Shown piece by piece: positions 1-64,000 of a DNA stretch of 64,000 nucleotides; position 1 is the first letter of the stretch; each line of letters opens with the position of its first letter. The position numbers and the translations under genes are program-made. Source of the stretch: Tubiluchus corallicola (Eukaryota > Animalia > Priapulida); assembly GCA_030141605.1 (NCBI GenBank), contig JAQGDQ010000042.1, positions 744,001-808,000 of the forward strand, read 5' to 3'. The notes below the pieces were generated by a model. It was given only the letters and a program-made list of their open reading frames with translations, was not told the DNA's origin and made no database searches.

Positions 1-169
1 TTTATTTTCTCTAATTTTTTTCTAGCTTAAATTTGATTTCGTGTCAAAAGTTATTGCAATTTGTTACCTTTGTGAATTGTTGGCTAGTAGCTTTCTTCTA
101 GTATAGAACCTAAAACATTTTTCAACATATTTAAACAAATAATCGATATAGTATTTGATACCTTTCCAG

Positions 170-3100
170 ATGCATTTGAGTCGGCAAGGTGGACAGATGA
201 AGAAATAGAATTAGCAAAGAAAGGTATGATATTATTACTAGTGTAGTGATGACAATAGCAATTCATATTAACATAAGTACTATCTTTCTTAGATTGCATA
301 ACGGCTAAGACAACATGTACTTGGTCTTATAAAAAGTTATATGTCAGCATTAATGGTGACTTACCAGCTATGTATATCATTGCACACATAATGCTGATGC
401 TGGAATGGAACTGGTCTGTATATGCATAATGAAAAAGTTTTACTGTTCCATTTCTGTTTCTTGTTACAACTATGATATACATTTACCTAGAGCTTTTATT
501 ATGCCCACACAAACAAGTGAATGATTTTACTGTAAAAATCATTGCCATAAATTCTCTTTATTTTAAAAGAAATTGCTATAGTCTCTGCTTTGTCTCAGTG
601 ATGTAAATATTGTTATGCATCTATATATAATTATGTTATATGAAACACATCTATTTCTGTTTCAAACATGTATTTTGAAACATTATTTTGTATTTTTTTG
701 TCATTTATTTTGAAAACTAAAATAAATTAAAAGTCTGATATGTGTATTTGTGCAACACAAGAAACAGAAATAGATGTGTTTCACAGAGGTCTACTCAGAA
801 TAGTCTTAAAAATAAAATGGCCATGTATCATTTTAAATGAGCAGCTGTATAACAGAACGAAAAAGGAAATGGAGCACTAAAATTAGAATTAGAAGAATGT
901 GTACATTTTATTGATGTATGCAAATTTTACATACTTTTATTTTCTTTATATTTTAGGCTTGGCAGATTTTGGTCGTAACTGGACAGCACTTGCAGATGTT
1001 GTGAAAACCAAGACGGGCAGACAGTGCAAGTATTTCTATACAAACTATAAGAAGAAATTTGGCCTGGACTCAATTGTTTTAGAGCGTAAAAAACGGAAGG
1101 TACTGTAGTGCTTTGTGTAATTATTATGCTATTCTGGATTATTTTGTAGTGGCAAAATTCCTGCAGTTGTACTAATTTAATGCAGTGTAGGCTCACTGTT
1201 TTCTATTTATTGATCTAATGCCATAATGTTTTGTGTGGTAGTTATGTTGATTATTCTTAATTTATAGTAAATAAGGTTGATTAGTAATTTGAAGTGAAAT
1301 GTTTATTGGCTGCGCCATATATGGCTTTTTTACCATTACAGTCTTTTTTTAAGGCTCAGGAATTGCACAACAGGACACAATCTGGAGCGGAGAATGTTAC
1401 CGCTGCTTCTGATGATGATGACGACAATGATGATGTCGAGGATATTGATAGCAGTGAAGAGGATAATGGTGCTGATGATGACAACACCACAGATACCGCT
1501 AGTGTTCCCAGTCCTTCTTATCAGAAGTCAAAGGGTAATAGGTCTAAGAATAGCCCTTTATACTTATCCAATTTCCAATATACTTCTGGAATACATATGG
1601 TAAATTTCTTGGGATTTGTGTAAAGTTCATAATGAGTACTGTATTTTGCAGTAGTGTAGGATGGTGCTTCCAAAACATTTTTTCGAACTGGATATTAATA
1701 AAGGTGGCCGATAATTGATTAAAAATTTTTACAGCGACTTTTCACTGCAACCATAACCCTTGATAGACCACCGTTTAAGAGAGGATGAACGATGAGGAAA
1801 AATACCACTCGTAAAATTTCCAATTGATTCTTGGTCAGTAATTGATCAGCTGGAAAAATGGCCACAAAAAATATATCGGACTATTTGTTGTGACGTTAGT
1901 CAGTTCACACTGGATGAATTTGGGCATAGTGAGCATTTCTCGAATCCCTAGAAATGGTCCATAGTGGCAAACACTGCTATTAATTGTATATTAATCTAAT
2001 GTATTAGACTTGTATGTAAAAATTTTAAATGACGCTTGTTATTTCACTTTCAGAAGATGAATGTGAGGTTTCTGCAGGAAAGCCTAAAAATAATGTTGCA
2101 CCCCAGCAGTCGGCTTCAATAAGCAGTGATGCATCAAATGCAGCTGAATACAAAATAGATACGCTGCCAGAGAAAGAAGTTGTTCTTGAAACTAATCTGT
2201 CTGAAAACAAAACAGCTAGTGTTGTCAAGAGCGATTGTGACAGCAGTGCGACTCAGAGTGCTGATGAAACCCAACCTCTAATTGAGCAAGCTGACACGTC
2301 ACAAACAATGGAACATTCGAGCAGTCCAGGGTGGCATAAGCCATCTCCCTATCTAAATGTGTCAAGTGCAAGTGCTCTTCCACCACAGGGAGGCTATCCA
2401 AATGCGATACGTCCGGAAGATTTACCAACTGCACGTGGTTCTCCTGGGGTACGAGTCTCAATTGCAAGTGGACCTGCATCTGCTGTGGCTAGTCTCATTC
2501 AGCCACCCATTCCTCCAAAAGATGAGGGCAAAAAAGACAAAGATCGAGAACAGACTTGTATTGCTGATATCATTGGAATAATGATAGAAGGTAACTTGCG
2601 AGATGATCCTGTGACTCGACCTGCTACAAATAATATTTTATTTCGAGAACTTGGAATAAGGAATCAACAGGAAGAGAAAAAGGAGAAAAGACCACAGGAA
2701 TCAGAGAAAATTCCTGAACGTATGCACGGCTCAGGAATGATGGCAGAGGGTTACCACAAATCAGGTCAAAGCATTGTTGGATTGTCTCCGGCAGATGTGC
2801 AAGACATGTCTAAACATGTTTCAAGGCCAAGGGAACACGAATCACGACAAAATGAAGGTGAGAGGCGAGACATGTTTGGTAGAGTCATGTCTGATGAGTC
2901 AATCAAGCATTACATGAGACAGCATTTGATGCCACCGCCTGCACATACCCAACCTTTTCTTGCTCGTCCTAATGATGCTCGTGTTGGAGCTCCTGAGGGG
3001 ATATCTGCTGCACTCATGGAAGCTCATGCTCGAGAAAGAGAAGCACACTCAAAGTCACCCTCTTCTACACCCCCATCACTTATCCGAGAAAAATCACCAG

Positions 3101-6100
3101 CTGGTATGGCTCAACCGCCCATGCGCCCTCCAGTGTCAAAAGGTGGAAAGCCAAATCTGCCTCCTGCACCACCACTGATTGCTTCTAACAAACAAGGACA
3201 ACCTTCACCAAAAGTTCCTGTTAAATCTGATCCTGCACTAATTCATCGTGGTTCCATTACTCATGGAACTCCTGCTTATGGCCCTACGACAGCTTCTGAT
3301 ACAGGACAAACGTTTTACAAGGCTCATCATGAGGGTTTGTTAAGAGCCGCTCATCCGGCACGACCAGATGCCGGGTCTATAACTAGAGGAACACCTATTT
3401 CTCAAACACGTCCTCAAAGTCAGCAAGAGGGTGGTTACGATGGCCAACCGGGGATGCCACCTGGAATGTATCAGATTTTGCGACCTGGAATGTCAGTGTT
3501 CGCTGACCCGGCTCTCATGGAGCAAATCTATCGTCAGCAAGCAGCGTACTCTTATCCACCAGGTCTTGCACCACCATATATACATCCTTTTGCAGCTGCT
3601 CAAGCTCAAGCCCAGGCTGCTGCAGCAACCGCTGCTGGAAAAGATTCTCCTTTTGAAAGTTCGCGCACAACACTGATTAGTGACTACATGACATCGCAAC
3701 AAATGCAGGGTCGTAGAGGAGGGGCATCCACTCCACAAGATGGTAAGGACAGTCGTACTGCATCGCCACGCAGTCAGCAATCTGTCAATATGTCCCAAGG
3801 AGTGCTACCAAACATGTACTACAATATTATGACACCACAAGGTCCAATAATGGTACCTCCTCAGCAGGTACCACCTCACCCTGAACCGGGACAAGTTGTA
3901 CGTACATCTCCTTTACCTCGAGGGGACGGACGGGAACGAGAAAATCCATCTCCACGAGATATTCCATGGAGTTCTTCAAGACAGTCGCAACCTCCATGTG
4001 CACAGCAAACTGATCGAAAAGATTATTCAAGCTCGTCTCCACAGAGGCAGAGTATCATTGCACGGCGTAGTATCGTTGATGGTACAGTTATTCGACAACC
4101 TAATATGGTGTCTCCACGTGGCCACGAAGCTGTGAAGTCTTCAGATCGCTTTAGTCCTGCTGGTAGTAGAAAGAGTGTTTCACCTCGTAACTATACACAA
4201 GAGCTGTATGGAATGCCAGGAGAAGCTAGTTCTTCTCAGGAAAGAGAACGACTTCTTAAGCAACAAGAAGCACAAGCACACGAAGCTGCTAGAGCTGGTC
4301 TGTACTCACAGCGACACATGTTAGATCCGGAGCAACGTGCTAAGGAAGCAGAGTATCAGCGTCATTTGCACATGTCGGAAATTACACGCATTCAAGCTGA
4401 GCAGAGGGCTAGGCTGGATTCAGATAGATGGAAGCGGGAAGAGGAAGATAGGCGTGCACAGTGGGATGCACGTGAAAGGGAACGAGAAAAAGAACGGCAA
4501 GAAAGAGATAGACTCGAAAGGAATAAAGAGAGAGCGAAATCAGATCAAAGGGAGCGGGAAGAAATGTTTCGACGTCGAGAGTATGTTCATCAACAGCAAC
4601 AGATGGAGAGATTCCAGATGGAGAAAGATAAAGCACGACAGGAAGCCGCTTGGAGGATGGCCAGTCAGAGTAATATTCATCCTCCTCATGGGGCACCTAC
4701 TCCATCAAGTAGGAGCTCTGTTGATAGAGAACCAGGAGAAATTGACAGACCACGGCGTAGTGGTGACGATAATGAGAAGGGAGCTGGTGACGCTGCTGGC
4801 AAAAACTGCACGGCAGCTGATCTCATCAATGCTATCATAAATCAACAGATAAACATTAAAACTGATGATTCAGACCAGCGGGCAAAGCTTGCCCAGTTTC
4901 AACAGTTTCAGTCGGCTCCTTCCCATTCATCGAAAAGAAAAAGCCCGGAGTCAGTATATCCTGATCAGCGTGAGTCTCCCTATAAACCTCATAAGTTTCA
5001 AAAGCTTGATCCACTGAGGGCAAAGTTAGAAGCAGAATTGGCTAGTAGTAGTCATTCGAATGTTGGTGCAGAGTACCCGGTGAGAGCGGAGCAACCTGAA
5101 CCATCAACTGCTAATTCAACTGAAAACAGTAGAGACAGTACTTCCTCACAGAAGCAACCCCCAATATCATCCAATAAAGCTATTACACTTGGTGAGCACA
5201 TTGAGGCAATAATAACTCAAGATTACCGCCGTACTCCAAGTAATAGTGAGACAACACCACCTGGATCAGAAGCGTCTCGACGTCAAGAGAACGTGGCTCT
5301 CCAGCAAAGTCTAATTACTTCAAAGATAGCCTCCTTGCTGACGTCAGACACTTCACGAAAGAAAGAGATGGAAAAGAGAGGCGAAGAGGGTAACAGAGGT
5401 TCATCTCAGCCTGCTGCTCATAGCACCACTTCGCCTATTTACCAAAGCTGGAAGCTGAGGATGGCATTGGAAAACGAAGAACAAAAAAGAGAAATACACC
5501 AGGTATGTCTAGAAAATGTTCAGAGCATGTTGTGTCATAACAGCTATTTTTAAATGTGGAGCTTATCACGGTAGTGAGAGAACTGTTGCAGCAAGAAATA
5601 AAACGTATATAAGAACAATTATAACTTTGTTCTGATGAAAGTGCTTGTTAAAATGAATACAGTGTACGTGAATGTTATTTGGTTGAGGAAGTTGAAGGGA
5701 GCTAAATGTGTTGAGGAACGTTTACTTTTAAGCTGAAATTTTCTTGAAATATGAAAAGTAAGCATACATACTATTATTGTCACTGTTTTGTGCTGTACAA
5801 TAATATGGTGTGATTTTAGGTCCTGTATAATGACTAGCCAAAAGTTTGGATTTCTTAGGCAGAAAGTTTGGCAGAGCTTTAAAATTAATGATATCTTTAT
5901 TAATTTTACTTGTGACAAATTACAGTTCATTTATACGGAATAACGCAGTTAGATTGATGATGTTTCAAGAACTTACTAAGTAACTAAGTTTTAAAGTAAG
6001 TTCTTGAAATGCCATCATTTACTAATAAAGTTTACTAAATGTAATTGTGGAATTTTGTGTAAAAAATGCTTCATTCTTGTTTATAAAGAGTTTCTTAGCA

Positions 6101-9100
6101 CGTGACTCTAAATAATGCAATTACAAGTTCATTGTTGCCCTTGATTAAGTTGCAGTTGCAGGCAATTGAAAGATTTCAGTTTTTGTGCAATATTCGTTAA
6201 TTTTGATACAAAGAATATTTGCAGGCAAAAACAGACTAGGAATCTATTTAAGATGTGTTATTAAGCTTTCTAGTGATCATACTTTTTTGCCTAAATCTTT
6301 TTTGGACTTTGTGCGTTTTGGGCAAATTTATCAAATGTTTTAAGCTGTTTTGTACAGTAAATGAAGTTTTTTCGTGAGGTAGTTTTTTCAAGCTTTTTGT
6401 CAGATTTTTGTTAAATAGGATAATTTTTTGAATATGTAAACAAGAACAGCCGACATCTTCAAATACCTAAAGAAATATCCAACTAGACTATGTTATTTAT
6501 GCAAATGTTGAACAAGAACTTTTCGTACGCTAATGATATTTGTAAAACAATGTGATTTTTTTCGTCGGTATTTAGGGGCGAGTGTTAAAAAAGTGTTGCA
6601 AGTGTGTAATTGCATTATTTGCGCTCCTACGAATTTATTTGTTCTAACAGAAGTTAAATAAGTTATTTTTTCATGTGTATTGTGTCTTCTGTATAGCAAG
6701 GAGAGGACAGAATGTCACATGCAGTTCCTAGTACAGCTCCAAGAGTTGGTGGTGGCAGCGGTGATGCCGGGAGAGATGACCGACCCTCTAGTCGTGACAG
6801 CAGAGGAGTACCTCATCGCAGTATGCAGGTATTGTATTTGGTCTTCAGTTTTTTGAACTGTCTTTTTAAATTTTACTCTACATTCAGTAGACATTTTGTT
6901 TTACGTGCTTGATGAAATGATCTGCGAATGCTATGTGTTTTTTTGCAGACTGGAAGTTATCCAGTGGAACCGGTATCACCACCAGATGGCTTATCTAGTA
7001 GTGCAACTGACGTACATGCTGTACAATCAAGTTCTGCCCCCAACGCACCAGTGTCATGGATGTCTAGTACTAGTGCTAATATAATGTCGTCTTCGTATCA
7101 CCAACGGTTCGTACAGGGACCACAAGCTGACAGTACAGAGAGCAGAGGTTGCTTTTTTATTATTGATTTTATTATTCTTTTTTGTAGCATGGTTATATCA
7201 AATTAGTTTAACGTTTCATTGATTTTTCAAATTTTTGGGATTTTGCATTTATTCTATCTGGTTGCTATCATTTCTAGTGTAATTTTTTTAAAAGGGAAAT
7301 TTTGTATTTTGTGCTGATTATAAAATGGAGGCAATTTCTATGTTTTTGTGATACCACATTTCTTGTAGCTCATAGTAAAGTAAATTGTACATAGTTAACA
7401 TAGCCACACAGGTTACAAACGGCAGTTTGGATTTAGATTAAATGAGATAAAATTGTGAATAGAACATGAAAAGCTATAAGCTAGTTTCACAAAGGCCAGG
7501 CATTGCATCTTTTGCAATCCTTGTCAGTAATTTTCATACTGTGTCATTTAAAACTGCAATTTGTTGGAAAAGTAAATCATATAATTTACAGGACTAAGTC
7601 GTCCATTGCTGCCCACTGGGATGATGCCCGGGAATACAGCAGCAAAGCGTTTTACGGCGCAGGAGTTCATGACTAATCGCATTACTGCTGAGTTAGTAAG
7701 AAGTAGTATGTCTAATGTAGAGCGACAAGAAGTAGAAAGAAGCAAATTATTACGAAGAACAGGCAGTCCAGCTGCTTCAACACCTGAAGGTACATTTATT
7801 AGAAATAGTTTGCAGTTGAATTTTTTAGTTTAAACATTTACACATGCTTTTGACTTATCAATCTGTTTGAGTGCTTACTTTGAGTGCTTTGTCTTAATAA
7901 GACAAAGAAAAGACTAAATGTTATCAAGTTAATTGTTTAATGGATTAACAACACCTTCACATTTGATTACTATATGAATTTTTGTTTGCACAGATGTACG
8001 ATACTGTATGCCAAGAACAGGTCATGAGCAACAGCCTGACCAATCACAGGCAGCTAGAGAAAGCGATCATATAGGATCGAGCAGCACAGATCATTATGAA
8101 ATGAAGCAAGCATCTCCCCGCCAGGCCTCCCCAAGACAGGCCTCTCCACGGCAGACTACTTCTCCAAGTATGAACTTGACTTTAAGTGTACTATATGAGT
8201 TCAGCTCATTATATGAATGTAATATAGTTAATTCTTTGTGTGAACATGTAGTAGCTTATTGGTTTGTCATGTGAATAATAATTTTTGACGATTGTTGTAT
8301 AGGTTCTGCTCAGCAACATAGGCAACCTATGTCACGTAAGGCTGCGTTATTGAAAGGAGTGAGTCCTGCAGGACGATCTGGCAGTGTGTCTCCAAGCAGC
8401 AGTGAAACTCCTGCTATGTCTCGTCATACTGAGCATACTACAGATTTTTCACGGTATATTTATTTTTCTGTTGAGCTGTCTGATAATTGATTCCTCACTC
8501 TTTGTTTTTAAGATAAATAATATATTATGTGTGATGAATAACTTGCGATCCTATAGTGGTCGTTTATTAGTGCAATAGCTGTGTGTGTCAATGCCCTTGT
8601 CAAGATACAGAGACCAACTCCCACTTATGTTCACATATATTCAAAACTTAGTGATATGCCAATCAGCTTTTTCTAAACTTGACTGCACACTTGGAGACAC
8701 TTGTGTGATTAACTTGTGTATTGATTGTTCCAGGATGTTTCCCATCTCACAGCCGAGTCCAGTTATCCACGATGCAGAAAGCTCCAGTCCTCGTACCACT
8801 GCTCACTTAGATCCTGAAAGTTCCAGTGCCCACCCGGCTACCCATCGACCCTCTTCCACACCCAGTCCTAGGTCTGTACAGCGTCCTACATCAACTCCTA
8901 GTCCCAGGACCCTTCAACATCCAACGTCATCACCGAGTCCCAGTGGAAGCCAGCATCCAACATCATCTGCATGGAATGGGAAATCAGACTCTGAAATAGT
9001 GGCTAGTTCTGAAGATTCATCTGCTCGACTAATACAACAAGTAACTGATAGTACACCTGTGCAGGTACATCTTTGATACTCTCTAAGTGAATAATTTTCC

Positions 9101-11479
9101 AACCTTTGTGTAGTAAAATATCTTTTATACTTAGGAATATACTCTTTGATGCAACATTGCTTTGTAGCAGATCTCATTGTACTTATTCACATTTCCAGCA
9201 TCCACCGGAAATGGATACTCAGTAATTTGAATAATTTCCTCACTTGTGTAATAAAACATTTCTCATACATAGGAATAAACACTTTGATGCAACATTGCAT
9301 TGTAACAGATCTCATTGTACTCACTCACATTTCCAGCATCGATCTGTGTTTCAAAAACATCATGCAGTTATAGTGGAAAGTGATTTAATAAGCTCGAGTC
9401 AAATTTTTGATGGCTGGCATCAATTTTGCAGGTTGGCTCTAGTCATAATGAAGAGAGCAATAGCTTGTATGGACAGGTACAAGAAGTGACAGATAGTAGT
9501 GCAGCAGAGACCGGACCGCAGCCAAGTAGTAATGTTTCTGCAGGTAAAAAGCTTTGTTAATGTGAATAAATTTGAGCACAACGTTTCATGTATATGTATT
9601 TGTATAGTGTGATGCAATTTTAGGGTCTTACTTTGCACGTTTTCATTTATTCACTTGTTTAGCTTTGGCATAATTCATTTATAGTAGACAATAAAATCAT
9701 GACACATACAGATAGTAACTATTGTAACAATTTGTTTTCTGATGTATGTTTAGCTATTCTATTTGATTTTTGTAATGCCTGTCAACTGGGAGAAATGTTT
9801 CTTGGATGAATTCCAATGACTTGGCACACTGAATAGGCGTGAAAGTAGAATATCGGGGTTAATTTCTTGTGCTTTTATAAAATAATTGGGGGAAAACACA
9901 TCAAAGTGTTTTAAATTGCTCATCGTTTTAGCAACTCCAATTGCACAAGTAATTGGTTGGAAGATTCTGATCATTGTCAACCGTCAACGTAACAAGTAAG
10001 CTTGCTAGTGCTGTTATTGCCCTATTGTACTTTGCCAATGTGTATAAGAAAAGTAACAGATAATTTAGTCCTGCAAAATTTAAATTTTATAGAGCACTTT
10101 ATTTGTGTCAGCAAGTTTTTTTATCATTCCCTCACACAGTTTAAAAATTGTAGTAGCAAAGTAGCAGATGACATTGCATAAAAACAAGCTTCTTTTTCCT
10201 CTTTTTCCTTCTCCTCGGTGAACAAATGCTGATTTTGAGAAAAATAGGTGATTTCATTGTGAAAAATTCAGGATAAGATCGTTAATTTATCAGCGTTCAG
10301 TTATTAAAGATCCATGCACACATGCTGCTTCGTGAAAACTAAATAGCATAATTTGCAATTGTACAAAAACCCGCTACTAACAAACATTGTTTAAGGTTAT
10401 TGGCTCAGATTGCGTAACTTACAGACTTTTATGATGGTAAATATATGAGGATTTATAGTTGCTGAAATTCAACCTTGTTTTTTTAATGTTATCTTCTTAA
10501 AGTTTAGTTAAACTACATAACAAAATGGCTGTTAAATAAAACAGCAGTTTTTGTTTGTTGTTTTTAACCTGATTTTGTACTGTTTTTGAGATTTGCTTAA
10601 AAACTTACAGAAAAGACTTCTTAATATTGAGCTGTATTAATGTTTAATAAAAGTTTTTTTGTTTTCAGAGGATGGCGCTGCAGAGAGCTCATCCACTGAC
10701 AAACTTCCTAGCCAGACGAGTGGGGCAGATGGGGACGTTTCCCAAACTGGGGGTGCGGATAGTCCCGGATCTGGTGAGATGGTCATAGATGAAGGCGCAA
10801 ATGATAATATAGGTAGCAGCAGCTGCAGTAAGGTAGATCATGGATCTGATGATGATTCTAACTGTGCCAGCATCTCTGGTATCTCAACGTCCCACCATAA
10901 CGACGCATCTCCAATGCAAGCAGGTTTGTGAACCTATCATGTTTGCCCCTTAACTCAATTAAAATAACTAGACCTGCAAATCATTCTAGCTATCAAATTT
11001 AAATAAAATCTTCTCTTATCTTATCTAAATGTAACATTCAATTCTACTGATCCTGAGCCCTTATTTTACTACTATGTGATGAACTTTTCATATTATAATT
11101 TCTCCTATCATCCAGTTTGAAATACAACAGTTAAATATTTCTAGGTATGAATGCAGCTGGTAGATGGAATGCCGTGGAACAGCAGCAACAGCAGCTGAGT
11201 ACCTCTGCACAGTCTCACAGTACATCAACGAAGCAAATGACATCAGCAGCGAGTGTGACTAGCAGTACTGTTGTCTCAGCTCCGCATTCGGCTTCATCTT
11301 CGATCGTCTACAGTGTGTATGCAAATGCACAGCCTCCTAGTGGCACGGGTGCTAGTAGTTCCAGTGATGCAATGCAAGCACCAACACGCACCAACTGGGA
11401 TAACTCGCCCAGCACCACACCAGTACCAGAAGCACCCGTTATGTCGACACAATACGAACCATTGTCCGATGATGATTAA
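170..11479 (+). CDS. NCOR: Nuclear receptor corepressor (NCoR1/NCoR2-SMRT/SMRTER family), 5'-partial; 13 coding exons in window
   Basis: Exons (GT-AG, phases consistent): 170-223, 957-1099, 1354(or 1342/1360)-1534, 2054-5502, 6697-6828, 6949-7147, 7592-7789, 7994-8167, 8303-8453, 8734-9064, 9432-9543, 10669-10923, 11145-11479 (TAA). SANT2 domain [48 protein letters not shown]. Family motifs: GSITHGTP/GSITRGTP repeats, ISDYMTSQQMQ, CoRNR-like TAADLINAIINQQI and ITLGEHIEAIITQDY, EPVSPP, C-terminal QYEPLSDDD. Confidence 0.93.
9075..9340. repeat. Diverged intronic tandem duplication, period ~139 bp
   Basis: ctttgatgcaacattgc(t/a)ttgta(g/a)cagatctcattgtact..tcacatttccagcatc occurs twice (~9075-9202 and ~9214-9340). 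Confidence 0.85.
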
Positions 11480-12751
11480 TGCAACTGTTTGTAAAATATT
11501 AAATCTGTCTGATATATTATTATTGTAACTGAGGTGAGAATAATTATTATCATACCATGTTCAATATATAGCTTAAATTTGGTTTTCACTCTGAGGCTTT
11601 TTTGGGGAAATACTTTTACTACTTTTTATTTTAATTTTTATTCCGATGATTTGCTATTAATTGTTACATTCTATTCTTGAATAGTTTGATGGGATTATAT
11701 GTACCCAGATATACCTTAGGCAGGCATTTGACTGTGTCATAATATGTGAAATTCTGTAGATAGCTATTGCTGCAACCATTTTTTGTTAGGTAGATTCTAA
11801 CGATATGAATTAGTGCTGTAATGACTCGAGTTTGGTGACAAACATTCGACTTTTTTACTGGTGGTTCAAGAGACTATAGTGTTGTAGAAATATCATGCAA
11901 GTAATAGTGTCCCTTTAGTATAATAAATAACTTAATATTAATTTTGGTAGTCTTGCCCAAAATATTCCAGAATTGGGTTCAAGTGAAATATCATGTTACC
12001 ATGGTTTATTGCTCCATGTTTGAGTTTTCTGAATTAGAGTTCGGCTCGGTAATCATTAAACACTTCATTACAAGGTCTTCAGGTAGGCTTGTGTCAGGCA
12101 CGGGGCTACTACTTCTCAGCACTATTAACGGTTATTAAATTTGTTTCAAGAGAACCCAGTTGTGCTCTGGCCATTTTCTCGAATTATAGAAAATTAAATA
12201 AATTGCAATTTTGAGTTGAAATAAAAGTCGAACTCCTGCCTTATTACTTTTTTTTATTATTCTAAACCATAGGTGGCGCTGTTGCCTACATTTATTCCAA
12301 GCGTGCAGATTATTTTCTTGCAAATGTTACTCCCGTTGTCATTTTACTGGAGCCTGAGATCTTGCAAGTTTTACTCTATGAATCCTTGTAAAATTCAAAT
12401 AGTCATTTACTCGAGGTATCAAGTACTGGCAACAAGCAGTACATATAACAATTATGCAAGTTTTCTAAATAAACCACTGTGGTTGTACAATGATTTAATT
12501 GTGACACTTTGGGTTTTGAACTTTATTGTGCGATCTTTCCATCTTTTAGTATGAGTCATTAAATGTTGAATATTGAACTTTGCTATGAAAATTGCTTACT
12601 GCTCTTAATCATAAAGCCAGTGATTGTCTAAGTTCTGCTTTAATCATGTTGCTCACATAGTGGACAGAAGATGTTTAAGTATTCATTCTAGATTTTTTCT
12701 CTGAATCTGAACAGAACAATTGTATTAGTTTCATTCAGTTTGAAAATCTAA

Positions 12752-12757
12752 AATAAA
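12752..12757 (+). terminator. Candidate polyadenylation signal of the NCoR gene
   Basis: AATAAA followed by T/GT-rich sequence, about 1.3 kb after the stop and before the convergent ALKBH4 3' end. Other AATAAA hexamers also occur in the UTR. Confidence 0.35.
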
Positions 12758-13476
12758 CTGTATGTAAATGAATTCTGAAGTGCTACTTGTTTGTTTTCAA
12801 ACATACAATCATTAGAATGGGAACATGGGCCCCCTGATCACATCAGCATAGATGTATGTTTTCAGAATAACAATATTACATTTTTCCTAATACCATTATA
12901 AATTTTTAAAATTTATTACAATGATCATAACAAATTAACATGCACACAAATTGTACACACATTAAAAATATTATTAGTGTAGTGGGTAAAACTGTAAATG
13001 GCCAACAAGGCTAATTATTCACATTACATTAGTCTGTAGGCCTAGTGATTGATATAAAAAATATAATTCGGTTTCTAATATTTATGTTCCATTAAGCCGT
13101 TTGTATAGTATGGAAAGAATAATTACTGACAAGCTTGAGGATTATGATGAAACAAACATAATAAACGAAGTGAAAAGATTAGACAGTTTGAAAATTTCAA
13201 CAAAATGAGAGCACTTGATGTTAATACTAAATATTTATTGTTACAGTTTACTAATTCTCTCACAGTGTTACTAATTAAGATTTTATGAGTGAGGGGTGGA
13301 TGCTCGGTGACTGTTTGGTCTCTCCACCTGATCTCTCTTGCTAATTATGTAATCCCATATTAGTTTTTGTTATAGTTTTTTATGTAGGAGGCAAAATAAA
13401 TTAAGTTCAATTCAATACAGTAACAAGTAATGGCTGAAAGTTCTGCAATGTTAATTGCAATGTAGCAGAATACATT

Positions 13477-15908
13477 CTATTGCACTATACTGCCATTAAA
13501 ATTTGAAGCTATCTCTTCCAACTGTCTTCCTATATCTTGTTGACTACCACCTGTCTTGAATTCCATTGATAGTTCCCTCATTGTAATTGCGACTCTGCGG
13601 GCAACAATGTCCCTCCTCCGAATAAAGTGCTTCCAGTCGTACCTTGCAGTTGAGTGCATTATAATCATGGAACCACGTTTTAGAGGTACGTGCACTTCTA
13701 TTTTACTAGACGGCACATGTTTTATGTAGGAATCAACATTGTTTGGATAGTTTGCTGTATGAACCATGAAATCACTTTTGGACCGAGTCTCAGAAGTACA
13801 GTGGTCAGTGTTACTAAGATTTTCAGGTTCTGTTCTATTTTCAGGGAAAATCTCGGCTTTTTGGGTGTTAGTAGTTACTTTATCAGCCACACTTAATTCA
13901 CTAGTTACTGCAGAATAATAGGAATCAGACTGAATGTTGTTGTCACTTGGCATCACAGTGTTAATAAATGGCATTCGATTTTCGTCTGGACTGAAAGTCA
14001 AAATTGTTTCTGCAGCTAAGTTTATAGAGACCACTCTACCACCCCACAACCAGAAATCATCAAAGTGCGGATCAATAGCTGATCCACGTTCAGGTTTGTA
14101 CTCCAAGTTGCACAACTCCACTGGAATGAAGCCATGCATCACGTCAATGTCCAGGATGCGGTTAATAAGTTTTTTGCTGTATGCAGGTAGGCCATTAAAT
14201 GAAGCTAGTTTTACTTTCCTTTTCTTGAAATTTGCCTTTGGTCCATACTCCTAAAAGTGAACATAATGTTGAAGTTAGGGAATTAAGGAAAGTCCATGAC
14301 AGAATGAACCTACACTCAGAAAAGAAATATGAAAAAGTCAAAAGACAGCCCGTATTTGAAACAGGCACCTTTTTTTACAAGGAAAATGCTATGACCACTA
14401 CACTGCTCTGCCACTAGACTACTATTAAGGTTTGTAGTAGAGCTTGTGGTAAGGCTACAGAGTTGTCTAGTGGACATGCCATTTGCTTTAAAGCTAAAAC
14501 TTCCTAGCTTTGTCCTAACTTTTTCCCATTTCCTTTCTTTCGAACGAGTTTGGTATCAAAATTTAATAGTTTCATTAGCTAATTAATGATAACCTTAATT
14601 AAGATTATGAAGAAATAAGGAAAAGCCATGTATAAACCAGTTTAATATAAACAGGCAGCCGCTTAAAAATGCTTGTTAAAACAAAACATTCAGTTACCTG
14701 CTTTTTTCTTCCTGACTGTGATTCAATCCATTCATTTTCATCAATATTTTTTAACAGTTCTGCTTCTTCTGATTTCGACAAGAGATTTGGTATAACTGTA
14801 ATGCCGGGAAGTTGCATGGACCTTCCTTTGTGAGTACTGCAGTTGTTAATTGTTGAAGGAATGTGATCTTCTATATACTGATACTCCCAGGCTTTGTTGC
14901 AGTTATTGCAGTATAAGAACAAGATTTTGTTGCTAAACTAAAAATAAAATTTCTTGAGTAAATCCAGTTATTTAAATCACAGTTAAATTGTATGGACCTT
15001 CCTTTGCAAGTACTGCAGTTGTTAACTGTTGAAGGAATGTGACCTTCTATATGCTGATACTCCGAGGCTTTGTTGCAGTTATTGCAGTATAAGAACAAGA
15101 TTTTGTTGCTAAACTAAAAATAAAATTTCTTGAGTAAATTAAGTTATTTAAATCACGGTTAAAGTGCATATTCAAATGCTTGGGTTTTTATATGCATTAC
15201 AGTTTTTTTAAGATTTGTACCTTTTTGGTTCGCACCTGTCGGTGTCACCTGCTGAAATCGTATGCTTTCTTAAGCTCGGGTGTATACAGTCCTTCCTTGG
15301 TAGTCACTTAATTACAGTTATACTGCAGTTGAACTTGAGCAAATGAAATTGAATAGACAAAATTTCGGTTTAATTAACTGTGCTCCATTTATGAATTCTG
15401 AGACAAACAGAGAAAGAGGGAAGGTCAGAAAAGAAGACCAGTTCTAGAAATTTGCATTCTGCTTGTAGATATTCTCTATATCGTGAAATATTGACCCCAG
15501 TTCTTAGTGATGGAATGTAGAATAACTGTATAACTTGTTTCATTGCCATAAATATTCTCTACACACACAGTGGCTATTAATAAAAGCAACAAACAACTTA
15601 TTGAGAAAACTTGCACTAAAAAAACACAACCTTTAACATTGCTCTCTTTAAATCAACGGTCTTTAGGTCAAAGATAAAGACAGAATCATTACTTGCAGGT
15701 ATATTTCGTACATGTATATGTAGTATTATATTTCATCATTATAAATTATATTGTACTTGTGGATGAAAATAACTTTATAGGCCAACGACGCCTGTACCTT
15801 ATCCCATGGTTTGCTGACTGTTTCTTCTTGGGTTTCACAAAGTAGACATGTTCGTATTCCTTTGCAACCACAAGATTTTGCAGCTTGCTGATAACAATTT
15901 CCAAACAT
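13477..15908 (-). CDS. ALKBH4: Alpha-ketoglutarate-dependent dioxygenase ALKBH4, 3 exons, ~374 aa
   Basis: Exons 15908-15798, 14937-14698, 14250-13477, all phase 0. Motifs CGCKGIRTCLLCE, SQSGRKKQ|EYGPKANFKK, CNLEYKPERGSAIDPHFDDFWLWG (HxD), RYDWKHFI (distal His), RRVAITMRELS. Confidence 0.95.
14812..15163. repeat. 176-bp tandem duplication spanning the ALKBH4 exon-2 acceptor and the first ~125 nt of exon 2
   Basis: Copies at ~14812-14987 and ~14988-15163 are nearly identical. Both contain the same minus-strand acceptor ttttatttttag|TTTAGCAAC (exon starts 14937 and 15113). Confidence 0.95.
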
Positions 15909-16129
15909 AGCGTTTTCTTGAATAAACACCAAACAAATTTTAACCAGAAGAAGACATATTTACACACCTCCAGAAGTTGGCCAATAGAAAACTATGATGT
16001 TTTAGTCAACCAGTGACGGTTATTGTTACATTTGCCACATAACAAGCGTGCCTGCTGTAGAACTGGTAGTAGATTACAAGGAATGCGTATTTGGTTAAAA
16101 TCGAGTTCTAAGTAAAATCTGTTTCTGTT
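15909..16129. promoter_or_regulatory. Bidirectional promoter region ALKBH4 / NDUFAF2
   Basis: Divergent start codons only 221 bp apart (15908 minus, 16130 plus); CCAAT at ~15981. Confidence 0.65.
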
Positions 16130-19100
16130 ATGTCAAAGAGTATAATTGGTCAAATATTTAAGAACCTTCTTAAATCAGGAAAACGAGCTCTACCTGTTAG
16201 AGTTGTTGGAAGAGATCACTTAGGCAATACTTACTATGAACAAGAAAGAGGTATTACTAAGTAGTAATAATTATTGACTTGTCATACAGTCTATGATTGT
16301 ATGTTAAATCACATTTTTGTCGTAGTCTTAGAGGTTTGCAATGTAGGTATTCTTTACATTTTAGAAGGAAATCCACCAAGCAGATATTATGAACCGCCGC
16401 AGAGGAATTATGATTTGTTTGATAGATCTGTGCCAGCAGAGTGGGAAGGTAAGTAAAGGAGGCACTTGCTATTTAAGTGCACAGTTTAAACATACACTAG
16501 GTAAATTTGGAATGAGTGAAATAACAATGAAAGCAGAACTTCGCATAAGTAAAACGAAAACTCGGTTTTATAAGTTGCTTTTTTTGGTATGGACATTTCC
16601 AATCTTTTCAAATATTTTTTGGCGTAGTTTTTGGTGGTTTTATATATTTCTAACCAATTCAGAATTATTGTTTTATACGATAGAGCGATTTTAGGTTTGA
16701 GAACTTTGTCAAATATTAAGTCTCAAGAGAGAACTCACTTAGATAAAGAATATTTCTAACCATGTAACACATGCAAGTTTACTGTATGGTTGGCAGCATA
16801 ATAAATGTTAAATTTAAACAACACACAATATAATGTGTGTGAATGATTTGTGAATATCTAACTGGAATTGTTGTTGCACTGCCCAATACACAGCTTCACT
16901 TTTTTATTTTTAGTAGCAATTTTTATAAAGTTGTAGGAACAAGCCTAAGGCATTTGTGTTGGTGCTTGGATTAATGGAAAAGGTGGCAAATTTTTCATCA
17001 CCCTCAACCATTAATGACATTTATGTTCTCTGTAATCAGTTAATTGTTTTTCACTTTGCACTGGTATTACATGTGTGATGCTGTACTGTTCTTTTTTAAT
17101 ATATTTTATTAACATAAACTTAATAAAGCTGTGAATTCATGATAATCAAAAAGTAAATGATGTACATTTCCTAAAACTGTAATAAATTCTTGTGACTGAG
17201 CGTTATATAATTTGAGAACTTTTCAACATTTTTATATTTTTAGCTTCTTTGTGAGCTTGCTGTTTTTTTCTTTGCAGGTTGGTTGAGATTTCGAAGAGAA
17301 GCTCCTACTCCTGAGGTGAGATTTTATGCACTTTCAACGACTATTCAACTTGCTGATTTTAAACTTTCTGTAATGTTTTATCAAAGAAATACTGCTGCTT
17401 GATAATTGCTCCCATTTATCCCAGATCCTAATTGGTAAAATCTTAACAAATGAGTAAGCAGTGGAATGCAGAGGTTCTGGTGATGCCCTGGAGCAACTCC
17501 TTGATTGTATAACCCCAAAACTGAACTTAAGTAGGGGGCTTATAGAGCCTAGTATTGAGAAACGTGAGAAAGGAAGACATTTTAAATATGTTAAAACCGA
17601 TGAAACGTGAAATAAACACTTTATTCAAATTAAATATAAATTGGCCCCATTTATTAAGTTTGGTTCCCAAATGAGATCTCTTGTCAAAAAACACTTGAAC
17701 TACTTCATTTTTACATCAACTGTGAGGGACTTGTTTTCATTACTGTATAAAGCCAGGTTGGTCAGTCACTCTTGTGACATGGAAGACCTCAGATGTGTTT
17801 TTATTAATTTCAGCTTAATTAACGTAATAAAAGAATTTGATTCGACATTTGTACAACTAAGTTAAAAAAGATAATTTCAGATTTCAAAAACTAAATTTTT
17901 ATTTCACTCTTTGATTGAATGCCCTACTGATATGGATGCCCGGGCCATGGCAAACTGCCCCCCTTTAAGCATGCTACTGCGAGTAAGATTTGATTGTAAC
18001 AATCAAAGATGTAATGAATTTTAGTTGACATATGATCAAAGTAGTGGGTTTGGGTTCGCAAATCCAATTTAAGGCTTGTACCATGTGCACTACTCTATAA
18101 GGGATTAATGCTTACTTGTTATATTGTACATTGTTGTGTAAGTTGTGGTCTTGAAATTGAGGGGGGGGGGGGTGAAGCTGCTTTTCACAAGTAGCCATAT
18201 GCTTATATATTTTCTAACAGCTTCATTTAATGACACACAAGTCTAGTAAAGCATTTTTGTTTCTCGTAACTTTGCATTGTATTCAAGAAATGTATTTTTT
18301 ACATGAAAGAGCCAGCCTCTAGGAATCAATATGTTTATTGAGCATAGACAATCATTTTGACTGTAACAGTCATTGTCAATACTATAAGTCAAGCCAAAAA
18401 TCTAATAATTAGTACAGTGATGGTACTAAAATACAAAGGCACAAAATGTTATTATTTACCTAGAGTAGAATTTTAAATTGCCAAAATCAATGTGATATAA
18501 CTAGAAGAAATTGCAAAGAAATGTAAAAAATTACCTTATAGATGAAATTGAGAAAAGATCACAACACTGTAAACAGCTAGTCTAAGTCCGCATGGCGTTT
18601 TTTATTTTTTGTCTAGAATTCTTTGCAAAGTGAAGGAACGCTTATTTTGTTTGGATATATTAGTCACAGAAAGTCAAATCTGTAGGCCAAAATGCACCAC
18701 TGACATTCCTTGTTATATAACTGTGTAAATGCACAAATTTTGGTTTTCCAGAAAAGAGGAACATCTTTTGCTTTTTATGATCAGTTTTTCTATTTTGCAC
18801 AGGAAATGGAAAGAAGTATGACCATGCTGAAACAGATAGAAGCAAAAGCTAGAGAATTTGAAGAAAAGGATGAGCAAGTATGCACTTGTCACAATCATAA
18901 CAACTTGTTCAACAAATAGAAATGTCATACTCTTGTTTGAGTTTAAAGAAATTGGATGTTTATTATTTTAAGCATCTTGCTGTAATATTTTGTTAAGTTT
19001 GTTAAGTAGCTTGTTTGTTGAATAAGGTGTATAAAAACTGTTTTTTGTGTGAATTGCATCTATATTTCTTTTTCTGCAGGGTTACGACTGTCCATAATTT

Positions 19101-21220
19101 GCTTATTTTGCTGTCCTGCAGTAGTACTTTAGTTGCATTATTTTCACTCTTCCTTGAAAGTGCTTTGCTTGATGAAAAGCAGTCACTGGATTTTTTTGGC
19201 TATACCCTATCCAGTGAGACCTAAAATACTATCTAGTTCGATAAACCGGGAAAACCCTGTTTTTTACCATTGATCTTAAAGATGTTACAAGTGTGAATGA
19301 AAAAATGTGGTTAATAACATTTTTCATTAGAAAGTGTGAGAAGCAATGCTGTGAAAAGCCACTGAATAAATTTCACAGCGATGCTCTGTTGGAGGATTCA
19401 TTCCCTCTCTAGTTTCTTACAAACATCCCGGATGCACTGTGGCACATTCCTGCTTCACAAAGAATACCTATGGCACATTCATTAATTTTTTGTATCATAT
19501 GCGTAAAAAAAATTGCTGGATTGCTTTTGCTTTCTTTCAGATAAAATATGGTTGGTAAAATTTGTATTTCTGTACGTCTTATAAAAATTCAGTGTAAACT
19601 GTTAAATTGTTTGTCCTTATTTGTAGAACTCTATTACGCCATTTTAATAAGGTTAGTAACTGCATACAATGGCAAAAGATAATATAATATACACAAAAGA
19701 GAACTGCCTGTTTACTTATATTTTTCTTGTTACTAGAATTATGGAATTTTTCAGGAGTAGTTTTTGTGCGATGTAATATTGTGTGATTGTTTTTATTTGT
19801 CTATAGTCATTGTATAAAAGATTAAAAAGTTTGATTTATTTGTAGGACAGAGAGGAAGCTATAGCAGCTGGACTTGTTAAGGCAGCTGACAAATCATTAT
19901 CAAAAGATAAAGAATTTAGTAGGTACATTTCAATGCTATAAATAATGTATTTCTTAAATACTTCAGTACGTACTCGAAATATGCACTGTTTTTGTTGTCT
20001 ATAACGTGGCATTTACAGACATCCGGAATGTATTATGCATTAATCCTTGTCCAGCTGTGTGTAATACCAGTACATATTTGTACAGTACACACCTCTGTAT
20101 AGTCTAATCAAGTGTTGCCTCCACATATGCTTATTAAATATGTTAAAACATGTATCATTTCTTTGTAGCATGTAATTAAGAGTCTGCTGTATTGATTTAC
20201 CCACGGTTTTTATTATTTATTTACTATTTGTTTCTTTGTGCCTTTTTGTTTTTTAATAATTCGCACACACACTGAGCTAGTTAATAAATTACTTTATTTA
20301 CTGTGTAGGCATTGCCAAACTCTGAATGTGTGGTGTTAGGCAGTTACTCAACATATACATGTAATCAGTATCAATTTGCAACTAAAAATTATAAAAATTA
20401 AAAATTGTACTGAAATGTGGGTAGTGCTTTACAAGTGCAAGGGACAAAGTGTTAAGGTGACAAACACATGTATTTATCACATTCATGTAATTGAAAGCTA
20501 ATGTACTATGTAAAGTTAATTGCAGCTTATACAACACAGTTAGGTTTTACATAATTATACAAGAATGTACAAGCTAAGATTGTGAAGACAGACTCACAGT
20601 GCTCACTGGTGAGCATTAGAAATGCGAGGAAACATGAAGTGTGCCTGCAGCAATCACATAAATATTAGGTGCTGCAAATTCTGCAGCTGATATTCTTGCC
20701 AACAAGTATCTCTGCTTGATCTGTTAATTACGGTGGCTTCCCACCAAAGATTTTGTTTTTGTTTTGCCATTTACTGCTTGCCATTTAAATGCACATATAA
20801 CTTAAATTATATTTATATATATTGCAATCTCATTTGTGTCTCTTGGGCAAAAAAAGAGAAAAATGAATGAATTTGAGCAAAGTTTATTTATTATTATAAA
20901 GTTATTAATTTAAAATAGAAATGTAAAGCACGAGGTAAAAAGTAATTGTTATAAAAAACTCACAAAATAATTCATGTAAATAGTTTATCTTAGCTGAAGT
21001 AGCTTAGAGAGAGCTGACATGCATTGCCCAGAATTTGTGAATGAGTTCACATGTATTCTTTATTAATTATATTTATTACTTAATTCAATATAAATTTATT
21101 AATGCTTATTATATATTTTTATATACTTTAGCTCCATTTCCCACATTTGCTGAGTATGAAAAGAATCCAGGTGAACTTTACGCAAGGGAACTAAAAGCCA
21201 AAGAAAAAGAGTGCAAATAA
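16130..21220 (+). CDS. NDUFAF2: Complex I assembly factor NDUFAF2 (mimitin, NDUFA12 family), 6 exons, ~159 aa
   Basis: Exons 16130-16250, 16365-16448, 17278-17315, 18803-18877, 19846-19918, 21132-21220 (480 nt, frame intact). Motifs VGRDHLGNTYYE, VPAEWEGWLRFRREAPTPEE, PFPTFAEYEKNPG. Confidence 0.9.
17459..17979. mobile_element. Non-autonomous hAT-type MITE in an NDUFAF2 intron
   Basis: Ends CAGTGGAATGC ... GCATGCTACTG (imperfect 11-bp TIR, 9/11 match). Flanked by an 8-bp target-site duplication tgagtaag (17451-17458) / cgagtaag (17980-17987). Confidence 0.75.
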
Positions 21221-23089
21221 AGTAGTGCCTTTTCTGTACATAGATAGAACTTACACTGAATTTGTTTCTCTTTTAAATGTAAATAGTGAGTTATTTGTCA
21301 AAAATCGATAAACACTTGGGTGGTTTTATGCATTTGAAGTGCGTATAAAAATACAGCATAGGTTTATAATTTCATTTATTTCATTTTTGGTTTGTGAGAA
21401 CTATAGCAAAATTATAGAACAAGAGCAGAATATATGTTTTCTGCATGCACGCTAGCTTGCTGCATTTTGAATACATCAGACTGATTTATATGGACTGTGA
21501 TTAGTTAAGATGTAGGAAACAGCTATACAGATGAATGTATTGATTATTATAATTATTAGCAAACAATTTGGAACTTTAATGCATTAGTGTTTGAAGCTTT
21601 TGGCTCATTCATTCATATCAGTTTGCAAGTTTCATAGTTTCCTTAAAGAGTAATTTTCTCTTAAGTTGTAGTAAACATACTAAAACTTATCAGAGAATGT
21701 AGTATCCACCAAGCTTAAATTGCTTCTTCGTGTACTACTGCATTGATAATGTAATGTTAAGACTCTTATTGTATTCAGTTGGATAAGATTCATTATAAAT
21801 CTTGTTGTTTTTATAAAATTGAAATTTATAATTACATTCGGTTGATGTAATTTATTATGTTGCCATTAAATTTGACAGATTAAAAGTAGCACGTCTTAAT
21901 TGTCATCTCTTGTTATGATACATAATGTCATTGTCACTAGGGGCCTTTACAGTCTGCCCCATGAATAGTTAGTATTTTTGTTAGTTTGTATTTTTTGTGC
22001 AGTTTGCCAGACTGTAAGCTGAGTTCCATCAGTCAGTGACAAGGTTTTTGGTTACTTAGTAATTGTGGTACGACTGGAATATACATCACCAAAGACAGAC
22101 CTCTATGGTGAGACACTGAGCTGACACAGGCACTTTATCCATATGGTATTTACTATACATATATTTGTATATTCAAATATATGTATAGTAAATACCTGGG
22201 ACTGTAGTCACAGTATAGCAGATGAAAATGCCCAGAAAAAGCTTTCCCTGTTGTCACCCATCTCACAAAAGACAAAGGCAGAAATATTTTTACCAAAAAA
22301 ATTAAAAGGAAAAGGGAATCATAATTTCATTTATCATTCAAATAGTAAGCACATATTAGTAAGCAAACATAATAGTAAGCAAATATTAAGCCACATCAGA
22401 TTGTAATTTATAAATCAGTAACATTACCAAAAAAAAACTAGTCAGGTATTCCTGTATACAAAAATGATTAGACAGTCAAACCTCTTTATACCGCCCACTT
22501 TGGGACCCAAAAAAAAATTGGTGTTGAGCGAGTTTGACATTATAACAAGGTGAATTAATACATACACATCTATCGAAATACATGTATAGACATTTTGTTC
22601 TGCCAAAAATATGGGCATTAAACGATGTGGGATTCATGAGGGGGCTATCTGAGCATACAGTGACACCAAGTTCACGACAGTCTGTATTTGTTAGATATTT
22701 AAATAATATTCCTTTTGTGGATTTTGACTACCGACATGGATAAGCACACACCTATGTGCACCAATTTGCAACTGCCATAAGCTAGCCCATTCACTAAGTT
22801 TTAACAGAGCTGTTTCTAAAAGATGACTTTGTTTAGTGGTAGCAAAAAAACTTAACATCATCAGCATAATACACTGGACTGGACTAATGGTATATCGGGT
22901 AATTCATTTATACACAACAAAAACAAAGTTACACCTAATACCGATCCCTGAATTGTATCAAATGTAACGTTAATAGACTATAGGTAGTTTATTCAAAAAG
23001 TATAACAGTTCACGTGTACAGAGTTTACAAGATTGCAGAACATGAATTATAGTTTATGTATATAAACTAGACAATTACCTGACTATTCT

Positions 23090-23720
23090 TTCACTGGGTC
23101 TGCATTTAGATGACATTCAATTGCGTATTGCTGCAGCATTTCGACGGGTGGATATATTTTACATTCTCATTAGTGCAAATGTGGAACTTTTGTAGATAGT
23201 TCAGGAGTCCATGGCCTAAGTTGTTTAAAAAGCAGTAGTCGATTTTCAACACACCAGGCTGCCAATGATCTAATTTGTCGTGCCGTAACCTTTGCTTGTT
23301 CCTTCAGTATTAGAGCCCACAGGTTTGTCTAGGTCAGACGGCAAAAGGCCTTATGACATGATTTTGATCTCTTGGGCCAAAAGTCGCTCTTTTCTTTGGG
23401 ATTTTACTTGTGTTGATACATTAGCACCCTCAAATTTGACTGGCTCCTCTAGTTACGCTGGTTATGCAGCTCAGTCGTAATAAAGCGATTTTTTTCCGAA
23501 AACAGAAAATATTCGAAATACAACAGTTTTTGTCAAATTTCAATTCTGTATCAATTGCCGTTGAAACTTTTGGCACAGAACGAAAAAAATCAATACTTTG
23601 GGCAAACGAATTCAATGTGCCACAAGGGAGACTAGGTCCACAAGTTTTTTATTCCAGCGTTTATCTGTTGCATTACAGTGATGGTAAGCGTTATGGTAAC
23701 AATCTCTCCATCTGAAAAGT
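23090..23720 (+). mobile_element. Decayed 3' fragment of a CRE-like non-LTR retrotransposon (zinc knuckle + restriction-like endonuclease)
   Basis: Translates, with stops and frameshifts, to SLGLHLDDIQLRIAAAFR..CKCGTFVDSSGVHGLSCLKSSSRFSTHQAANDLICRA..VPSVLEPTGLSRSDGKRPYDMILISWAKSRSFLWDFTCVDTLAPS..AVETFG. This matches the RLE C-terminus pattern; the catalytic RPD reads RPY. Confidence 0.8.
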
Positions 23721-24082
23721 TTGAAGTAATTATGAATCGCCTTTAACATTAATATTTCACTTTATTGACCTTTTATCCTTGAATGTAGTCTATTTTACCA
23801 CTTTTTAAATGCTACTGCTCATGTTTACTTTGTAATAATACTTGTAATATGGCATTTATTGTCAGATAAATTATCTGAGATAATTGCATAGTTTGTATTA
23901 TAACGTTCATATAATCAGAAAGCTGTTGACCTTCTCTGTACAACTAGTTAGAAAGGTAGATATCCATTCAATTAAATCTCAAGTTTTTCCATACTTTACT
24001 AATTTTGTTAACAGTTTAGAATGCACAACGTCCGGCCAATTCCGTCGTCAGCTCAAACCTGTCAAACACAGCTGCTCTTCGA

Positions 24083-24140
24083 TGACTCATTGTTTACGGA
24101 CGTGACGTAGTGTACGGTACTGTATCTTTTGTTTCCGGGT
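24083..24140 (+). promoter_or_regulatory. Putative promoter of the clathrin-terminal-domain gene
   Basis: CpG-enriched patch with AP-1 site TGACTCA (24083-24089), CRE-like GTGACGTAG (24102-24110) and ETS-like TTCCGG, 150-200 bp upstream of the ATG. Confidence 0.45.
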
Positions 24141-24286
24141 CATTGCTTTACGCGAAAATGAGCATGGGCCAGTATGAGCTACTAGCGGAGTAACAGACCA
24201 GAGACCATTGACGTTTGCTTTCTTTTTGTGCGTTTATTGTTGTTAAAAGAAATTTAAATGGATAAAGAAGGAGATTGTTGCATTTA

Positions 24287-27200
24287 ATGGATAACCATAC
24301 ATTGCCTATAAGAGTTACGGAGATATGCCAAGTAAGCAGCGTTCTTTGTTTTCTTACAATGAAAATTTTGGTTATGATTCTAAATTAAATTTATTCTCTC
24401 TTTTAACTGGGCCCTCTCTACCCTTTCTCTTGCACTTCCTTAACACTTTCCAGTATTATACTTTCTTCTTTCCTATTTTATGCAAATTTTGCATCTAGTT
24501 CTTTATTTCATGATTGCAAATGTCATCGTACATTTGAAGAAATTAACATGGCTATATGATATCTATTTGTCTATTCTAAACTGTAAATAACAACATAAAA
24601 TGAAAATCTGAATAATTGGATATCACCTGAATACTTGAATACGAGGATTAAGAGGCCAGCCTACAGTATGCTTGGTTTTCTTAAATTTTCTTAGAGGTGT
24701 TCTCACTGCAAAAAATTGATAAAATTATTATTATTGTATAAAAAGATTTTGTTAATACAGAATTGAAATTTTTCTTACACAGCATTAAACCTGCAAAGCA
24801 TCATGATGGTACAATTACATATGTATTTTTCAACTTGCGTTTTATTTGTTTGTTTTTTACATGATAGTTATACAGGCCGAAAAACTATGTCAGTCCACGG
24901 AAATTGACAGGTATTTTAGAACAAAAATCTTGGTGCCATCTCTACTATAGTAAATCATCGAATCACTATTTATTTCTTGAAAGCAGATTCGAAAGTGAGA
25001 CGCATTGTATGTTAATGAGCACTTAAAAGACAATCTGCCGTAGTTATTTATCATCAGCAGTTGGACAACTTAAGAGTTTGCTTTAGGCATCAGAGTGCAA
25101 GGAACTCAAAAAACAGTTATGTAGCTAATAGCTCTGAACCGCTATTGGCCTCTAGCAGTAAGTAACGTGCCAGGATCACTGTTTTTCTGCAACACATTAT
25201 GTTCTGGACAAAATTTGATTCTTAAAATTTTTTGTAGAAATTTAGATTAAGATTTTTATGAAGATCTACAGATTATATTATTACTAGAGTTTTATTAGAT
25301 TTCGACGTGTTAGTAGGTGTTTGCTGAATTCTATTATTCAGTCACTGTCATAATTTTGCCATTACCCTTTGCATCAATATTTGAAATTTGCAATGTTTAT
25401 CTTTGTACATTTTTGTGTGGGCTCCCTAATAAGGACCACAGTATGAGTTCTGATTCTGTTTTGTATTACATTTGTTATAATTCTTCCACACATGAAAAAA
25501 TTGTTAGAGCATCTTATAAAGCTGTCATTTCTTTTATGAACAAAACAAAAATATGTGGTATCAGTTCAGTTTTTTGTGCAAATTTGCAAATATAAAAAAG
25601 TTTTCCACATATTTGCTAATGTGTGTTTGCTACATAAATTCGTTACATACTGTAAATAGTAGTTTCCGGTGAGTTTAGAGGTATACTGTAAGTTAACGTG
25701 CTTTTCCAAAGTTGATAATCATCCAGTTACTTACCAAATTTAAGATAAAACGAGATTACAGTCTGTTGCCGAAGACCGATATTTTTTGTTTATTTTGGCA
25801 ATGTAAATTTTCCTCTAAATGATATTTATTTTAAATGGCTGTAAACGTGGAAATGTGAATGTTGTCCAGTGTATACAGCTGCAGAATCTTAAACTTCACA
25901 CAAAAATCATTTGCTTGCAAATCTCGGAATTCCTGCTTTCCATTCCATTATGACAGCTCGGCTAAAGCCTAAATGTGACCTTAGGCCTAAGGCTGTTTCG
26001 TTCTCAGGTTCAATTTTAGTTCGTTTAATAATGTGAATATCTAAGATGACTCTGTGAAAGAAAATTTTAATGTTTAAATAATATTCTGTGCTAATTGCTT
26101 AAACAAAATCTATGAACTACTAGTAATTTAAGGGTAAATTAGGCAGTGACTCTTTGCTGTTTAATATTCCGTACGAATCGTTGACACTGAATTTATTAAC
26201 ATTCTTTACACGTTATATATGTAATGAAATAAAGGGCGTGAGGGTGTAGGTTACCTTAACCAGCTATAGGTGGAGAAACACAAACTCAGCATCCACTTAT
26301 ATTATGTACTAGGACACACTGGCCCTTTACTACGTTTTTAAGGGCATGTACACTACAGCACTGCACCATGTTTTCTGAGGGGCCTGTACGGCTCTGTGCT
26401 ATGTTTTTGAGAGGCATGTATATGTTTCCTTTTCAACCTGCCCCACCCAATCCTCTGTCGCACATTTATTTTAAGGATATTATATTTCCGGAATTCTTCC
26501 GGAAATGTGATGTGTAACTTTTGTCTTCCGGTAAGCTGCTTGCACATTTAGATTTGTATATTACACATTATAAAAGTAATTTAGATTTACGTAATTTTTC
26601 TCCGAAAATGATTTACAAAAATAAACGTTTGCGCTGTGTTCATCGATGATGGGGCTGGTAAACATTGAGTTCTAGCTGTAGCACGAATTGTTCCTCATGC
26701 ATCGCTTATTCCCAAACTACTAAATCATTACACAACTGTATAGTGTAACGACCAGCAATACAATAAGACCTCACTTAAAGAGGATAATGTGTTTTAGCGA
26801 AATGCAACGTCGAGTGATTCATTCTTAAATGAAGCCATGTTGCCCCCTAGGAAAAATAACTGTATGGGGATGGGTTCCCGCTGCATCTGTTTGAAAAATC
26901 AATAATGCTTAGTTCACATAAATCAAGCGTCATTATATAAATGAAGTGTTTGTGTTCATACATTATTTAATACGTCCAGCCAGTACCGTGTCAGTACTAG
27001 TACCCAGCCAGACCATGTTCTTGTCTAGAGAAATAAAAATCCTATAGTTAATTTCGTCATGACTAGCGATATCTCCTGATGTTCTTCTTGAATCAGGTAA
27101 AATTATAGCTTTCAGGAAAACATTTTTCTGATAGAGAATTTCACAGATAAGAGGCCTGAGAGAAAACTGGAATTATAAGTACTGTTTTGTATTTATGGAT

Positions 27201-30200
27201 GCTTAGGGTGTAAGACTATGAGAAAACATGAGTACTATGACCAAACTGTTGGCATTTAGGAACCAGTGAGGAGAGGTTCTGAGGCGTCTTCCATAAAAGT
27301 CGCGATAAAAAGGTTTAATATAGCAAGTGGCCTTCAGACCTTGTAGCAACTATTCTGTTTCCCACGAATTGAATACAAATGAATCCCTAGTGAACTCACT
27401 TCCTCAGAAAAGTCTATATGTTATACCGTCGCTAAATAAAGCCATTCAGTTTGAATGCTCTCTTCCTGCTTATGTGACCTGAAATTCGTGGCCAAATGTC
27501 ACGTTAGGAATTTCTTGTGCAATTTCTAAACTAAAAATGTGGATTATTTTCTTGTGTTATCATTCTGGTCTCAAGGAGATATTAGTCCCTACTGTATTAT
27601 ATAATTAGGCAAAATACATGTGGTGGTGGTGGTTTTAGTGCATCGAGAAACATTACTTAATTGTAGGATCTAAAAATTGCTGATAGCTGTAAATGACTTT
27701 AACGCGACAACAAAACTCTTTTTTAATAGTCTTGAAATTAAATACTATATTTTGAATTGTATAGATATTAGTTCGCAGTAGAGGTTTCTCTGTACTCATG
27801 AATTCGTTGGGGATTCTGGAACTTAGGGACTCCAGACTCTTTGTAGTCGTCGGTAAATTCCTCTGAAAGTATGTTTCATTCCTGGTCATACAGGCACTTT
27901 GGAACTACTATAATCTTGTGCCATTTATAACTAAATGTCGCTATACTTTCATACGTGTGTAAAATTTTCAACATTTTGTGAACAAAAATACTTTCAGGAA
28001 AAGTATTCACATTATACACTTTATTTCACATACTATATTGTCTATTAGACTGTGTATATCAGATTTTATTAGATTAGAATATATATAATTCTGTTTGCGC
28101 GCTTTGGTACGTTTTTTTACTAAAATTATGACAGTTCTGAATGGCCTATATTGTACAAATTACCAATTTCCATGAAATCATTATAATTTAGTATCTCGGA
28201 AAATTAATATTGATTTCTATGGGCTAAAAGAAAAGACCGGTCGTATTTTTAGTTTTATAATTAATACCAGTTACAAAAAAGACGCAGCAACTCGTGACCT
28301 GCTTCCGTTCCATGTTCTTTTTAGACGTTAAATTCCTAAAAGAAATGAATCGCGGTTTGTTCACTAGCGAAAATGCTTTAGTGTTTCTTTAGGTCACGTA
28401 CACACTACGTTGAAGAGTAAATTATATGGTAAAAGTGAAACTGAAGTAATTGGAGATAATGACAGTTTGTCAGGCTAGCAATGGCGGTATGCTTGGTACG
28501 TTTCATGACAGTGAAATGAACGTGATATGGTAAAGTACCTGTGGCATTCTATAATAGAGCTGCAGAACTAGAAATTTCTGTCTTTTTCAAAGTTGGTCGA
28601 GATCTGCTGATGTCTGCTGCACCTGACTTGCTATTTGACTTAACATTGAAACTTGCTTGACTAATATATTAGCAGCTGACATTGTAACAATGTATTTGTG
28701 GCGTTGCTGTCGGCTTATACCATCAAATCAAATAGTGAAAACTCTTGAGTGTCAGCTATTCTGTTTATTTTTACTTTACGAGGTGCATCTAGTTACAGCA
28801 TTCCAGGCAAACTAGGAACTGAACTAAGCATGGTAAAGTTATTATGGTAAATAAGTTTGTCTTGTCCTTAAATTTTGTTGCCGGAAAGTTTGTGACACAT
28901 ATTCTTAAAACGGTTGTGTTTCGAATCTGTAGAAAGTTGAAGTCCATGGCCACTCTCATGTTCTATCTCTAGACACGCAAGCTTCAGCCTGACTGGCTTC
29001 AGCAACGTCTGTATAAATAGCTGGCTAGATTAAATTTGTGATAAATATCTTGCGTCATGGCAGCTGACAAAATATGTTGTTTATTTAATATTTACTGGTT
29101 GCGAGTCGGTACAGTACATCTCTGCAAATTTCTTTGTTCTTTTTAAGTTAATTATAATGTGCTACTATCACTTTCTTTTGAATTCATGTACTTTCTAGTG
29201 TTATGTTTGTTTGGTATAATGGTATAATGTTGTGCATGCTGCGGTTGCTTGTCCTTTGTGTCCAATCAAATTCATTAAATCATTTGACATAATAATTATA
29301 ACACTATAGTTACAATATTTATTATTAAGCCATTGCACCTTGTTGTTTGAGCTTAATAAATCAAGCGATACCACAAATACAAATACTTACTTGTAGTGGT
29401 GGTTTAGGATAAGGAATTTAGGCCTAACTATTTGCTATTTGGTGTTAAATTTCTCAGATAACGTCCATGGCATTTGCGAATTAAATAAGTCAAAATGGAC
29501 TCATAGTTTCCTCAGCTTTTAATAGTTCATGTTCTGTGCACTGCGTTGCATTCCATTGCATTAGGCAATAATGTGTCAGTTTTCAGTTCTCCAACCTGTC
29601 AGTTTCATTATGTTTTCGCATTTGAATTAATGGTCCTTGATAAAATTTCTTATGGTGTGGGTGCGCTGGTTAATTCGTTTGTTCTGTGAATTCATCACTG
29701 TGGTTCACGGGGTCGAATTGTCAAATTTCCTGGAGGCGTGTAGATGCGATTAAGATAAGGGCGCCTTACAGAGCGAATGTGAATATTCAAGTCTTAATAA
29801 CATAAATAATGGCAAATCTGAGCACATTATAGCACATTTTTAATTTTCTTTGTTGCATTTTTTAAATATAACAGAAAGCTTTCATGGATTCCTTCAAATT
29901 ATGGTAATCTGAAATTATGAACTGTATATAAAATTACAACTTTAAATTATTTTGATAATTGAAAATCAGGCTTTCACATTGTTGTAAGCACAAATCAATG
30001 ATCTTCTTTTACCATTTTACTTGATGTACCGAATGTAATAATTTATCTTTTATTGCTGTGTGTCAGCTAACAAGTAATTGTACATGGACCATTAGTAGCA
30101 GAAAAAGAAAATTGATGATGGCAGTGGCACTCGATTCCACGTTTAATTAGATTTTTTGCTGCAAATTTATAAAATTGATTTTTTGTCTAGGTAACTTGAC

Positions 30201-32918
30201 TGACATATCAATTTAGGTTATAATACGTGTTAATAACTCAGCACAATACAAATTGCCTGCAGATAGAATTTAACCTTTGTAAGTTTTGTATGTTGTCTGT
30301 TTTGATTCACTGACCACTTAAACTAGAATGCGCTAAGATATGTAGCTCAAAGTTTTTTGGCCTTGTTTAAGTAAACTTATAATTTGAAATCATCTTGACC
30401 TCTATTTATGTTGACCGCGTTTGAGTTATTGATCTTGTGCATACGTAGCTGTAGTTTGTGTCCTAAATGCCGGTATTATGCTTAGAAAATAAGACACGGT
30501 AATGCATTCGCTAAGAAGCACTTTGAAAAATGGGTGTCAAACGGTCAGTTTAAGTGCTCGCCTGACGATGCTATGGCTAGTTATTTAATAGTTTAGCAAA
30601 TGTGTATCACTGGGACTGTGCTGCTACGGTGCTTTTCTTCTCTGTGAGCTATACTTTTTGAGCCGTTTTGCCATATTTGGGGCCTCCCATGCAATTACAG
30701 TATTTCAAAATGGTCATGTTGGTCGAATAAAAAAAAATAAACAAAAAAGTTTGAAGTTTTTGAAGTTTGTCTTTTTAATTGTCAACGTGCTTCTTAGCGA
30801 AGGCATTACCGTGACTTATTTTCTCTGCATACTACGGGCAAACTACAGCTACTTATCTAGGTGTAAATAATATAATTAAAAATAAAAATATTAAACATAG
30901 GCCTATATGTATATGAATTATTTCATTACAATATTGTAACAGTCTCCACCTCATCTACCTGAAAAAAATTGAAGAAGTAGCCATTGCATAACAAGTGACA
31001 GTTTTTTTATACGTATTTCTGCACGACTTAGTGATCATTTCATCATTTCTTCAATTGTTCTGATAAAGCTACACAATTATACTGCACATGGTTTCATAGT
31101 GAAATATTCGAACTTGTTTCTTATTTACAAAACGTGTATCTATTTCCACCAAAATTACCAAATATATTTAGTTCATTTTTACACGCGGACACATGCGTTT
31201 AAATATTATGTAAATACACAAAATTTTCGAAGTTACTAGATGCAAATCATCCATGTAGATTAATCGGTTACGTGCATCCTATATATACTGATCAGCTGTG
31301 ATATCGCTTAGCTCAAAAGTTCCTCCACGATTGGACTTGTTTGTATAAAATTAAGTAAATGTGAGAGAGAGGAGCTCTCGCTCTCTGTGAAGAGCTGTTA
31401 GCTTGGCTGATTAAATATCTGCGCCGCGTAATGAATCCGCTAATATTGGCTTCGTTAATTGCTATTCATAGAGCGTGTAAACATGGTGCACGTCTTGAAC
31501 TCTGGCTGTACTAGGCTTTAATAGTTCTCTGCTTAGTGTGACTAGGTAGGGCATACGAAGAGCATTTGTCATTAATTAACCCCTGACGGAGAGTCATTGT
31601 TACCATCTTAAAGGATTTTGAAACGGGTGTAATAGGTAGCACCTTTTTTCATTTGTTGTTGTGACAATGTTTCTGCAATTATCATTATTATTCATTTTTT
31701 TCGTACTACAACAGATACAGCCATATATACATATACACAAAATGTAACAAGGAATAGTTAGTATAAACACACAAAAAAGAAAGAAGTTAGTATACATATC
31801 ATTATTTTTCACTTATCCTTCACAGATAATCTTATAATAAGCATTAATGACTAATTTTTTAACATTCACATTACCAAATCTTAAAGATAAGCGTTAACCT
31901 AAAGATTTAGAACCCTTACTTTTAATCATAATTTATTCTCATTATTTTAACGCATGATATTGTAACGTGTAATTTTAGTGTGTAATTTACTAATTAAAAT
32001 TGTCGTTTTAAAATTATTTAAAGATAAGCCATACATTCTTCTTAAGTGACAATGACTATCGTTAGTTAAATACAACATTAACTGAATATTATCGATGCTG
32101 GAGTTAAAAAACGATTTATTTACAAACCCTTTTATGTAAAAGAGATTCAAACGATTTTAGAATTTTCCAAATAGTACGATGTTTTTAGCAAGTCTGATTT
32201 ATAATTATTTGTATATAGAGTGTTTTTAGTGTAACAGACAGTTTAAATGTAGTTACATATAAAACCTTTTAAAATGTAACTTTATGTATTTCAATATATC
32301 ACAGTTTAAATTATTTTCTGTAACTCCTAATTTTAATCATAGTTTACTTTTGTAATTTTATTGTATATAAATATGTGTACTTTTAGTATGTGATTATGCT
32401 TGATGCACCTGAAAAATTTTCGAACCGTTAATTTTAATCGTAATTTATTCTCATTACGATATTGTAATGTGGAATTTTAGTGTGTAATTTGCTTATTTAA
32501 AATTGTCACTTTTAATCTTACTAATCGCATGGACCATTATGGAAACGTTGTTTACACGTAATTTTAACGTGTTCTTGCAAAAAATAAATTTCTATCTATC
32601 TATCTATCACAACTAATTCTCAAAATTTGCTTGAGTATATAGTTTGTCTCGATATCACGTTTTATTGCATTTGCTAGTTTCGGTTGTTCCTGGGTCATTG
32701 TTCATTGGGACAGCTATCGTTCGTTGCAGTTGTTGATGTGCATCAAAAGAAAAAAAACTGGAAATTTTTATTGTCACCAACTCAAACAAGTGCCCTGGGC
32801 GATCTAAAGTTAATTAGAAAACATTCTGCCTTGGGCTTTCTAAAATTTTAAAGCAGTTAACAAAACTAGGTTAACACGTAAGTAACGGAAGTTTCTGAGA
32901 CGACTTATTTCACGTTAC

Positions 32919-32976
<58 letters not shown>

Positions 32977-35900
32977 CTCCCCCCCTCTCTCTCTCCTCTC
33001 TCTTTCTCGGGTAGGTAGTGCCCCTGCTGCTTATGTCTATTTCGGCAAAACAAGAAAACTTTTTTTGGGAGCGAAATTTGTATGATTTATAAAAAATGCC
33101 TTTAAAAAACTAGATGACTAACGAAGAACATTTTTGTAACGTTTGGGCACAATTCTAAGAAATATGCGTAGCTATATATCTGAGCACCAGCTCTAATATA
33201 GTTGTGGCTACGTTGATATTCAACAGGAAACCATTGCATTCTAATAACCTTGTAGTAAAAGCGAGCACAAGAGTTGTTCAAACGAATATCCGACCGTTTC
33301 TACTATCTAATATTATTCTAGATCATTTCATAGCTTTTTTCCGAAATTCTTTCTTGTAATTTTGATAATATCAGTGAAGCCGTGGAATGGATAATTATCT
33401 TCCTACCGGGATAATCATTCGATGGCTCGCTGGTAAATACCACTTTAGCTTATCTGTCAACCGTAGAAGACTGTTAGCATGTTGTACGACAAATAATCCT
33501 ATACTGATATCGATCACTGAGTCAGCAAATTATAGAGTGGTAATAGAATCGGTTCCTTGGAAATCGCCGCTTCTTTAAAAGATGTAACTTCAGTCTGAAA
33601 GTAATGTAATTAGTTTTTTACTGGATTATTCATTTAACCTAGTATAAGTTCATGATTTTTTTCCTTTGTCATGCGCCGACACCTTTAGGTTTTAACTTAT
33701 ATGTGCTAAGCTTCAGTGTTATCCCGGCGATAATATTGTATAGTTATGACTACCATGCAGCCTGCCATCATATGAAATCAACGTGATCTTTGATCAAATT
33801 ACCAAGTAGAATTCTATTTAAATCTATGCATATACATATTATATGCAGTATATATATATATATATATATACCATACGTCAAGGTAAAAGAGAAGATTACC
33901 TACCAAACATGAAAAGAGACTATTATTTTATTCTGTCATTGGCTATTCAGTAGAATTTTAATTCGCATGCATCGAAGCTTAAATAGAATCATCGCTAATA
34001 AAAGTAATTATCGTAAGGGTAAGAGTCACGGTTAGCTGTCAAATATGAACGAATAAAGTCAGGTTTATCTCATTCTAGCCTTTAGCTTCAGTATATTGTT
34101 CTTATCATCTAAATTAACATTGATAAATGATTATATTAGTGTAGGATGAATAAATTCTACTGTTTGATAACAATAAGTTAAACCTTGCCTCAGGCGCACG
34201 GATATTGCAATGTCACTATAGTAAAAGTTCAATACTTGCAGCGATTTTTCTCGTTATTTGAACAGTTTAACTTAAAGGAACCTGTAGGACAATTTCCAGT
34301 TTACTACCGAATTTTTATATAAATGTTTATTGTACATGTGGTTTGACGCTGACAGCATTTTAATTCAGACATTTGAGCTGTTTTAATGTACGCGCGTACT
34401 TTACAGACGCGAACGATGCATGGGTGGTAGTATTTGTAAAAACATGTTCACATGTAGGTGTGTTGTGAGAAAGTTTACTAATAAATCCTATTACGTCGCG
34501 CCCTATCTTAAGATGATTGCCTGCGAGCGCCATAAATTTAAATGCCTAATTATTCTAATGCTCAATCGTGGCTGTAGTTATTGCAGTATCAGGTAGGTAG
34601 TCTTTATGAATGAAAGACTGGTGGTTAATTTCCAAGGAGGTGTTACTTTACGTTGTAATGTGGGCCAAAAGACGTTATTTTTGCTTGCATTTGACTTTGC
34701 GACTTACTATTGCATGAAATTTGTCTAATGACCTCGTGAAGGAACAGAACTGACTTTCTGTTTTGTTAGAAGAGGAGACAAATTAGCTAAAGCCGTATCG
34801 TAAAGGTAGATAAGAAGGTTATGTGCACTATGTGCGAATCTGTGCCAAGAAACCTGTAATATTTAATGCTGTAATTAAATAATTAATGCTTTGTACTTAC
34901 GTATCTACAAATGGATATTTTACATGTAGTAAACGACACATAGACAGCATTGCAATCTGTGGTTTGGTTTAGTTGGTAATATTAGTTAATAAATGGCATT
35001 CTATATAATCGTGTGTATGTAGCATAATGCGTATATATACAATCAGCTTTTGTATCTAACTAGTTCGAAATTCTGAGGAAAATACGAACCGCAAGCAATA
35101 AGCTAGTAACATAATCATCAGTTCCTTGTATTTGTATTTGTGAAGCAAATAATTTCTGCTACTTTGCTGAACTGATTTGTGCTGGGGGGAGGCTAATTAA
35201 TTTGTCAGTCTGAAAAAATCGATAGGTGGATATATGTTCCTTCTATTTGTGAAATGCCCATTCACATGTATGCCCATATTCATCTATAGCTCTGTGAGTT
35301 GCAATAGTTCTATCTTAACAAATACATAGTTATTCACGAAGTATTTTAGTGGGCACATTATATAAATGTATAACAGCCACTTGCACCACTTCAAGCAAAA
35401 CTTCTACCCCCGCTGTTGGAACATGTGTAGGGCGTTTACTCGCATCTGTCTGTGTATTCAAATGTAATTATATAATAAATAACGTAATCCCTTTATAGTC
35501 TCGATGATTACGTATTTTTATTTCAGAATCATTCACCTTGGCGGCCCTCATCAGCTCAAAAAATTACAGATAAATTGTTCAGATGAGGGCCGCTGGGCTG
35601 AAAATTTCGGAAATAAAAATATATAATCATTGAGACTATAAGGGGCATTACGTTTTTTATGCTAAAGATGACAAGTCTCAGGCGAGCTCTCGCTCAAATA
35701 TTTTAAGTCCTATGAATTAATAAATATATTATTTGAAACACTAGTAGCGGGATAGGTGGCTCCGACTGCCATTACTAAAGTGAAATGATTTAGCTGTTAC
35801 TAGGTTTGTCATGTTGTTCAGTAGCTCACATGGTAGAGCGTGTGAAATGTAATCACAAGTTCTGACGTCAAATCCTAGGTGATCCACAATTTTTCAACGC

Positions 35901-38900
35901 CTCTTTTGTTCAATTAATTAGCTATAATTGTCGAAAGCGTAGTATCTGTTAATGTGTCTGTTCGCACTGATTATCAAAGATGGTGAAGCTATATTCACCG
36001 TATTCCGCACAGGAATAGGTCTAAGCAAGAGATGGAAATCTGTTAAGTTTGGGTTCAATAAGCCAGAGATCAAGGTCACAAGATCAAAAAAATGACTGTA
36101 AAACCAAATTAGTTAAAATAGCGTAAAATTATCAAAATTGACACAGGGATAGATCTGGGTCAGACCGGAAAACCCAAGTGTTGTTTTTTCGTTCAGAGTC
36201 AAAGGTCAAGGTCATACGTTTTCGTCTAGAGATTTTAAATCAAAGGATTGAAGGCATGGGCCTGCACTTGTATTGAGGACCCTCATGTTAGTCAGCTATA
36301 TTGTATGGCCATTTTTTTCAGTTACGCAATGTTGGAGTTCCAATAGAGCATGTGACATGGCCGCGTGTGACACTATCATCAGATGGGTGGATATGTGTAC
36401 GACACTGCAAGCATCCCCATATGGCTGGTGTGTGTCCTCAATGTGTTGCACGTCGTCGTGCCGGCAGTAACGGCAGTTCAGGCAGTAGTGGTAGTGGAAA
36501 TGGTGCTATCAGACCTTCCTCCTTCAGGTATTTTACACACCTGATATTTGAAATTATAAATGTGTGTTTAGTTACTTGAATAGTTAGAGTGACTGTTAAA
36601 CTTCTATTGCTTTGAACGGGTTATTTCAAAATTTTGATATTCTTTATTTGTAAACTATTACGACTAGCTTTAATAACCTCTTTTCATAATTTTTAGCAGA
36701 ATTCTATTGTATATGTTGTGGTTGTCACATTTTTTAAAAAAGTATAAAGTCGTATTGATCTACACAGCTTAATTTTTTGCTGTGCCTCCCTTTTAAAGCC
36801 TTCCTTATAATCAATGATTAACTCACTGGAATATAAATCATTTAAACTAAATTGAAAAATGTCTTGTATCTAACTGCAAATGATTGTGTTTTATTGAGTT
36901 GTTACAGTCTGTTCTTAAATCACCACACAGATTAGAGGCATTTTCTGTTTATTTTTAAAACAACTTATCCCCGTACACTAGCTGAGCTGTGCAGTGAATG
37001 TTTTTATTTGTTGCACTTTAATAATCCCCAATATATAACTGTGCAAGCTTCTGACCTAGGTTAAAAGCTTAAGCAGTTTTTTAGCAGTGACAGTCAATTA
37101 AACTGAATAGAGCATCATAAATGAAAATCGAAGTGTGTGGAGAAAGAAAACAATGAACTATTTGTTCTACCTCTATGGTTTATTCATCAATGAGCTTTTT
37201 GATTTTATTTTAATAATTTTTATTAGATCCTTTACTGCACATTTTGATGAATTTTATAGGAAATCATTGTCTTTGGAAAGAACCCGAAGTCGGAGTAGCT
37301 CCAGATCCCCTGCACGTCGCATGTACGCTTCCACGACGTCTTCCAATGGCACAAGTAGTTCCAGCAGTAATGGTCTTTCGTCGTCCACGTCATCATCCAC
37401 TTCCTCATCTAGTTCTGCTCGCAGCCTCCGCGAGAAACTACAGTGTCGACTAACTTTGCTCAACCTACATTTAGGAGGAACGCCACTAAAATGGAGTGCC
37501 ATTGCTGATTCAGTGCGCAAAAACCCTGTCCGGCCATGGCTAGCTCTGAAAGGTAATAACTGTAAAGAATGTCGTATTTTATTTTGTAATGTTAGCGTAG
37601 TAGAGTTCTCAAACATACTGGTGTGACAGCTCAGCTATCGGGAATCTCTGTCCACATCTTGAAAGATATTCAGATAGAATACTATGCAGCTGTACTGCAT
37701 TTTTTGATACATCTACCATTTTGGGATAACATGAGATAAAATATTCTTGGCTTGTCTGGAGAATATAGCACGCTGGATGATGTTACAAAAAAATTGAATT
37801 TAGACTGCCATCTTTTGTATTCTGGTTGATTAAAACTTAAAGTTGTGCACTGATTGTCTGTAACTGCTTTCCAAAATATTTCTGACCCTTTCAGTTATAT
37901 GGCATAGAAAGGACTAAGTACATTTTACGTTTGCTATGAGCGCCCAGAATTGGAGAATAGACTGAGTTTGTTGTTTTTCTAAACCTATGCTAGATCTGCT
38001 AGTGTGAATTAGACATAACAATAGTCTCGAAAGCTGATATGACGAGTTTATCTCTTTGTATGTTTGTAGCTGGATTTCATATAGAAGTGTATGACATGGA
38101 TTCCCGTGCACTACTGCGCAAGCACAAATGTGCAATGTCTGTGATATTTTGGGCGTGGGCAAGTCCTGACGTCATCGCCTTAGTGTCTGAGATGGACGTT
38201 TATCATTGGCATCTTACCAAAGGTATGCAGTAGTGCAGTTTCTTCTTGTTGTGTATTTTTAACATTTGGTCCGTCACAGTTGTGAAATAGACTCAAAAGT
38301 GCTTCCAACTTTACATTTCTCTTTAATTTTTTGTCTCCATATTTCTACTAAATCAGGAGAAACTTCTCAAAAACAGTCTCAGTTGCCTATTTGAATTGAT
38401 CTTAGCCGTTCCTGTCTTAATTGTGACTGGCCAGTGACACTTGGTCATTTCTTCTCTATGCTCATTTGGCAGAGGGGAACTTTAAGGTGGTTAAGTCACC
38501 AATTTAGTTTAATAATATGTTATTACCACAGCAATTTTCTAAGCACTACTCTGGGTGGATAGGTTAACAAACATGGAACTGAATGCTATGCAATTGCTTA
38601 ACTTATCAGGATAGATGAAATATATCATTCTTTCACTCTGTGAATGACTTCAAGATGTTAAAATACTGTCATTATCATGCACTGAATGGTGTATCATGTG
38701 CTAATTTATCATGACTGGGCTCACTGAAAGTAAGTAAAATACTTGGCTGTCTGACTAAAATGTGTCATGTGTCTTTTTATGTGTATGCCAGGATAATGTG
38801 TGTGTAAGCTAGGTAGCATTTGTACTGAATATAACTTATTCATGGTATTAGTTATTTATTACCTCTCTACTGGTTTAAGATCTCACTTAGAGGTTAATCA

Positions 38901-41900
38901 TTGATAATTGATTAGGTTCCATTCCACTTACAAATAAGTAGAAGTGCTGGATACTACCTCACAGTAAGTCAAACTGTAAAAAAAGAAAAGGTTGTTTAAC
39001 CTTTATGCTGATAATTAGGCTGGCTATACTGTCATATGCATGGGTTGCATTAACGCCATTACCTGTTAATACTTGTAATCATCCAAAACGTTAATAATCC
39101 AGAAAACAGCCTCTAATTGACTGCAGCTACCATGCGTTTACCATTAGTTGTAGCTGCCATGATTTGTGCAGCATGTCAGGTTAGTACATAGGAGTTTAGG
39201 GGGGGACCTGCCTGGCTTTGAAAAACTTGTTATTGCAAACAGACATTTTAATTTTCTTCATTCGTTCGAGATCTTTATTAGGCAGTCATTCACTATCTAT
39301 AACTTTCTTGTTCTAGGCTCAGATGTGCCACAGAAAGTCTTTGGTCGTCACAGCCGGTTACGATATTCAGAAATAGTGAACTATGCTGCAGATGATAAGC
39401 TTCAGTGGCTTGCCCTTGTGGGACTGTTGCAGAACTACGTAAGCATAATTGATATTTTAATGTCAAAATGCTTAATCTTTCCATACCAAGGAAACTTCTA
39501 GTTTTACAATCTGTTTATATGTTTTAGAATCCAGGACAAGGCTCAACTAATGACATAGTGATGAAATGTCAAGATGGATCAATTTTACAATTTGTAAATT
39601 ACTTGTTGGATATTGCTATAATATGGCTTGTATCACTTTAGATACATTCTTGTAATGACACTGTGACAATTTTGTTTGCATATCCATTTCCTAAGTTTCT
39701 AGGTCTTCATATACCTCGTGTACATTTATTGTAATGCATGGAAGTAATTTGCTATAGAAGCAGTTAAGCATTTGGAGAGTTTAGTTTATATATTGAATGT
39801 ATATAAGAACTGTTCCATTTGGTTAGTTGAGATTTCAGTCCTATTTTGAGCATAATGACATATTGATCTTACTTATAAATCTGAAAAATAGGGGAAGTAG
39901 AATGGCACATCTTTAAGTTATGGAGCCATTGCTTTAGATCTGTTTGTTTATTTCATTGTTCATTTACTAAACACATTTACTGTAATGCTGAAGCACATGT
40001 ATTTAGCAACAGCCCCCCCCTTTATGTTGGTATCTCCAACACCTACATCCTGGTAAGCTCCTGGTTGCTCTTTGCCTAAGCTTGCTTGATGTAACCACTC
40101 ATATTTTGAACAGTTACTGTACATTTGTTAATATAGAGTATTTAACGAAGTTGCTCTTTATCTAACTTCTAGGACAACGAAATTCAAGGCATAATTCAGA
40201 TATATTCAGTTTGTCAGAATCTTAGTCAAATGATTGAAGGACATAGCATTTGTTTTACCCGATATAAATTTGACGGCAACCGTCACTCGTCAACAGTCAT
40301 GTGTTTAGCATCCCGAGGTGCCAATAATATGGGAAAGGTAAACATTTTAAGTTCTAGTTTATGTAAGATTTTTGTTTCAAAAACTTAATAACTGATATTA
40401 TATTGACTCTATATTGTCTTTGTAGTATCTTTATATCGTATGATAATTATATGTTTATACTGATTTTGTTCTTTTTTGATTTTATATAGGTTGTTAGGCT
40501 ATACAATGTCAAAATACATTAAATTTCCATTGTGCATGTTTTTTTGATAAGCAAAAACTAGCCATCTGACTAGGGCCTAACACCTTGTCCTGATTGGTCT
40601 TTAGCTTGCTGTTTTAAGTGCATCTTTTAAATGTTTCTCTATCTACTACTGAGTATGCGTGTATCTACTATGGACCCACTTGACAATTGTTAATTTGTGC
40701 AAATATGGAACAAGCTTTTCTAAACATGCATTAATCAGTGCACTAACAGAAAATGTGTAAGTATTGTTATTTAGTATAAGATTACTTTCTACCTCTAATG
40801 CAAAGTAGGTAAAAACCACTCCGTTCTCCATGCATGTGATGTGTTGTATTTTGCTATGTTATCATGTTCTTACACATATGTTTTGACATATTTGTCTTTT
40901 AAGGGTATTTTATTGTTTTAGTATCACTGATCTTGCCATTTTAGATTCATGTTGTTGAGATGGGACCACACATTATAGGAAACTGTGCCTTAACGAATTA
41001 CTCAGAATCTCTTCATTATCCCGAAAGGGAGGCATCCCAATATGACTTTCCAGTGTCAATACAAGTAGGTGCTTAAGCCATAATTTTGCGGTGTTTATGA
41101 CTTCGGCGACTGTCTGAAAATTTCTATGTCTGGCTGTTGCCAAACATGTGAAAAAAACAGTCGTAAAGTTGTCTGAATGTTCGTCAAACTTTCGCAATAC
41201 GTCAACAATTTCAAAATCCGCAAAAATTTAGAGAACATCATGTGATGCTTTTAAGAATGTTGCCACAACTTTGCGAATATTTTTCAACCTTACGACGTTT
41301 TCGCGAAGTTTGGTTGCCTCGCACTTCTCACAGTGACAATTCTATGAAATTTATTTATCGCGCAGTGATCGCAGTATACTCGCTCAATTGTTGTGCGTTC
41401 GCCTTGTTGCATAAGTGTCGCTGAAGTCACCCAAACATATTGCCTAAATTTCCAGCGATATTCTCACATTTTCGCTGCAGAAAAAAGCTTGGAATTTGCA
41501 AGAATGTGGCGAACATTGCACATATAATTTGTGACGCAACATAGTTGCAGGAATTTTTTGGCGACTGTGGGACAAAGATGAGATGTATAATCAAAGGAAG
41601 GAGTTTACAATTCCCCACACAATTTACATACCCCAACTTTAACCTTAACGTTAACGCTAACCTCAACCCAACCCTGACCCTAATTGTATTCTGCTTCACA
41701 AACTAATTTGTTGTGTGTGGGGAATTGTGAATTTTAGGTTAATCAAATAATGCAATAATGCAATGTTGGATTCTGTAATTCACTGACATTTCAGTGATTT
41801 GGACACGTAACAATGACTTTTTCATTAGTTTTCATAATGTCTGTTGAGCTTTTGATTACCGCAATATTCAATTGTCCATCTAATCATATTAATTGTATAA

Positions 41901-42786
41901 TTTTTAGGTGAGCAATAGGACCCGGTTAATCTACATTGTAACAAAGTATGGTCATTTGTTCTTATGTGAGTTAGAGACTGGACTTTGTTTATGTCGCACG
42001 CAAATTAGTACAGATCTCGTGTTTGCAGCGCAAGTGAATCGTGATACACAAGGACTGGTTGCTGTCAGTAGGAATGGATTGGTATTTATTACAGTTATAT
42101 CTTATCCAAGTATAGCAAGTAACCAGTTAAATATTTTTTTAATTTCACTAAAGTTTCGCTATATGGCTGTAGACTATAATGAAGTAACATTGTCATGTCC
42201 TTTATTGAAGGAATCCAGGATTTGTCATTTTATGAAATTCATTTATCTTTTCAAGTACAGCAAGTAACCACATTTTGCTATATTGCTGTGGACTACAACG
42301 AAACTACTCGGTTGTGTAAGGATTTGTCAATATTCCTTATAAATTCTTGACGTTAAAATTTTGTCAGATGTGGTTTGAAAATTCTATATTACTGTGAGCT
42401 GGCTTAAAATAATTTGTAAAAAATGAAAGAATTAGCCAATGATTGTGCAAGATAATGGATCCACACTTTGATAGATTGTTTATTGTTTCATACCATATCA
42501 TTGTATTTTGCACTAATGTTTTTCACTGCAAATTCAGCAATGAAGTAATAAAGTTTTATGAATGTTGCATTTGTGAGTTACAATCATAAGCATTACTGCA
42601 CAGTTTATGTTGTATTTTGAACATCTGCAGCGTAGCAACAATAATTGATGTCGCAGTCAATGCATTTTATTTTTGTAGGTATTTGCAGTTGATATAAAAT
42701 ACGAGCTAATAATTGAATATATCAACAGTATTCTCAAGAAACCTGCACTTGCTGGTCGAATGAAGTCCTACATGGCAGTGTTTTAA
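24287..42786 (+). CDS. Clathrin heavy chain N-terminal (beta-propeller) domain-only protein, 9 exons, ~472 aa (461 with the alternative acceptor)
   Basis: Exons 24287-24331, 36322-36527, 37227(or 37260)-37552, 38070-38222, 39317-39438, 40173-40337, 40945-41064, 41908-42081, 42679-42786 (TAA); 1419 nt with no internal stop. Collinear with clathrin heavy chain residues ~1-358: LPIRVTEICQ|LRNVGV..DGWICVR, ADSVRKNP..LALK|AG, VIFWAW..VYHW, FGRHSRL..IVNY..QWLALVG, QIYSV..SQMIEGH, K|IHVVEMG..DFPVSIQ|, IVTKYGHLFLCELETGLCL, SRNGL|VFAV..IIEYINSILKKPALAGRM. Confidence 0.9.
31920..32520. repeat. Dispersed direct repeat (~90 bp x2) in AT-rich intronic DNA
   Basis: tttaatc(a/g)taatttattctcatta..gatattgtaa.gtg.aattttagtgtgtaattt..aaaattgtc at ~31920-32010 and ~32432-32515. 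Confidence 0.7.
32920..33008. repeat. (CT)n microsatellite / polypyrimidine tract
   Basis: Long tc dinucleotide run with a few interruptions. Confidence 0.95.
33849..33870. repeat. (TA)n microsatellite
   Basis: Uninterrupted ta run. Confidence 0.9.
35481..35654. repeat. Foldback / long imperfect inverted repeat (MITE-like)
   Basis: Left arm aacgtaatccctttatagtctcgatgatta...gcggccctcatc pairs with right arm gatgagggccgc...taatcattgagactataaggggcattacgtt; arms ~72 bp, spacer ~29 bp. Confidence 0.88.
35815..35886 (+). pseudogene. Degenerate tRNA-like sequence (Thr-TGT-like pseudogene or SINE head)
   Basis: A-box TAGCTCACATGGTAGAGC, perfect anticodon stem TGTGA/TCACA around loop AATGTAA, degenerate B-box GTCAAATCC, downstream T-run. 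Acceptor and T stems pair poorly and U33 is lost, so it is unlikely to be functional. Confidence 0.6.
41607..41728. repeat. Small element with 15-bp inverted ends enclosing degenerate (TAACCC)-like hexamers
   Basis: acaattccccacaca (41607-41621) is the exact reverse complement of tgtgtggggaattgt (41714-41728). Interior reads taacct taacgt taacgc taacct caaccc aaccc tgaccc taa. Confidence 0.75.
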
Positions 42787-42920
42787 CACTTGACGGTCTA
42801 GCTGTGATAGCCAAGTTTTCATTTAGCTAACTGAGTTGGAAATGCTTCTACTAGAGATCATATTTTATGGAAAACGTTATGACGGGAACGTTAAAGATAT
42901 GAAAAAACGTACGTTACAAG

Positions 42921-43137
42921 AGACATTGCACAATGGTTGCAGTCTGGTTGTAGACATTACAGTGGTCGCAGTCTGGTTCTAGACATTACACAATGGTTGC
43001 AGTCTGGTTCTAGACATTATGCCATAGTTGCAATCTGGTTCCAGACATTACACAATGTGTGCAGTCTGGTTCTAGACATTACACAATGGTTGCTGTCTGG
43101 TTCTAGACGTTACACAATGGGTGCAATCTGGTTCTAG
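42921..43137 (+). repeat. Minisatellite, 7 copies of a 31-bp unit
   Basis: Consensus agacattacacaatggttgcagtctggttct; units start at 42921, 42952, 42981, 43012, 43043, 43074, 43105. There are no unique spacers. Confidence 0.95.
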
Positions 43138-44870
43138 CTTGAAGTCACCTGATTGGTAGATAAATTAGCAGCAATTTAGCTAGAGTTTTAACAGATTACT
43201 GATCTTTGCCATAATAACCTTTGTGTTGAACTGGAATTTTATTAAATGACAAAATTGGTCAAAGATAGCTACTTTTGTCAGTTTTAAAACAGTTCAAAAT
43301 GAAATTTAATGTAGTTGAAATACAGTTGGTTATTAATTATTTATTAGCATTGAAATTGACTAATTGTAGGTGAAACAAAACCTTATATAAAAATGCTGAG
43401 CCAACACATAATGATCATCTCCGTAACATTTATTATGTTGTTTATACGTGCAGTTGCTGTAGGTCAAAGGTTGAGTGAACCCAGCTCGTCTTACTTAACT
43501 ACAACGGTCACGTGACCTTATGCACGTAACTACATGTAGATGAAACAGGTGAACCACGCGGTTGTTTTTATTATATACTACAGGTGTACAGTTTTGAACT
43601 AACAAGTTATTCTTATCCAAAAATAACTAGCAAAATAATAGCAGCAGTCCATGTAAAATGAAATAAATGAAGCAAAAACTAATGCCAATAACTGTTACTA
43701 TTACAATAGCGTGGGCTATGAGGCATTGTCAAATGTAAACTAATATTTGGTTCAGACAACATTGTTAAATTCACTAAATCTTTGACGTTTTCACGATCAT
43801 CACCAATCGCTTGAACTGTGAAAAGGCTTGTTACAAAGTGGCATTATCAGTATGACTTGTCAACATAGCGAAAGATTGAAGTGTCAGATGAAGACGTGGT
43901 GCAATAAGTATGTTGAGGGTTATCATTAAGTGGACTTTGTTTTTGGTATTTATTTAGACTTCTTCCTCTTTCTTCTTTTCTTTTTTACTATTACTATATC
44001 TTTTAACATATAGATGCACCCAAGTAATTATGTATGATTCATTGTACATGTTTGTGTCTTAGTATTTTTACATAAACACTTTATTGTGCTGTTACAATTA
44101 TAACTTGCCAAAAGTTGTTTTCTTTTAATATACTGTAATATTATAATGATAATAATTTGTGAGTTAGTAAATTATAAGTCATTTATATGTGTGTATTCAT
44201 ATTTTGTTTTCCCATGAAAAAGTAATGTAATAAGGAAGGAATAGTTCATAGAACTTTTAAAGCGCAAATGGAAATTTAGCCCTAATTTTTTATTAAATAT
44301 ATGTGACCATGGTGTTACAGTTCATGCGATGGTTTTATATGAATTAAGCTGAATCTTGTAATCGTGTATTATTAAAGTGTCAAAATGATGACTTAAGACT
44401 AATGTCGCTCTACACCAAATTTTATTTTGTCTGTATGACACCATCTGTGCCAAATTTGTAATATTAACTTCATTAAACATTTTGATATGGTTTGCTGTTT
44501 TATACTCATGCTGTATGCTAGCTACTTGTTGGTAATAATTTTGAATTTCATCTTTGGTTATATCTGCTAAACTTCACTGATCATGTGTTGATTTTATTGT
44601 TGTGTGCCAAATCCAAGTGTATGTAAAACCTGGAAAGACACACCAGTACTATATGGCAGCCGTGTTAAGTTTACAGTGCTCTTGCTGGGCACTGTAAACG
44701 AAGGAGATTTTGAGATTAGTATGAAAGTTACTTTACCTCTCGACTAAAATTGTAGTGCATACTCACTCTCTTTTGATACTGACCAGTTTGTGTAAATCAC
44801 GTTTTTATGTTGGTTGAAATGTAATAGTTCGAAGGTTGGCTGTTTAGAGTAGGCCTATACTTAAATATAC

Positions 44871-45074
44871 ATATAACATTGTTTCTATTCTGTTAGTTAG
44901 CCAAGTCGCTTTTATGCAACAGAGTAGGCATTGATATACCCATCATGCTTTCTTTCTAATAGCTTTGATTGAAATGTATATAACATTGTTTCTATTCTGT
45001 TAGTAAGCCACGTAACTCTATGCTACAGAGTAGTGCATTGGTATACCTGACGTGTTTTGTCTTTCTGATAGCTT
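44871..45074. repeat. Diverged tandem duplication, period ~107 bp
   Basis: atataacattgtttctattctgttagt.agcca...cagagtag..gcattg.tatacc...ctttct.atagctt starts at 44871 and 44978. Confidence 0.85.
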
Positions 45075-47524
45075 CAGTTAATTTGAACAACAACCTTTGT
45101 TGTACACATACTTGGCGAGCTTGATTCCCATGGCAAATTTTCTGGCTTTCAGTATTAAATCCATCATAAGACTATTCTTGCTACATATTTATAATGCATT
45201 GAAAATGTGTGTTCAGTTAGACTAAAGTTATTAAAAACAGTATTGTATCAATATTATCTTATATTATTTTGGAAATTATAATCTCTCTACTGAATCTGAC
45301 TGTTTCTTTGTTTACTGCGTGTTACATAATAATTACTGTTTGATGATTAGCCTGCTTGTTGTCTTTCTGACTGAATTGTACAGAGTAAGTAACTTATCCT
45401 TACCGAAATGATATTACTGTTCCTCATTTTTTTATTATTGCCGAAATTAACTTATGTGATGTTATTTCACACAAGTAACTTTGCTGTAATTACATTGACA
45501 TAAACTCATAGCCATGCATAATAGTTGTATACATAAAACTGTATTTTTCAATTTGAGTTGTGTAATATAATTTTCTTGCCTTTGAAGGTTAGGCATTCTG
45601 TAGTAACTTGGCATCAACCCTGCACTGATATAAAAAAATCAAAATTATTATGTAGACCTATTGTGCAATCCTATTTTTCATCTAATGGGATGTTAATTAT
45701 TGTGGTGGTAAGCCTTTGTCTCCTTCCACAGCTTTCTGTGTCTTCATAGATCTTGAGTGATATGTAAAAATTGTAAATGTTAAATCTGCATGGCAAATGT
45801 TACAATGTATTGTTGTAAAGTAACACCGTAAGTTATACTAAAATTAATAAACTAAGTTATGTTAACGTTCTTCAACTTTTCTCGCTTGAATTTAGTCTTG
45901 CATTTCCAGTTTACTGATTAGAGTACAGTAAGCATCATACAGATTTCTTGAGATCTAAACTTCAATGGTGTTGCTTGGTTAACAAAAAGAAAAGCTTTAT
46001 TGCGTAGTCCGTTAACAATAAATTTCAGCATTTAATTTTCAATGGTATATGAACAAGAGTGATTGTAAGGGTCTATAATCACTTGTGTGTGCAAAAATCT
46101 TAGAAAGCAGAAATTGTACACACATTGCTGAAATGTTTACTAATGTGCTTACAACACACACAACTTATAAAAAACAGCTGTAACATGAATTTCAGTAAAT
46201 AAATATTGTCATGTTTCACAAATAAAACTGCGTCAGATTCATTCATATTAGTTAAAGAAGCTACAATAAGTATCAAGATAAACAACAAAAATTTTATTAC
46301 TGTCAATGAGAAAAAAATTACCATTTACAATTACCATAATGGCAAGCTTTTGAAAATGTTTGATGCAAAACTTATCCAAGAATTTCATATCACTATAAGA
46401 AAATGAAGTCAGCAGGTGCCAGGTTAAAACAACATTCACCATAACTTCAAAAAAGCTTTCCCAAGTCAACGTTAACATCTATTGAAAATTTTTGTTACAC
46501 TCTTATAGCGTAACTGAATCTCAGACAAAAAATATTCCAATTAATTAGAAAAACACAAAGAAATGTGTGTCAACAATTAACCTGTGAATTCTATGATTTA
46601 ACAACACCATTGAATTAAGACAATTTGAAATGCTGTCAAATTTGGATCATATAATGTCAAACTTTCCCAAAAACTACAGAAAAGAACATTAGTGTATTAG
46701 CTAAAAGGCCTAACAGAGAACTCTTAGTGACCTATTTTCCACAACTTATATTTTACATTTAATGTTGAATTTACTGCAAAGCATTCAACACTTATGTTAT
46801 ACCTTGAGTAATGTAACACCATAAGGTCGATCATCTAGACACTTTTTTGCGAAGCATGAAGACTTTATAAATGCTAAGGATAATGATAAACAAATTCAAA
46901 TTTTGTTTATTCGTAGCTGAAAGGTAAAAAATTATTCCAAGATGAGGTACAAATGGATCCAACATAAATGAAAAAGAAAATAATCGAAGTAACATTGCTT
47001 TGGCATAAAGTTAACATGTCAACAAAAGTTCAAGATTATCTACTGCCACACAATTAAGTTCCATGACCCACAGGACAGTCTGCAGTCTATTTTTCTGGTG
47101 TAAAATTAACAAAAACAGAGAAGTGAACAAGCGGTAAAGCTATAGAAACTCAACATGGGTTATGGGGTTACGACAACAAGTTTGCCACACGTTTATTTTT
47201 ACAGATAATTTTTGTGAAGTTGCTGAAAAAACGGACAATTTTTCTGAAATTAAGAATGGCACATGTACAAGCCCCAATGTAAACTCTCAGGCACATTAGC
47301 TCAGAAGTCAAAACATGATAAGTTCAACATGTGAGTCAAAGCTGAAGCAAAGTAAAACTGCTTAAATGACCTGCAAACCTAAAGGCACACACAGCAACTG
47401 ATAATTGATACTTCGCTAATGCTAAATGATGATAGTTTAAAAGTACGGCACGAATGATTGTTGAAATTTAACCAGTTCTTTGAAAGGCAAGCAAACAAAT
47501 AAGCAATTTGTTAAGTGTTTAACT

Positions 47525-50500
47525 TCAAAAATGTTGCCAATCATAGGATAGTAAGTTAGCGTTTGATTCAATACAATGGGCTATTTCCTGCGGGATACGA
47601 TGCTGCAGCCAGATTGAATGCAACTTCTTGTAGCGCTGCTCGTCTAAATGAAGAGGATTTCCACGTCGAAGAAGCCTGTCTGTTTCACCATAGCTGTCGA
47701 GATATGGTGGCGGGTAGAAGCACCCTTTAGTTCTCCCAGATAGCAAGAGGACTTGACACTGCCTGACCATAAGGAAAATTCCAATACTTGCACCACACGA
47801 GTGTGCATGGTAAGTACATGCACCCACAGGAGTCTTGTCTATCTCTGCTTGACAACAATAACTCTGAGAACACAACATCTCGCCACATATTAAACACATA
47901 GTTGGTACTCGACTGTCATCCCTGTCAGAATTTGGGCAAGTAAATACAGCCGCTTGATTTATAAGTTCACTATAATCATGCGGAAGAGAAACCAGTTGAC
48001 TGACTGAGAGGGGATACTCGACAAAACTGCTACTACCTGCTCCCTTCAGAACGGCAGCTATTCGAGGATGACCGCACCACTTTGTAACCAAACTATTGAC
48101 TAAATTTCTATCTTCGAGTAACTTTGTAAATGACTGGGGCAAAGACAGGTATGCAGAAATAGTCTCAAACTCACTACTGGAGACTTCAGTCAGTAATTTA
48201 GGTGCTTGAACATTGGTAAGGAAATGAAAGAAAATGGCTGCAGTCCTGAGAAATGGACAACAGGCTGATTTCACCTGGCGAACCAACTCTACACCTGTTG
48301 GAACCATTGTGGGTTTGATACCACAAACTGCACAGACAGTTGCATATAATTCCTGGAGAACAATGCCATCTCTTGCCTCTTTCTCAGAAGAATATGTGAT
48401 TTGTTTTGGAGGTTTTAAGAAAGTAGGGTTCACTTCCATTCTATCAACAGTAGACACCTGGCTTGATGCTTGAACAACAATTGTTTGGACTATATGAGCC
48501 AGAAATGCAAGATGCAGAATACTTTTCTCATTAATTCGACCACAAGGTACCGACTTCAGTGATTGTCTACCTCCTTCTGCATATAAGGCAGGCAGAGCAA
48601 AAACAACACTGACTAGATAACTAAAGAAATCAATAGATAAGATACATGGAGTATCGTCAGCTGTTCCTGTTCCGCCGAGGATAGATAATAACTGAATGCA
48701 GTGACTCTTCAGTATATCCAGGTCAACAATATGGCTGATGACTGCACCTGTTCTCACCACAGCACTTAAGCAATCACCATGACGCATTGAAAAAGCGCCA
48801 AGTAGTGGCTTTCTTTCGTTACGTAAATGCCATTCAAGAGATTGTATTGTAAAAGCACAAGTTGACCATACTGCTACTGGGACTCGTGGATTGTCACGAT
48901 GTGGCAAAGCATCGAGTCCAATTGTATAAGCTGCCTGGGCATATATTTGCAACATATCTACAATATTTTTAGACAGTTCCCAATTCCTTGCAGCCTCAGC
49001 ATCCAACACGTAGTGAAACAACTGTCGCACATTATCAGCAACACTGTCTTTCAATAGTTTGCACACAGCAGACAATGTATCGGGTACAAACAAGTCAAAC
49101 TCTTCACCTGGCGTGTCTGTTGACTCCGTAGTATGTTTAACAGTTCTACAAGACACAATAGTCTTATCCAACACATCCAACCAATCACTCATGTTTAATT
49201 CAGACGTTTCAGTACTGTACGATGCCAGTACTGACAAAGGTGGCAATAAGGGAATTACAGTATTGCTTAAGTTTTCACACAATGGGCACAAAAACTCGTT
49301 TTTATCTACTTCAAAACACAACTGATGTCGCAATCGTAACGGCCGTCGCCTCTCTTTGGCTACAATAGAATCAAAGTACTTTTGCCAACACTCTGCATGC
49401 ATGACATGTCCACATGTGCCAGTGTGAGTTCCACATGCTAAATCGGCAGGCATGAATAAAGGATTATACTCCATTCGTTCATGTGTTGCTCTCCTACATG
49501 ACTTAGACATGACTGTTGACTTCTGAACATATGCTGCAAGTACCATAGCTGGACCATCTGGTTTGATATTTGTTGTTTCTTGGCACAGAATACATATCCC
49601 TTGCTCACTTGAAATAGTTGGGTTTGTCTTATGAATGCCAATAGCTATTGGAAAGTCAACTTGTACATCCATATTACTCATGTCAACTTCAGAACTCACG
49701 GGAGTTAACTCAGTGTGAGTATTATCAAACAGTTCCTTATTTTCTTTGATAAAATTCTTTTGCATTGCTGACATTTGAGCTAAGATCTTTTGACGTCTTT
49801 GTGCTGCTAATTTGGCCCTCTGTTTTTGCTCTGACTCACATGCCTGAGTTTTCTTTTGAACTTCAGAACCTAATTGTATTACATCCAGCGACTGAAATTC
49901 AGTGCTCTGCAACTTACTTACATGATTAAACATCCGTATTACCCATGCAAGAAGTTGTGAATGTGCTTTACCATGTGCGTGGTCGACTAGTTGCTCCAGA
50001 AGTTTAAAGACATCCTTTTCCAAAGCTCGTCTGACAAAAGAGATGCGATATTCTTCCTTTTCTTCAATCTGTCGTTTTTCTTCTTGCAGGGCTAATCCGA
50101 CTAAGTGCAGCACTCTGTGGAGCTGAGGTTCTGAAAAGGACCTAGCTAATCGCATTGTTGCACGACTTAATACAGTTTGCATAATCAAGAGCATAATATC
50201 ACAATGTAGCAATTCATTTATATTCTCGAACTCAGTGGTGAAAGGAGGAGGAACTGGGGGTGGACTACCTTCCTCTTCAGAATTTGTTTTCTGTCTTTTC
50301 CTCTGAGTCTCTTCAGATTTTGACTGATCAGATCGAGTGTAGTGAAAGAAGAATGGATTGTACAATTTGTACCAGTCTTGTTTAAGCTCATACATTCCTT
50401 TCACTGATCCTTGGGGCTTTTTAAAGCAAGCAACATCATTGATAACTTCTTCCAGCCCCGTCTCATAATGGTTGTTCTCTGGCAAGGACTTTGTAAGTTC

Positions 50501-53500
50501 ACTGTGTGCCATTGGTCCGATACACAGCTGATGGACTATCTCTCGCCGTAAACAATCAGCAGGCGTCACCTTTCCTATGCCTGGAACATACCTTTCACCA
50601 ATGATTACAAGTAGCAGTTGCAAAAATTCCTCAACAAGAGCAACTGTCTGACGTAGAGTGTCTTCTTGAGCTGGTGGTGGATGCCCCTCATAAGCACTCT
50701 TAATCCACACAAGCAGATGAAATCTGTCCATCAGCATAACAATAAAATCATTAGCAGGCACTGAAGAAGCTGCTATCTGCATCATTTGTATATCACGATC
50801 CATCATTTCACCACGAAAGCGAGAATCATGATATAGGTAAATCTGATGCAACAAAGAATAGCCATTTCGTCTCCACATTCCCGCATAACTCTGTGCCACC
50901 ATTACTTGACATCTGAGTGGATATTCCAACATTTCTTGAGGCGTAGGTCTGTTGGCAATGCGTAATTCTGGAGACTGGTCTGTTAAATCAAATTTTCCAA
51001 GACTTATATACAAGCTCGCAAGCAAGCGGCTGACTGGAAGGTGTATAGAAACTGGCTGAGAGACAACATCATAATCGACACACAGAACACTGTGGCCTTC
51101 AACTTCCTTTTTTGTTTGCTGGAATCTTCCCTGAATTGACCATAGAGTATTTAATGCTAGTTTGTATGCTTCAGTTAATACCTCTTTATCAGAGGAACAC
51201 CAACCAATTATCAATGAAATATTCATGGCAATTTTCAAGTGCAATGTAAATGCTGTTTCCCACTCAGGTTCATACTCAATATGCTGACCTACTTGCCTAG
51301 TAACCGCATCCATACCTTGCATGCAGCTAATTAACTCAAGCAAAACCCTAAAGCCATTCAAGAAGTTTTCTTTTAATTTTGCATTCCAACTATCTGGTTG
51401 ACAAATCAGAAGGTATTTGACATCGTATAACATAAATGCAGCCCGATTTAGTAGTTTGCTGTATTTGCCATTTCTATCAAAAGCTAGCTTTCCAGAAACT
51501 TTATAATCAAGGCACTGTTTATAGAATTCATTCAGTATCAGTGCCAACAAATTCTGTTCTTGAATAAGTGAACGAGCTAGTGTTGGAATCGTGAAAATTT
51601 GCACAGATAAGCTGGTACATGACATGTTGTGTTCATGGTCATCATTGATAAATGCCTCAATCAATTTTGGATAATTCTTAGCGAATATCATTGCAAAATT
51701 GCGCTTGCTGTCCTGATCCATGAGGCAGCTGGACATAAATAATTTATGACAATGAACTCTGACAGATTTCCACAACAGTGTGTCAGCAAGCAGAAATAAA
51801 TCTAGGAAAGAAAGTGTTTCAGCTGCAGTGCTTGGATCCAACATAAGCACTTCAAAGACAGATAATTTTTCAAGCTCTGGGACACCGAAATCAGTTTTGG
51901 AACGAAGAGAGAATATACCTGCCATCAGCATGTTATTAAAAAGCTGTCTTATTCCATCAGAACACCCGACAATCTGTGCCGTCCAGGTAAGCAAGCGAAC
52001 AGCAAAGTTTTGGTGAGCAACAACGCTGCTGTGCATGATAAATACTTTTAAAGGCTGACTGTCACGTCCTGGTATAGTGCGACCTATAAGTTGTCCTACG
52101 CTTTTGCAATGAGAGTAACTAGCATTCATTACAGAAGTACGACCCTCTCTGTCCACAGTAGTTGCAAAATCAACGGCTTCTTTCTGAGTGCAGTCTACAG
52201 CGCGACCTAAAATTTTGATTACCTGTTCATAAGTGTGAACTTCATCATTATATAACATGCAGCAGTATGTATCCCGTGTTTCAGAAGGTCTCAAATCTTC
52301 AGCCACAACATTGCAGTCCTGCCAACATATTTGCTGCAACATATATGGAACAATACACAATAGCACTGCATCAGCACGTTCACGCAAGTCTGTGGGTAAC
52401 TGTTCAAGCGGATTCTGTACTCTACCAGCAGCTGTGCCACCTACGGAGTGACTATCACAGTATGGATCTGACTTCCAAGCTTCCTCATCTCCACAGTCAC
52501 AATAACCGCCACCACCGGACGTGCTAATTCTATATCGATGTTTTTTGTGCACACTTTTCTGAAAGCATTCAATGCACAAAACACAAGTCGGATCCACACA
52601 ACAATCGCGACACGAATATGTCGGTTCTCCCATTTTGAACACCTTGCCACAAATTTGGGGTGGCTCATCTAAGCTTTTCAATTGTCTAAACACCTCTGAC
52701 GGTTCGCCGCCACAAACAAATGCTTCCAGAGGGTAAAACAGCTTCTGCCTAATTAATTCTTCATCATATGTGGGATTTACTGCTTGTTCTCCGGGACTCA
52801 AAACAAGAGGCACAGTTTGGCGCCAGTATGCTCTCAATGTCTTTGTGAATCTCCCACCGTGAAGGCTTTCTTCCCATCCTTTGAGTAACTCAAGTAATGC
52901 AGGATCGTTGAATGACATGATCGCAGCCAGTCTAAAACAAGAAAAATGCATGGTCACACTAAGGATGAAAAACAGACCAGCACACAGCATTATATATTGT
53001 TTAATAAAAGAGGTGTCTATAAAAATTTAGATATAGACAAGATAATATTAATTTATGCTGCTACAGTATTCTATAAATGTACATTTATCACGTAAATTCA
53101 TGTGAAATACAAGTATGGGCACAAGTCAACTGCCATTATATCAACTGTTCAATAAAACTGAATAACAGCACTTTTTAAATCTACGAGTGAAATGTTGACT
53201 AGTAAGATCTTACCACCAGTAATAAAGTGAGTGTAAAAATGCATCAGTGAATAAGCGAATCTAATCCAAAAACTTTTAAAAAAGTTAATTTTGTTTCTAA
53301 AAATACAGTCACAGCAATGAAAATGCAACTTTCATTATTTTTAAGTCCATAACTCGTGGCACTCATTGGAAAACAGTGAAGTTGTATAGTAAGTATGTCT
53401 ACAGCTAGATTCCATACATGTTATGCAAATATTATTAAATATATTGACGTATGAATTGCAGCAATTCACAAAATTAGGTAGACACACACACTTTCGACGT

Positions 53501-53948
53501 AAATGTACAGTAGCAACAACTAAACTGAAATTTGCTATTTTGCCTTTGGTAAATACAGCAGTTTTTACAAATAGGTTTTAGAAAAGTTAAGAAGCTGTAT
53601 TTTCAGTTAGAATTTCATGTTATTTATTTTTTAATAGTAAGCATGTATAATACTGTTACAACTACATGCTAGCAAAATCTGATTTCTGAGCAGTACCTAT
53701 GAACAGTAATATGTTCATTCCAGATATTACTTATAGCTTACATAATTTCTAAGTATAATAATCTATATTACTGAGCTCAAAGCACATTAACATACCAGAA
53801 AACTAAGAATAAACTTCACATCCTCATCATGTGTGTGTAGATAGTTTTTCATACACGTAATTTAGATAATGATACCTTACAGGAAACCGCGGCCCTCGCC
53901 GAGGCTCCCAGTCCTTGAAAAAGGACTTTCATCTCTGCCCTTGCCCAT
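47525..53948 (-). CDS. UBR2: E3 ubiquitin ligase UBR1/UBR2 (N-recognin), ~1797-1824 aa; one giant exon plus a short first exon
   Basis: Continuous ORF with UBR box (CGKVFKMGEPTYSCRDC..CVLCIECF..HKKHRY..GGGYCDCGDEEAWK), ClpS-like LYNDEVHTYEQVI, RING-like CILCQE..CGHVMHAECW..FLCPLC and the conserved C-terminus PYLDSYGETDRLLRRGNPLHL. Acceptor ttcttgttttag|52931; upstream donor GTAAGG at 53880. ATG 53948 in exon 1 splices in frame (68 nt) to exon 2; a second ATG lies at 52918. Probably co-orthologous to vertebrate UBR1 and UBR2. Confidence 0.95.
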
Positions 53949-54000
53949 CAGCCCTTAGGGAACTAATGGGCTGCTGCAATGCTGACACAAATAAATTGTT

Positions 54001-54031
54001 GCCAATGACAACGTCACCGTAGTGACGTAGT
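54001..54031 (-). promoter_or_regulatory. Putative UBR promoter elements
   Basis: CCAAT (54002) next to an inverted pair of CRE-like half-sites ACGTCAC-cgta-GTGACGT (54011-54028), just upstream of the GC-rich first exon. Confidence 0.45.
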
Positions 54032-56944
54032 TGCAGATCCATCTTTCACACTGAATGTTGAGCATTCGTCAAAGGATAATACAAAGTTAGGAACGTTGAT
54101 TTTATAAAGAACTTCATGATAGGTTCAAAAATAAACGAGTAATTTTTAGTGATCTTATGATCATAAATTTTACTGAAGAAAAACATAGATTATTTATGTT
54201 TCCAGAACATGCTTGGTAAAATGCTTCCTTGTATATCAGTCTGCAGTTCAAATTCGGTAGTCAAGTCCTGGACTTTTCAGTCCGACTCCTTAGTATTTTA
54301 GGCATGAGTCACTAAAAATCGAATACGCATTCTACATTACTGAGAATGTGGTGATGAGTGAATACAAGCAGGTATCAATTTTTTGCATATTATGTTCATG
54401 TAACCCTATTACTACAAAAAAATCTATTAAATGCAACCTCGAATTAATCGTAATATTGACGATAACCTTGGTAAATAACAAATGAATACTATAAATAATA
54501 CATCTATCAAATGAGTATAAAATCGTGTTTTAGTTGACTTTGTAATTTGAATATTAAATTTTAACTTTTACCCCCAAAGTTGCTTAATTTTTTGGCAAAT
54601 GTGGACTTCGCATTAGCATCTTAGTTCAATAATAGGCTTATGGACTTTGCACAGTTAAATTTACAATGATCTAATTCTAATGATCTATTTAAAATGAATA
54701 AATAAACATAATTGTGTAATGATAAATCCGCCGGGGAGGCATGTAGTATCTACAGTAAATATTTTTCTAGTACAATCATAACAATGTACATGTATGTACA
54801 AGTACTGGTGTGGAACATTAACAGATTGCATGACAAGTGCCCTTTCTAATGCAGTTTGATACAGGAACAACTCTGCAAAGTTAAGTTTTGTGTAAATAAC
54901 ACTGACAAAGTTTTTATATTTCTGTCATGAAATTCATGAGAAAAAATTTGTAAGTAAACCCTGCAACACAGATAAAACAAAACAAAATTATAGTGGTGTG
55001 CGAGACAAAAGATTCTAGTTCAAAATGAGACCAATAAAACTAACTGATTAATAAATGACTAGCCAAACCCCGCAAAAAGAATTTTGCGCATAAACTCACA
55101 ACAACAACCCACACCACACAACCACCCATCACCCCACTCACAACACACCACCCGCACCACACCCACACAATAACATATTCACATACTGTGCACACTTTTC
55201 TTAATTTTGAAACTACAAGGTTGTTTTTCATTACTAGAAAGACAGTTTGTCAGTAAAAAAACTATTTTCTGTTTTTCACAGTGCTCTACATTTACAATAC
55301 AAGACAAGAACAAGCACTTGCCAGTTATACGTTTTTCATTTTCTGCCACCTATGTTTTCCAGGTTTTTCATGAAATACTCCTACATAAACTCTGTAGATT
55401 TTTTGCAACTGGATTGCTGCCTCCAAGCTTGTCAATGGCCTCACTATTAACAGTTTCAATATCGGAATGGTTAATATGAATGCTATACTCATCGCCAAAT
55501 GAACTTGTTTAAGAAAAACTCTTTCAAACCGAGCAAAAAATTAATTCTTATCATGCATATGCCTTTAGTTTGCATTTTAGTCTTTTTCAGGCCAAACTGC
55601 TTCATCAACATTAACTGCCCTAAGAACCCTAACTGCCATTTTGGTTCTCGCTACAGCTGCCATATAATAATAAATTCAAGATCTCTTTGACTAATTTTTT
55701 TTGATGATCAAGGCCTCCAAATTCCCTTTCCAAGTTCTGTCAACAAACATTTCAGTAGTGAATAAAAAACCAGACTGTATTGAAAAAAATGGGGACAGGT
55801 AGATTTTTTTAGAGCTCTGCCTGTCCCTATTACCGGCAGAAAAAAATTGCTATTTTATGGCATCCTGTCAAGTGCAACATACGTCGTGCAGATTTCTGGA
55901 AAAAATAACCAACAACAGCAGAATTCGCCTGTCTGTTTGTCTTTTGTTACAGAACAATCTGTCTGTCTATGTCTTCTTTCTGCCATCCTCTCTCTGGTGA
56001 GAATATAAGTATGTCAAAATTCTGCGCTTCTTGAAATCATTTCTTGCAGACGATTGTTTTACATCATCAAAAAGATACACAGGAGAGTTATGTATTGTGT
56101 GGAAATTATGTAAAAATCACTTTCAGGGGCGTAGCGGAGATTTGGCCACCCTGTGTGGGACCAAATTGGCTGTCCCCTTCCTTAAACGTAACACCATATA
56201 ATTATTACATTAGCATTAATATATATAATAGAAGTAATCTTATGGTCTGAATGTTGGAACCAATACAATAATTATTTATAATAATATAAATGAAATCCTA
56301 AAGCTCCTACCCGTTTCCTAATGTTATGGTCTACACAATTTTTTTCTAGCAGCCTTGCATTTAAGAAATCTGCAGTGTCAAACTGATTCAAGCATTGTAT
56401 ACTGTATGGATCTGTACCTCTAGTCACTGCCTTTTTTTAAACATTGCATCCTGTATGTATTCATTTTGCAATCTGTTTGACTCCCAGATGGCTCCACTGT
56501 TTTCATTAGCCGTATGTCATGGTGTCTTACAGTTTGGGCTGTCGGCAAAAATATTCTAATTTTATTTATTATCAACTATTTAGTGTATAAGTGTTATAAG
56601 TTTTTGTTGCTGTTGGTATTCGTGTATTGTCATTAGTTTTCCGTTCCTTTCATTCCTGTATTGAATAGCAGTCATGGATTAGTGTATTCTGTTCGCGTAT
56701 CATGTACTGACCGATTGGCTACCCTGTGCAGTCCGCACATACCATGCTACACCACTTTACATTTAAACGATTAGTCTTTGCGGAAAACCACTGTATAAAC
56801 GGGCTCAATAGAGTTCTTTCGTCAATATACAGCTGAATTATGGTACGGCTGAAGCAAAGATGACACATATAAAGATAAACCGATAAGCTTAAGGGCAAAG
56901 TTAAAGGATAAATCAATGGAGAAACTGCGGAGATGAACAACACA

Positions 56945-57002
56945 ATCGAGCCAGGATTCAAACCTGTGTGTAGTTGGGCGAGAAACAAGTACTATGCTAT
57001 AT
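56945..57002 (-). mobile_element. Possible tRNA-derived SINE head (degenerate)
   Basis: Minus strand reads catatagcatagtac...cacaGGTTTGAATCCtggctc: a B-box-like motif with a weak A-box at roughly tRNA spacing. Confidence 0.3.
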
Positions 57003-59272
57003 GTCAAAAGTTTCAAGACTGAACGTTTAAATAAAATTCTTCACATATAACTGAACTCATATGCTGAACTATCCAGTACCCAGTGCGTTATTCCATATTT
57101 GCATCAGTTCCGACTGGACTGTTAACAGTCAGCAAAATTACTAAATTATTAAAAGCGAAAATGTAAAAAGTACTAATTTGCGCGCCAGCTTTACTTACCA
57201 GTAAAAAAGAAAAAAAATTATATTATTTTTAAAGACAACGTTCCAAAAAATATTAACATCGCAATCACGATGACCCTGACTCATTCATTTTCTTATTTTC
57301 CATTTTCCTAATTTTTTGGAACTAGCGCTACCTTTTATCTACTTTAGTTATTACTCAGACAAACATCTATGACTTGGGAGGTTGATCACAATTACTGTAA
57401 TATAACTTTTGCAATAAGGGCCCAAAAACTTCAGAGCAATTTGTTATTATATTATTACTATAACTGCTTAGTAGTTTGTTTACTAATGAGGTTTACTCGG
57501 AGTTACGTTCACTGGTGGTCGAGGCAAAAAACTTAGAACTTAATGAATAGCGAATAAAACGTTTACTATGGCAGTCAAAATTAATTTCACAGAAAGTAAT
57601 AAAACTTAATAACGTTGTCCATCTCGGCGACTCCGACCTGCCGTGAATGCCTCTCAAACCTCAGGACAGAGTGCCTGACCAACCCGCAAACAATTGCAGA
57701 AATTGTATCCTGGCGCCATCTTCGAGGTAGTTAAATTCACCGCAGTTAAAATTAGTATTACTGAATTTACTAAACTATTGAAAAAACCTATTAAAGTTGA
57801 TGTCTTAGCATTTCTGTAATCTGACCTGAGAGTCAACCTATCTTCATCATCATGTACTAGTTGTGTGCTTCTAATTTTTTCCATTAGACGAAGCGTAGTT
57901 TCACGAAGCATGTACTCAGTCTTTTGTATCTAATTTCTTTCAAAACGATTGACTTTAGTTCCACTTACTTTTTACAGCTTATGTCAAGATTGCTAACTTT
58001 TTTGTCTGGTTAAAATCAAACTGTCATAATCACAATCACATTCAAACAAACATCATGATAATCACAGTAATAAAAATATATAAATCTTTAATGATCATTA
58101 AACTTATCGGTTTGGTGTAAATGTTGTCGCAGTTTTTGTCTCTTTCTGTCATGTTTTCATTGTAAAGCATATTGCCTTTTCTTTTTCTTTAATCACTCTC
58201 AGCTCATCTGTGATTTCCGAAGTAACAATACCGTTCACCAAACATGCCAATATGGAGAAATGCAAAGCAAAGTAAAACTGAAGAATAATTGTATATAAGT
58301 GGATAAACAATTACAACAAGCACCTACAATATTTTGTAGAAAACATTTAACAAGCATGTAAAACAACTGTTTTCATTTCTCAATTAGAATTAAAGGCAAG
58401 CTATTCAGTCTTCAGTCTTTCGTTATAAATTCGAGAAACAAAACAGTTATTGGAGTTAGGTGGATGAATTAGGGACTGTGCCACAGCTTGTCACCCTACA
58501 CCATTCATTTGACTGAAATCACTATAACTGTGAAAAAGTTTACCACAAAAATGAACATTATTAACACACATTATGACATTACTGCGATTCCTTTATTTGC
58601 ATAGCTTTTTTTATAGCAGGATACTGTTAGCATTAGTGTTTTTTTGTTAACTAACAATGATTGTTAACAACTACTATGCCAAAAATGACAAAACATGAAC
58701 ATATTATTTATTATTATACAACATTGCAACGATCTTACACGGCAACAATGTCGAACTAACGTGGATACTCAGTAGCAGAACTGAACAGAAATGAGTCGCC
58801 CTTAGCTCAGTTCAGCTTTTGTGATGTTGCCCACAATTATTCAATTTAAATAATCTCTACATTTATAGTTATCATAATTATATGTTGTAACGTAAATATT
58901 ATTTTATCTTTCACCTTTCAAGAACATTGTACATAGAAACGACACACGACTTGCCAAAGGCAGTACTCAAACTATAGTAGGTTATGAAACAACTTTCTCA
59001 CAGAGAAAAACTGTCAGCAATGTATGAACATCTCGTCACTGCTGTCAACGTCATTACTATTATCACGATTACGATCGTCATTGTCTTTCGGTGTTTATTA
59101 AGAGATTATATTACACTTGATCCAACAATCGCGTTATTTGCATGGCAAATACTACAGTCAATAACATTATACAAAGATAAAATGTAAAACATAAAAATTT
59201 ACAATAAAGTCATATTGTTATATTGAATAGTAATTATTATTTTGTAAACTCATAATAAAAACTAATAATCTC

Positions 59273-59834
59273 TGGGGTGTCTCAAAAGTCTCTTATACAC
59301 TTTCACTTTTAATTTTCTTTTTAAACTTTTCTCCGATCTGGGCAACCTCTTACATGCATCAAAAAGGGTCATTGGCAATTGTTTTTACTTATTTTTTGAC
59401 TTGAGTCCCATTGCTACGACGACCACAATAATTCGAGAAATGAGGTACAAAATTCGCTGGCATGAGATTCCTCGATCACCAATTGAAGTTTAGCGGAAAT
59501 TTAGAGCGCCATTTAGACCACACTACGTTCTCATTATTAGCAATGCAGTTTCTCAGCAATGCGCAGCCCTTCTTCACCACTAACGACCTTGGGTTGTGAG
59601 GAACTTTCTCAGTGCAAGATGTCCGACTTGCCATTGGATTTGTCTCTGACGGGATGTCTTCGAAGAAGATAGCAAGAACAGCAAAGCCTATTAGTGCATT
59701 CGTCCTTTTCGTCGAATTTCACTAAAAGAATTGCCGAAGGTCTTAGTTCATCTGTATCAATTTTCACACATTTTGCTGTGATTGTTAAAAAATATAAAAA
59801 ATGTAAACTGTATAGTGATCTATGAGACACCCTA
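59273..59834. mobile_element. Internally deleted Tc1/mariner-like DNA transposon
   Basis: Imperfect ~30-bp TIRs gggtgtctcaaaagtctcttatacacttt / aaactgtatagtgatctatgagacaccc, with TA on the right flank. Internal remnant SPIEV*RKFRA resembles a transposase N-terminal HTH. It sits ~70 bp beyond the METTL7-like stop. Confidence 0.6.
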
Positions 59835-59904
59835 TAGACATTTACAATAGCTCATTTAGCAAAAAAATGATGAAAAAATAAACTCAGCTGTCCACAATTC
59901 AGTT

Positions 59905-61777
59905 TTACTTTGTGGCAACACCTACGATATGTGTGTTTGTAAAGAACATTGGAAACAAATTAGCATCAAAACGTTTTTGTTTGTTGGTGGAAAATCCAGC
60001 TCTTTCAATGGCTTCCGACGAATGCCGCATGAGGTCGCAGTATCCAACTGTGTAATACCAAATATGGTAAGCAAAAATTTGCCCCCACCAGTTGATGCTT
60101 CCGCGGGAAGCACATACGTGTTCGAGGTAGTAGTATTTGCCTCCCTAAAAAAGCATTAACGTTTTTTATAGCAAAGTATTAGTGCGGCTTGTTAAAAGAA
60201 GAAGAACGGCGTAACATGTTGTTCAGCCGCCTTTTCCCCTAGCCTTCAGGTAATCAAGTAATTTAAAATTATAAGGTGAGTAGAAGTAAGTTAGTATTAG
60301 TTTATTTTTAGTTGGAATATAACTTTTAAAAACACAAGTCACGTGACTCCTTTCCGACCATAAAATGAAGCAAGTAAAATGCACAGGAAAACACAGTAGA
60401 TTTAAATTTAATATCAATGACATAAAGTCAATAGACTGTTTACTCAGACTATAATGCAGTATTTAAGCATGTTTTAGCTGTATCAGATAATAATCTGAAC
60501 TGTATAGTAAATATAACACAAATTTTGCACAAAGATAGTAAAGGAATGAGGGCATAAAGAACTATCACTTTTCTCGTCAGAATGGTGTGTACTGTTTAGG
60601 CACAATAGTAAATATTAGAAGGAGAAATTTATACTGCTGTATTGCTACTACAAAGTGCCCATTGGTTATGGATTGAAGATGTGAAATACAGTTATAAATC
60701 AATTAAAATCGTATATATAAAGTAACATAAGATAGGTAGCGTGCAACTTAAGTTAAAACTGACATAGAGAAGATCTATAATACACATTTCAACAGCCAAA
60801 TTTGTTATACGGTTTTTCACTTACACATGATATGTGCGATTTGTGTGTACAAATATGCAACTATAATTAACAGCTAGTTAGAGTGAAGTGCAAAGTGCAC
60901 TTATATGGACTGAGAATGTCATATGTTGGTCAATATGTCCCTCCAAGAAGTTTGACCAATTTATCACAAGTTATGTTTGAACCGCAATATTGATCGTTAT
61001 ATTTTCACAAAGTTATTCAAAAGTGGCGCTGCAATTACTGCCCGAAGTTTATCTGCATTTATTTTCATTTTGTTAGACTTGAACCACTCAGTGGCTTTCT
61101 CGGTATTTGAGAAGATATGGACGACATGGGAAGGAAGTCAAAAGTTTTGATCCAGTTTTAAATAGTCCGAAACCTCCCAACAGGAGTAGGACCCCGAACC
61201 AACATGCAGTCAAACACAATACCATTCAGCCATTGTTAAAACAACCTGTTTCTGAACGACATTTTCTTCAAAAATAGCAAGCCTGGGAGCAAACTCTGTC
61301 TGTAGTTGACAAGCGAATTATGTAATAGTCAGAGTGCTAGTGGGTATTGCCAAAAATTTTCTTTTGCATCTAAAACGAAGACGATGTTGTACAAAATGTT
61401 GGAAATACAGTTTTTACTTAATGGAACGGCAACACTTAGTATAGCAAACGAAGAAAGCGACATACCGGAACAAGAATGCGCTTTATTTCTCTCAGAACTT
61501 GATCAGGATCAGCAACTGAACAAAGTGCAGCGGTGGTGACTACAACCTCAACGCTCTCGTCCTTCAGAAAACTCATTTCTTCTGCGCCTTGTATTCTAAA
61601 TGTGGATTTGATGTGAGGTGCCTTTGAAAGTTCTTTGTCAAGGAAACGTCTCCATTCTGGAACGGGATCCACGCATGTCACGTGGCATCGAGGATAGTAG
61701 GTGAAATTGGCTCCTGGTCCAGATCCAATTTCAACAATGTGGAGGTTGTTTTTTTCGGGAAGCGATCTAAATAGCTC
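59905..61777 (-). CDS. METTL7A: METTL7/TMT1-like SAM-dependent (thiol) methyltransferase, 5'-partial (last two coding exons)
   Basis: Exons 61777-61466 and 60144-59905 (TAA), phase 0. ELFRSL..IVEIGSGPGANFTYYP..VTCVDP..EVVVTTAALCSVADPDQVLREIKRILVP|GGKYYYLEHV..YCDLMR..IERAGFS..HIVGVATK. The upstream coding exon was not identified in the window. The symbol indicates the family, not strict orthology. Confidence 0.88.
61045..61290 (-). mobile_element. Possible highly decayed LINE (CR1/L2-like) reverse-transcriptase fragment in the METTL7-like intron
   Basis: Minus-strand EKATEWFKSNKMKINADK resembles the W-x3-N-x-L-x-L-N-x2-K RT motif, preceded by weak KQVV and GPT remnants. Confidence 0.35.
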
Positions 61778-64000
61778 CTGCAAATTAAATTGAAAGCAAG
61801 CGGTTATAATATTAATGTAAGTGCAAATCTACCGGAATTCTAGCCAAGTGACTCGTACTTCCGGGTAAATAGATAATGTATTTTTATTGTCCGAAGGACT
61901 CGAACCAAATCGCTACTCGTCTGAATGTTGTTTTTTTACTGTTGTTCTTGTCGTTGTTGTTGTTGTTCTTTTTGTTGTTAATGTTGTTTTTAATTTTATT
62001 GGGGATAATTTTTTTAAAAAAGCTTAAGGCTTTGCCAACTGGCAATAAACCTGTACAGGAACATACTAGAAGAAATTGGGCATCGACTAACGGAATTGGA
62101 TTTTCGACCCTCCCATTTGCGTGCAAGATCGCGGCGAAAACATTATTTCGGAAAAAACTAAGGTTCCGCCAGTTCGCAACGGATCGTCACAAACTTGACA
62201 AGGGTGTACTAGAACAAATTTCGCACGTGCCATCTTGAATTCTAGATATCAGCAATAACATCATTTTCGAGAAAAGATTAAAGCCCCAGCAATGGGCTAC
62301 GAATCCTCATGAAACTCTACAAATATATTAGGGCTAATTTGATGTTGACTCACTGATCGGATTTTCGATTTGCATCTTAAATTTAAGACGGCGGCACTGA
62401 CGTAATTTCTAATCCACGATCTTGAGTTCAGCGAGACCCTGGACCAATAGTTCGAGTTGAACTTGTTTAGTGCCATAAGCTTCGAGGCCCAACATGAGAG
62501 TAAATTGAGAAATAGTCGAGTTTTGTAAATTATCATTCCATTAAAACCTAAAAATTAAAAATGTTATAACGCTGTGGAATTTTGAAGAAATGTTTGAGAA
62601 ATTTGCGGAGTGTAGAACTGTATAATCTTGTACTGCCCAACGTTGAAGCCGATGAAGCAGGTGCGTTTAACAATACTGGCCAATGCTTGAACTTGCTAGT
62701 TGGCTTTATTTCAATGTAGTAATTAAACTACTTTTGTTATCTTTTAATTTATACCACGTTTAAAGCCTACATATTTTATTAAAATTATTAGTGGTAGGTG
62801 CCTACGTGACAGTTTTCGTGGTTACAGAACAAGACACTAGAAAATTGTCCAAAAGACCGGAATTGAGCAATTTTGTGCATTTTTCTTCATTTCACCGGTT
62901 CAACTAAATAGCAGTAATTAGTTAAAAAACCCAACAATCCCCTATTTTCTCTGTAGCCGCAGAAGTAGTAAATAATGAACCTATTTCATTTTATTGTTGT
63001 GTCTTTACAAAAGCTCAAGTTTCTTCACGATTAAGAGAATTGGAAGTAGTCTATTGGAATCTTGGTGAGGTCGTCGTGTTGTCAGTTTAGGTTCAAAACA
63101 CATCTTCTTCTACTATAAGCTGAGAAATGACGAGAACTTAAAGGTCACATTTCGCATTTTTTTCTTTTTAGTTCACTAAACTAGCAACTACTGGCGTAAA
63201 ACGCATCATACATTATGAATCTCACCTACAGCAGAGATTTAGCCTTCCAAATCTTCTAAAAAGTTAAGGGATATAGCTTTAGTAGTATTTGTAGGTGAAC
63301 TGAGAAAAGACAAAATTCAGCTAAGTATGAAATTTATTAGCATTAGCACTTATTTAAAATGAATTGTTCAGCGATATCTTCACTGCACAGTTTTACTTGC
63401 ATTTAAAGTAAATAGCATTGCACAAGCAAAGCAGAAAAATGAAGCACTTTTTAAGTTGTTAATATAGTGATAATAGTAATTTATTGACAAATGCCCAAAT
63501 AATATCATTTTACACCACCAAAACGTCTTTGGCAACGAACAACATTAGCTTACTGTTAAAATCAAAAATTATATAATTAATTATAGAACTATCTTATTTC
63601 CAAAGAAATCAGGGTACACATCTCGCTGTAATTTCCCTGAAAATATTCGCCTAATTCTTATTATTAGCTTTGCGTAAACAACCACAAAATAACTGGCAAC
63701 TTTTCTATAACTTAAGTTGTAGTTTGTGGAACAAAAAAGTATCAGCAGCTTAGGATAGCTTCGTTTGTACTCACTAAAAAGTTTTAATTAGCATTTCACT
63801 CATTATTTTATCACACATTTCTGAGTCAAAATTTAACATTTGTACAAAACAGGTGGAAAACGTAGTAAAGCCTCATCTAAATTTAATAGGTTCAGTAATT
63901 ACATTCTTAACATATGCGTTTCATGCTGAAGTTGATTACCACAATTGCATATATGGAAGGTTAATCACACACTAGAAAATTAAGTATCTGTCACAATTAC

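Follow-up and report, generated by a model that had tools for sequence, protein, structure and literature searches.

Few coat proteins have been studied as closely as clathrin, whose terminal domain is familiar as one part of a triskelion-forming heavy chain of ~1670 residues. The TACC3 anchor of clathrin requires residues past the propeller of this domain. A further relative, CLHC1, which is kept in mammals, comprises a coiled coil and Clathrin_H_link without the propeller. It has been reported that a dimerised terminal domain captures adaptor peptide far better than a monomeric one (PMC5182127). Here we describe a gene from the priapulid Tubiluchus corallicola that encodes a clathrin terminal propeller plus two closing helices and no leg, and that is almost certainly an old, functional, stand-alone clathrin paralog.

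Structure and probable expression of the T. corallicola gene

The gene lies in a 64,000-nucleotide stretch of contig JAQGDQ010000042.1 (the window). Joining and translating its nine exons, which are separated by eight introns that are all GT-AG, gave a coding sequence of 1419 nt and a product of 472 amino acids, with a single stop at the terminus (codon 473). Use of an in-frame alternative acceptor at exon 3 (37260 rather than 37227) gives a product of 461 amino acids. The features are as follows:

Exon 1, 24287..24331, + strand: aa 1-15; start codon and N-terminal propeller strand; phase-0 donor; no RNA junction seen
Exon 2, 36322..36527, + strand: aa 16-84; opens blade 1 with the family motif TWxRV and runs into the insert; family profile E 1e-11
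Serine/glycine-rich insert, 36406..37419, + strand: aa 44-148, spanning intron 2; Cys/His cluster and RS-rich stretch with SPAR motif
Exon 3, 37227..37552, + strand: acceptor 37227 or 37260, same frame; completes the insert and blade 1 and opens blade 2
Exon 4, 38070..38222, + strand: propeller; clathrin-box positions 87-98; E 6e-17
Exon 5, 39317..39438, + strand: propeller; W-box positions 152/154, also W164; spliced to exon 6 in one run X2 contig
Exon 6, 40173..40337, + strand: propeller; arrestin-box positions 183-194
Exon 7, 40945..41064, + strand: propeller; region of family motif ELGP..GN.A; E 3e-12
Exon 8, 41908..42081, + strand: propeller; approximately clathrin residues 266-323
Exon 9, 42679..42786, + strand: last strand, two linker-core helices and stop codon; family profile E 0.005

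When the window was searched in six frames with a terminal-domain profile, five of the nine exons were detected at E<0.01 and eight at E<5, and exons 6 and 8 each matched solved clathrin terminal domains singly (E 1e-9 and 6e-8). Exon 1 is situated 12 kb upstream; when a family matrix covering the 10 codons before each GT was applied to the region 19000-36300, it came top among 529 GT sites with 15.2 bits, the next scoring 6.0. Six of the eight intron positions appear to coincide with those of the human CLTC gene.

A preliminary description of this locus had proposed that the frame is collinear with clathrin to about residue 358. The open frame of nine exons with GT-AG borders was upheld, but the collinearity is interrupted by the insert of ~100 residues (aa 44-148). 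This contains 35 Ser, 12 Arg and 3 Asp/Glu in its 105 amino acids and is located in the blade-1 loop, which has 105 residues here, 10-74 in relatives and 8 in clathrin; in 38 of 44 members the loop is 10-18 residues long, and most thus lack the insert. The SPAR motif is common to T. corallicola and Priapulus, and by eye the insert resembles the Priapulus N-terminus, where BLAST gave no alignment. The serine-rich insert is peculiar to the T. corallicola gene and partly to Priapulus.

No clathrin leg was detected: a leg profile that was built from 54 full-length clathrins and extends to the C-terminus had a best match of only E 1.5 when all six frames of the window were searched. Rfam likewise gave no match within the window. 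A complete, convergent UBR1/2-type ORF is found 4.7 kb downstream of exon 9, and the window sequence contains zero N. The earlier observation that no CHCR or leg exons were found before the UBR gene agrees with the silence of the leg profile across the window, and the intact downstream neighbour speaks against a mis-assembly.

An RNA check of all eight splice junctions had also been suggested. One of the eight was seen, in a contig joining exons 5 and 6 from one run (X2) that matches the species label and is probably RNA. A second contig of this run spans 37277-37446, inside exon 3, and no transcript-like contig of the run covers the 3' end of the gene. Six of the eight listed codon differences between run X2 and the gene were synonymous.

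A family of terminal-domain-only proteins

Relatives with the same end point, mostly 360-430 amino acids long, were found in Priapulus, chelicerates (including spiders), a centipede, molluscs, a nemertean, a brachiopod and annelids, and among deuterostomes in a hemichordate, echinoderms, lampreys, caecilians, a turtle and a gecko. Examples are XP_014673515.1 (Priapulus), XP_050410049.1 (Patella), XP_013398554.1 (Lingula), XP_032823741.1 (Petromyzon, 376 aa), XP_030065525.1 (Microcaecilia) and XP_043404192.1 (Chelonia). In 24 of 25 aligned proteins the stop follows the two helices. The remaining one is a short isoform from Priapulus, and there a sister isoform does contain the last exon; Priapulus isoform X1 terminates at the place matching the end of exon 9. 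The leg profile exceeded 1 bit in none of 93 family-like sequences and 30 bits in 99 of 160 clathrin-like sequences. A screen of 5854 candidates for longer fused forms, which counts as weak evidence, gave 30 matches: 29 have the leg domains of clathrin, and the remaining one, the Owenia member, runs on for 695 low-complexity residues. The contigs that carry members measure tens to hundreds of Mb.

The terminal-domain-only proteins formed a single clade with support of 100/100, within which molluscs, vertebrates, ambulacrarians and chelicerates were each grouped and T. corallicola was sister to Priapulus. The stem of the family is long (0.92 changes per site). The T. corallicola protein matched 13 of 15 family-diagnostic columns exactly and scored 473 bits with the family profile as against 304 with the clathrin profile. 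A grouping of the family with the clathrins taken as animal survived the AU test (p-AU 0.36), and the tree leaves the placement among clathrins unfixed.

To assess the fold a nemertean member was modelled, from which the T. corallicola protein with its insert differs. The model (pLDDT 88, pTM 0.88) aligned in Foldseek with solved clathrin terminal domains at TM 0.87-0.89 and an rmsd of ~2.2 A, and its closing helices span residues 351-361 and 365-377. Profile alignment to clathrin covered residues 5-351, including the linker-core helices (~331-354). PF01394 was present in 24 of 25 relatives, and PF09268 matched none of the 25 members at E 0.1.

Pfam holds no model of its own for the terminal-domain-only family. 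Its members are named in databases only 'clathrin heavy chain 1-like / 2-like' or, in UniRef, 'Clathrin heavy chain linker core motif domain-containing protein', and such automatic names are also borne by true clathrins and fragments; judged by titles and abstract openings, no description of the family was found in the literature. The view that no named family has such an architecture thus holds, with automatic labels only, and the family reaches lampreys, amphibians and reptiles as well as invertebrates. Since the same short form recurs across priapulids, molluscs, spiders, lampreys and turtles, we conclude that it is an old, apparently undescribed clathrin relative; the suggestion of an old paralog that lacks leg and trimerisation domains and is under selection is backed by this protostome-to-reptile clade. 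Among the sequences found, none was named from a mammal, insect or nematode; a real absence from these groups, if borne out, would account for the family being overlooked. Lamprey is said to have one CHC-encoding gene only (PMC6548504), and the 376-residue Petromyzon protein stands beside this statement.

Adaptor-binding sites and possible functions

We next compared the adaptor sites with those of clathrin, for which positions 27, 64, 80, 82, 170, 185, 191, 194 and 229 were among those taken as site positions. By sequence, the arrestin box is kept and the Royle box is partly kept, and at the W-box and the clathrin-box rim other residues, conserved throughout the family, have taken over. Over its eight site positions the arrestin box has an identity to clathrin of 0.68, compared with 0.34 for the whole domain, with W164 in 46/46, Q192 in 45/46 and I194 in 42/46 sequences; conservation of W164 and I194 may reflect folding. 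Beside it R188 and K245 are lost (Lys/Arg in 6/46 and 3/45). Identity at the W-box is 0.09 in the family and 0.86 in other clathrins, with F27 replaced by W (33/46), Q152 by E (31/46) and I154 by V (41/46). Chemically, the changes at the W-box are mild (F to W, I to V and I to L). Lys or Arg occurs at position 29 in 41/42 family members and 0/26 clathrins, and at position 147 in 44/46 and 1/28; from their sequence neighbourhood to W-box residues, both probably face the central cleft. The clathrin box has lost its basic rim (Lys/Arg at 98 in 1/45 against 22/28 clathrins, and at 64 in 0/46 against 17/28), and its floor (80, 82, 91) remains hydrophobic. A C-terminal [ST]x[VIL] was present in 21 of 82 sequences, clustered in few lineages, and not in the T. 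corallicola protein.

Our main reading, to which we give a probability of roughly 0.5, is that these proteins are putative stand-alone peptide-binding adaptors, unable to build cages, that stem from one bilaterian clade. They would have originated by partial duplication of a clathrin heavy-chain gene before the protostome/deuterostome split. [quoted passage not shown] With the groove kept and the cleft rebuilt, the protein would bring a new partner together with one clathrin-type ligand. In arachnids, lampreys, caecilians and one hemichordate the C-terminal [ST]x[VL] could provide a PDZ anchor, and the serine-rich loop of T. corallicola may be an add-on regulated by phosphorylation.

A potential alternative is that the protein is a soluble decoy, competing for adaptor motifs through the kept groove and damping coat assembly. 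Clathrin-box motifs are reported to bind the arrestin box too, and a single working site to be enough for transferrin uptake (PMC5182127); moreover, the arrestin-box groove is the best kept site, and the clathrin-box floor is still hydrophobic. However, a decoy would be expected to keep all adaptor sites alike, whereas two show family-wide replacements, and a monomer would be without lattice avidity (PMC5182127). Both mechanisms had been put forward in the preliminary description; the repurposed propeller scaffold fits better and the decoy less well. We favour a repurposed module because two of the four adaptor sites are replaced throughout the family and because monomer is reported to capture peptide poorly (PMC5182127). 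The decoy reading may stand because the arrestin-box site is kept, and we consider it rather unlikely. It is distinctly unlikely that the family was co-opted for a non-endocytic role of the terminal domain, for instance the recruitment of spindle proteins during mitosis or meiosis: the beyond-propeller residues for the TACC3 anchor are missing in the family, site 1 is altered, and the CDK-type SPAR motif common to T. corallicola and Priapulus, which would suit such a role, lies within the insert, which is missing from most members. Also in favour of this role, GTSE1 is reported to bind clathrin sites 1 and 3 on the spindle (PMC7041688), site 3 being the one kept here.

Very little weight is given to the idea that the gene is half of a split clathrin-like gene and partners a separate linker/solenoid protein such as CLHC1. 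The family does end just before the start of Pfam Clathrin_H_link (residue 356-358 in clathrins), and CLHC1 has this link without a propeller; however, CLHC1 persists in mammals, where no family member turned up. A linker-region search of a sequence atlas gave no CLHC1 cluster among the matches listed, and nothing related to such a link was found in literature titles. As to the possibility of a pseudogene, an assembly artefact or just the 5' portion of some longer clathrin gene, the single junction of eight in a transcript-like contig, the 3' end covered by none and the Owenia extension would be consistent with it. Against this stand the nine-exon open frame, the stop shared across phyla, the large contigs, the absence of a leg in window and family and the intact downstream neighbour, which make it extremely improbable.

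To return to the stand-alone adaptor, it is tentatively possible that the family represents a further, unrecognised bilaterian clathrin-family gene, more than ~550 million years old and with no apparent representative in mammals, insects or nematodes. Such a gene would encode a legless two-site adaptor, with one groove reading clathrin-adaptor motifs and an arginine-lined centre reading a phosphorylated motif, and would couple signalling to coat traffic.

Comparison with known clathrins

The closest described structure is the N-terminal domain of CHC17 (CLTC), residues 1-363 (PDB 1utc, 5m5r, 2xzg), which is likewise a seven-blade propeller with two helices and an arrestin-box groove; 111 of 333 aligned residues are identical to a vertebrate CLTC fragment. 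Nature has thus cut a protein almost at the crystallographers' fragment, which allows a direct test of the terminal domain without the cage and bears on the reason for four peptide sites, of which one is kept here and two are rebuilt. Unlike CHC17, the family is without Clathrin_H_link, heavy-chain repeats, the light-chain site and the trimerisation domain; the W-box and clathrin-box rim are replaced, the blade-1 loop is longer and evolution is far faster. Compared with CLHC1, which has no propeller, the T. corallicola protein has the propeller, and the PF13838 region is missing from it. CHC22 (CLTCL1) is also a clathrin heavy-chain paralog reported to persist in certain lineages and to have disappeared from others (PMC6548504); however, it is full length and confined to jawed vertebrates, whereas the family has the terminal domain only and occurs also in lampreys and invertebrates. 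Finally, the propeller is kept and the legs are lost in Glandiceps P0099 (terminal domain, linker and SH3) and Pristionchus P0030 (terminal domain and tail). The tree placed both outside the family clade, and we therefore regard them as separate, probably younger truncations.

Gene structure and neighbourhood

The nine exons from 24287 to 42786 (+), joined by coordinates, gave 1419 nt and 472 codons with a single stop at the end, and all eight introns were GT-AG, in agreement with the canonically spliced frame of the preliminary description. Exon 3 has two in-frame acceptors, at 37227 (472 aa) or 37260 (461 aa), and exon 6 (E 1e-9) and exon 8 (E 6e-8) each matched solved clathrin terminal domains alone. 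Exon 1 is separated from exon 2 by 11,990 nt; when the GT sites in 19000-36300 preceded by ten open codons (n = 529) were scored with the family matrix, its donor at 24332 ranked top with 15.2 bits, the runner-up reaching 6.0. Intron 1 also holds two inverted-repeat pairs, at 35489-35645 and 30468-30840 (71 nt at 79%, 62 nt at 87%), that are probably small mobile elements.

It had been claimed that no leg exons precede the convergent UBR1/2-type ORF downstream. A leg profile (all positions after residue 358 of 54 full-length clathrins, the named ones fungal or protist) gave no match below E 1.5 in a six-frame search of the window, which contains zero N, while the corresponding terminal-domain profile found five of the nine exons at E<0.01. 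The claim therefore stands, and no convincing leg exon was found elsewhere in the window. A tandem array of a 31-nt unit (42928-43168) begins ~140 nt past the stop, possibly in the 3' UTR. The neighbouring genes are:

47525-52918, minus strand: UBR1/2-type N-recognin (zf-UBR, ClpS, winged helix, PRT6_C), one unbroken 1797-codon ORF
~900-19000 or 59900-61830 (region given jointly for this and the next three), plus strand: large gene with a Myb/SANT domain, which we take to resemble NCoR
same joint region, minus strand: 2OG-Fe(II) oxygenase, presumably ALKBH4-like
same joint region, plus strand: NDUFAF2-like gene, a resemblance we assume, with no Pfam match
same joint region, minus strand: methyltransferase gene

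Since the UBR1/2 genes of animals are usually split into dozens of exons and the genes around this ORF are intron-rich, the intronless ORF may be a retrocopy.

None of the runs recorded as RNA contains this stretch. Run X2, chosen by species label and presumed to be RNA, comes from a slightly different individual or relative. One of its contigs (201 nt) spans 39317-39425 and 40173-40248 with 13 letters between; because 13 letters is the length of the remaining exon 5, this contig passes from exon 5 to exon 6 without intron 5, at the predicted GT..AG. A second contig partly covers exon 3. Among the rows listed, with 10 more beyond these, eight codons differ in X2, six of them synonymously. One of the eight predicted junctions is thus supported, by one contig of one presumed-RNA run.

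Extent and origin of the family

A search with exon 8 brought up 2 candidates, of which one was a relative: a 347-aa 'clathrin heavy chain 2-like' protein of Priapulus caudatus. When the latter served as query against proteins of 190-608 aa, 33 of 4402 candidates matched; they belong to gastropods, bivalves, a chiton, a nemertean and spiders. Among 25 aligned sequences, 24 have their C-terminus no more than a few residues from one shared helix; the sole exception is the 347-aa Priapulus isoform, whose sister isoform carries the last exon. A search with a profile across 1.84 billion representatives of any length, with the best 150 listed and 20 of these looked up by name, added among the matches listed arthropods (horseshoe crabs, scorpions, mites, Strigamia), Lingula, Owenia, Ridgeia, Glandiceps, Antedon, Strongylocentrotus and vertebrates (three lampreys, two caecilians, Chelonia, a gecko). 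Mammals, birds, bony fishes, insects, nematodes and non-bilaterians were not among the members named in these searches. Scoring of 254 proteins and the window model gave 93 family-like sequences (including isoforms and near-copies, with 25 of them used to build the family profile), 160 clathrin-like and 2 unclear. The leg profile exceeded 1 bit in none of the 93 and 30 bits in 99 of the 160. Tails past the last helix are short, except in Owenia and two unnamed proteins (113); the 695 low-complexity C-terminal residues of the Owenia fusiformis member (P0052), without a Pfam match, may be genuine or the product of a gene-model fusion.

A tree of 52 rows and 357 columns (LG+C20+F+G4) was built from the window protein, 29 of 92 family-like proteins picked for spread and 22 other clathrins. 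The family occupies one side of a branch (support 100/100, stem 0.92), and a quick tree agrees. Priapulus branches as the sister of the window protein (100/100; the two are 52% identical), and vertebrates, ambulacrarians, molluscs and chelicerates each form their own group; a single clade of the family and the presumed animal clathrins was not rejected (p-AU 0.36). As both protostomes and deuterostomes have members, we infer that the family is as old as their common ancestor or older. The earlier suggestion of an old paralog is borne out by this clade, which reaches from protostomes to lampreys and reptiles.

Six of the eight introns share positions with those of human CLTC, which we take to lie after residues 14, 83/84, 173, 227, 265 and 323, and several database models of relatives (P0001, P0021, P0031, P0083) break at the same points. 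Shared positions point to partial duplication at the DNA level rather than a retrocopy. Members carry automatic database names only, and a description was not found in the open-access literature searched; as had been supposed, there appears to be no named family. We conclude that the paralog family is real and old, and apparently undescribed.

Propeller, binding sites and possible role

A nemertean member, folded from the 25-row alignment in place of the window protein, gave a propeller closed by two helices (pLDDT 88, pTM 0.88) with a single disordered loop at 47-60. Its best structural matches were clathrin terminal domains (TM 0.87-0.89, rmsd ~2.2 Å, 32% identity), the family profile spans clathrin residues 5-351, and the Priapulus protein has a concordant ESM Atlas model. 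The serine-rich insert (aa 44-148) sits at the disordered loop. This loop counts 8 residues in vertebrate clathrin and 4-11 across a set of 28 clathrins; 38 of 44 relatives have 10-18 (maximum 74, in a mite), and the window protein has 105-116. At the start of the insert (36403-36444, +) lie three His and three Cys in 14 residues, a cluster seen in none of the relatives, which could bind zinc.

We take residues 27, 64, 80, 82, 170, 185, 191, 194 and 229 to be adaptor-site residues of clathrin. Excerpts of PMC5182127 and PMC7041688 supplied residues 87, 89, 91, 96, 98, 152, 154, 164, 183, 188 and 192 as well as the Royle-box set. Identity to the vertebrate clathrin residue, compared between 46 members of the family and 28 other clathrins, was 0.68 against 0.75 at the arrestin box, 0.36 against 0.62 at the clathrin box, 0.09 against 0.86 at the W-box, 0.30 against 0.52 at the Royle box and 0.34 against 0.47 over the whole domain. 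Judged from these alignments, the W-box has become fixed for different residues (W27, E152, V154, L170) rather than decaying. Adjoining them are new arginines: Lys/Arg occurs at 29 in 41/42 members against 0/26 clathrins, and at 147 in 44/46 against 1/28. The basic residues 64 and 98 are lost, positions 80, 82 and 91 are hydrophobic as in clathrin, and changes also affect 188 and 245, close to the arrestin box. The window protein has the family state at 13 of 15 diagnostic columns. A C-terminal [ST]x[VIL] was found in 21 of the 82 family sequences reaching the last helix (arachnids and unnamed look-alikes, lampreys, caecilians, Glandiceps, Haliotis), in none of 54 full-length clathrins and not in the window protein.

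Without legs or a trimerisation domain there are no triskelia, and the window protein is therefore unable to build them. The preliminary description offered a soluble decoy or a repurposed scaffold. A kept groove (the arrestin box) together with a rebuilt, conserved centre would favour a two-site adaptor that binds a new partner, to which we give a probability of about one half. A decoy competing for adaptor motifs now ranks lower and seems unlikely: in the part of PMC5182127 concerned, monomeric terminal domain captures adaptor peptide far less than the dimerised form, which weakens a simple decoy unless the protein oligomerises. A spindle-type role would be somewhat less probable again, partnership with CLHC1 appears improbable, and an artefact is very hard to credit.

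Comparison with other truncated clathrins

The presence of a 376-aa family member in Petromyzon differs from the single CHC-encoding gene ascribed to lamprey in the portion of PMC6548504 drawn on here, although the supplements of that paper may list short sequences set aside. Other truncated clathrins were also seen. A Glandiceps talaboti protein (P0099, XP_078000561.1) carries an SH3 domain after its terminal domain and Clathrin_H_link, without heavy-chain repeats; in the nematode-type proteins P0030 (Pristionchus), P0097 and P0103, a low-complexity tail, probably a coiled coil, replaces the legs. The Glandiceps and Pristionchus truncations fall outside the family clade, and on this sequence evidence we conclude that the clathrin propeller has been reused more than once in evolution.
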